This document shows positions 1-40,095 of a DNA stretch of 40,095 nt, piece by piece; positions within the stretch are counted from its first letter, which is position 1, and every line of letters begins with the position of its first letter. The DNA comes from an uncultured Lachnospiraceae bacterium (lineage in GTDB: Bacteria; Bacillota; Clostridia; Lachnospirales; Lachnospiraceae). The position numbers were made by a program, and so were the translations under genes. Below the pieces are notes generated by a model that was given only the letters and a program-made list of their open reading frames with translations, ran no database searches and was not told the origin of the DNA. The stretch is taken from NCBI GenBank assembly GCA_947177925.1, contig CAMWWJ010000001.1:1-40095 (forward strand), read 5' to 3'.

Positions 1-111
1 GAACTGTCATGAATAATATTTTTTCACTTCAAAAATAAAGGAATTCGTGACATCCCTATTAGGAATCAGAAAAAAGTTACGATGTATTAAATAGAAATCA
101 AGAAGGGAAAA

Positions 112-822
112 GTGATTCATATGTTAAAGGAAACAAGCAATATGTATACCAGTCAACCATCATTTCGTACCTGTTCAAACAAAGACGGCATACATGATTC
201 ATCCCTGCCGGAGCACAATACTAATACAGCGAAATCAGAATATAAAAATGTATCGGAATATTCTGCTTATCTGCAGGAAAAATATAAGTTTCTTAACAGA
301 CAGACGTCCATGCATGGAGTGCCGGTAACGGTAAATGTTTCGGAAGCTTTTTTGAAAAAATGCCTGAATGATCCGGAAAAAATGAAGTTTCTGGAAAGCA
401 ATCTGGCGGTGATTCCGGATTGTGTAAAAAGTGCTGTTAATTTTACTAAGACCATGGCGGGAAGCCCCACAATGACTTATGCCAGCTATTCCATAGATGC
501 CAATGGGAATATTTCCTGTATGAGTGGCTGTACCAATGACCCGGATGGAAAGATTGCGCGGGAGAATGCCCAAAAAAGGGCAGAGGAAAAAAAGGCGGAA
601 GAAAAAAAGGCCGCAAGGAGACGGGAAGAGAAAAAAGCGAGAGAAAAGAAAGCGGAGGAAAGAATGGCTGAAAAAAGGGCCATGAAAGAAAGTCAATATA
701 CAGTGGCAGTAAGGGGAGATCATGTGGAAAGCATTACCTTAAACCTTATGGACAGAATAAGTTCTTCCTGCAGCATAGTGCCTCCCACTGCGGAGTTAGC
801 GGGATTTGATGCAAAAGCGTAA
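112..822 (+). CDS. hypothetical protein with a Lys/Glu/Arg-rich low-complexity segment
   Basis: 236-aa ORF containing the charged repeat AEEKKAEEKKAARRREEKKAREKKAEE. No catalytic motif recognised. An alternative ATG lies at 121. Confidence 0.45.
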   Translation: MIHMLKETSNMYTSQPSFRTCSNKDGIHDSSLPEHNTNTAKSEYKNVSEYSAYLQEKYKFLNRQTSMHGVPVTVNVSEAFLKKCLNDPEKMKFLESNLAVIPDCVKSAVNFTKTMAGSPTMTYASYSIDANGNISCMSGCTNDPDGKIARENAQKRAEEKKAEEKKAARRREEKKAREKKAEERMAEKRAMKESQYTVAVRGDHVESITLNLMDRISSSCSIVPPTAELAGFDAKA

Positions 823-856
823 TTGCATGATTACATTATAGTAGAAAGGGGCCGTC

Positions 857-982
857 ATGAATCATCCTATCGAAACCAATTATGTGCCGGAAGCCTCCGG
901 ACATTATGTGGCAGGCAGCAAAAAGAAAATAAATACCACATTTGCGGATAAGTTGAATGAAAAAACGGCTGTTTCCACTTAA
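857..982 (+). CDS. small hypothetical ORF (41 aa, MNHPIETNYVPEASGHYVAGSKKK...)
   Basis: ATG preceded by AAAGGGG 6 nt upstream. It is too short to appear in the ORF track and has no recognisable homology. Confidence 0.2.
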   Translation: MNHPIETNYVPEASGHYVAGSKKKINTTFADKLNEKTAVST

Positions 983-985
983 AAT

Positions 986-1540
986 TTGACTTTAGGAGAA
1001 TATAATATATATTTCCATGAAAAAGTATACCGTCTTTCTATCCATTCCTCCCAGAAAAAGATGGAGTGGATGATAGAAATAACGGATAGGGCTTACGAGA
1101 GAATGAAGAACGATCCGGAATATGAAAAAAGGGTATTAGAGGCTATAGCCAGATGCAAAGCGATGGATTTTGGAAGTGGAGTACCGCTGATTGCTTATAT
1201 CCATATAGACGATACATGGGAAGGATGTCATATATATACCGGAGGAATCAGGGAAAATCATTTTGGTAAGTCTCAGTCGGAAATTGAGAGGGATATACGG
1301 GCAGAGAGGAAAAAACGAAGAAAAATGCTGTTAGAAGAGTACCTGAAAAAACAGGCGCAGGAAAAAAGAATTTTGAAAAAGCTATGGGATAAGGAAGTGG
1401 AGGAGAGAAAAATCGAAAGCAGCTGCCTGCTGCAGTCCTTTAGCAGAAAAAGGCAGATGAAACAGGCAGTTGATGCTTATGAGGCGGAAGCCGTGATAGA
1501 AACCATGGATTTTTGTATTTCCAGATGTGGGAAGCATTGA
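986..1540 (+). CDS. hypothetical protein
   Basis: 184-aa ORF with a TTG start and no obvious RBS, so the true start may be the internal ATG (MEWMIEITD...). No motif recognised. Confidence 0.4.
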   Translation: MTLGEYNIYFHEKVYRLSIHSSQKKMEWMIEITDRAYERMKNDPEYEKRVLEAIARCKAMDFGSGVPLIAYIHIDDTWEGCHIYTGGIRENHFGKSQSEIERDIRAERKKRRKMLLEEYLKKQAQEKRILKKLWDKEVEERKIESSCLLQSFSRKRQMKQAVDAYEAEAVIETMDFCISRCGKH

Positions 1541-1636
1541 TGATATGTGTGGGACGTAAAAAGTGCGGCACTATTTTGATACTAATATATAGATGAATAA
1601 AAAAGAATAATTGGATATGAATAGATGTAGGCAGTC

Positions 1637-1685
1637 GTCTGCTCTTTGATTAGAGCAGGTGGCTTTTTTCGTTCTGATACATAGC
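1637..1685 (+). repeat. copy 1 of a ~49-nt terminator-like repeat (partner at 34809..34857)
   Basis: cgtctgctctttgattagagcaggtggcttttttcgttctgatacatagc aligns with the second copy at roughly 43 of 49 positions. Differences inside the stem keep pairing (G-U or compensated). Confidence 0.65.
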
Positions 1686-1775
1686 TCCCATCGATATTTT
1701 ACCCCGTTATCTATGGTGCAGATGAAAGCGGGGACTGGACTGTTACAAATATTGGACGGTGAAAGGAAAAACCAA

Positions 1776-1805
1776 TTGACAAAAAAAGTACTACGTGTTT
1801 ATAAT
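1776..1805 (+). promoter_or_regulatory. sigmaA-type promoter candidate (TTGACA-N18-TATAAT)
   Basis: TTGACA at 1776-1781 and TATAAT at 1800-1805, about 100 nt upstream of the tcdA-like start. Confidence 0.4.
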
Positions 1806-1841
1806 AAAACATATAGGTTTACTAGGAAAATAAAAAGACTT

Positions 1842-1868
1842 GTGGATGGATAGCATCCGCTGTTTTTA
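1842..1868 (+). terminator. hairpin plus T-run in the leader of the tcdA-like operon
   Basis: GTGGATG/CATCCGC stem (one G-U pair), 5-nt loop, followed by TGTTTTTAT. Confidence 0.35.
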
Positions 1869-1903
1869 TATGAAAAGAGTTAATATTTTTAGCTTGAGGA
1901 GAC

Positions 1904-2674
1904 ATGGAGATGTTGACACAGTTTTCAAGGACAGAATTATTGCTTGGAAAAGAGGCGATGGAAAAATTATCCGGTTCAAAAGTTGCAATTTTTGGTATTG
2001 GCGGTGTAGGAGGATATGCCTGTGAAGCTCTTGTACGAAGTGGAGTTGGGGCATTTGATTTGATTGATGATGATAAGGTCTGTCTGACGAATCTGAATCG
2101 GCAGATTATAGCTACGCGAAAAACAGTAGGAAAATATAAGGCAGAAGTGATGAAAGAGAGGATACTTGAAATCAATCCAGATGCAGATGTAATCATACAT
2201 AAGAGTTTTTTCCTGCCTGAAAATGCAGATGAATTTCCTTTTGACGAATATGATTATATTGTGGATGCAGTAGATACGGTTACTGCTAAAATTGAACTTG
2301 TTATGAAGGCGCAGGAAAAAAATATACCTATTATCAGCAGTATGGGAGCCGGGAACAAATTAGATGGCAGCCAGTTTAAGGTTGCTGATATTTATAAAAC
2401 AAAAGTATGTCCTTTGGCGAAAGTCATGCGGAGGGAATTGAAAAAACGTGGTATAGAGAAATTAAAGGTTGTGTATTCGGAAGAAAAACCTACAAGACCA
2501 TTGGAGGATATGGCTATCAGCTGCAGGACAAACTGTATTTGTCCGCCCGGAGCAAAACATAAGTGTACAGAAAGAAGAGATATTCCGGGCAGCGTGGCAT
2601 TTGTGCCATCTGTGGCAGGATTGATTCTTGCAGGTGAAGTAGTAAAAGACCTGTGTAGGGTAGAAATGGGGTAG
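1904..2674 (+). CDS. tcdA: ThiF/HesA-family tRNA threonylcarbamoyladenosine dehydratase (TcdA/CsdL-like)
   Basis: N-terminal GIGGVGGYACEALVRSGVGAFDLIDDDKVCLTNLNRQ dinucleotide fold typical of TcdA. GAGGAG RBS upstream. Confidence 0.75.
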   Translation: MEMLTQFSRTELLLGKEAMEKLSGSKVAIFGIGGVGGYACEALVRSGVGAFDLIDDDKVCLTNLNRQIIATRKTVGKYKAEVMKERILEINPDADVIIHKSFFLPENADEFPFDEYDYIVDAVDTVTAKIELVMKAQEKNIPIISSMGAGNKLDGSQFKVADIYKTKVCPLAKVMRRELKKRGIEKLKVVYSEEKPTRPLEDMAISCRTNCICPPGAKHKCTERRDIPGSVAFVPSVAGLILAGEVVKDLCRVEMG

Positions 2675-2681
2675 CATTGAT

Positions 2682-3812
2682 ATGGGTATTTCCGTGAAAG
2701 AACTAAAGGAGCTGGATGAAAGTAGTTATCAAATCATAGATATTCGTGATCAGATAGAGATTACTCATGGATCAATAGCAGGCGCTGTTGCAATAAAGCC
2801 GGAAGAAATTGAGAACAGCGAAAAAATAGATGTTTCTAAGAAGCTAATTATTTGTTGCAGCAGGGGCAAATTCAGTAATGAGGTAGCAGAGGATTTAAGG
2901 CAGAGGGGACTTAATGCGGAAAGTCTTGAAGGTGGATATATTGCATGGATTATGGATATTATGAGTGAGCCGCAGGAACTAAATAAGGCAAAAGATGTGG
3001 AGCAAAGCCTGCGAAAAAAATTCAAAAAGACAATCTGGTCGAGATTTACTAAGGCGATTAACACTTATGAATTAGTAAAACCAGAGGATGTTATAGCAGT
3101 TTGTATTTCTGGTGGAAAAGACTCCATGCTTATGGCAAAATGTTTTCAGGAACTAAAACTACATAATAAGTTTGATTTTGAGGTAAAGTTCCTTGTAATG
3201 GACCCAAGGTACAGTGCAGAGAATCGTAAAGTAATTGAAGAAAATGCAAAGAACCTGAATGTACCGATTACTGTATTTGAAACGGATATTTTTGATTCTG
3301 TATATCATGTGGAGAAATCACCCTGCTATCTATGTGCCAGAATGAGGAGGGGATATCTGTATCATTTCGCACAGGAATTAGGGTGCAATAAAATTGCATT
3401 GGGGCACCACTATGATGATGTGATTGAAACGATTCTCATGGGAATGCTTTATGGTGCACAGATACAGACAATGATGCCCAAGCTTCACAGCACAAATTTT
3501 GAAGGTATGGAACTGATACGTCCTTTGTATTTGGTCAGAGAAGATGATATCAAGGCATGGAGGGACTACAATGAACTTCATTTCATTCAGTGTGCCTGCA
3601 AGTTTACCGATACTTGCAGCACTTGTAATAATGAGGAAAACCGTTCCAAGAGAGTAGAAATAAAAGAACTGATAAAAACATTAAAGCAGGGAAATCCATA
3701 TGTGGAGGGAAATATTTTCAAGAGCGTGGAAAATGTGAATTTGGACACAGTAGTTGCGTACAAACAAAACGGTGAGAAACATTATTTTCTGGAAGGATAT
3801 GACAAGGAATGA
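2682..3812 (+). CDS. ttcA: rhodanese domain fused to a TtcA-type tRNA 2-thiocytidine PP-loop ATPase
   Basis: The N-terminal ~95 aa form a rhodanese domain with active-site loop CCSRGKFS. It is followed by the SGGKDS PP-loop, CYLCARMRRG and a later CAC/CSTC Cys cluster, as in Fe-S TtcA. Confidence 0.75.
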   Translation: MGISVKELKELDESSYQIIDIRDQIEITHGSIAGAVAIKPEEIENSEKIDVSKKLIICCSRGKFSNEVAEDLRQRGLNAESLEGGYIAWIMDIMSEPQELNKAKDVEQSLRKKFKKTIWSRFTKAINTYELVKPEDVIAVCISGGKDSMLMAKCFQELKLHNKFDFEVKFLVMDPRYSAENRKVIEENAKNLNVPITVFETDIFDSVYHVEKSPCYLCARMRRGYLYHFAQELGCNKIALGHHYDDVIETILMGMLYGAQIQTMMPKLHSTNFEGMELIRPLYLVREDDIKAWRDYNELHFIQCACKFTDTCSTCNNEENRSKRVEIKELIKTLKQGNPYVEGNIFKSVENVNLDTVVAYKQNGEKHYFLEGYDKE

Positions 3813-4534
3813 GCGATGGGAAAAGAAATAGCAGGCAAGTGATGAAAGATGCCTTCCTGAAATCCATTCCCATCATGTGCAGTTATCTGTTTGTAAGCAT
3901 GGCATATGGAATGATGATGGAAAATGCTGGATATCATTGGTATTATTCGTTCTTGGCAAGTATGACTATTTACACAGGTGCGTTTCAATTCGTGCTGATA
4001 ACTTTTTTGAGCAGTGGTGCATCCGTTATAACAATTATGATAACAGCGTTTTTGATGAACAGCAGACAGGCATTTTACAGTCTCTCCTTTTTAGACGTTT
4101 TTCGGGATATGGGAAAAAGAAAGTTGTATATGATTCACACCATGACAGATGAAACCTATGCGGTAAATTGTTCCATAGGCAATACAGAAAGTAAGAAAGA
4201 TATTATGTTTTTTGTAGCGATTTTCAGCAGGTGCTATTGGATGATTGGCGCTGTATTAGGCGGTGTGATTGGGCAGTTGCTTCCTTTTCTGATATTCAGA
4301 AATGACAATGACATCCCGGATATGATAAAACGGTTAGGAGAGATATTGCCGTCGGCTATCATGGCAATATTGATTGTTTACTGCTTAAAAGACGCAGGGA
4401 ATAACTTTATAGCAGATGGAATATGGAGATTGGTAGCGGTCTTGATTGTAGTGGTAAGTTATAAATGGAAACATAGCACTTTACTTAGTATTCTATTAGG
4501 AACAGTAAGCTATATGCTATTATTACATATTTAA
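3809..4534 (+). CDS. azlC: AzlC-family branched-chain amino acid permease whose C-terminus resembles AzlD (hybrid)
   Basis: The first ~165 aa look like AzlC (FLKSIPI..., MTDETYAV). After GQLLPF the sequence (LIFRNDNDIP...LGEILPSAIMAILIVYCLKD...WKHSTLLSILLGTVSYMLL) reads like the C-terminal two thirds of AzlD. Confidence 0.6.
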   Translation: MSDGKRNSRQVMKDAFLKSIPIMCSYLFVSMAYGMMMENAGYHWYYSFLASMTIYTGAFQFVLITFLSSGASVITIMITAFLMNSRQAFYSLSFLDVFRDMGKRKLYMIHTMTDETYAVNCSIGNTESKKDIMFFVAIFSRCYWMIGAVLGGVIGQLLPFLIFRNDNDIPDMIKRLGEILPSAIMAILIVYCLKDAGNNFIADGIWRLVAVLIVVVSYKWKHSTLLSILLGTVSYMLLLHI

Positions 4535-4550
4535 GATTGGAGATTTTGAT

Positions 4551-5375
4551 ATGGAACAGATAACAAGAGAACAGATGGAGAAATTAGAACATTTAAGAAG
4601 TTATTTAAAGAAACTGCATTCCGTAGCAGTGGCTTTTTCCAGTGGTGTGGACTCAACTTTTTTATTGAAGGTTGCCGCCGGTACATTGGGGGATAAAGTA
4701 ATTGCCGTGACAGCGAAATCCTGTTCTTTTCCAAAGCGGGAATTAAATGAGGCAGCATCGTTCTGTGAAAAGGAAGGAATCAGGCATTATGTGTGCGAAT
4801 CAGAAGAATTAAACATTGAAGGGTTTGCACAAAATCCAAAAAACCGCTGTTATCTTTGTAAAAAAGAACTTTTTGAAAAAATTCAAGTGATTGCTGATGA
4901 AAACCAGATGGAAAATATAGTTGAAGGCTCTAATCTGGACGATAATGGTGACTATCGCCCCGGACTTTTAGCAGTGGCAGAGCTTGGAATTAAGAGTCCG
5001 TTAAGGGAATGCCATTTAACAAAAGCGGATATCCGGGCATTGTCAAAATATCTGGAACTGCCGACATGGGAGAAACAATCTTTCGCATGTCTTTCCTCAC
5101 GTTTTGTGTATGGAGAAACGATTACAGAAGAAAAACTGGGTATGGTGGATAAAGCGGAGCAGCTTCTGCTGGATATGGGATTTCATCAGGTCCGAGTGCG
5201 CATTCACGGCAGGATGGCAAGGATTGAAATTGAGCCGGAAGAGTTTGGAAAGCTTATGGAGGAAAGAGCCAGAAATATAATTATAGAAAAGTTCAAGGAC
5301 TATGGATTTTCGTATATCTCAATGGATTTGATGGGATATCGAACAGGGAGTATGAATGAAACGCTTGATTTATAG
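4551..5375 (+). CDS. larE: LarE-like PP-loop ATP pyrophosphatase / sulfur transferase (copy 1)
   Basis: FSSGVDST PP-loop, CYLC (CxxC) plus ACLSSRF Cys, and a C-terminal ARIEIEPEE...MDLMGYRTGSMN typical of TIGR00268-type proteins. Confidence 0.7.
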   Translation: MEQITREQMEKLEHLRSYLKKLHSVAVAFSSGVDSTFLLKVAAGTLGDKVIAVTAKSCSFPKRELNEAASFCEKEGIRHYVCESEELNIEGFAQNPKNRCYLCKKELFEKIQVIADENQMENIVEGSNLDDNGDYRPGLLAVAELGIKSPLRECHLTKADIRALSKYLELPTWEKQSFACLSSRFVYGETITEEKLGMVDKAEQLLLDMGFHQVRVRIHGRMARIEIEPEEFGKLMEERARNIIIEKFKDYGFSYISMDLMGYRTGSMNETLDL

Positions 5376-5401
5376 CAATCGGGATCTGCAAGGAGGAACT
5401 T

Positions 5402-5722
5402 ATGAGAGAAAGAAAAATAGTATCATTGCTAATAATCGTAATAAACGTCATGGGAGTTATTTGTCTAATTTATTTTGCTATTCCATACCTTACTCATAGT
5501 GTTACGATATCATATCCTAATGCAATGTTACCTGCTGAGGCATGGGATAGAGCGGGCATGATATTGACGTTTGGCTTTGTTCCGCTTTTGATAGCGAATT
5601 TGTTAGGTCTTGTATTTATAAAAATAGAATTGAAGTTTATAAAATTCCTATTTCTGATTCCGAGCGTGACATGTTTTATTATAGTGGTAAGCTATTGGAT
5701 AACATCATTGACGTACGAATAG
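5402..5722 (+). CDS. small integral membrane protein, unknown function
   Basis: 106 aa with three or four hydrophobic spans. GGAGG RBS upstream. Confidence 0.5.
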   Translation: MRERKIVSLLIIVINVMGVICLIYFAIPYLTHSVTISYPNAMLPAEAWDRAGMILTFGFVPLLIANLLGLVFIKIELKFIKFLFLIPSVTCFIIVVSYWITSLTYE

Positions 5723-5766
5723 AAAATTCCAGTTTGCAGCTAAAAATTAAAAAGGTGTAAATGAAG

Positions 5767-5790
5767 AAGCAGCTATCTGGCTGCTTTTTG
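5767..5790 (+). terminator. rho-independent terminator
   Basis: AAGCAGC/GCTGCTT stem, 6-nt loop, followed by TTTG. Confidence 0.6.
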
Positions 5791-5908
5791 TATTGTTAAA
5801 AGCTATAACCATCTAAAGGAAAAAAGAATTATGCAAAAGTTGTCTTTGGTAGTATAGTATATAAAGTATATTTACATACTATATTGATAGGAATAATAGG
5901 AGAATGAA

Positions 5909-6820
5909 ATGACATTAGTTCAATTAAAATATGCGATTACGGTAGCAGGGCAGAATTCATTGAATGATGCAGCAAAGGTACTTTTTATATCTCAGCCAAG
6001 CCTTTCCTCGGCAATCCGCTCATTGGAGAACGAGGTAGGGTTTGATATATTCATACGGTCTAAAAATGGGATTACTTTGACAACAAAGGGCGCAGAATTT
6101 ATTGGATATGCAAAATCCGTGATGGAACAGTATGAGCTATTAGACGCAAAATATATTTCACACACAGAGGTAAAAAAGACATTCAGCGTATCTATGCAGC
6201 ATTACACGTTTGCGGTAAATGCATTTGTAGAACTTGTGAAGCAGTATGGAATGGATGAGTATGAATTTGAAGTGCATGAGACAAAAACCCATGAAGTCAT
6301 TGAGAATGTCAAGAACCGCAAAAGCGAAATCGGCATTCTATATCTGAATGATTTTAACAGGAATGTATTAAATAAGTTGTTTGCGGAGTATGAACTACAG
6401 TTTGAGCCATTGCTGGAATGCGGTGTATATGTATATATGTGGAAAGGGCATCCGCTGGCAGAAAGGGATGAAATAGCATTAGAGGAGCTGGATGAGTACC
6501 CATGCCTTGGATTTGCACAAGGGGAGCACAATTCTTTCTACTTTGCAGAAGAGGTTTTAAGTACCTACCAGTATAAAAGATTCATCCGTGCCAATGATAG
6601 GGCTACTTTGTTAAATCTTATGGTTGGATTGAACGGATATACTTTATGCTCTGGTATTTTATGTGAAGAACTGAATGGAAAGGATTATTGTGCCGTAAAA
6701 CTGAAATCAGATGAAAAGATGACGATCGGATATATTTCAAGGAAAGACGCACCAGTCAGTGCGATAGGACAGAAATATCTGGAGGAAATGGCAAAATATA
6801 AGGATAAATCTTTAGGTTGA
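5909..6820 (+). CDS. LysR-family transcriptional regulator (paralog of 18847..19752)
   Basis: N-terminal wHTH MTLVQLKYAITVAGQNSLNDAAKVLFISQPSLSSAIRSLE. The C-terminal substrate-binding domain is alignable with the second LysR in the window. Confidence 0.85.
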   Translation: MTLVQLKYAITVAGQNSLNDAAKVLFISQPSLSSAIRSLENEVGFDIFIRSKNGITLTTKGAEFIGYAKSVMEQYELLDAKYISHTEVKKTFSVSMQHYTFAVNAFVELVKQYGMDEYEFEVHETKTHEVIENVKNRKSEIGILYLNDFNRNVLNKLFAEYELQFEPLLECGVYVYMWKGHPLAERDEIALEELDEYPCLGFAQGEHNSFYFAEEVLSTYQYKRFIRANDRATLLNLMVGLNGYTLCSGILCEELNGKDYCAVKLKSDEKMTIGYISRKDAPVSAIGQKYLEEMAKYKDKSLG

Positions 6821-6835
6821 TCAGGAGGAATTATT

Positions 6836-8002
6836 ATGGCAAGAGGAATTGAAACAAAATGTCTGCATTTGGAAGAAGAAGAGGGATGCAGCAGCAATTA
6901 TGGGGCTGTGAGCTATCCGATTTACCAGACAGCAACCTATGCACATTTGGGCGTGGGTAAAAGCACAGGATATGATTACAGCAGGTTGCAGAACCCTACA
7001 AGGGAGCATTTGGAAAAGGTGGTGGCAACGCTGGAAAATGGATTAGATGCATTGGCATTTTCAACAGGGATGGCAGCAATTACTTTGATGATGGAGCTGT
7101 TTCATCCGGGGGACCATCTGATTGTGGATGCAGACCTTTATGGGGGGAGCATAAGGCTTTTTCATAATGTATCAGAGAAAAACGGAATTACATTCTCAAG
7201 TATTGACTGCTATAAAGAAGATGTGGAAAGTTATATTAGTGAAAATACGAAGGCAATTTACATTGAGACACCCACCAATCCCATGATGAATGTGACAGAT
7301 ATAGAGGCGATTGGGGAGATAGCAAAAAAGCATAATTTGCTTTTGATCGTTGACAATACTTTCCTTTCGCCTTATTTTCAGAATCCGTTGGATTTAGGTG
7401 CGGATATTGTTGTACATAGCGGGACGAAATATCTTGGCGGCCATAATGATACGCTGGCAGGTTTTCTGGTGACAAACAGGGAGGATATCAGTGAGAAGTT
7501 CCGGTTTTTAATTAAGACGACAGGATCAGGGCTTGCACCGTTTGACAGCTGGCTCATTCTTCGTGGAATTAAGACACTTGGCATCCGTATGGAGAAGTCA
7601 CAGCAAAATGCGGCAGCCATTGCAAATTGGTTAAAACAGCAAAATGCAGTGACGAAGGTAATCTATCCGGGACTGCCTACGCATCCGGGATATGAAATTA
7701 TGAAAAAGCAGGCAAGAGGATTTGGAGCGATGCTTACATTCCAGCTTGAAAGCAGAGAATTTGCATTGGCGATTTTAGAGAAAGTCCGTATGATCAAGTT
7801 TGCAGAAAGTCTTGGAGGTGTAGAAACGCTGATTACTTATCCGACAACACAGACACATGCGGATGTGCCAAAAGAAATCAGGGAAAAAAATGGGATTACA
7901 GAAAGCACACTCAGGCTTTCTGTTGGAATTGAGGATGTAAAGGATTTGCTGAATGAACTGGACAGCATTTTTAAGGAGATAGAAGGTGAATTACATGGCT
8001 GA
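6836..8002 (+). CDS. Cys/Met-metabolism PLP enzyme (cystathionine gamma-synthase / gamma-lyase / beta-lyase family)
   Basis: YSRLQNPTR motif and the PLP-lysine motif HSGTKYLGGHND. Length is 388 aa. Confidence 0.85.
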   Translation: MARGIETKCLHLEEEEGCSSNYGAVSYPIYQTATYAHLGVGKSTGYDYSRLQNPTREHLEKVVATLENGLDALAFSTGMAAITLMMELFHPGDHLIVDADLYGGSIRLFHNVSEKNGITFSSIDCYKEDVESYISENTKAIYIETPTNPMMNVTDIEAIGEIAKKHNLLLIVDNTFLSPYFQNPLDLGADIVVHSGTKYLGGHNDTLAGFLVTNREDISEKFRFLIKTTGSGLAPFDSWLILRGIKTLGIRMEKSQQNAAAIANWLKQQNAVTKVIYPGLPTHPGYEIMKKQARGFGAMLTFQLESREFALAILEKVRMIKFAESLGGVETLITYPTTQTHADVPKEIREKNGITESTLRLSVGIEDVKDLLNELDSIFKEIEGELHG

Positions 8003-9176
8003 AAGAAATCTTGATTTTAACAGGATTATAAACAGAAGAGGTACAAGAAGCCTGAAATATGATTTTGCAAAAAGGCGTGGAATGCCGGAAGATGTACTGC
8101 CGTTGTGGGTGGCGGATATGGATTTTGAAACTTCTTCTTATATCGAGGATGCCTTGATAGAGCGGGCAAGGCATGGAATCTTTGGATACAGTGAGGTCCA
8201 GAAACCATATTTTGAGATTATAAGGGCATGGATGAAGAGGCATCATGACTGGGAAGTACAGGAAAAATGGCTGGTAAAAACACCAGGGGTTGTATTTGCA
8301 CTGGCAATGGCAGTAAAGGCATATACAAAACCGGGAGACGGCGTGCTGATCCAATTACCGGTATATTACCCATTTTCAGAAGTGATAGAAGACAATGGGA
8401 GAAAAGTGGTAAGCAACACGTTATATCTGGGGGAGGATAATCGTTATCATATTGATTTTGACGATTTTGAAAAAAAGATTACGGAGGAAAAGATTAAGCT
8501 GTTTTTCTTATGCAATCCGCACAATCCGGTGGGAAGAGTCTGGACAAGGGAGGAGCTGACCAAGTTGGGTGATATCTGTGTGAAGCAACATGTCATTGTG
8601 GTCAGTGATGAAATCCATCAGGATTTTGTATTTAAAGGAAAACATCTTGTCTTTGCAAATCTGAAAAAAGAATATGAGGATATCAGCATTGTCTGTACCT
8701 CACCAAGTAAGACCTTTAACCTCGCCAGTATGATGATGTCAAACATTTTTATTCCGAACCGTGATTTAAAGCATAGGTTCCGTAAGGAATTGGATGCTGC
8801 AGGCACGAGCCAGCTCGGCGTTATGGGGCTTGTTGCATGTGAAGCCGCATACAGTAAGGGGGAGGAGTGGTATCAGGCAATGCTCTCCTATGTGGCAGAT
8901 AACATAGCGTTTACCAAAAGATATGTGGAAGCAAATCTGCATGGTGTACGCATGGTAGAACATGAGGGAACCTACCTTGTCTGGCTTGATTTCAGGGAGA
9001 CCGGACTTAGTACAGATGAACTGGAGAAACTGATGGTACATAAGGCAAAGCTGTGGCTTGACAGTGGAAAAATATTTGGGGAGAGTGGAAGAGGATTTCA
9101 GAGAATCAATGTCGCCTGTCCCCGGAGTGTGCTGTCAGAAGCATTGGAAAGAATCAGAAAAGCAATACAGGAATAG
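7986..9176 (+). CDS. patB: PatB/MalY-type C-S lyase (class I/II aminotransferase fold, cystathionine beta-lyase)
   Basis: NRRGTRSLKYD N-terminal signature and the SPSKTFNLAS PLP-lysine motif. It overlaps the upstream gene by 17 nt. Confidence 0.8.
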   Translation: MNYMAERNLDFNRIINRRGTRSLKYDFAKRRGMPEDVLPLWVADMDFETSSYIEDALIERARHGIFGYSEVQKPYFEIIRAWMKRHHDWEVQEKWLVKTPGVVFALAMAVKAYTKPGDGVLIQLPVYYPFSEVIEDNGRKVVSNTLYLGEDNRYHIDFDDFEKKITEEKIKLFFLCNPHNPVGRVWTREELTKLGDICVKQHVIVVSDEIHQDFVFKGKHLVFANLKKEYEDISIVCTSPSKTFNLASMMMSNIFIPNRDLKHRFRKELDAAGTSQLGVMGLVACEAAYSKGEEWYQAMLSYVADNIAFTKRYVEANLHGVRMVEHEGTYLVWLDFRETGLSTDELEKLMVHKAKLWLDSGKIFGESGRGFQRINVACPRSVLSEALERIRKAIQE

Positions 9177-9191
9177 AGAGGCAGATTTGCA

Positions 9192-10460
9192 ATGTTACAT
9201 ATAGAAAATCATGATGTGAAAGAACATATTTTAGAAGGAAATTTTGGACTGGAGAAGGAAAGCTTAAGGATAAAAAAAGACGGCACGTTATCCCATTCAC
9301 CCCATCCATTTACGGATGATACGCATATTGTAAAGGACTTCTGTGAAAATCAAACGGAAATTAACACATCGGTACATACCAGTGCAAAAGATGCGGTTGA
9401 AGAACTTGAATTTCACAACAGGCGCATTTATGAAAGATTAGGAAGTCTGCCGGAAAGAGAATACCTTTGGCTGTTTTCCAATCCACCTTATATTCAAAAT
9501 GAAAGTGATATACCAGTTGCGGTTTTTGAAGGGACCCATGTGTCAAAAACAGCATACAGGGAGTATTTATCTACAAAATACGGACGGTATAAAATGACGT
9601 TTTCCGGCATCCATGTAAATTATTCCTTTTCTGAGAAACTGCTGAAAGCTAATTTTAGTTATCAAAAGGAGACGGATTATCAAGAATACAAAAACAAGTT
9701 TTATTTGGAACTTGCACAGAGAATGGCTGCATATGGCTGGCTGCTTGTGGCAGTGACTGCGGCAAGTCCGCTTCTGGACAGCTCATTTGTAGAGAAAGGC
9801 ATTTGCAATCAGGATGTGTTTACGGGAATGGCATCAGTAAGATGCGGTGAAATGGGATATTGGAACGAGTTTGCGCCTATTCTGGATTATCATAATATTT
9901 CCGCATATGCAGACAGTATACGAAAATATGTGGATATGGGGTTATTGAAGGCAGCTTCTGAACTGTATTATCCAATACGGTTAAAGCCGGCAGGAGAAAA
10001 TAACTTAGAGTCGTTGTGCCGAAATGGCGTCAATCATATAGAGCTGCGCATGTTTGATTTAAATCCTCTTGTAAGCGCCGGTGTGGAGGAAAAGGATATT
10101 ATCTTTGCACAGCTTTTAATGGTCTGGCTTGCTGCAACCCCAAGTCAGCCATTCAGCGAAAAGGACCAGATTCAGGCAGTGCAGAATTTTAAGAATGCCG
10201 CCCGGTACGATTTAAAGACAGTCAATATATTGACACCAGATGGAGAATTATATTCTGTAGCCCATGCAGCCTTAAAAGTAATTGATATGATGAAAGAGTT
10301 CTACGGCGGACTTTCGTTAGATGTGGATGAAATCCTACAGTTTGAATATGAAAAATTTACAGATGCAGATAACAGGTATGCGTGGAGAATCAGAAAACAA
10401 TTTGGAGATGGATTTGTAAAAAAAGGGTTGGAGCTTGTAAAGGAAAGGCAGGGGGAATAA
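9192..10460 (+). CDS. gshA: glutamate--cysteine ligase (stand-alone, no glutathione synthetase domain)
   Basis: GLEKESLRI and SGIHVNYSF motifs of the GshA/GshF N-terminal domain. At 422 aa there is no ATP-grasp extension. Confidence 0.75.
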   Translation: MLHIENHDVKEHILEGNFGLEKESLRIKKDGTLSHSPHPFTDDTHIVKDFCENQTEINTSVHTSAKDAVEELEFHNRRIYERLGSLPEREYLWLFSNPPYIQNESDIPVAVFEGTHVSKTAYREYLSTKYGRYKMTFSGIHVNYSFSEKLLKANFSYQKETDYQEYKNKFYLELAQRMAAYGWLLVAVTAASPLLDSSFVEKGICNQDVFTGMASVRCGEMGYWNEFAPILDYHNISAYADSIRKYVDMGLLKAASELYYPIRLKPAGENNLESLCRNGVNHIELRMFDLNPLVSAGVEEKDIIFAQLLMVWLAATPSQPFSEKDQIQAVQNFKNAARYDLKTVNILTPDGELYSVAHAALKVIDMMKEFYGGLSLDVDEILQFEYEKFTDADNRYAWRIRKQFGDGFVKKGLELVKERQGE

Positions 10461-10577
10461 ATGTGTGAATTGTTTGGCGTAACCTCCCATGGCAAGCTGG
10501 AATTAAATGAGCTTCTTTTGGAATTTAAGAATATGTCAGGTTCATTCCAACCCATAGACAATATCTATCATGTGTAA
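10461..10577 (+). pseudogene. remnant of a class II (Ntn) glutamine amidotransferase
   Basis: The ORF starts MCELFGVTSHG..., the Cys2 nucleophile signature of YafJ/EgtC-like GATases. It stops after 38 codons, where full-length proteins have more than 200 aa. Confidence 0.5.
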
Positions 10578-10612
10578 AAGGAATAATCTATTACCTTGAT
10601 TAAGAAAATCTA

Positions 10613-10641
10613 TTGACAAGATAAATATGGAAAAGTATAAT
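10613..10641 (+). promoter_or_regulatory. consensus sigmaA promoter (TTGACA-N17-TATAAT)
   Basis: TTGACA at 10613-10618 and TATAAT at 10636-10641 with an exact 17-nt spacer. Confidence 0.7.
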
Positions 10642-10663
10642 TTGTAGCATAGAACAAAACCTA

Positions 10664-10690
10664 TAAAACCTATTAGGTAAATAGGAATTA
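10664..10690 (+). promoter_or_regulatory. CymR-like (Rrf2) operator candidate
   Basis: TAAAACCTATTAGGTAAATAGGAATTA matches the B. subtilis CymR box as I recall it (TAAWNCNNANTWNANNNATMGGAATTW) at all specified positions except one. Confidence 0.45.
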
Positions 10691-10707
10691 AGAAAGGAGC
10701 AATTCAT

Positions 10708-10803
10708 ATGAAAACAAATAATATGGTAACGAACAGAAGAAATAATAATTGTTGTTGCTGTCAGACTGTATATACGAATACGGTTTACTTTTCATGTGTA
10801 TGA
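10708..10803 (+). CDS. leader peptide ORF with a four-Cys run (MKTNNMVTNRRNNNCCCCQTVYTNTVYFSCV)
   Basis: AAAGGAG RBS 8 nt upstream of the ATG. Codons TGT TGT TGC TGT occupy 10750-10761. The ORF sits between the consensus promoter and cysK. Confidence 0.55.
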   Translation: MKTNNMVTNRRNNNCCCCQTVYTNTVYFSCV

Positions 10804-10832
10804 TGCACCCGGCTTACTAAGCACAAAGCTGG

Positions 10833-10865
10833 CAGTTGTCATAAGCACATGGCAGCTGTTTTTTT
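10833..10865 (+). terminator. weak terminator/attenuator hairpin with a 7-T run
   Basis: CAGTTG/CAGCTG stem (one G-U pair; alternative register AGCTGGC/GGCAGCT) directly followed by TTTTTTT at 10859-10865. It is flanked by the direct repeats TAAGCACA...GGCAG. Confidence 0.4.
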
Positions 10866-10927
10866 ATGAACTTGAAGGATGTTAGCAGAGCTATCAAACA
10901 AATATTAATTTTATGGAGGTAATCATT

Positions 10928-11866
10928 ATGAGTCAGATTAAAGAAAGTGCGCTGGAGTTAATCGGAAAAACCCCAATACTGAAACTGAACGGGTATGCGA
11001 AGAAAGCAGGCGCAGCAGATGCTACAATTCTTGCAAAGCTGGAATATTTCAATCCGGCGGGTTCCGTGAAGGATCGTATTGCATTGGCAATGATTGAGGA
11101 TGCGGAAAAGAAAGGTCTTTTAAAAGAGGGAGCAACCATTATTGAGCCTACCAGCGGGAATACCGGAATCGGTCTTGCTGCTGTTGCAGCGGCAAAAGGA
11201 TACCGGGCAATCCTTACCCTGCCGGATACCATGAGCGTTGAGAGGAGAAATCTTTTAAAGGCATATGGTGCAGAGCTGGTGCTCACAGAAGGGGCCAAAG
11301 GAATGAAGGGGGCTATTGCAAAAGCAGAGGAGCTTTCTAAGGAAATTGACGGAGCAATTATCTTAGGACAGTTTGTGAATCCGGCGAACCCTGCAGTGCA
11401 TAAGGCTACAACAGGACCGGAAATCTGGGAACAGACAGAGGGAAAGGTTGACATTTTTGTTGCTGGTGTAGGAACAGGCGGAACCATCACAGGTGTTGGC
11501 GAATTTTTAAAAGAAAAGAATCCGGATGTAAAAATTGTGGCAGTTGAGCCGGCGGGAAGCCCTGTTTTGTCAAAGGGAACTTCGGGGGCACATAAGATTC
11601 AGGGAATTGGTGCAGGATTTGTTCCAGAAGTACTCAATACAGAAGTGTATGATGAAATTATTACGATTGAGAATGAGGATGCATTTGCAGAAGGCAAGGC
11701 ATTTGCAGTGAGTGAAGGAATCCTTGTGGGAATCTCTTCCGGCGCTGCGCTTAAGGCAGCAGTGATTCTTGCGAACAGACCGGAAAATAAAGGAAAGACG
11801 ATTGTAGCATTACTTCCTGACTCTGGCGACAGATATTTGTCTACTCCATTATTCAATAATAATTAG
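10928..11866 (+). CDS. cysK: O-acetylserine sulfhydrylase (cysteine synthase A), canonical type
   Basis: SVKDRIA PLP lysine, [10 protein letters not shown] and [10 protein letters not shown] motifs. The start is moved to the ATG at 10928, 8 nt after GGAGG. Confidence 0.9.
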
Positions 11867-11984
11867 GAAACGCTGATGAAAGCGTTTCCCGCACCGGATT
11901 TGCGCTGCATGGCAGCATGATTCCGTTGCAAATCCGTGTGCATACGAAGCAGACAGATTTTGTCCGGATTGGAGGCGGATGTGA

Positions 11985-12143
11985 ATGAAAGAAACAGAAA
12001 GTAAGCAGGTTTTGGATAGTTCGCATTTAGGCACTCTTGAAGAACTGTTAAGTGATATGAAATATGGAAGCATCACACTTATTATTCAGGATGGTAAAAT
12101 TGTCCAAATAGATAAAACTGAAAAATATAGAATAAAAGACTGA
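11985..12143 (+). CDS. yezD: YezD-family small protein (DUF2292)
   Basis: 52-aa ORF with the core YGSITLIIQDGKIVQIDKTEKYRI typical of YezD. GGAGG lies 9 nt upstream. It is too short for the ORF track. Confidence 0.65.
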   Translation: MKETESKQVLDSSHLGTLEELLSDMKYGSITLIIQDGKIVQIDKTEKYRIKD

Positions 12144-12151
12144 CTGGAAAA

Positions 12152-12197
12152 CCAGAGGTTTTGTTAAAAAGATTAACAGACCTCTGGCTTTTTCTTT
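12152..12197 (+). terminator. rho-independent terminator after yezD
   Basis: CCAGAGGT/ACCTCTGG 8-bp stem followed by CTTTTTCTTT. Confidence 0.7.
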
Positions 12198-12223
12198 ATA
12201 AATCGTTGTAGTTCCACAATCAG

Positions 12224-12293
12224 GATGCTGTAGCCGTTGGAATGGCATAGGTTTGCAAAACTGAAGTTGGCGGTTCGAATCCGCCCAGTATCA
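12224..12293 (+). tRNA. tRNA-Cys(GCA)-like element, atypical and possibly a pseudo-tRNA or tRNA-derived
   Basis: Manual cloverleaf. The acceptor stem GATGCTG/CAGTATC has one G-U pair. The D stem is GCCG/TGGC. The anticodon loop is TTGCAAA. The T arm GGCGG-TTCGAAT-CCGCC is perfect. Deviations are an A28-G42 mismatch, U14, an A73 discriminator and no encoded CCA. Confidence 0.5.
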
Positions 12294-12333
12294 TTCAGTA
12301 ACGCTTCGGATTCAGGGTAAACCATGACAAACT

Positions 12334-12349
12334 ATATTTTGCATAATAT
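12334..12349. promoter_or_regulatory. near-perfect 16-bp palindrome, candidate regulator (LysR-type) site upstream of the nif-like operon
   Basis: ATATTTTG/CATAATAT has 7 of 8 symmetric positions. It lies 46-61 nt upstream of the NifB-like start. A TATTAT -10 candidate at 12371-12376 has a poor -35. Confidence 0.25.
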
Positions 12350-12394
12350 TTTCTGTTCTGAATCGTTACATATTATAGTGAAAGAAGGTGTAGT

Positions 12395-13267
12395 ATGAGC
12401 AATACATATCAGGACTTGCAAAACTCCCATCCGTGTTTTGGCGGTCATAAAAATAATGTGGGACGGATTCATCTTCCGGTTAGTCCGGGATGTAACATTG
12501 CCTGCCGTTTTTGTGACAGGGTGATCAATGATGTGGAAGAACGGCCGGGAGTGACCTCGAAAGTGATAACGCCTGATGAAAGTCTGGAAGTTCTGGAAAA
12601 AGCTTTATCCATTTGTCCGGAAATCACAGTTGCCGGCATTGCGGGACCGGGAGATACACTTGCTACGGATTATGCCTTGGAGACTTTCCGGAAGGTAAAA
12701 GAAAAATTCCCGAAGCTCATCAAATGTATGAGCACAAACGGGCTGCTTTTGTATGAAAAGGCGGATGAAGTGATTGATATAGGAATTGACTCCCTGACGG
12801 TTACAGTGAATGCGGTAAAACCGGAGATCCTCGCAAAGCTGAATAAATACATTATTTATCATGGCAGAAGATATGAGGGCATAGAAGGGGCAGAAATTCT
12901 CATAGAGAATCAGTTAAAAGGCATCAAAAAAGTTGCGGCTGCCGGTATCACAATAAAGATAAATACGGTACTTGTTCCAGAAATTAATGGCGGGCATATA
13001 GAAGAAATTGCAAGAACCGTAAAAGAGGCAGGTGCAAGCATTTATAATATTATTCCCCTGATTCCGCAGTATGAACTGGCTGACCAGAAAGCACCTGTCT
13101 GTTCCCAGATTGATGAGGCAAGAACAAAAGCCTCTAAGTATATAGATGTATTCAGGCATTGCCAGCACTGCAGGGCCGATGCGGTGGGTGTTCCGGGAAA
13201 ATCGGAGTACGGTGATCAGATTTACCAAAGAAGATTAAATGTAAAGGAAACATTTTCGCATGGATAA
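12395..13267 (+). CDS. NifB-type radical SAM protein (catalytic domain only)
   Basis: HPCF...HLPVSPGCNIACRFCDR provides the CxxxCxxC motif. The C-terminal HCQHCRADAVGVPG resembles the NifB CRADAVG signature. Length is 290 aa. Confidence 0.8.
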   Translation: MSNTYQDLQNSHPCFGGHKNNVGRIHLPVSPGCNIACRFCDRVINDVEERPGVTSKVITPDESLEVLEKALSICPEITVAGIAGPGDTLATDYALETFRKVKEKFPKLIKCMSTNGLLLYEKADEVIDIGIDSLTVTVNAVKPEILAKLNKYIIYHGRRYEGIEGAEILIENQLKGIKKVAAAGITIKINTVLVPEINGGHIEEIARTVKEAGASIYNIIPLIPQYELADQKAPVCSQIDEARTKASKYIDVFRHCQHCRADAVGVPGKSEYGDQIYQRRLNVKETFSHG

Positions 13268-13640
13268 ATCCGCAAATAAACAATTAGAAGAAAGGGTATA
13301 TAAAGTGGCTGCTGCCTCTAGTGATGGAATTGTCATAAACCAGCATTTTGGAAGGGCGGATACATTTTATATATATGAAGTGGCGGGAGCAGGCAATTAT
13401 AGATTTCTTGAAACAAGAACAGTTACACCTGTATGTAACGGGGGGAATCACAGTGATAAGGAACTCCGTGATAATATCAGCAAATTCAAGGACTGCAAAT
13501 ACATATTAGTCAGCAGGATAGGAATGGGCGCTGCGAATATGGTGGAACAGTCCGGCATTACACCAATGGAGCTGCCGGGAATGATGGAAGAGTCACTGGA
13601 TAAGTTAATTACATATGAACAATTACAAAATTTATTTTGA
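13260..13640 (+). CDS. NifX/NafY/NifB-C-terminal-type small domain protein (dinitrogenase FeMo-cofactor-binding fold)
   Basis: VAAASSDGIVINQHFGRADTFYIYEV matches the family signature. It is translationally coupled to the upstream gene (ATGGATAA overlap). Confidence 0.7.
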   Translation: MDKSANKQLEERVYKVAAASSDGIVINQHFGRADTFYIYEVAGAGNYRFLETRTVTPVCNGGNHSDKELRDNISKFKDCKYILVSRIGMGAANMVEQSGITPMELPGMMEESLDKLITYEQLQNLF

Positions 13641-14504
<864 letters not shown>

Positions 14505-14519
14505 AACGGAGGAAAGACA

Positions 14520-15518
14520 ATGGCGAAAATATACGAATCAATTACGGAACTTGTTGGAAGAACACCGCTTCTTGAAATCAAAAATTATGAAAAAAAGCAT
14601 GGCTTACAGGCAAAGATTCTGGTAAAGCTGGAGTATTACAATCCAAACCAGAGCGTAAAGGACAGAATTGCCCTGGCGATGGTGGAGGATGCAGAAAAAA
14701 GAGGACGTTTAAAGCCAGGATATACGATTGTGGAAACAACCAGCGGCAACACCGGAATCGGATTGGCGGCAATCGCTGCGACAAAAGGGTATAAATTCCG
14801 TGTCTATATTCAGGATCAGGTCAGTCAGGAGAGGTATCAGGTCATACATGCTTTTGGCGGGGAGACAATCAAACTTTCTGAGGAACCGGCAATTGCCAAA
14901 GTGCTGGAAGAAACAGGCGGGGATTTTGTAGCAGCAATCAAGGCATTGCGGGAGGAAGTCCTGTCTAAGGAAAAGGATATTTTCTTTGTGGATCAGGTTT
15001 CTAACCCTGCCAATCCGGCTATTCATGAAGCTACAACCGGACCGGAGATATGGGAAGATACCGATGGTAAAGTGGATATTTTTGTGGCAAATGTAGGAAC
15101 GGGCGGAACAGTATCTGGTACCGGCAAGTATTTGAAGTCAAAGAATCCGGCTATAAAGATTGTAGCTATTCAGCCGGGAGAAAATTCCCTGCCGAGTGAT
15201 GCGAATCCTGAACCGGAAGAAATTACAGGCGTGCATCCATTTGAGGGAGTTCCGGAAGAGAGAGTTCCGGCAACGATGGATTTACATATTTATGATGAGA
15301 AGTTTGAAGTGGAAACAATTGAAGCCTATCAGGCAGCCAGGGAAGTAGCAAAGACAGATGGAATTTTGATTGGAACATCTTCTGGAGCGGCCATTTATGC
15401 GGCAACACAGATTGCAAAAAGGCCGGAAAATTCAGGAAAAACAATTGTGGCAGTCTTACCGGATACTGGGCTGCGTTATCTGTCCACTAATTTGTTTAAT
15501 GAAGATTTTTTAGGTTGA
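14520..15518 (+). CDS. divergent CysK/CysM-family PLP enzyme (paralog group with 23309..24295)
   Basis: SVKDRIA and [10 protein letters not shown] are conserved. The canonical [10 protein letters not shown] segment is replaced by PSDANPEPEEITGVHPFEGVP, and there is a ~15-aa insertion. Confidence 0.8.
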   Translation: MAKIYESITELVGRTPLLEIKNYEKKHGLQAKILVKLEYYNPNQSVKDRIALAMVEDAEKRGRLKPGYTIVETTSGNTGIGLAAIAATKGYKFRVYIQDQVSQERYQVIHAFGGETIKLSEEPAIAKVLEETGGDFVAAIKALREEVLSKEKDIFFVDQVSNPANPAIHEATTGPEIWEDTDGKVDIFVANVGTGGTVSGTGKYLKSKNPAIKIVAIQPGENSLPSDANPEPEEITGVHPFEGVPEERVPATMDLHIYDEKFEVETIEAYQAAREVAKTDGILIGTSSGAAIYAATQIAKRPENSGKTIVAVLPDTGLRYLSTNLFNEDFLG

Positions 15519-15532
15519 AATGGAGGTAAATT

Positions 15533-17008
15533 ATGGCAATCAATTTAGAAAGTTCCAATGTGGCAACAAGAGAAAATCGGATTGGTTCTATCACAGGCTA
15601 CATTGGTTCGCTGAGCGATTTGGCATCGCAGAGTGAGTGTGGAACATTAAAAGGATGTTCCAGATGCTTTTCACAGTCCAGCACCTGCCTTTCAAGCTGT
15701 GCATTGGGACAGTTGTCTGCAATCCGTGATGTGGCAATCATTCATCATGGGCCGGCAGGATGTTCTGTGGCAAGCGCAGGAGCCTATTATCTGGATAAAG
15801 TTATGGCGAAGAAACGCGGTGTCACCAATGATACGGTTTATGTTGGCACAGATATGAATGAAAAGGATACCATATTTGGTTCTACGGAATCTTTGCGTAA
15901 GATTATATTGGAAGTTAATAAAAGGTATTCACCAAAAGCAATTTTTGTCACCAGTTCCTGTGCAACCGGAATTATTGGTGAGGATATTGACAGCGTGGTG
16001 GATGAGGTTCGAGATGAGATTGATGTTCCGGTTGTGGCAGTTCATTGTGAGGGATTTAAGTCCCGCATCTGGGCAACAGGCTTTGACATTGCCGACCATG
16101 CGGTACTAAGCTCGATTGTACAGCCGCCGAAGGAGAAGAGAAACACCATCAATTTCAAGAATTTTTATGAGAGTGCAAGACCGGAAATTATGGAGATGTT
16201 TCGGAAATTTGATTTGGAGCCGGTTTTCCTTTATTGTAACTCTACAGTGGAGGAACTGTCGCACATTTCGGAATCCCTTGCAACTACCTGTATCTGCGGT
16301 ACGCTGGGGAATTATCTGGGAAATGCACTGGAGGAAAAATATGGCGTGCCTTATGTGAGAAGCATCAACCAGTGTGGCATTGTGGGGTTTGAAACATGGC
16401 TGCGTGAGATTGGTAAGGTGACAGACCGAAGTGAAAAAATAGAGAAATATATTGAGGAGCAGAGGGCAGTCTACCTGCCACAGATTGAGGAAATCAAGAA
16501 AGAACTGAAAGGACTGCGGGCGGTAATCGGTATGGGACCGGGATATACTTTTGAGGTTTCAAGGGTTCTGAATGAACTTGGCATAGAGGTTGTGTGGGCG
16601 CTTGCATGGCATTATGACAAGAAGTACGAGAATGGGGATGTTCCGCCGTCTATGAAGTATCTGTTAGATAATGACATAGACTTTGAGGCAAGCGTTGCCG
16701 ACCAGCAGAACTTTGAAGTTATGAACATTTTACATAAGTACCAGCCTGATTTATACCTTTCCAGACATCCGGGTTCTACTGTCTGGGCAATCAAAAATGG
16801 TACTCCGGCGGTTTACGTGGCGGATGAATACATGATCTTTGGTTATAAACATACACTTGAGTTTGCCCGTACAATTCTTGACACCATCCGTAACAGGAGT
16901 TTTGAACAGAATCTGGCAAAACGGGTAAAGCTGCCTTATACAGAATGGTGGTATGAGCAGAATGTGGGTGCATTTTTAGAAGAGGCAAAGCCTCGGAAGG
17001 AGGCTTAA
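15533..17008 (+). CDS. NifD/NifE-like alpha subunit of a nitrogenase-like enzyme (pair 1)
   Basis: SCALGQ, HHGPAGC and SSCATGIIGEDID match the P-cluster Cys positions. CEGFKS is present. CICGTLGNYLGNALEEKYGVPY aligns with the NifD Cys275 region. Confidence 0.85.
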   Translation: MAINLESSNVATRENRIGSITGYIGSLSDLASQSECGTLKGCSRCFSQSSTCLSSCALGQLSAIRDVAIIHHGPAGCSVASAGAYYLDKVMAKKRGVTNDTVYVGTDMNEKDTIFGSTESLRKIILEVNKRYSPKAIFVTSSCATGIIGEDIDSVVDEVRDEIDVPVVAVHCEGFKSRIWATGFDIADHAVLSSIVQPPKEKRNTINFKNFYESARPEIMEMFRKFDLEPVFLYCNSTVEELSHISESLATTCICGTLGNYLGNALEEKYGVPYVRSINQCGIVGFETWLREIGKVTDRSEKIEKYIEEQRAVYLPQIEEIKKELKGLRAVIGMGPGYTFEVSRVLNELGIEVVWALAWHYDKKYENGDVPPSMKYLLDNDIDFEASVADQQNFEVMNILHKYQPDLYLSRHPGSTVWAIKNGTPAVYVADEYMIFGYKHTLEFARTILDTIRNRSFEQNLAKRVKLPYTEWWYEQNVGAFLEEAKPRKEA

Positions 17009-17010
17009 AA

Positions 17011-18309
17011 ATGGCAAAATTATTAGATAAACAGAGATATAAATGTGCTTTGGGAGCAATGCAGACAGTACAGGCGATTACAAGGGCGATACCAATACTG
17101 CATTCCGGTCCCGGATGTGCGCAGAAATTATCGGATGGAACAGGGAGTTCTGGTTATTTCTCGCCAAATATTTTTCCATGTACCAGTATAAATGAGAAGG
17201 ATGTGGTATTCGGCGGCACAAAAAAACTGGAAACAACGATAGAAAATGCATTAAAAGTGATTGATGCAGATTTATATGTGGTGTTGACTGGCTGTATCCC
17301 AGAAATTGTAGGTGATGATACAGGCGAGGTGGTAAGCAGGTTTGAAGATGCAGATAAGCCTGTTATTTACGCATCTACAGCGGGATTTAAGGGAAATAAC
17401 TATATCGGACATGAGCAGGTGATTGATGCCATTATAGACCAGTATCTGGAAAAGTCTGAAGAAAAGGAAAAGGGTTTGGTCAATATCTGGGCGGACGTTC
17501 CTTATCAGGATTTATTCTGGCTTGGAAATATCAGGGAACTTGAGAAATTGCTTGCGGAAATTGGGCTTACGCCAAACACGATTTTTGGATATAACAGAGG
17601 AATCGATCAGATCAATAAAATCCCCAAGGCAGAGTTTAACCTGTTGGTTTCCCCATGGGTTTCTGTTGGGAATATGAAGAAAATGGAGAAAAAACTGGGA
17701 CTTCCATGGCTTCATCTTCCTACACTTCCTATTGGTGCATTTGAGACAAGTAAGTTTTTGCGTGAGGTTTCTAAATTTGCAGGAGTGGATGAGGAAAAGG
17801 TGGAAAGCGTCATAGATGGGCATGAGAATTATTATTACTATCTGATTGAAAGATACGCAGACCTTTTTCTTGAAAACCGTGTGATCAATAAGCAGTTTTC
17901 CGTTGTTGCGGATGCGCAGTATGCCCTCGGTATTACGAAGTTTTTAGCAAATGATCTGGGGCTTGTGCCTGCAAAACAGTTTATCGTGGATGATACGCCC
18001 AAACAGTACCGTGAGGCAATTGCAGAAGAATTTAAGAAGCTGAACTTTAACCTGCAGGCGGATGTCATATTTGAGACGGACAGCTATAAGATTCATGAAC
18101 AGATCAAGGAGCATGATTACCACGGATATCCGCTGATCCTTGGAAGCTATTATGAAAAGGAACTTACGGAAAGCCTGAAAGGAAATTACTTAAATATTGC
18201 ATGGCCGGTACAGGATAAAGTGGTACTGGATGATTTCTATGCAGGCTATACAGGAGGTATCCGTCTGATTGAAGATATTTATACTGTTGCCGTGCAGAGA
18301 TTTAATTAG
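17011..18309 (+). CDS. NifK/NifN-like beta subunit (pair 1)
   Basis: KCALGA, HSGPGC and LTGCIPEIVGDD match the NifK-type Cys positions. The gene starts 3 nt after the alpha subunit ORF. Confidence 0.85.
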   Translation: MAKLLDKQRYKCALGAMQTVQAITRAIPILHSGPGCAQKLSDGTGSSGYFSPNIFPCTSINEKDVVFGGTKKLETTIENALKVIDADLYVVLTGCIPEIVGDDTGEVVSRFEDADKPVIYASTAGFKGNNYIGHEQVIDAIIDQYLEKSEEKEKGLVNIWADVPYQDLFWLGNIRELEKLLAEIGLTPNTIFGYNRGIDQINKIPKAEFNLLVSPWVSVGNMKKMEKKLGLPWLHLPTLPIGAFETSKFLREVSKFAGVDEEKVESVIDGHENYYYYLIERYADLFLENRVINKQFSVVADAQYALGITKFLANDLGLVPAKQFIVDDTPKQYREAIAEEFKKLNFNLQADVIFETDSYKIHEQIKEHDYHGYPLILGSYYEKELTESLKGNYLNIAWPVQDKVVLDDFYAGYTGGIRLIEDIYTVAVQRFN

Positions 18310-18323
18310 CAGGAGGGTTTCAT

Positions 18324-18773
18324 ATGTCTTATAAGATAGCGGTTGCATCTTCGGATGGGCAGCAGATTGATGAGTCTTTTGGCTCTGCAAAAAGATTTAT
18401 TATATACGAAGTGACAGACGGTATATATAGAAGGCTGGAAGAAAGAGCTTTTTGTGAGGAAGGAACAGATAACAATGACGTATCTGTAGTGGATGGCTGC
18501 AATTCGTCGGTTAGCTGCAAAAATGAAGGTGGTTGTGGCAGCGGTACAGGAGGCGGATGTGGCGGCGCAGGGGAAGCGTCTGCAAAGGTAGATCTTGTAT
18601 CAGACTGCAGGTGTATTGTCTGTAAAAAGATTGGATTTCACATACAAAAACAATTGGAGCGAAAGGCTATTTCGGCTTTTGATGTTAGTGTCTCTGTGGA
18701 AGAGGCATTGGAAAAGATTTCACATTATTTTACCCGAATGGATAACCATGAGTCTTTACGGGTGCAGAAATAA
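18324..18773 (+). CDS. NifX-type domain protein with a Cys/Gly-rich insertion
   Basis: KIAVASSDGQQIDESFGSAKRFIIYEV signature plus the insert DGCNSSVSCKNEGGCGSGTGGGCGGAG and CRCIVC. Confidence 0.65.
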   Translation: MSYKIAVASSDGQQIDESFGSAKRFIIYEVTDGIYRRLEERAFCEEGTDNNDVSVVDGCNSSVSCKNEGGCGSGTGGGCGGAGEASAKVDLVSDCRCIVCKKIGFHIQKQLERKAISAFDVSVSVEEALEKISHYFTRMDNHESLRVQK

Positions 18774-18787
18774 ACAAAGGCGGACGA

Positions 18788-18830
18788 AAACCGGAGATGG
18801 AATGAAAAGTTCTGTCTCCGGTTTGTTGTC
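18788..18830 (+). terminator. terminator-like hairpin after the nif-like operon
   Basis: AAACCGGAGA/TCTCCGGTTT 10-bp stem with a 17-nt loop, followed by a weak GTTGTC tail. Confidence 0.5.
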
Positions 18831-18846
18831 AGAAGGGAGAGAATAC

Positions 18847-19752
18847 ATGACTTTAAATCAGTTGCTTTATGTTGTGGAGGTATCTAAAACAAAGTCAATC
18901 AATGCTACAGCACATACACTTTTTGTTTCACAGTCTTGTGTCTCAACGGCGATAAGAGAACTAGAGGATGAACTTGGAATTATTATTTTTAACCGGACAA
19001 ACAGAGGTATCACAATAACGAAGAATGGAGAAACATTTATCCATTATGCGAACAATATTATCCAGCAGTGTAAACTGTTAGAAGAAAAATATCTGGGCGA
19101 GGAGGAGCATAAACGACATTTTTCTGTTGTAATGCATCATTCAACTTTTGCCACAAAGGCCTTTGCAAGCGTGGTAAAAGAATTCGGACTTTTGGACTAT
19201 GAATACTCCATTTATGAAACAAATACAAAAACTGTATTGGAACAGGTTCGCAGCGCAAAGAGTGAATTAGGAATATTGTATATAAGTACCTTTAATCAGG
19301 ATTATTATGAAAAAACCTTTAAGGAGTTGAATCTGATATTTGAAAGCATTGCTGAATATGAGGTATATGCTTATATAGGTGAAAATCATCCGCTGGCGTT
19401 CAGGGATGAAATAGAGCTTTCGGAACTTGAGAAATATCCATGCCTTATATTTGATCAGGATGAAAACAGTAGTTTTTATTTTTACGAAGAGATAATTAGT
19501 GCATATGAATATAAAAACGTTATCAGAACCAGCGACAGGGCGACTACGATTGATCTTTTGCAGGAACTTGACGGCTATGCAGTTGGAATCGGGACAGCAA
19601 ATGGAGAGAAATCGGTAAATGGAATAAAGGCTGTAAAAATAAGGACTGATGAGAAAATAAATGTTGGCTATGTGATTAGAGAGGGTAATTGTCTGTCAAA
19701 AATAGCAGAGAAGTTTATTGAGCTATTTCCAGCTGATGTAACATCATTATAA
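18847..19752 (+). CDS. LysR-family transcriptional regulator (paralog of 5909..6820)
   Basis: The start is moved to MTLNQLLYVVEV..., with GGGAGAG RBS upstream. The wHTH and the C-terminal HPLAFRDEIELSELEKYPCLIFDQDENSSFYF align with the first LysR. Confidence 0.85.
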   Translation: MTLNQLLYVVEVSKTKSINATAHTLFVSQSCVSTAIRELEDELGIIIFNRTNRGITITKNGETFIHYANNIIQQCKLLEEKYLGEEEHKRHFSVVMHHSTFATKAFASVVKEFGLLDYEYSIYETNTKTVLEQVRSAKSELGILYISTFNQDYYEKTFKELNLIFESIAEYEVYAYIGENHPLAFRDEIELSELEKYPCLIFDQDENSSFYFYEEIISAYEYKNVIRTSDRATTIDLLQELDGYAVGIGTANGEKSVNGIKAVKIRTDEKINVGYVIREGNCLSKIAEKFIELFPADVTSL

Positions 19753-19826
19753 TTACAATGAATCTATGGGGGTCAGTTATCGAAAATAAGATAGCCAAGT
19801 ATCAGATATGGCTATAGCCAGAAGTA

Positions 19827-19855
19827 TTGACTAGAAGCAGGGAGATAATTATAAT
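19827..19855 (+). promoter_or_regulatory. near-consensus sigmaA promoter (TTGACT-N17-TATAAT)
   Basis: TTGACT at 19827-19832 and TATAAT at 19850-19855. Confidence 0.6.
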
Positions 19856-19906
19856 TGAAACATAAATAAAACATACATAATCCGTAGAGTAAGTAGGAAA
19901 TTGACC

Positions 19907-19953
19907 GGACAACCGGAGATTTGATTTAAAGAATCTTTGGTTGTCCTTTTGTG
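19907..19953 (+). terminator. strong intrinsic terminator inside the leader of the ABC importer operon (attenuator or sRNA 3' end)
   Basis: 15-bp stem GGACAACCGGAGATT/AATCTTTGGTTGTCC (two G-U pairs), 10-nt loop, followed by TTTTGTGT. Confidence 0.7.
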
Positions 19954-20022
19954 TAGGGTTTTATAAAAATGATGCAGAGGAAATTCCAAAATGATTATAA
20001 GAAAAGAAGAGAGGAGGAAAAA

Positions 20023-20415
20023 ATGGAGAAAATCAAATGGCTTAATGTGCTGATTCCAATTGGCGGGATTCTGCTGCTTTTCACATTGTTAAGGCCCTGT
20101 AAAGGGGAGGAAGTGATGAAGTGCAATTACAGCGTAAGTGTTGCAGTACTGCTTTTTACAGTAATTGCGGTGGCAAATATGCTGGCACTCTGGAAAAAAG
20201 AGGGGAAAGCCTTAGTTCCTCTTGTATCGATCCTGATATCCGGTGAGAGCATTTTAGTACCCGCCAAAATCATTGGCGGTTGTATGATGCCCGGCATGGC
20301 ATGCAGGGCGAAATCATTTCCGGGAATTTATGTGTGCTCCCTTATTGTTATTGTGATTGGAGTGCTGGACTTGTTATTACAGATAAGAAAGAGAGGATAT
20401 GAATATGAAAAATAA
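20023..20415 (+). CDS. small polytopic membrane protein with conserved-looking Cys residues
   Basis: The start is moved to MEKIKWLN, after the AGAGGAGG RBS. There are four hydrophobic spans plus CKGEEVMKC and GGCMMPGMAC motifs. It overlaps the binding-protein gene by 17 nt. Confidence 0.55.
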   Translation: MEKIKWLNVLIPIGGILLLFTLLRPCKGEEVMKCNYSVSVAVLLFTVIAVANMLALWKKEGKALVPLVSILISGESILVPAKIIGGCMMPGMACRAKSFPGIYVCSLIVIVIGVLDLLLQIRKRGYEYEK

Positions 20416-21478
20416 AATCAGAGCGGCTGCTCTTGCAGCAATATTGGGAATTACTTTGATAGGATGCGGAAACACCCAGAGTACTGTTGGTACGGGAAAC
20501 GGAGCAGATACGGAAAATGTCTCAGAGACAGAAAGTGCTGATGGAGAATACAAATACGGAAAAATAGATATTCCGGGAAAAGATGGAAGTTTGTGCGGCG
20601 CACCCATTTATATCGCATATGAAAAAGGATTTTTTGCAGAAGAAGGATTTGATGTATCTTTGATATCAGCAGATTTTGAGACGAGAAAGATTGGCCTTAA
20701 CAATGGGACGATTCCCATTGTCAACGGGGATTTCCAGTTTTTCCCTTCTATAGAAGAGGGAATTAAGGTAAAAGTGGCAGACGGGCTGCACAATGGATGT
20801 ATCAAATTTGTGGTAAGACCTGACTCGGATATTTCTACCCCGGAAGATCTGAAAGGGAAAAAAATCGGAGTGGATGAGATTGGCGGCACCCCCCATCAGG
20901 TGGCAAGTGTGTGGCTGGAAAAAGCAGGGATATCCGCTCTTCCCGGTGACGGGGAAGTGACATTTCTGCCTTTTTCCGATGGAAATCTGGAACTGGAAGC
21001 GTTAAAAAGCGGAGACATTGATGTTGCGGCTCTTTGGGATCCCTTTGGTTCTGTGGCAGAAAAAGAAGGACGGGGAAAAATTATTTTTGATCTGTCCACG
21101 GATCCTACATTTGCAGGAAAGTATTGCTGCTTTTTATATGTCTCCAACAAGGTCTTAGAGGAAAAACCGGAAGAAGCGGCAGCGCTTCTTCGGGCATACA
21201 GAAAAGCTCAGGACTGGATAGCCAAAAATCCGGAAGAGACAGTGGATATCATTGCTTCAAAGGGATATTCTTCCATTGAGGATAAGGAACTGGCATTGGA
21301 ACTTATTAAGAGTTACGAGTATCCCACAGAGGAAGACCGTGCCGCAAATAAGCAGAGCGTTTATGATGATGTAAGCTATTTTGCAACAGAGCTTCATAAT
21401 ATCGGTTACCTGAAAGGGGAGCCGGATGTCTTTTCAAAAGATATTTATACGGAAATTGACGTTACACTGGGCCAGTAG
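20399..21478 (+). CDS. ABC transporter substrate-binding lipoprotein, NMT1/SsuA/TauA-like (nitrate/sulfonate/taurine class)
   Basis: Signal peptide with lipobox LIGC|GN. Overall SsuA/NMT1-like pattern (GKKIGV..., DVAALWDPF). Confidence 0.7.
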   Translation: MNMKNKIRAAALAAILGITLIGCGNTQSTVGTGNGADTENVSETESADGEYKYGKIDIPGKDGSLCGAPIYIAYEKGFFAEEGFDVSLISADFETRKIGLNNGTIPIVNGDFQFFPSIEEGIKVKVADGLHNGCIKFVVRPDSDISTPEDLKGKKIGVDEIGGTPHQVASVWLEKAGISALPGDGEVTFLPFSDGNLELEALKSGDIDVAALWDPFGSVAEKEGRGKIIFDLSTDPTFAGKYCCFLYVSNKVLEEKPEEAAALLRAYRKAQDWIAKNPEETVDIIASKGYSSIEDKELALELIKSYEYPTEEDRAANKQSVYDDVSYFATELHNIGYLKGEPDVFSKDIYTEIDVTLGQ

Positions 21479-21492
21479 GAGGTGAATGTCCC

Positions 21493-22509
21493 ATGAGTGA
21501 GACAGAAAAAACATTTGGGAAAAAAGAGAAAAAGCTGATAGCCTCCATATTGTTTACCATGGCTGGTTTTCTCGTAGCAATTTTGGAAAATCTTCTGGTT
21601 CCTCAGTTTGCCATAGGAGTGGCTTTGGAGGTTTATGATCTAAAGATTTTTGGGCTTAATCATAATGAGGCATTTCGGCTGATCTTAATCTGTCTGATGG
21701 CGGCTTATGGGTTAAGCGGGATATTCTCTTTTAAAAGCAAGAAAAAGGCAGAGGAATACATTCAAAAGGCAAGATTTCGATTTGCCATGGGAATTGCACT
21801 TGGGATTTGGGATTATCTGGGGACAAAAATTAAAGTTTTGCCCCAGCCCTTCTTCCCCGGGCCGGCAGAAATCTTAACAGCCTTTTTAAGCGAGGGAAAT
21901 TATATTTTTCAAAACACGTTATACTCCTTAAGGCTTTATGCAGGAGGATTTGTGGGAGGAGTGCTCCTCGGGGTTTCAACAGGGATTTTGATCGGCTGGT
22001 TTCCGAAAGTGAAATATTGGGTTGAACCTGTCCTTAAAATTACAGGGGTGATCCCCGCAGTGGCATGGATGCCCTTTGCACTGACGCTTTTTCCTACCCC
22101 CTATTCGGCGGCAGTTTTTTTAATCGTTATCTGTGCATGGTTTCCCATTGCATCCCTTACCAAGCAGGGGATCGAGAGTACCCCAAAGTCTTTGTTTGAG
22201 GCATCGGAAATCCTGGGAAGCAGCACAGTGTATCAGGTGTTCCATGTGGCGGTTCCCTATGCCATGCCCCAGATTTTTACCGGAATCTCTACGGCAAATG
22301 GTTTTGCATTTACCACTCTTGTAATGGCGGAGATGATGGGACAGCCCGGAGGTCTTGGCTATTATATCAATGCTTCTAAGGTATGGAGCGCATACTATAA
22401 AGTTTTTGCAGCTATTCTTGTAATGGCAGTGCTTTTCAGTTTTATTACCTGGCTTTTAAATATCGTACAGAGAAGGGTGCTTCGCTGGCAGAGAGGACTG
22501 ATCAAATGA
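21493..22509 (+). CDS. ABC transporter permease (SsuC/TauC class) with an N-terminal extension
   Basis: The BPD-type core (EASEILGSS...[15 protein letters not shown]) is preceded by about 90 extra aa containing two hydrophobic spans. Confidence 0.75.
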
Positions 22510-23294
22510 GTGAGAAAAGAAATGTAGTTTTAAAGATGGAACATGTGGGCAGAACCTACCGGGATGAAGAAAAAGAGACAGAAGTGTTACAGTCTGTGGA
22601 TTTTTCTGTAAGGCAGGGGGAGTTTATCTCCATTATCGGAGCCTCCGGCTGTGGAAAGACAACACTTTTAAGACTGATCGCAGGACTTGACAGGCCTCAG
22701 AAGGGAAGAATCCTTTTAGATGGGGAGGAAATTACAAAGCCTTCCCCCAAGGCAGGATATATTTTTCAGCAGGGAAATCTGTTCCAGTGGCTGACGGTCA
22801 GGCAGAATATCGGTTTTGGACTGAAAGCCCAGCACCTGTATAAAGAGAAGAAAGATAAGATAGACGAGTACATAAGAATGGTAGGGCTTAAGGGATTTGA
22901 AGATGTATATCCCCACCAGATCAGCGGCGGTATGGCACAGCGTGTCTCTATCGCAAGGTCTTTGATCTGTAATCCTGAGATACTGCTTTTAGATGAGCCT
23001 ATGGGGGCATTAGATTCTTTTACCAGAGCAGATATACAGGATAAACTTTTAGAGCTGAAAAGGGAAAACGATATTACCATGATCTTAGTCACCCATGATA
23101 TTGACGAGGCAGTGTATTTGTCGGACAGAATCGTGATCATGACTCCACATCCGGGAAAGATCAGCGAGATCGTGGAGGTGGATCTGCCGAAACCACGGCA
23201 CAGGGGAAGCGAGAGTTTCTTTGAACTGAGAAGAAAATTTTTAGAGCGGTTTGAAATGGCAACGGCACAGCCACAGCCGGAATACATTATCTGA
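22506..23294 (+). CDS. ABC transporter ATP-binding protein (SsuB/TauB class)
   Basis: Walker [10 protein letters not shown], signature [15 protein letters not shown], Walker B LLLDEP. Confidence 0.85.
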
Positions 23295-23308
23295 GGAGGA
23301 AAAAAACA

Positions 23309-24295
23309 TTGGGTAAAATTTATCATTCCATTGAAGAACTGGTAGGAAATACTCCGCTTTTGGATTTAAAGAATTATACAAAAGAAAATAATCTGAAGGC
23401 CCGGATACTTGGGAAAATAGAATATTACAATCCCAACCAGAGCATAAAAGACAGAACGGCCCTTAGTATGATCGAACAGGCGGAAAAGGACGGCAGTTTA
23501 AAACCCGGGTATACCATTATCGAGGCAACAAGCGGAAACACAGGAATAGGGCTTGCCGCATTTGCAGCAGTAAAAGGATATGACTGCCATATTTATGTGC
23601 AGGACAATGTAAGTGTGGAGCGTTTTGAAGTAATGAAAGCTTTCGGAGCCAAAGTGTCGGCCATGGGAGATATCCCGGAGGTGGCAGAGGCGTTAGAGAA
23701 AAACAACAATGATTTTGTAGCAGGATATGCGGCATTTTATAAAAAGTATCTGGAATCAAAGGGCAAAACATTTTGCGTGAATCAGGATGGCAATCCGGCA
23801 AATCCCAAAATCCATCAGGAAACTACGGCAAAAGAAATCTGGGAAGATACAGATGGAAAGGTGGATATCGTGGTGGCTGCTGTGGGAACAGGCGGAACGG
23901 TGACAGGACTTGGGAGATTTTTAAAAGCAAAAAATCCGGAGATAAAAATCGTTGCCGTACAGCCGGGAAAAAATTCCATTCCATCAAAGAGCAATCCCCA
24001 TCCAAAAGAAATTGCCGGTGTACATCCCTTCGAGGGAATCCCGGATAAGTTTGTGCCTGCAAATCTTGAAAAAGACATGTATGATGAATATCTGGAAGTG
24101 GAGACAGAGGATGCCTGTAAGGAGGCGAGGCATGTGGCAAGGACAGAAGGAATTTTAGTGGGAGCATCCTCCGGAGCCATTCTTTCTGCCGCAAAAATAC
24201 TGGCAGGGCGTAAAGAAAATCATGGAAAAAATATTGTTGCCATATTGCCGGATACGGGACTTCGTTATCTGTCCACAGGAATGTTTGAAGCATAG
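23309..24295 (+). CDS. divergent CysK/CysM-family PLP enzyme (second copy of the divergent subtype)
   Basis: TTG start 9 nt after GAGGAGG. MGKIYHSIEELVGNTPLL parallels MAKIYESITELVGRTPLL of 14520. It has SIKDRTA and [10 protein letters not shown], and shares the KEIAGVHPFEGIP variant motif. Confidence 0.8.
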   Translation: MGKIYHSIEELVGNTPLLDLKNYTKENNLKARILGKIEYYNPNQSIKDRTALSMIEQAEKDGSLKPGYTIIEATSGNTGIGLAAFAAVKGYDCHIYVQDNVSVERFEVMKAFGAKVSAMGDIPEVAEALEKNNNDFVAGYAAFYKKYLESKGKTFCVNQDGNPANPKIHQETTAKEIWEDTDGKVDIVVAAVGTGGTVTGLGRFLKAKNPEIKIVAVQPGKNSIPSKSNPHPKEIAGVHPFEGIPDKFVPANLEKDMYDEYLEVETEDACKEARHVARTEGILVGASSGAILSAAKILAGRKENHGKNIVAILPDTGLRYLSTGMFEA

Positions 24296-24317
24296 ATCAT
24301 ATGTGAGGAGCAGGAAT

Positions 24318-25523
24318 ATGAAAAAAATTACTACAGGAAGGATTGCGTTAAGTAATCTGAAACAAAAGCCTTTCCGTCTGGCAGGTCTGATTCTTTTGGT
24401 GGCAGTTGTCACTTTTGCATTTTTTGGCACACTGTTGGCATTGGCAGGATTAAAAAATGGCACGGAAAGTCTAAGGGGAAGAATGGGTGCGGATTTTATG
24501 ATCGTGCCCATCGGCTATGAAAAAGCGACTTGGGGAATTTTGTTAAAAGGCGAGCCAGGTTATTTTTATCTGGATAAATCTGTGGAAGGAAAGATAAGGG
24601 ACATTAAGGGAGTGGAAAAAGTCACATCCCAGTTTTATATGGCGTCAAGCGGACAAGATTGCTGTGATATTCCGGTTCAGTTTATCGGTTTTGATTCCGG
24701 CACGGACTTTGTTGTTACCCCCTGGATAAAACAGGTTTTTAAAAACCCGTTGGAAGAGGGGGCTCTTGTAGTTGGCAGTGATATAGAAGTGCCGGGAAAT
24801 GAAAAACTTTTATTCTACGGAAAAGAATTTCCTGTTGCTGCAAAACTTGACCGAACAGGTACGGGAATCGACCAGAGTGTGTTTGCAGATACGGATACCA
24901 TAAAAGCGCTTTTGAAGGCAGCAAAAGAGGAGGGATTTACCTTTACAGACAGTGTTGATCCGGACATTTCTGTTTCCAATCTTATGGTAAAGATAGAAAA
25001 AGGATATGATGCCGAAGAGGTAAAGCACAATATACGGGTAGCTATGGACGGACTGCAGATTATTGAGACAACAGAGATGATCCGCTCCATAGAGGACAAT
25101 ATCGGGCAGATTTATCTGTTTATGAAAGTTGTTTTATGTATTCTGGTTTTTATTTCCGTTATCACTTTGACAATTATGTTTTCTGTCTCAGCAAACGAAC
25201 GGCGGAAAGAGTTTGCCATTATCCGGATGCTGGGGGCAAAAAAATCATCCCTGGTAAATATATTAGGGAAAGAAGCGTTGATTGTAAGCGCAGCGGGAGG
25301 GATTTTAGGAGTTCTGGCAGGAATTTTGGTTTTTATTCCTTTCCGCACAGTCATTGGAAACAGTATAGATTTTCCCTATCTCCTGCCCGGAGTTTTGCAG
25401 ACAGTCGGGATTTTAGTCTTTTCCATGACAGTTTCCCTTGTCCTTTGTCCGTTGTCCTCCAGTGTGACCATTTTTAAAATCTGCAGGGGACAGACACATT
25501 TTATTATGAGGGAAGGTGAGTAA
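24318..25523 (+). CDS. FtsX/MacB-type ABC transporter permease
   Basis: The start is moved to MKKITTGRIALSNLKQKPFR. One N-terminal TM is followed by a large extracytoplasmic domain and three C-terminal TMs. Confidence 0.7.
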   Translation: MKKITTGRIALSNLKQKPFRLAGLILLVAVVTFAFFGTLLALAGLKNGTESLRGRMGADFMIVPIGYEKATWGILLKGEPGYFYLDKSVEGKIRDIKGVEKVTSQFYMASSGQDCCDIPVQFIGFDSGTDFVVTPWIKQVFKNPLEEGALVVGSDIEVPGNEKLLFYGKEFPVAAKLDRTGTGIDQSVFADTDTIKALLKAAKEEGFTFTDSVDPDISVSNLMVKIEKGYDAEEVKHNIRVAMDGLQIIETTEMIRSIEDNIGQIYLFMKVVLCILVFISVITLTIMFSVSANERRKEFAIIRMLGAKKSSLVNILGKEALIVSAAGGILGVLAGILVFIPFRTVIGNSIDFPYLLPGVLQTVGILVFSMTVSLVLCPLSSSVTIFKICRGQTHFIMREGE

Positions 25524-26189
25524 ATGGATATAGAACTGAGGGAAGCAAGCAGACAGTTTATGCGAAGAGGGGAGAATTTTTTTGCCATAGAAAATATTGA
25601 TCTGCAGATAAAACAGGGGGAGTTTCTCTTTCTTACAGGCAGTTCAGGCAGTGGCAAAACAACTTTGCTCCATATTATCTGCGGTCTGCTTTATCCAACA
25701 TCAGGAAAAGTTTTTCTGGACGGGAACCAGTGGGAGGATATGACAGATAAACAGGCATCGATTTTTAGAAACAGACAGATCGGATTTATCCCACAGGAAG
25801 AGAGCCTGCTTTCTAACCTTACGGTATTTGAAAATATCTGCCTGCCCTACACATTTTCCAAAGAGACGGAGGTAGATATAGAAAAAGTAGACCAGACTGC
25901 TGAAAGGCTTAAGATTCGTCAGTTTTTCAATGCTTATCCCAAAGAATTATCGGGAGGGGAAAAAAGAAGGGTTATGATCGCAAGGGCAGTTATACTTTCT
26001 CCTAAGATTATCATTGCAGATGAGCCCACCGCTAATCTGGACGAAGAAAACGCCAAAGAAGTAATGGAGATATTAAAAGAGATAAACAGGGAAGGGTCAA
26101 CGGTTCTTGTAAGCACCCATGAAAAGGAAATTATTTTTGGCAGCAATGGATATGAAATGAAACATGGTAGTTTGAAAAAATGGAGGTAA
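25524..26189 (+). CDS. ABC transporter ATP-binding protein (MacB/LolD/FtsE class)
   Basis: GSSGSGKTT, LSGGEKRRVMIARA and IIIADEPTANLD motifs. Confidence 0.85.
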   Translation: MDIELREASRQFMRRGENFFAIENIDLQIKQGEFLFLTGSSGSGKTTLLHIICGLLYPTSGKVFLDGNQWEDMTDKQASIFRNRQIGFIPQEESLLSNLTVFENICLPYTFSKETEVDIEKVDQTAERLKIRQFFNAYPKELSGGEKRRVMIARAVILSPKIIIADEPTANLDEENAKEVMEILKEINREGSTVLVSTHEKEIIFGSNGYEMKHGSLKKWR

Positions 26190-26194
26190 AAGAC

Positions 26195-26707
26195 ATGGCA
26201 AAGGAAAAAAATTATATCATCAGACATGCCTCTCTCTCGGATTTAGATGCAGTTGCGGAATTGGAAGGATTATGTTTTTCCAAGGCGGATGGAGCCACAA
26301 GAGAAAGCTTTGAAAAACGGCTTAAGGTTTTTCCAGACCACTTCTGGCTGTTGGAAGTAGAGGGGGTTTTAGTTTCCCTGGTAAACGGCATGGTAACTGA
26401 CGGCGACACCCTTTTGGATGAAATGTATGATGATGCCGGTATGCATAAGGAAGAGGGAGACTGGCAGATGATTTTTGGAGTTGAGACAAGGCCGGATTAC
26501 CAGAGAAAAGGTTATGCGGAAATTTTGCTCAAAAGGGTGATTGGGGATACCAGAAAACAGAACCGGAAGGGACTGGTTTTAACCTGTAAGGAACATATGG
26601 TGCATTACTATGAGAAGTTTGGTTTTGTCAACGAAGGACTGTCAGAGTCAATCCATGGAGGGGCACAGTGGTATCATATGAGATATCAGATGAAAATAGA
26701 GTTTTAA
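26195..26707 (+). CDS. GNAT-family N-acetyltransferase
   Basis: The start is moved to MAKEKNY, after GGAGG. It has a GNAT core with the QRKGYAEILLKRV acetyl-CoA loop. Confidence 0.7.
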   Translation: MAKEKNYIIRHASLSDLDAVAELEGLCFSKADGATRESFEKRLKVFPDHFWLLEVEGVLVSLVNGMVTDGDTLLDEMYDDAGMHKEEGDWQMIFGVETRPDYQRKGYAEILLKRVIGDTRKQNRKGLVLTCKEHMVHYYEKFGFVNEGLSESIHGGAQWYHMRYQMKIEF

Positions 26708-26723
26708 ATGTAAAGGGATATGT

Positions 26724-27143
26724 ATGGAATATAGGATTCAGACCAAAACAGAAGGAATAAATTTTAGTGAAGTTTGTGATATATTGGCTTATTATGGATT
26801 AAGCAATTTTGATGTAGAAACGCAGAAACGTGTCTTTAATAATAGCTATGCAGTTGTGTTTGTTATTGAGAATAACAAGGTAATCGGTGTTGGAAGAGCT
26901 ATCTCTGATGGAATATGTCAGGCGGCATTATATAACATTGCATTGGATAAAGAACACTGTGGTATGGGATTGGGAAAAATAATTGTTGATGAATTATTGA
27001 AACAGGTTAAGGGATGCAATGTTATTCTTTATACGCATCCAAAGTGGATAGGACTGTACAAACATTGGGGGTTTGAACAAATGAAAACAGGATTTGCCTT
27101 ATATACTGACAAAGAATATTTCCAGAGTGAAGGATTTACATAA
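26724..27143 (+). CDS. GNAT-family N-acetyltransferase (second, unrelated subtype)
   Basis: 139 aa. VIGVGRAISDG...HCGMGLGKIIVDELL is a GNAT motif A pattern. Confidence 0.65.
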   Translation: MEYRIQTKTEGINFSEVCDILAYYGLSNFDVETQKRVFNNSYAVVFVIENNKVIGVGRAISDGICQAALYNIALDKEHCGMGLGKIIVDELLKQVKGCNVILYTHPKWIGLYKHWGFEQMKTGFALYTDKEYFQSEGFT

Positions 27144-27311
27144 TGAAGAAATACATAATAGGAGTTGACCTTGACGGTACGCTTTTGACGTCAAATAAAG
27201 AAATTACGGAGGGAGAATGCTTCTAAGCAGGCAAAAAAAGTAGAAGATGTAGTTGAGCCAAGTAATGACAGGGATGGCGTAGCGGAAGCAATGATAAAAT
27301 TTGTCATGTGA
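27143..27311 (+). pseudogene. Cof-type HAD phosphatase remnant (N- and C-terminal ends joined by a large deletion)
   Basis: MKKYIIGVDLDGTLLTSNKEIT carries the DxDGT motif and then meets a stop. A different frame gives ...SNDRDGVAEAMIKFVM*, typical of the Cof C-terminus. Only ~56 codons remain of an expected ~260. Confidence 0.55.
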
Positions 27312-27351
27312 AATAGGCAAAATCTATTACAGGTTATAGAAAACAAGTAAT

Positions 27352-36890: not shown

Positions 36891-37115
36891 ATGAATCCAA
36901 TTTTAAATTGGGTTGACAATAATTTTCCTATTGAAATCAAACAAAATAGTTTGATAATATTGCAAGTTCCTGCAGGAGCACAAGTAATTGATGGATTATT
37001 ATATAAAGATGAACTAAAAAATAAACAGGGCAAGGAGCAGAGAAATATTGTATATCAGTACTTAAAATCTGCACTTTTAAAGGATGTGCCAGCGCAAAAT
37101 GAGTATAAATTTTGA
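36891..37115 (+). CDS. small hypothetical protein
   Basis: 74-aa ORF with an AGGAG RBS directly after the upstream stop. No motif recognised. Confidence 0.4.
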   Translation: MNPILNWVDNNFPIEIKQNSLIILQVPAGAQVIDGLLYKDELKNKQGKEQRNIVYQYLKSALLKDVPAQNEYKF

Positions 37116-37248
37116 TAGAAATGGTTCCCAAGTGATGTATGAAAGCTTTATAGGAGTCACTCCAGAAAATTTAATGAATAAAAAGGATGAATTCCAGGAT
37201 TATAGTCTGACATTAGAGGAGGTAATAAAAAGTATAATACAAGTATAG
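37099..37248 (+). CDS. small hypothetical ORF (49 aa) immediately upstream of fic
   Basis: MSINFDRNGSQVMYESFIGVTPENLMNKKDEFQDYSLTLEEVIKSIIQV. It overlaps the end of the preceding ORF and has no clear RBS. Confidence 0.25.
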   Translation: MSINFDRNGSQVMYESFIGVTPENLMNKKDEFQDYSLTLEEVIKSIIQV

Positions 37249-37261
37249 AAGGGAAATAAAT

Positions 37262-37867
37262 ATGACACCTGAAAATAAATTAGGCATTATAGAGTCGACG
37301 GAGCTTGCACGAACCGAAGAGAAAATGAGCAAAAAGAAAGCTCTTGAATTGTTTGAAAGTGGTTATTTGGATAATTTAGAAGCTGGAACATATAAAACGC
37401 TTGCAGAAATTCATAAGTATCTGTTTGGTGAAATTTACAAGTTTGCAGGAAAATTGAGAAATGTGAATATTGCAAAAAGTAATTTCAGATTTGCACCGGT
37501 TATATATTTGCAGGCTGCTTTAGAAAATATAGATAAGATGCCACAATCTACTTTTGATGAAATTGTTGAAAAGTATGTTGAGATGAATGTGGCACATCCT
37601 TTCCGGGAAGGTAATGGCCGCAGTACGAGAATCTGGCTTGATCTTATTTTAAAAAAGGAAATAGGTCAAGTTATCGAATGGAGTAAAGTAGATAAAGATG
37701 ATTACCTTCTTGCAATGGAGAGAAGTCCAATCAGGGATGTTGAAATCAAACATCTTTTGAAGCAGGTTCTTACAGAAAAAATTAACGATAGAGAAGTATA
37801 TATGAAAGGTATTGACTATAGCTATTACTACGAGGGATATGCTGTTTATAAAATGGAAGAATTATAA
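37262..37867 (+). CDS. fic: Fic-family protein (AMPylase), class III architecture
   Basis: Fic motif HPFREGNGRSTR. The C-terminal SYYYEG matches the inhibitory (S/T)xxxE(G/N) motif located at the C-terminus. Confidence 0.85.
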   Translation: MTPENKLGIIESTELARTEEKMSKKKALELFESGYLDNLEAGTYKTLAEIHKYLFGEIYKFAGKLRNVNIAKSNFRFAPVIYLQAALENIDKMPQSTFDEIVEKYVEMNVAHPFREGNGRSTRIWLDLILKKEIGQVIEWSKVDKDDYLLAMERSPIRDVEIKHLLKQVLTEKINDREVYMKGIDYSYYYEGYAVYKMEEL

Positions 37868-37999
37868 TTTTGTCGTTTGATAACTTCTGAGGGCGGTAGA
37901 AGTGAAATAAGAGGATTGCCGCTCCGTGTCATTCTCTGATACAAGGGATGAATTATGAAAACGGATAAGTTGACTGATGATGAAATTTATTTCAAAATG

Positions 38000-38027
38000 T
38001 GGTCATAAGAAGTAACCAAAAGAAGAA
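38000..38027 (+). repeat. 28-nt perfect direct repeat, copy 1
   Basis: tggtcataagaagtaaccaaaagaagaa is identical to 38332..38359. Confidence 0.9.
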
Positions 38028-38043
38028 AGGATGTGAAAATAAT

Positions 38044-38316
38044 ATGCACAATTATGCAATTCTTAGAAATAGCGGAGAATATACAATATTTCAATTTAAT
38101 AATCAAATAATCCGTTTTGTTACATCTTCCAAGTTAGAAAGATATACGAAAGTTATAGAGTGGGATCATGGATATTTGGTAGTGATGGCAAAGTACAGAA
38201 ATTTGGATGAAGTAGAGGAATATATTGACTTGATTCCGATACTTCAAAATCTATACTATGATACAGATGCTTTTTTAGAACCTATAAAGGAAGTGAGGAT
38301 TGAATATGCAGCTTGA
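38044..38316 (+). CDS. small hypothetical protein bracketed by the 28-nt direct repeats
   Basis: 90 aa from MHNYAILRNSGEYTIFQF.... The start is uncertain, because the ORF is open from 37999. No motif recognised. Confidence 0.4.
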   Translation: MHNYAILRNSGEYTIFQFNNQIIRFVTSSKLERYTKVIEWDHGYLVVMAKYRNLDEVEEYIDLIPILQNLYYDTDAFLEPIKEVRIEYAA

Positions 38317-38331
38317 TATTAAAGATATTAC

Positions 38332-38359
38332 TGGTCATAAGAAGTAACCAAAAGAAGAA
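38332..38359 (+). repeat. 28-nt perfect direct repeat, copy 2
   Basis: Identical to 38000..38027. It abuts the -35 of the larB promoter candidate. Confidence 0.9.
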
Positions 38360-38389
38360 TTGCCGAAAAACTCTTTTATATAGTATAAT
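38360..38389 (+). promoter_or_regulatory. sigmaA-type promoter candidate (TTGCCG-N18-TATAAT) for larB-larE
   Basis: TTGCCG at 38360-38365 and TATAAT at 38384-38389. Confidence 0.4.
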
Positions 38390-38454
38390 GAAAGAACTTC
38401 TTTATAAAATAATAAAAATTGTAAAGTTTAAAACCGTTAGGAAAGAGGCACAAA

Positions 38455-39207
38455 ATGGAAACCAGAGAAATCTTAGAACAAGTAAGAAACGGAAAGCTCA
38501 GCGTGGAGGAGGCAGAACGACATTTCAAAAAGCAGCCTTTTGAGGAATTAGGCTATGCAAAGCTGGATTCCCATAGAGAAGTCCGTTCCGGTTTCCCGGA
38601 AGTGATTTTTTGTAGCGGCAAGCCGGATGAATATCTGGTGTCCATCTACCAAAAGATGTATGAAGCAAATGGGGAAGTATTCGGTACAAGGGCAAATGCC
38701 CACCAGTTTGAAGCGGTAAAGACAGTGTTGCCCCAGATAACCTATGATGAGATATCCCATATCCTTAAGATAGAAAAAAAGGACAAGGAAAGAAGCGGGA
38801 AAATCGCTGTCTGCACCGCAGGGACAGCAGATATACCAGTGGCGGAGGAAGCTGCCCAGACAGCGGAATTTTTTGGAGCCTGTGTAGAACGGATTTATGA
38901 TATAGGGGTAAGCGGCATTCACAGGCTGTTCCAACGGTTGGACACCATACAGGAAGCCAATTGTATAGTGGCGGCTGCAGGCATGGAAGGAGCCCTTGCC
39001 AGTGTTTTGGGAGGACTTGTGGAAAAACCTGTCATTGCGGTTCCTACCTCCATAGGATATGGCGCCAGCCTGCATGGGCTGTCGGCTTTGCTGACTATGA
39101 TAAATTCCTGTGCCAACGGGATTGCGGTAGTAAATATCGACAACGGATACGGTGCGGGCTATATGGCGACACAGATTAACAGACTGGCTGTAAAAGGTAA
39201 GAAATAA
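38455..39207 (+). CDS. larB: LarB, nickel-pincer nucleotide cofactor biosynthesis carboxylase/hydrolase (PurE-like)
   Basis: N-terminal ILEQVRNGKLSVEEAE...LDSHREVRSGFPEVIFCSGK followed by a PurE-like fold (IAVCTAGTADIPVAEEA, AAAGMEGALASVLGG). Confidence 0.8.
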   Translation: METREILEQVRNGKLSVEEAERHFKKQPFEELGYAKLDSHREVRSGFPEVIFCSGKPDEYLVSIYQKMYEANGEVFGTRANAHQFEAVKTVLPQITYDEISHILKIEKKDKERSGKIAVCTAGTADIPVAEEAAQTAEFFGACVERIYDIGVSGIHRLFQRLDTIQEANCIVAAAGMEGALASVLGGLVEKPVIAVPTSIGYGASLHGLSALLTMINSCANGIAVVNIDNGYGAGYMATQINRLAVKGKK

Positions 39208-39208
39208 T

Positions 39209-40030
39209 ATGGATTCATACGAAGAAAAATATAACAGGCTCCATGCCATGATGAAAGGATATGCACAACAAAATATGGCAGTTGCCTTTTCCGGGGGAGT
39301 CGACAGCAGCCTTTTGTTGAAAATGGCTGTGGCATATGCAAAAGAACAGGGAACGATTGTCTATGGGATTACAGCCGATACAGAGCTGCATCCGGCGGGC
39401 GATATAAAAATTGCAGGGAAAGTAGCAAAAGAGGCAGGGGCAGAACATATTCTGTTAAAGCTAAAGGAGCTAAAACAGGCGGATATCCTTCAAAATCCCG
39501 TTGACCGTTGCTATCGGTGTAAAAAATATCTCTTTGGGGAAATGAAGGAAAAGGCACAGCGGTTAGGCGCTGCAATCTTAATGGAAGGAACCAATGCAGA
39601 TGACCTTCTGGCATATCGTCCGGGAATCAGGGCAGTTGAGGAGCTAGGCATAAAAAGTCCTTTAAAGGAAGCCGGATTGACCAAAACAGAGGTGCGGAGG
39701 CTGGCTTCCCGATATGGCATATCTGTAGCGGACAGACCCTCAGCCCCATGTCTGGCTACCCGTTTTCCCTACGGAGAAACGTTGACTCCTCTGAAGCTGA
39801 AACATGTGGAACAGGGAGAAGCATTTTTAAGGGCATTGGGATTATATAATGTCAGGTTGCGGGTACACGGTGAAATAGCCCGTATTGAAGTGGATGAAGA
39901 CTATATGGCCGGGCTTTTAGAAAAGAAAAGGGAAGTGGCGGCATATTTGAAGGAGCTGGGGTATTCCTATATCACGCTGGATTTGGAAGGCTTTCGTTCC
40001 GGAAGCATGGATATAGGAATCAGGAATTGA
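39209..40030 (+). CDS. larE: LarE-type PP-loop ATP-dependent sulfur transferase (copy 2)
   Basis: FSGGVDSS PP-loop, CYRC (CxxC), APCLATRFPYGE Cys and ARIEVDEDY...LDLEGFRSGSMD C-terminus. It lies directly downstream of larB. Confidence 0.8.
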   Translation: MDSYEEKYNRLHAMMKGYAQQNMAVAFSGGVDSSLLLKMAVAYAKEQGTIVYGITADTELHPAGDIKIAGKVAKEAGAEHILLKLKELKQADILQNPVDRCYRCKKYLFGEMKEKAQRLGAAILMEGTNADDLLAYRPGIRAVEELGIKSPLKEAGLTKTEVRRLASRYGISVADRPSAPCLATRFPYGETLTPLKLKHVEQGEAFLRALGLYNVRLRVHGEIARIEVDEDYMAGLLEKKREVAAYLKELGYSYITLDLEGFRSGSMDIGIRN

Positions 40031-40095
40031 ATTTTCCAATGTAACAGTTCAGCCCTCAGTTTTCCCCCGCAGGAATCGGGAACGGCTGCCGACAG

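Follow-up and report, generated by a model that had tools for sequence, protein, structure and literature searches.

We consider it likely that positions 10613-10927 of the window, the whole 40,095-nucleotide stretch of Lachnospiraceae DNA that was analysed, form the control region of cysK, in which a leader-peptide transcription attenuator is combined with an operator-like box. The parts of the region, their order and their conservation, the terminator helix and the association with downstream genes were established by comparing sequences (Table 1). An earlier note, made from the letters of this DNA, had read the region as a ribosome-mediated attenuator that senses charged tRNA-Cys. Our analysis supports that reading through the conserved open reading frame (ORF), Shine-Dalgarno (SD) sequence, Cys-codon run and box, covariation in the terminator, and association of the leader with cysK and Rrf2 genes.

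All of the elements that the note had placed ahead of cysK are present. The promoter, described there as a perfect TTGACA-N17-TATAAT, matches the consensus at 12/12 positions and is the sole perfect match in 10000-12500; transcription probably starts near 10648-10650. The strong ribosome-binding site and the 31-codon ORF with four tandem Cys codons and a fifth near its end were confirmed by their coordinates. The fifth Cys codon (10795-10797) falls inside r2, the 5' strand of the proposed antiterminator, which we counted against the attenuator reading. Farther downstream, the reported repeats and 7-T run could be placed at 10818-10865, with the direct repeat TAAGCACA at 10818-10825 and 10842-10849 and GGCAG at 10831-10835 and 10851-10855. 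The cysK product scored 448.9 bits against its NCBIfam profile (cutoff 351), and the gene has an SD, GGAGG, at 10916-10920.

Table 1. Features of the cysK control region and the Rrf2 gene, in coordinates of the window
Feature	Position	Strand	Details
Promoter, sigma-A/sigma-70 type	10613..10641	+	TTGACA 10613-10618, 17-nt spacer, TATAAT 10636-10641
Operator-like box, candidate Rrf2/CymR-type repressor site	10664..10690	.	CCTA 10669-10672, N9, TAGG 10682-10685
Leader-ORF Shine-Dalgarno AAAGGAG	10693..10699	+	8 nt ahead of ATG at 10708
r0, start-codon segment CATATGAAAA	10705..10714	+	Complementary to r2 part TTTTCATGTG, 10789-10798; in MFE structures
Leader ORF, 31 codons, MKTNNMVTNRRNNNCCCCQTVYTNTVYFSCV	10708..10803	+	ATG 10708, stop TGA 10801-10803
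Cys-codon run TGT TGT TGC TGT	10750..10761	+	Proposed stall site when Cys-tRNA(Cys) is scarce
P1 hairpin, right after Cys run	10763..10786	+	AGACTGTAT, 6-nt loop, ATACGGTTT; predicted independently by RNAalifold
r2, putative 5' strand of antiterminator	10792..10814	+	Last ORF codons and stop TGA
P2, small hairpin	10809..10832	+	CCGGCTT, 10-nt loop, AAGCTGG; from folding
r3, putative 3' strand of antiterminator	10828..10852	+	Overlaps terminator 5' arm and loop
Intrinsic terminator	10831..10865	+	12-bp stem 10831-10842 with 10849-10860, 6-nt loop, U7 10859-10865
cysK (O-acetylserine sulfhydrylase / cysteine synthase A)	10928..11866	+	NCBIfam TIGR01139
Rrf2 protein	27415-27852		Only one in window; profile scores below CymR and IscR equivalog cutoffs

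We scanned metagenomes with the pattern TGTCANRCNGTATN{5,14}AYNGTYTNNTTTTC; of the Cys run, this pattern specifies no codon but the last. The scan returned at least 120 stretches, with 8 chance matches among those listed; every non-chance match listed had a Cys run directly upstream of the pattern. We thereby recovered at least about 110 homologous leaders, including those of the Roseburia inulinivorans and Clostridium sp. L2-50 types. Among the matches listed, all homologous leaders keep the order promoter-box-ORF-terminator, and every leader lineage has a promoter of 11-12/12 at the same relative position. CysK is encoded downstream of the leader in at least about 80 loci among the matches listed, and an Rrf2 regulator follows the leader in the Clostridium sp. 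L2-50 lineage. Diverged leaders were found in Lacrimispora (L030 and L042; nhmmer E = 4e-7 and 2e-6), and three other loci (L035, L043 and L064) carry dissimilar Cys-run leaders with terminators. Comparing cysK upstream regions in relatives, a check that the note had proposed, found the ORF and its Cys run conserved and the terminator covarying. As a separate observation on gene order, a tRNA-Cys gene sits directly downstream of cysK in several genera; in the window, tRNA-Cys lies at 12224-12293.

For enrichment upstream of cysK, the full small-ORF (sORF) signature was decisive. An ORF of at most 60 codons with an SD, an ATG start and three consecutive Cys codons was present on the sense strand within 400 nt ahead of cysK in 7/78 related genomes. 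The same signature occurs once in 821 kb of control sequence, and 0.04 occurrences would be expected upstream of cysK (P ~2e-14). Bare TGYTGYTGY counts were weakly enriched there (9 loci versus 4 expected, P = 0.02), since three such codons in a row turn up often whatever the frame.

Folding of the 286-nt leader gave z = -2.65 relative to shuffles. The terminator helix was paired in 96.3% of cells across homologues (97.8% for P1 and the terminator together), with five pairs changed on both sides; none of 500 shuffles reached the observed values, and RNAalifold predicted the helix independently. P1 was 99.6% paired across homologues, with one-sided changes only and with part of the hairpin fixed by the search pattern. 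P1 may serve as a pause or spacer hairpin. In the folding models, P2 caps the antiterminator and is also retained when the terminator forms.

The note had been unable to derive a convincing set of mutually exclusive helices; we now predict such a set, with an r2:r3 antiterminator opposed to the terminator at 10831-10860. The computed energy of the r2:r3 duplex is -21.4 kcal/mol (z = -3.15), compared with -14.2 kcal/mol for the terminator hairpin. An unbiased sliding scan put the segment that pairs best with the terminator 5' arm close to the ORF stop codon, at -22 to +4 nt. A stop-proximal segment was the best partner in 7/8 diverse leaders and 16/17 family variants, as well as in the window. 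Homologues have 88% of cells paired in the antiterminator helix; nearly all of this is sequence conservation, and the measures were not above shuffles. Only one compensatory pair was seen, with a G:U intermediate: CATGTGT:GCACATG in the window, CATGTGT:GCATATG in L124 and L151, and CATATGC:GCATATG in L115, L140 and L171. Pairing between r0 and r2 was found in 82.6% of cells in 50 homologues, with no covariation.

Folding with and without the ribosome-occluded segments, as the note had suggested, separated two states in the window. With a ribosome stalled at the last Cys codon and further ribosomes queued behind it, constrained folding gave P(terminator) of 0.19; with a ribosome at the stop codon, P(terminator) rose to 0.98. 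This antiterminator/terminator pair is the clearest computed switch of all the homologues examined. At equilibrium the terminator was favoured in every ribosome state in all homologues except the window, and a switch in this family would therefore have to be kinetic. We dropped equilibrium folding with ribosome masks as uninformative for such a switch, and replaced it with truncated-transcript folding and sliding duplex scans.

We also considered whether the attenuator works by another logic or at another level, either with the Cys-codon segment as the antiterminator strand or through translational control as in mycobacteria. The note had proposed that GCTGTCAG, over the Cys codons, pairs with CTGGCAGT at 10830-10837. 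This pairing exists (about -13 kcal/mol), and several lineages show complementarity of the Cys-codon segment to the terminator arms (about -13 to -17 kcal/mol). Taken alone, such pairing would imply the opposite logic. However, in the window the terminator arm has a better partner than the Cys codons, which rank second. We rejected their pairing with 10830-10837 as the main alternative helix, since r2 pairs more strongly, and the stop-proximal partner is consistently placed as well. Termination induced by stalling would, moreover, shut off cysteine synthesis during a shortage, which makes no physiological sense. As for translational control, the validated mycobacterial polycysteine sORF does act on translation (10.1101/834739), but the cysK SD here lies ~55 nt beyond the U-run and is part of no conserved helix. 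We regard either variant as improbable, and favour a stop-proximal antiterminator acting on transcription.

A translation-independent RNA switch, with a metabolite, tRNA or protein as ligand and with the ORF and its Cys codons incidental, would fit the high nucleotide conservation of P1 and its flanks. It would also fit the equilibrium preference for the terminator whatever the ribosome mask in most homologues. Against such a switch, the leader ORF is intact in 110/110 full-length copies among the matches listed, and the SD and ATG are kept in 108 of these 110. Among the matches listed, too, the run consists of 3-5 consecutive Cys codons that vary synonymously between TGT and TGC, and its insertions and deletions are whole codons. 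In addition, Rfam gave no match at E <= 10 in 9800-12500 and none at the gathering threshold across the window, T-box and SAM models included. Neither a T-box nor an S-box was found by Rfam in 20 related cysK loci, and a regular-expression search for T-boxes was also negative. We judge a ligand-binding switch of this kind very improbable.

The leader ORF might instead encode a functional Cys-rich peptide, for example a metal- or redox-active one or the precursor of a modified peptide, whose proximity to cysK is incidental. In favour of this, the C-terminal half, CCCQ[TA]V..TVYFSYA, is similar across lineages, and an exact peptide look-up showed that some copies are annotated as hypothetical proteins. 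However, the N-terminal half varies in sequence and is constant in length only, with 13-18 codons preceding the Cys run in the 110 full copies among the matches listed. The number of Cys residues is also variable, and four copies among the matches listed have a CCCRC variant. Changes in the C-terminal half of the ORF are mostly nonsynonymous, yet RNA pairing is preserved, suggesting that RNA and codon identity, rather than the peptide, are under constraint. The covarying terminator between ORF and cysK, and the specific association with cysK or Rrf2 genes, likewise argue against a functional peptide, and there is very little to recommend it over a leader peptide whose translation is sensed.

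The two closest CysK relatives (L001 and L002, 94-95% identical) deleted the leader but kept promoter and box, from which it follows that the leader is dispensable; that only the repressor site matters in the present organism, with its leader a remnant on the way to the same loss, is nonetheless scarcely credible, as all parts are intact in the window, with the computed switch described above, and independent metagenome contigs (L099, L115, L124 and L151) carry almost identical leaders.

We then turn to the box, which the note had matched to the B. subtilis CymR box. AAACCTA-N9-TAGGAAT has one perfect match in the whole 40-kb window, the box at 10664-10690; in a search of the same 40 kb for a second operator we observed just weak matches, with 2-3 mismatches, not above chance. 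Of 79 related genomes, about 28 have the simpler motif CCTA-N6-12-TAGG in the 600 nt ahead of cysK, almost invariably with a spacer of 9; by our own estimate, chance would account for fewer than one. Every leader lineage has the box, and in each it lies, as in the window, downstream of the -10 element and ahead of the SD; it also precedes the Rrf2 gene in the leader lineage labelled group B. It matches 17/18 specified positions of what we take to be the B. subtilis CymR consensus, TAAWNCN2ANTWNAN3ATMGGAATTW.

The box is most likely the binding site of a CymR-type repressor of the Rrf2 family, although on this evidence it can only be stated as a conserved candidate operator of the Rrf2/CymR type. 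That much of the note's proposal stands. The window's Rrf2 protein scores below the CymR cutoff: it reached 125.5 bits against the CymR profile (cutoff 195) and 130.2 bits against that of IscR (cutoff 207.6). Its three Cys ligands are of the sort usual in IscR-like proteins, and its gene is adjoined on the downstream side by a NifS-like (cysteine desulfurase) gene. The note's further suggestion, that repressor-type and leader-peptide control are stacked, is borne out insofar as candidate operator and leader are conserved in the same order across lineages.

We infer ribosome stalling, an antiterminator switch, a role for r0:r2 pairing and repressor binding, in the following scheme. Transcription would begin at the consensus promoter, and a ribosome would load on the 31-codon leader ORF. 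With ample Cys-tRNA(Cys), the ribosome would reach the UGA at 10801-10803 and cover r2, leaving r3 without its partner; the terminator at 10831-10860 and its U7 tract could then form, and transcription would end ahead of cysK. When Cys-tRNA(Cys) is scarce, the ribosome would stall at 10750-10761, at least 30 nt upstream of r2. The stall would leave r2 free to pair with r3, the resulting antiterminator would consume the 5' arm and loop of the terminator, and polymerase would enter cysK. If no ribosome loads, r0 (10705-10714) may hold r2, giving termination by default. A repressor at 10664-10690 would provide a second input, at initiation or early elongation.

Leader and operator could conceivably be one module of a wider Lachnospiraceae cysteine circuit that takes in cysK, the tRNA-Cys gene that follows it in several genera and, for certain species, the gene of the Rrf2 repressor itself, though we think this unlikely. 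If such a circuit existed, a sensor of charged tRNA-Cys would govern the supply of its own ligand, tRNA-Cys, together with that of the amino acid. With the repressor, it would constitute a two-input gate that reads metabolite level and tRNA charging.

The leader family is abundant in prominent human-gut Lachnospiraceae, of the Roseburia inulinivorans and Clostridium sp. L2-50 types, where it is without an Rfam model and its peptides are annotated as hypothetical only. It offers a compact, testable model for two-level cysteine sensing in gut anaerobes, a natural example in which a repressor would act on top of an attenuator, and possibly a cysteine-responsive genetic part for Clostridia. Leaders of this kind are gained and lost between close relatives.

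Cysteine genes of Firmicutes are textbook cases of control by CymR, T-boxes and S-boxes, and classical leader-peptide attenuation is regarded as mainly proteobacterial and actinobacterial. Its best-known examples are the attenuators of the trp, his, leu, thr and pheA operons of E. coli and Salmonella. In common with them, the leader described here has an intrinsic terminator ahead of the gene for a biosynthetic enzyme. Its predicted antiterminator likewise shares sequence with the terminator and would be masked once a ribosome reached the stop codon, and an upstream pairing partner would keep the default state off. It differs in that cysteine would be sensed, in a Clostridium-class Firmicute, and in that the start-codon region (r0), rather than the regulatory-codon region, is predicted to sequester r2. 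A conserved repressor-type box also lies within the transcribed leader, and there is no sequence or Rfam relationship to the classical attenuators.

Operators of the CymR regulon are known from Bacillus and Staphylococcus. Like the box, they are A/T-rich, end in ..TAGGAAT(T) and lie in the cysK promoter region, and in both cases an Rrf2 gene stands beside a cysteine desulfurase gene in the same genome. In contrast to the CymR systems, the candidate site here is combined with an attenuator, and the window's Rrf2 protein has IscR-like ligands and falls below the CymR cutoff. CymR sites have been predicted in Clostridium acetobutylicum (PMC3828012). Cys-specific T-box and S-box control of cysteine genes is described for C. 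acetobutylicum and C. perfringens (PMC2566862, PMC2940859). Those systems likewise choose between termination and antitermination in the leader of a cysteine gene, in the T-box case according to tRNA(Cys) charging; unlike in a T-box, the sensing that we propose is done by the translating ribosome and not by direct contact between tRNA and leader RNA.

The mycobacterial polycysteine sORFs (Ms5788A and relatives), which are leaderless, mediate attenuation (10.1101/834739) and had been predicted earlier (PMC1262725). They too place consecutive Cys codons upstream of cysteine-related genes and sense cysteine supply. In the Ms5788A type, it is the downstream gene's SD that base-pairs with the Cys tract, control is translational and there is no intrinsic terminator (10.1101/834739). 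The leader here has a covarying terminator and leaves the cysK SD out of any conserved helix. Whereas the mycobacterial mRNAs are leaderless, the -10 element here ends at 10641 and the ATG lies at 10708, with its own SD and a 5' UTR of ~60 nt. A further comparison is with the uORFC-8-2 motif, which lies ahead of cysS in Rhodobacterales and is predicted to be a ribosome-mediated attenuator of transcription; it also combines tandem Cys codons with a terminator (PMC8632094). It belongs to Alphaproteobacteria and controls a tRNA synthetase gene, cysS, in contrast to cysK in Clostridia; its Cys codons number two and are placed within the first stem, and no repressor box was reported (PMC8632094). 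As far as can be judged from the description in PMC8632094, on which our comparison is based, the two are unrelated in sequence.

The authors of the 2020 mycobacterial paper were aware of no earlier uORF-mediated cysteine attenuation (10.1101/834739). Our literature search found no description of such a cysteine leader-peptide attenuator for Firmicutes, in agreement with the note, whose author knew of no polycysteine attenuators in Clostridia. Overall, the comparison indicates that this is very probably a new family of terminator/antiterminator cysteine attenuators, of the classical kind and stacked with a candidate Rrf2/CymR-type operator.

Every element that the earlier note had described ahead of cysK (promoter, box, SD, ORF, Cys codons, two copies of the repeat TAAGCACA..GGCAG, T run) was found at its position, and the product of cysK is confidently cysteine synthase A. 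Judged by comparison with its relatives, the leader is real and conserved as a regulatory element. Quite probably it is a transcription attenuator of the leader-peptide type that responds to cysteine and is stacked with a putative repressor site; this arrangement, which the earlier note had proposed, is supported by leader conservation, a covarying terminator and association with cysK and Rrf2 genes. No Rfam family matched the leader at E <= 10, and neither the window nor 20 relatives carried a T-box or S-box before cysK.

Features of the cysK leader, its surroundings and related loci (window positions unless a locus is named)
Feature	Position	Remark
Box-like site AAACATATAGGTTTACTAGGAAA	1807-1829	weaker, 2 mismatches; 75 nt upstream of ThiF/TcdA-like ORF (1904)
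ORF MCELFGVTSHGKLELNELLLEFKNMSG..	10461-10577	38 codons; begins right at glutamate-cysteine ligase stop
Promoter TTGACA-N17-TATAAT	10613-10641	sole 12/12 match within 10000-12500
Box (candidate Rrf2/CymR-type operator)	10664-10690	core CCTA 10669-10672, N9, TAGG 10682-10685; 3' of promoter
SD AAAGGAG	10693-10699	precedes leader ORF
r0, start-codon segment CATATGAAAA	10705-10714	complementary to TTTTCATGTG (10789-10798)
Leader ORF MKTNNMVTNRRNNNCCCCQTVYTNTVYFSCV	10708-10803	31 codons; stop codon UGA 10801-10803
Cys run TGT TGT TGC TGT	10750-10761	inside leader ORF
P1 hairpin	10763-10786	after Cys run
r2, predicted antiterminator 5' strand	10792-10814	contains ORF stop codon
Fifth Cys codon	10795-10797	inside leader ORF
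P2, small stem	10809-10815 with 10826-10832	antiterminator tip
r3, predicted antiterminator 3' strand	10828-10852	
Terminator-like hairpin	10831-10860	12 bp; leads into seven T's
cysK start	10928	TIGR01139, 448.9 bits
YezD/OscA-like ORF	11985-12143	52 aa
Long hairpin and T run	12151-12186	between cysK and tRNA-Cys
Possible promoter, read by eye	TTAACA (12173), N18, TATAAA (12197)	embedded in 12151-12186 hairpin
tRNA-Cys (GCA) gene	12224-12293	~360 nt downstream of cysK
Rrf2 regulator	27415-27852	three clustered Cys residues
Rrf2 and NifS-like cysteine desulfurase genes	27415-29080	in this order
Cys-rich leader ORFs, sequence-dissimilar	L016:2862-2921, L017:62-172, L035:2808-2885, L043:2802-2906, L064:2790-2864	upstream of cysK, other Clostridia
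Promoter and CCTA-N9-TAGG box, closest CysK	L001:1015-1277, L002:2741-3003	95% and 94% identity
Leader MTYENSKINRKYDMGMCCCCCQTVWMNTVYFSYA and box before Rrf2 gene	e.g. L127:2155-2958	also L084, L098, L131 and related loci

With CysK as a probe we collected 80 loci from one-genome-per-species contigs, mostly of Lachnospiraceae and other Clostridia. Several had Cys-run short ORFs directly upstream of cysK, encoding MNKATVSNNQNFTMCCCHAVCMSTVYFSYALCT in L006, ..MMCCCQTVWNMVFFSYA in L008 and ..NNKCCCQAVYME.. in L030 and L042 (Lacrimispora). The dissimilar Cys-rich leaders of other Clostridia (among them MQNKKMTMRCCCRCCSTYE, MKRMNKYCDREMMCCCSCMEKCKYV and MYGMMCCCQQSSCCGG..), most of them followed by terminators, suggest that the principle is broader than a single alignable family. 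Runs of three Cys codons, counted on their own and in whatever frame, were only weakly enriched upstream of cysK; the full signature (SD, ATG, at most 60 codons, CCC) occurred in 7 of 78 cysK upstream regions versus 1 in 821 kb of control (expected 0.04, P ~2e-14). The genomes with the closest CysK proteins, L001 and L002, retain just short remnants (TTGTCATA.. and CTGCTGTCA..) of the leader ORF and terminator; between close relatives, the attenuator is lost through deletion.

We then scanned metagenomes with a DNA pattern built from P1 and its flanks, in which the last codon alone of the Cys run was fixed, and at least 120 stretches matched. Eight of the 120 listed were chance matches without any other feature; the rest were homologues of the leader, with a run of 3-5 Cys codons immediately upstream of the pattern, and four of these read CCCRC. 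Among the matches listed, the ORF was intact in all 110 full copies, with an SD in 108 and the Cys run beginning 13-18 codons from the ATG. The run itself varied by whole codons and synonymous TGT/TGC changes. The N-terminal half of the peptide differed wholly among lineages at constant length, and changes in the C-terminal half were mostly nonsynonymous yet kept the RNA pairs, as expected of a regulatory leader rather than a functional peptide. Two of the peptides stand in public protein sets (Roseburia inulinivorans and Clostridium sp. L2-50), solely as 'uncharacterised/hypothetical protein'.

Named structures were tested on an alignment of 50 sequences. P1 and the terminator, both independently predicted by RNAalifold, were jointly paired in 97.8% of cells (slid controls, 34-46%), with five terminator pairs changed on both sides, values reached in 0 of 500 shuffles. 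The terminator alone (96.3%) carries these five pairs; P1 (99.6%), partly fixed by the search pattern, showed one-sided changes only. The antiterminator core r2:r3 was paired in 88% of cells, with covariation no higher than in shuffles and one compensatory pair that has a G:U intermediate (window CATGTGT:GCACATG; L124/L151 CATGTGT:GCATATG; L115/L140/L171 CATATGC:GCATATG), and r0:r2 in 82.6%, without covariation. When we searched upstream for the best partner of the terminator 5' arm and loop, r2 paired with r3 in a long hairpin (duplex -21.4 kcal/mol versus -14.2 for the terminator; z = -3.15 versus shuffles). The earlier note's pairing of the Cys-codon segment with the terminator arm does exist, as a second peak weaker than r2. 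In an unbiased sliding scan, 7 of 8 diverse leaders had their best partner at -22 to +4 nt relative to the stop codon, and 16 of 17 family variants had it at -6 to -22.

The modelled layout has the geometry of a classical attenuator. With the Cys run in its A site, a ribosome would cover the RNA to ~10775 and leave r2 exposed, so that the antiterminator could form; at the stop codon it would cover r2, and the terminator would form. In constrained folding of the window, P(terminator) was 0.19 with the ribosome stalled on the last Cys codon and the upstream region occupied, 0.98 with the ribosome at the stop codon and 0.97 for free RNA, which folded into a multibranched 'off' structure closed by r0:r2. 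In other homologues the terminator was still favoured at equilibrium, so the decision must be a kinetic one, which is the rule among attenuators. We infer the stalling, the switch and the part played by r0.

In ~28 of 79 genomes, the 600 nt preceding cysK contained CCTA-N6-12-TAGG (chance per locus ~0.01 by our own estimate), nearly always with a spacer of 9 and usually as AAACCTA..TAGGAAT. It usually lay 40-110 nt from cysK at leaderless loci; in every leader lineage it followed a near-perfect promoter and preceded the leader SD, including before the Rrf2 gene of the group B (L2-50-type) lineage. On these grounds the box is a conserved candidate operator for a cysteine regulon. Seventeen of 18 specified positions fit what we take to be the B. 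subtilis CymR consensus. The 'CymR box' of the earlier note stands as a candidate operator, no further assigned than Rrf2/CymR-type. The sole Rrf2 protein in the window falls below both the CymR and IscR equivalog cutoffs. Its gene precedes that of a NifS-like protein, as in cymR-yrvO of B. subtilis and in iscR-iscS; the 270 nt upstream contained neither a Cys-run ORF nor a box. Box-like matches with 2 mismatches were no commoner in the window than by chance.

The nearest long ORF downstream of the leader encoded CysK in at least ~80 loci. In the L2-50-type lineage this position belongs to a regulator of the Rrf2 family carrying C-x7-C-x5-C; this suggests cysteine-dependent autoregulation of the regulator. 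Both proteins act in cysteine or Fe-S metabolism, fitting a cysteine signal.

Positions 1904-10460 and 12395-14504 form a sulfur and Fe-S neighbourhood, comprising a ThiF/TcdA-like protein, a rhodanese and PP-loop ATPase, a LarE-like protein, a LysR regulator, a Cys/Met-metabolism PLP enzyme, a PatB C-S lyase, glutamate-cysteine ligase, cysK, the YezD/OscA-like ORF and NifB-like and NifH-like genes. The 38-codon ORF may be what is left of a gene, and resembles, we presume, the N-terminal piece of a class II glutamine amidotransferase. The tRNA-Cys gene is the sole Rfam match in the entire window; its linkage to cysK recurs in several genera (L099, L140, L083, L085, L001, L176 and probably L022).

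For Clostridium species, the literature describes regulation of cysteine genes by T-box, S-box and CymR (PMC2566862, PMC2940859, PMC3828012). The earlier note knew of no polycysteine attenuator in Clostridia, and in full-text literature searching no account of such a leader-peptide device for Cys came up for Firmicutes. A terminator-type motif with two Cys codons is predicted upstream of Rhodobacterales cysS (PMC8632094), and Cys-run leader ORFs without terminators upstream of actinobacterial cys operons (PMC1262725). Mycobacterial Cys-run ORFs were validated as leaderless, translational attenuators by authors aware of no prior uORF-mediated attenuation for cysteine (10.1101/834739). The attenuator is not a new principle; its interest lies in a phylum where it was not expected, in how abundant it is among major gut commensals, in the lack of any annotation and in the clear experiments it suggests. 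Leaderless mRNA and SD sequestration, which define the mycobacterial class, are both absent from the window leader, which instead has the testable defining features of the classical terminator/antiterminator class.

Follow-up and report, generated by a model that had tools for sequence, protein, structure and literature searches.

Methanethiol is trapped in R. rubrum and R. palustris by MetY. In MarD, from the methylthio-alkane reductase (Mar) system of Group IV-C, Cys270 and His429 are ligands of an [Fe8S9C] cluster. In Bacillus, S-alkylcysteine breakdown is known to begin with N-acetylation. The association of nitrogenase-like genes with cysteine synthase was already noted in 2012; no description was found of the divergent CysK subfamily dealt with here. 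The window analysed, a stretch of 40,095 nucleotides from an uncultured Lachnospiraceae bacterium, carries two such divergent CysK-family genes, designated variants A and B. They are part of a conserved gene set of gut Firmicutes, together with a Mar-like, putatively C-S-cleaving enzyme and an importer (Table 1).

Table 1. Positions of the features at the locus and the basis of their assignment.
Feature	Position	Strand	Basis or remark
MccB/CGS-like PLP enzyme and PatB-family C-S lyase	6836-9176	+	recurrent upstream partners (synteny)
canonical cysK	10913-11866	+	probable start ATG at 10928; K/H/K loop intact
tRNA-Cys(GCA)	12224-12293	+	in the nif-like operon leader; detected with Rfam (47.1 bits) and ARAGORN
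NifB-like radical SAM protein, MarB-like, without fused NifX domain	12395-13267	+	TIGR01290, 271 bits, below cut-off
NifX-like cofactor-binding protein	13260-13640	+	matches to nifX and nifB C-terminal models
NifH-like ATP-dependent reductase, MarH-like	13656-14504	+	TIGR01287, 465.8 bits
CysK variant A	14520-15518	+	332 aa; predicted PLP beta-replacement enzyme; flanked by MarH-like and MarD-like genes
MarD-like catalytic subunit	15533-17008	+	best PDB match 9FMG_A, R. rubrum MarD, 1e-91, full length
MarK-like subunit	17011-18309	+	matches to nitrogenase component 1 family models
second NifX-like protein	18324-18773	+	model matches
LysR-type regulator, between the two operons	18811-19752	+	Pfam HTH_1 and LysR_substrate
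promoter-like site	19827-19855		upstream of importer operon; 11/12 match
hairpin	19907-19946		upstream of importer operon
DUF4418 protein, SsuA-like binding protein, permease, ATPase (importer)	19969-23294	+	
CysK variant B	23309-24295	+	328 aa; TTG start behind GGAGG site; within importer operon
FtsX-like permease, ABC ATPase, GNAT1, GNAT2	24318-27143	+	downstream of B
Rrf2 regulator, NifS, CysE-like acetyltransferase, second Mar-like DK pair	27415-33022	+	

Three CysK-family ORFs are present in the window, where the sequence-only reading had placed them. With 448.9 bits on TIGR01139, the canonical copy passes the NCBIfam equivalog cut-off of 350.95. On this cysK model A reaches 318.4 and B 310.1 bits, and on the cysKM subfamily model 332.9 and 326.5 bits (cut-off 344.15); thus, both variants fail both cut-offs. 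Scores under the cut-offs were also obtained with the CysM models TIGR01138 and PRK11761 (only 250-265 bits; cut-offs 394 and 413), the SbnA model (A 202, B 218 bits; cut-off 350) and the model of the cysteate synthase CapA (A 229, B 238 bits; cut-off 600). The variants share 61% identity with one another and 53-55% with the canonical CysK, and the N-termini of A and B match in the alignment, as had been noticed earlier. In neighbour-joining analysis the bootstrap values were 100 for A, 98 for B and 91 for A and B together, set apart from canonical CysK. This bootstrap-supported clade outside canonical CysK upholds the view that A and B are a distinct subtype and not drifted duplicates. A wider clade that shares both insertions of the variants is present in Lysinibacillus, where no nif-like gene was found up to 9 kb on either side of the locus.

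The replacement of the substrate loop, claimed from the letters of the DNA, was borne out by the alignment: the canonical 19-residue segment is exchanged for SDANPEPEEITGVHPFEGVPEERVP in A and SKSNPHPKEIAGVHPFEGIPDKFVP in B. The shared consensus, NPxPEEIxGVHPFEG[VI]P, is acidic and 6 residues longer than the canonical loop, and it stands where canonical CysK has the loop that docks CysE and the QGIGAGF wall of the pocket. QGIGAGF is aligned with EGVPEER in A and EGIPDKF in B, the Gln being changed to Glu and GIGAGF to G[VI]P with acidic residues. From the Lys/His/Lys triad that the beta8A-beta9A loop contributes to the CysE complex, the His alone is retained in A and B. The motif GVHPFEG[VI]P was found in 168 of 209 close homologs, and the variant loop is almost invariant in a 44-sequence alignment. 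The loop motif is no chance feature.

A further insertion, said to follow the TSGNTG loop directly, does exist (about 11-13 residues), but it lies some 40 residues downstream of TSGNTG, at residues ~118-135 of A. The AF2 model of A (pLDDT 89) has an additional helix at residues 123-132, which falls in the mobile lid subdomain that closes on the substrate. The fold is CysK-like, with TM values of 0.83-0.85 to CysK, beta-cyanoalanine synthase and bean S-methylcysteine synthase. The catalytic motifs are intact: the Schiff-base Lys, TSGNTG, the carboxylate-binding Gln, GTGGT and SSGAA are found in A and B and are invariant across 44 family members. The entrance is remodelled, the changed elements bordering the active site being the flexible lid subdomain on one side and the beta8A-beta9A loop with the GIGAGF wall on the other. 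Since these changes border the active site, the earlier proposal of an altered second substrate or partner is reasonable; the identity of the nucleophile itself we can only infer. O-phosphoserine, one of the substrates proposed, is not favoured, because the Phe after the carboxylate-binding Gln is replaced by Val in A and Asp in B (the position is variable among the family) and not by the Tyr reported as the marker of O-phosphoserine users (PMC12800425). The position of the CysM-type Arg that marks users of thiosulfate is Glu in both variants.

The location of A between NifH-like and NifD-like genes was confirmed, with gaps of 15 and 14 bases and GGAGG ribosome-binding sites. In the NifB-like protein (290 aa) the match to TIGR01290 covers the radical SAM part only, NifX being encoded by a separate gene. 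Both [4Fe-4S] cysteine motifs, GCAGRG and VVCGGF, are present in the NifH-like protein. The MarD-like protein matches MarD with 311 bits, whereas the best nitrogenase reaches 124 bits; conserved in the alignment are the cysteines of the P-cluster ligand motifs and the residues opposite C270 and H429 of MarD. By this best-match relation to MarD, the neighbouring nif-like enzyme is predicted to be Mar-like, that is, of the methylthio-alkane-reductase type. The second NifD-like protein of the window matches MarD at 235 bits. The tRNA-Cys(GCA) gene was found on the operon strand in 16 of 30 related loci, and wherever coordinates were compared it lies just 5' of the NifB-like gene.

The co-occurrence survey suggested by the sequence-only reading was carried out as a motif scan of species-representative genomes, with 8 kb as the distance for linkage. 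The scan gave 99 variant genes, and nif-like genes were found within 8 kb of 89 of them, compared with 2 of 50 generic CysK loci. The subtype is thus tied to the nitrogenase-like operon, and the coupling is tight and conserved: a NifD-like gene is directly downstream of 76 and a NifH-like gene directly upstream of 65 of the 99 variant genes. The other 10 motif-bearing genes had no nif-like gene inside the 8-kb block. The variants had also been described as distinct from the housekeeping cysK. They are divergent from the canonical enzyme by clade and cut-offs, but the description is too simple, because the canonical copy shares the conserved neighbourhood; in many genomes it is syntenic with the nif-like cluster, immediately upstream of the NifB-like gene.

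With every catalytic residue kept and CysK as the nearest family, the variants could be ordinary sulfide-dependent O-acetylserine sulfhydrylase isozymes that differ in regulation only. Such isozymes would escape CysE inhibition, be co-expressed with the reductase and the importer under sulfur limitation, and scavenge sulfide downstream of C-S cleavage. The residues lost do include those that dock CysE, and a Mar homolog of R. palustris is required for growth on a thiol, ethanedithiol, as sulfur source, presumably with release of sulfide. Nearby NifS and the CysE-like gene suggest a cysteine demand for Fe-S cluster assembly. A Lysinibacillus clade member adjoins a gene of the formate/nitrite channel family, which includes hydrosulfide channels. 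Escape from CysE, however, needs no replacement of the GIGAGF wall, no lid helix and no acidic entrance, and an acidic entrance, to judge from the alignment, should disfavour the HS- anion. The strong constraint on the variant loop and the presence of canonical cysK in the same clusters, often adjacent, also argue against isozymes of this kind, which we regard as rather unlikely.

The link between the variants and the importer, part of the sequence-only reading, stood: B-type relatives elsewhere recur beside an SsuABC-like importer, and also adjoin a DUF4418-FtsX-ABC module and GNAT acetyltransferase genes. B does not close the importer operon as had been thought, for the FtsX-like, ABC ATPase and two GNAT genes continue on the same strand. 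A fusion of ABC ATPase and GNAT exists as well. The embedding of B in this operon would fit enzymes that act on imported S-substituted cysteines and exchange or eliminate the S-substituent (S-alkylcysteine and sulfide giving cysteine and a thiol, for example), feeding thiols to the Mar-like reductase or taking products from it. Clade members elsewhere adjoin amino-acid-type binding proteins, LanC-like proteins and C-S lyases. Beta-cyanoalanine synthase, a CysK-fold enzyme with cysteine as its amino-acid substrate, is among the closest structural matches. Such a role appears very unlikely, as C-beta-S cleavage is already supplied by PatB and the nearby CysE-like gene fits O-acetylserine as the substrate. 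That gene (29196-30185) corresponds to the CysE reported earlier for this region, although its score of 158.5 bits is under the NCBIfam cysE cut-off of 210.65.

The MccB-like gene of the window recurs in synteny elsewhere; its product has as best NCBIfam model the bifunctional cystathionine gamma-lyase/homocysteine desulfhydrase (465 bits, below cut-off). With this partner the variants might be MccA-like, O-acetylserine-dependent cystathionine beta-synthases: methanethiol would be converted through methionine to homocysteine, the variant would join homocysteine to O-acetylserine, and the MccB-like lyase would free cysteine. Loss of the pocket Phe would leave room for a larger nucleophile. The canonical-type cysK beside the MccB-like gene could serve equally, and on the CBS model A scores 285 and B 276 bits, far under the cut-off of 510. 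A cystathionine-forming role is therefore considered quite unlikely.

As members of a gene set with a putative C-S-cleaving reductase and an importer, the variants probably capture the freed sulfur. The reading preferred here, with a probability of about 0.4, is that A and B represent a clade for the amino-acid-forming step of anaerobic organosulfur assimilation around the Mar-like nitrogenase homolog. They are most likely dedicated, CysE-independent beta-replacement enzymes that trap the thiol or sulfide of the organosulfur pathway. The variant CysK would still form alpha-aminoacrylate from O-acetylserine and would no longer dock CysE. With its nucleophile pocket and lid rebuilt and acidic, it may condense the aminoacrylate with the sulfur compound that the pathway yields. 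This nucleophile would most likely be a neutral thiol such as methanethiol, giving S-alkylcysteine; sulfide, giving cysteine, appears less likely. Variant A would be co-produced with the reductase, variant B with the importer and the GNATs.

Analogy lends support to this amino-acid-forming step, in that proteobacterial mar clusters carry the methanethiol-trapping MetY, and the recurrent partners PatB, the CGS-like enzyme, LanC-like proteins and GNATs would all act on S-substituted amino acids; the N-acetylation that opens S-alkylcysteine breakdown in Bacillus is a further parallel. Against trapping of a thiol by the variants, the CGS-like enzyme of the cluster could fix methanethiol by gamma-replacement instead. 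Canonical CysK-type enzymes are reported to make S-methylcysteine from methanethiol, so that remodelling is not needed for that reaction. S-methylcysteine would need a further processing step, for which no enzyme was identified. The wider clade in Lysinibacillus and the 10 unlinked variants count against a dedicated step. In a further, improbable reading, the variant would turn a thiol such as methanethiol into S-alkylcysteine, and this compound, possibly N-acetylated by the linked GNATs, would be what one of the two Mar-like reductases really acts on, cleaving the alkyl-S bond to yield cysteine and an alkane. If so, the O2-dependent S-alkylcysteine salvage of Bacillus would have an anaerobic counterpart of nitrogenase-like type, and gut Firmicutes would have a way of forming methane or ethylene.

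The salvage of S-alkylcysteine and S-(2-succino)cysteine in Bacillus subtilis (acetylate, cleave, deacetylate) resembles this locus in that Firmicutes genes for an ABC importer, a GNAT and a C-S cleaving enzyme stand together and serve to recover cysteine. Cleavage there is by an O2-dependent monooxygenase or a lyase, whereas the candidate here is an anaerobic nitrogenase-like reductase with a CysK-like enzyme; the window showed no deacetylase. Two enzymes of the CysK fold, plant BSAS4;1 and the cysteine synthase of Entamoeba, reportedly couple methanethiol with O-acetylserine, and PDB 9RJ1, named S-methylcysteine synthase, is among the sequence and structural matches of the variants. These and other solved CysKs match over 300-340 residues with the insertions unmatched, and they are not linked to nitrogenase-like genes. 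CysM (O-acetylserine sulfhydrylase B) is likewise paralogous to CysK, differs from it in the beta8A-beta9A region and accepts another range of nucleophiles, but it lacks the loop and has an Arg as the marker of thiosulfate use, whereas in the variants the loop is lengthened and Glu takes the place of this Arg. With CysK (O-acetylserine sulfhydrylase A) the variants have the fold and the PLP catalytic motifs in common (39-45% identity to solved CysK structures); they differ in falling under the curated cut-offs, in the additional lid helix, in a longer, acidic beta8A-beta9A loop minus two of the three CysE-binding residues, and in EG[VI]P with acidic residues in place of QGIGAGF. MetY (O-acetylhomoserine sulfhydrylase) of R. 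rubrum and R. palustris is a PLP sulfhydrylase encoded beside a Mar-type reductase, as the variants are predicted to be. It has an unrelated fold and forms methionine by gamma-replacement, whereas the CysK-fold variants are predicted to form cysteine or an S-substituted cysteine by beta-replacement.

Three genes of the window belong to the CysK family, as the sequence-only reading had stated and as open reading frames and NCBIfam scores bear out: a canonical copy and two divergent variants, A and B. The canonical protein scored 448.9 bits and passes the NCBIfam cysK equivalog cut-off of 350.95. Both variants fail this cut-off (318.4 bits for A, 310.1 for B) and also the cysKM cut-off of 344.15 (332.9 and 326.5 bits respectively); their relatives are annotated publicly as 'cysteine synthase family protein'. 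Identity is 61% between A and B, and 55% (A) and 53% (B) against the canonical copy. Alignment agrees with the shared N-terminus and the replaced loop described for the pair, a canonical 19-residue segment giving way to SDANPEPEEITGVHPFEGVPEERVP in A and SKSNPHPKEIAGVHPFEGIPDKFVP in B. The other insertion, of about 11-13 residues, is present as claimed but lies ~40 residues past TSGNTG, not directly after it, and forms an extra helix (residues 123-132) in the AlphaFold2 model (mean pLDDT 89.1). The loop motif is not a chance feature, since GVHPFEG[VI]P is carried by 168 of 209 close homologs and the loop positions are mostly at least 90% conserved in 44 sequences otherwise 53-95% identical to A.

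Gene order in the window. Every gene discussed lies on the + strand (window ORFs); rows follow the listed order.
Feature	Position	Strand	Remark
LysR regulator		+	first in listed order
MccB/CGS-like PLP enzyme	6836-8002	+	family match
PatB-family C-S lyase	7986-9176	+	family match
Glutamate-cysteine ligase		+	family match; between PatB-family gene and canonical cysK
Canonical cysK	10913-11866	+	family match
tRNA-Cys(GCA)	12224-12293	+	between canonical cysK and NifB-like gene
NifB-like radical SAM, NifX-like, NifH-like genes		+	family matches; after tRNA-Cys, before A
CysK variant A	14520-15518	+	NifH-like gene upstream, NifD-like downstream
NifD-like, NifK-like, second NifX-like genes		+	downstream of A
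Second LysR regulator		+	after second NifX-like gene
DUF4418 gene, SsuA-like binding protein, permease, ATPase		+	before B
CysK variant B	23309-24295	+	after importer genes
FtsX-like permease, ABC ATPase, two GNAT acetyltransferases		+	downstream of B
Rrf2 regulator, NifS, CysE-like acetyltransferase, second NifD/K-like pair	27415-33022	+	last in listed order

The whole stretch is a sulfur-metabolism island. Upstream of it, at 1904-5375, lie a gene of the ThiF family, one for a rhodanese plus PP-loop (TtcA-like) protein and an ORF of 274 aa, which is taken as PP-loop-like from its SSGVDS motif and has no Pfam match at 1e-5. A CysO-type protein thiocarboxylate as sulfur donor, an idea prompted by the ThiF-like and rhodanese/PP-loop genes at 1904-3812, was dropped; no ThiS/CysO-like small ORF ending in Gly-Gly was seen in 800-6000 of the window.

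Catalytic elements kept without exception in the A/B family are the Schiff-base lysine (in SVKDR), the asparagine loop TSGNTG, the carboxylate-binding Gln, the phosphate loop GTGGT and the serine of SSGAA. The model is nearest to ordinary CysK-fold enzymes (TM 0.83-0.85), including beta-cyanoalanine synthase and bean S-methylcysteine synthase, and Foldseek against the PDB gave no better solved match than ordinary CysK-family enzymes. The changes in A and B cluster at two elements bordering the active site, the extra helix and the beta8A-beta9A loop, as placed by alignment to CysK and published descriptions. The helix falls within the stretch that matches the flexible N-terminal subdomain of CysK, which closes upon substrate binding. 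The beta8A-beta9A loop of CysK lies near the active site and bears a Lys/His/Lys triad essential for CysE binding, of which the His alone survives in A and B. The Gln after the loop is replaced by Glu; CysM has Arg at this position, a reported marker of thiosulfate use. At the residue following the carboxylate-binding Gln, where O-acetylserine users have Phe and O-phosphoserine users Tyr, A has Val and B has Asp, which goes against the earlier suggestion of O-phosphoserine as a substrate. From sequence, we conclude that A and B are predicted to be active beta-replacement enzymes, and that their markers point neither to O-phosphoserine nor to thiosulfate. We infer that CysE docking has likely been lost and that the nucleophile pocket has likely changed. 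That the two proteins are CysE-independent isozymes that use sulfide is the strongest rival reading, somewhat less probable than the favoured one.

Both insertions are common to a mere handful of clusters in a search of 50%-identity representatives. In a neighbour-joining tree the A-type and B-type proteins are sister groups (bootstrap 100 for A, 98 for B, 91 for A+B), nested in a wider clade with the insertions (bootstrap 84) that is separate from the canonical CysK representatives. This distance tree was built without named CysM, MccA and SbnA references; CysM and SbnA were judged by NCBIfam scores, all below cut-off. That A and B are MccA-like cystathionine synthases is improbable.

Distant insertion-bearing relatives adjoin LanC-like, CGS-like and PatB-like genes, amino-acid-type ABC systems and nif-like genes. 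CysK-like genes beside LanC-like (lanthionine synthetase C-like) genes were seen in three related loci, L124 (6259-7716), L156 (8952-11712) and L205 (11023-12294), the last together with nif-like genes, an SsuA-like importer, DUF4418-FtsX-ABC and a CGS-like gene. Such neighbours hint at thioether amino-acid chemistry. A metagenome scan for the surroundings of distant clade members used back-translated patterns that proved generic, and most of what they matched was canonical CysK; among the loci so found, L124 and L156 alone bear the insertions. A Lysinibacillus relative has a related but different loop, EITGVHRFSDAEE, and is flanked by a formate/nitrite-family channel gene and a GNAT gene, with no nif-like gene within 9 kb on either side. 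In some Lachnospiraceae a third insertion-bearing type, 42-49% identical to A and with the loop HGIHQVHDENG, is found downstream of the mar-like cluster and its following LysR gene (L001 20231-20999, L031 4937-6013, L033 7141-7995).

To place the variants in their genomic context, the back-translated motif GVHPF[ED]GxP was scanned against one genome per species. At least 118 blocks, each up to 8 kb, were returned, with ~17 chance matches expected for the collection size on our own estimate from the pattern's information content. CysK was absent from 19 of the at least 118 blocks listed and the variant was present in 99. Among the matches listed, a nif-like gene shares the block in 89 of these 99. 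NifD-like is the direct downstream neighbour in 76/99 and NifH-like the direct upstream neighbour in 65/99 of the matches listed, the block edge truncating the context downstream in 5 and upstream in 17 of them. As a control, 50 metagenomic loci with generic CysK, each 6 kb or longer, were taken from the generic-pattern scan; a nif-like gene was near two of them. Thus, for the narrow subtype, the motif is tied to nif-like genes as had been proposed (89/99 listed versus 2/50) and is not common away from them. The order NifB-NifX-NifH-CysKv-NifD-NifK-NifX, CysKv being the variant CysK, recurs in Lachnospiraceae, Butyrivibrio, Dorea, Roseburia, Blautia, Ruminococcus, Oscillospiraceae, Lacrimispora, Hungatella and Treponema MAGs. 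A remark of 2012 noted that cysteine synthase is often next to nitrogenase-like genes; no description of this divergent subfamily, its signature or its fixed place between the H and D genes was found in the literature. The canonical copy had been regarded as a separate housekeeping gene. In related genomes it is often immediately upstream of the NifB-like gene, and it is a member of the nif-like neighbourhood, not a remote housekeeping gene.

Of 30 related loci from different species, 16 have a tRNA-Cys(GCA) on the same strand as the operon (L001, L014, L019, L030, L035, L038, L044, L052, L066, L075, L106, L108, L118, L122 and two more), just 5' of the NifB-like gene wherever coordinates were compared. 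It is unusual for a cysteine tRNA to be conserved in the leader of an operon related to cysteine. Riboswitch or T-box control was rejected: at the gathering threshold tRNA-Cys is the sole Rfam match in the whole window, and searching the leaders (10400-12450 and 19700-20050) by E-value gave no further credible match. The intervals 10613-10860 and 19827-19946, which immediately precede cysK and the importer operon respectively, each hold a strong promoter-like site (12/12 and 11/12 matches) with a terminator-like hairpin behind it; neither interval matches an Rfam family. These leaders look attenuator-like.

The best solved relative of the NifD-like protein is R. rubrum MarD (9FMG_A; 1e-91, 311 bits, full length), of the methylthio-alkane reductase Mar, against 124 bits for the best true nitrogenase. 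In the alignment to 9FMG_A, cysteines are conserved at the P-cluster ligand motifs, and so are the residues that match the positions of Cys270 and His429, ligands of the [Fe8S9C] cluster. The NifB-like protein has no fused NifX domain, and in this it resembles MarB as described. The second DK pair (30280-33022) is Mar-like too (235 bits to MarD) and is often beside the first cluster in other genomes. It has no NifH of its own and is preceded by Rrf2, NifS (598 bits, above cut-off) and a CysE-like gene with an N-terminal extension; some genomes have this second pair, in place of the first, beside NifH-CysKv.

B-type genes recur beside an SsuABC-like importer, DUF4418-FtsX-ABC and one or two GNATs, the neighbours being reduced to GNATs in some genomes. 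Two Butyrivibrio MAGs have an A-type gene within the mar-like cluster and a B-type gene elsewhere, at an importer locus, so the duplication is an old one and both copies have been kept. A related cluster on an unnamed JGI contig has two gene fusions (genes at 7784-8941 and 13191-14858), one of an ABC ATPase with a GNAT acetyltransferase and one of a Cys/Met PLP enzyme with a PNPOx-like domain. The ABC ATPase-GNAT fusion speaks for a functional tie of the GNATs to the FtsX-ABC module. With an importer at hand, A and B might act in exchange or as lyases on imported S-substituted cysteines, which is the least probable of the readings considered.

Most plausibly, by analogy with MetY-type trapping in purple bacteria, the operon-embedded CysK-fold enzyme would trap the sulfur product of the Mar-like pathway by beta-replacement on O-acetylserine. 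An organic thiol, giving an S-alkylcysteine, is favoured as the nucleophile, with a probability of about 0.4, because the entrance is acidic and enlarged, CysE determinants are lost, the recurrent partners all handle S-substituted amino acids, and an acetylate-cleave-deacetylate logic for S-alkylcysteines is known in Bacillus. If so, the enzymes would represent a new CysK specificity class and help to account for the use of volatile or diet-derived organosulfur compounds by strict anaerobes. GVHPFEG[VI]P and the lid helix provide a sequence signature by which such systems can be recognised in metagenomes of gut and rumen.

According to a 2026 review, Mar systems are predicted in Clostridia, and Mar-type nitrogenase homologs have been characterised solely in purple bacteria. 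There the thiol released by Mar is trapped by the O-acetylhomoserine sulfhydrylase MetY, whose gene lies near the mar genes and which fixes methanethiol into methionine. The Mar-like system of Firmicutes and Treponema is widespread and has a remodelled CysK-fold enzyme between its reductase genes, which suggests that the pathway exit differs, leading toward cysteine or S-substituted cysteines and possibly starting from other substrates.
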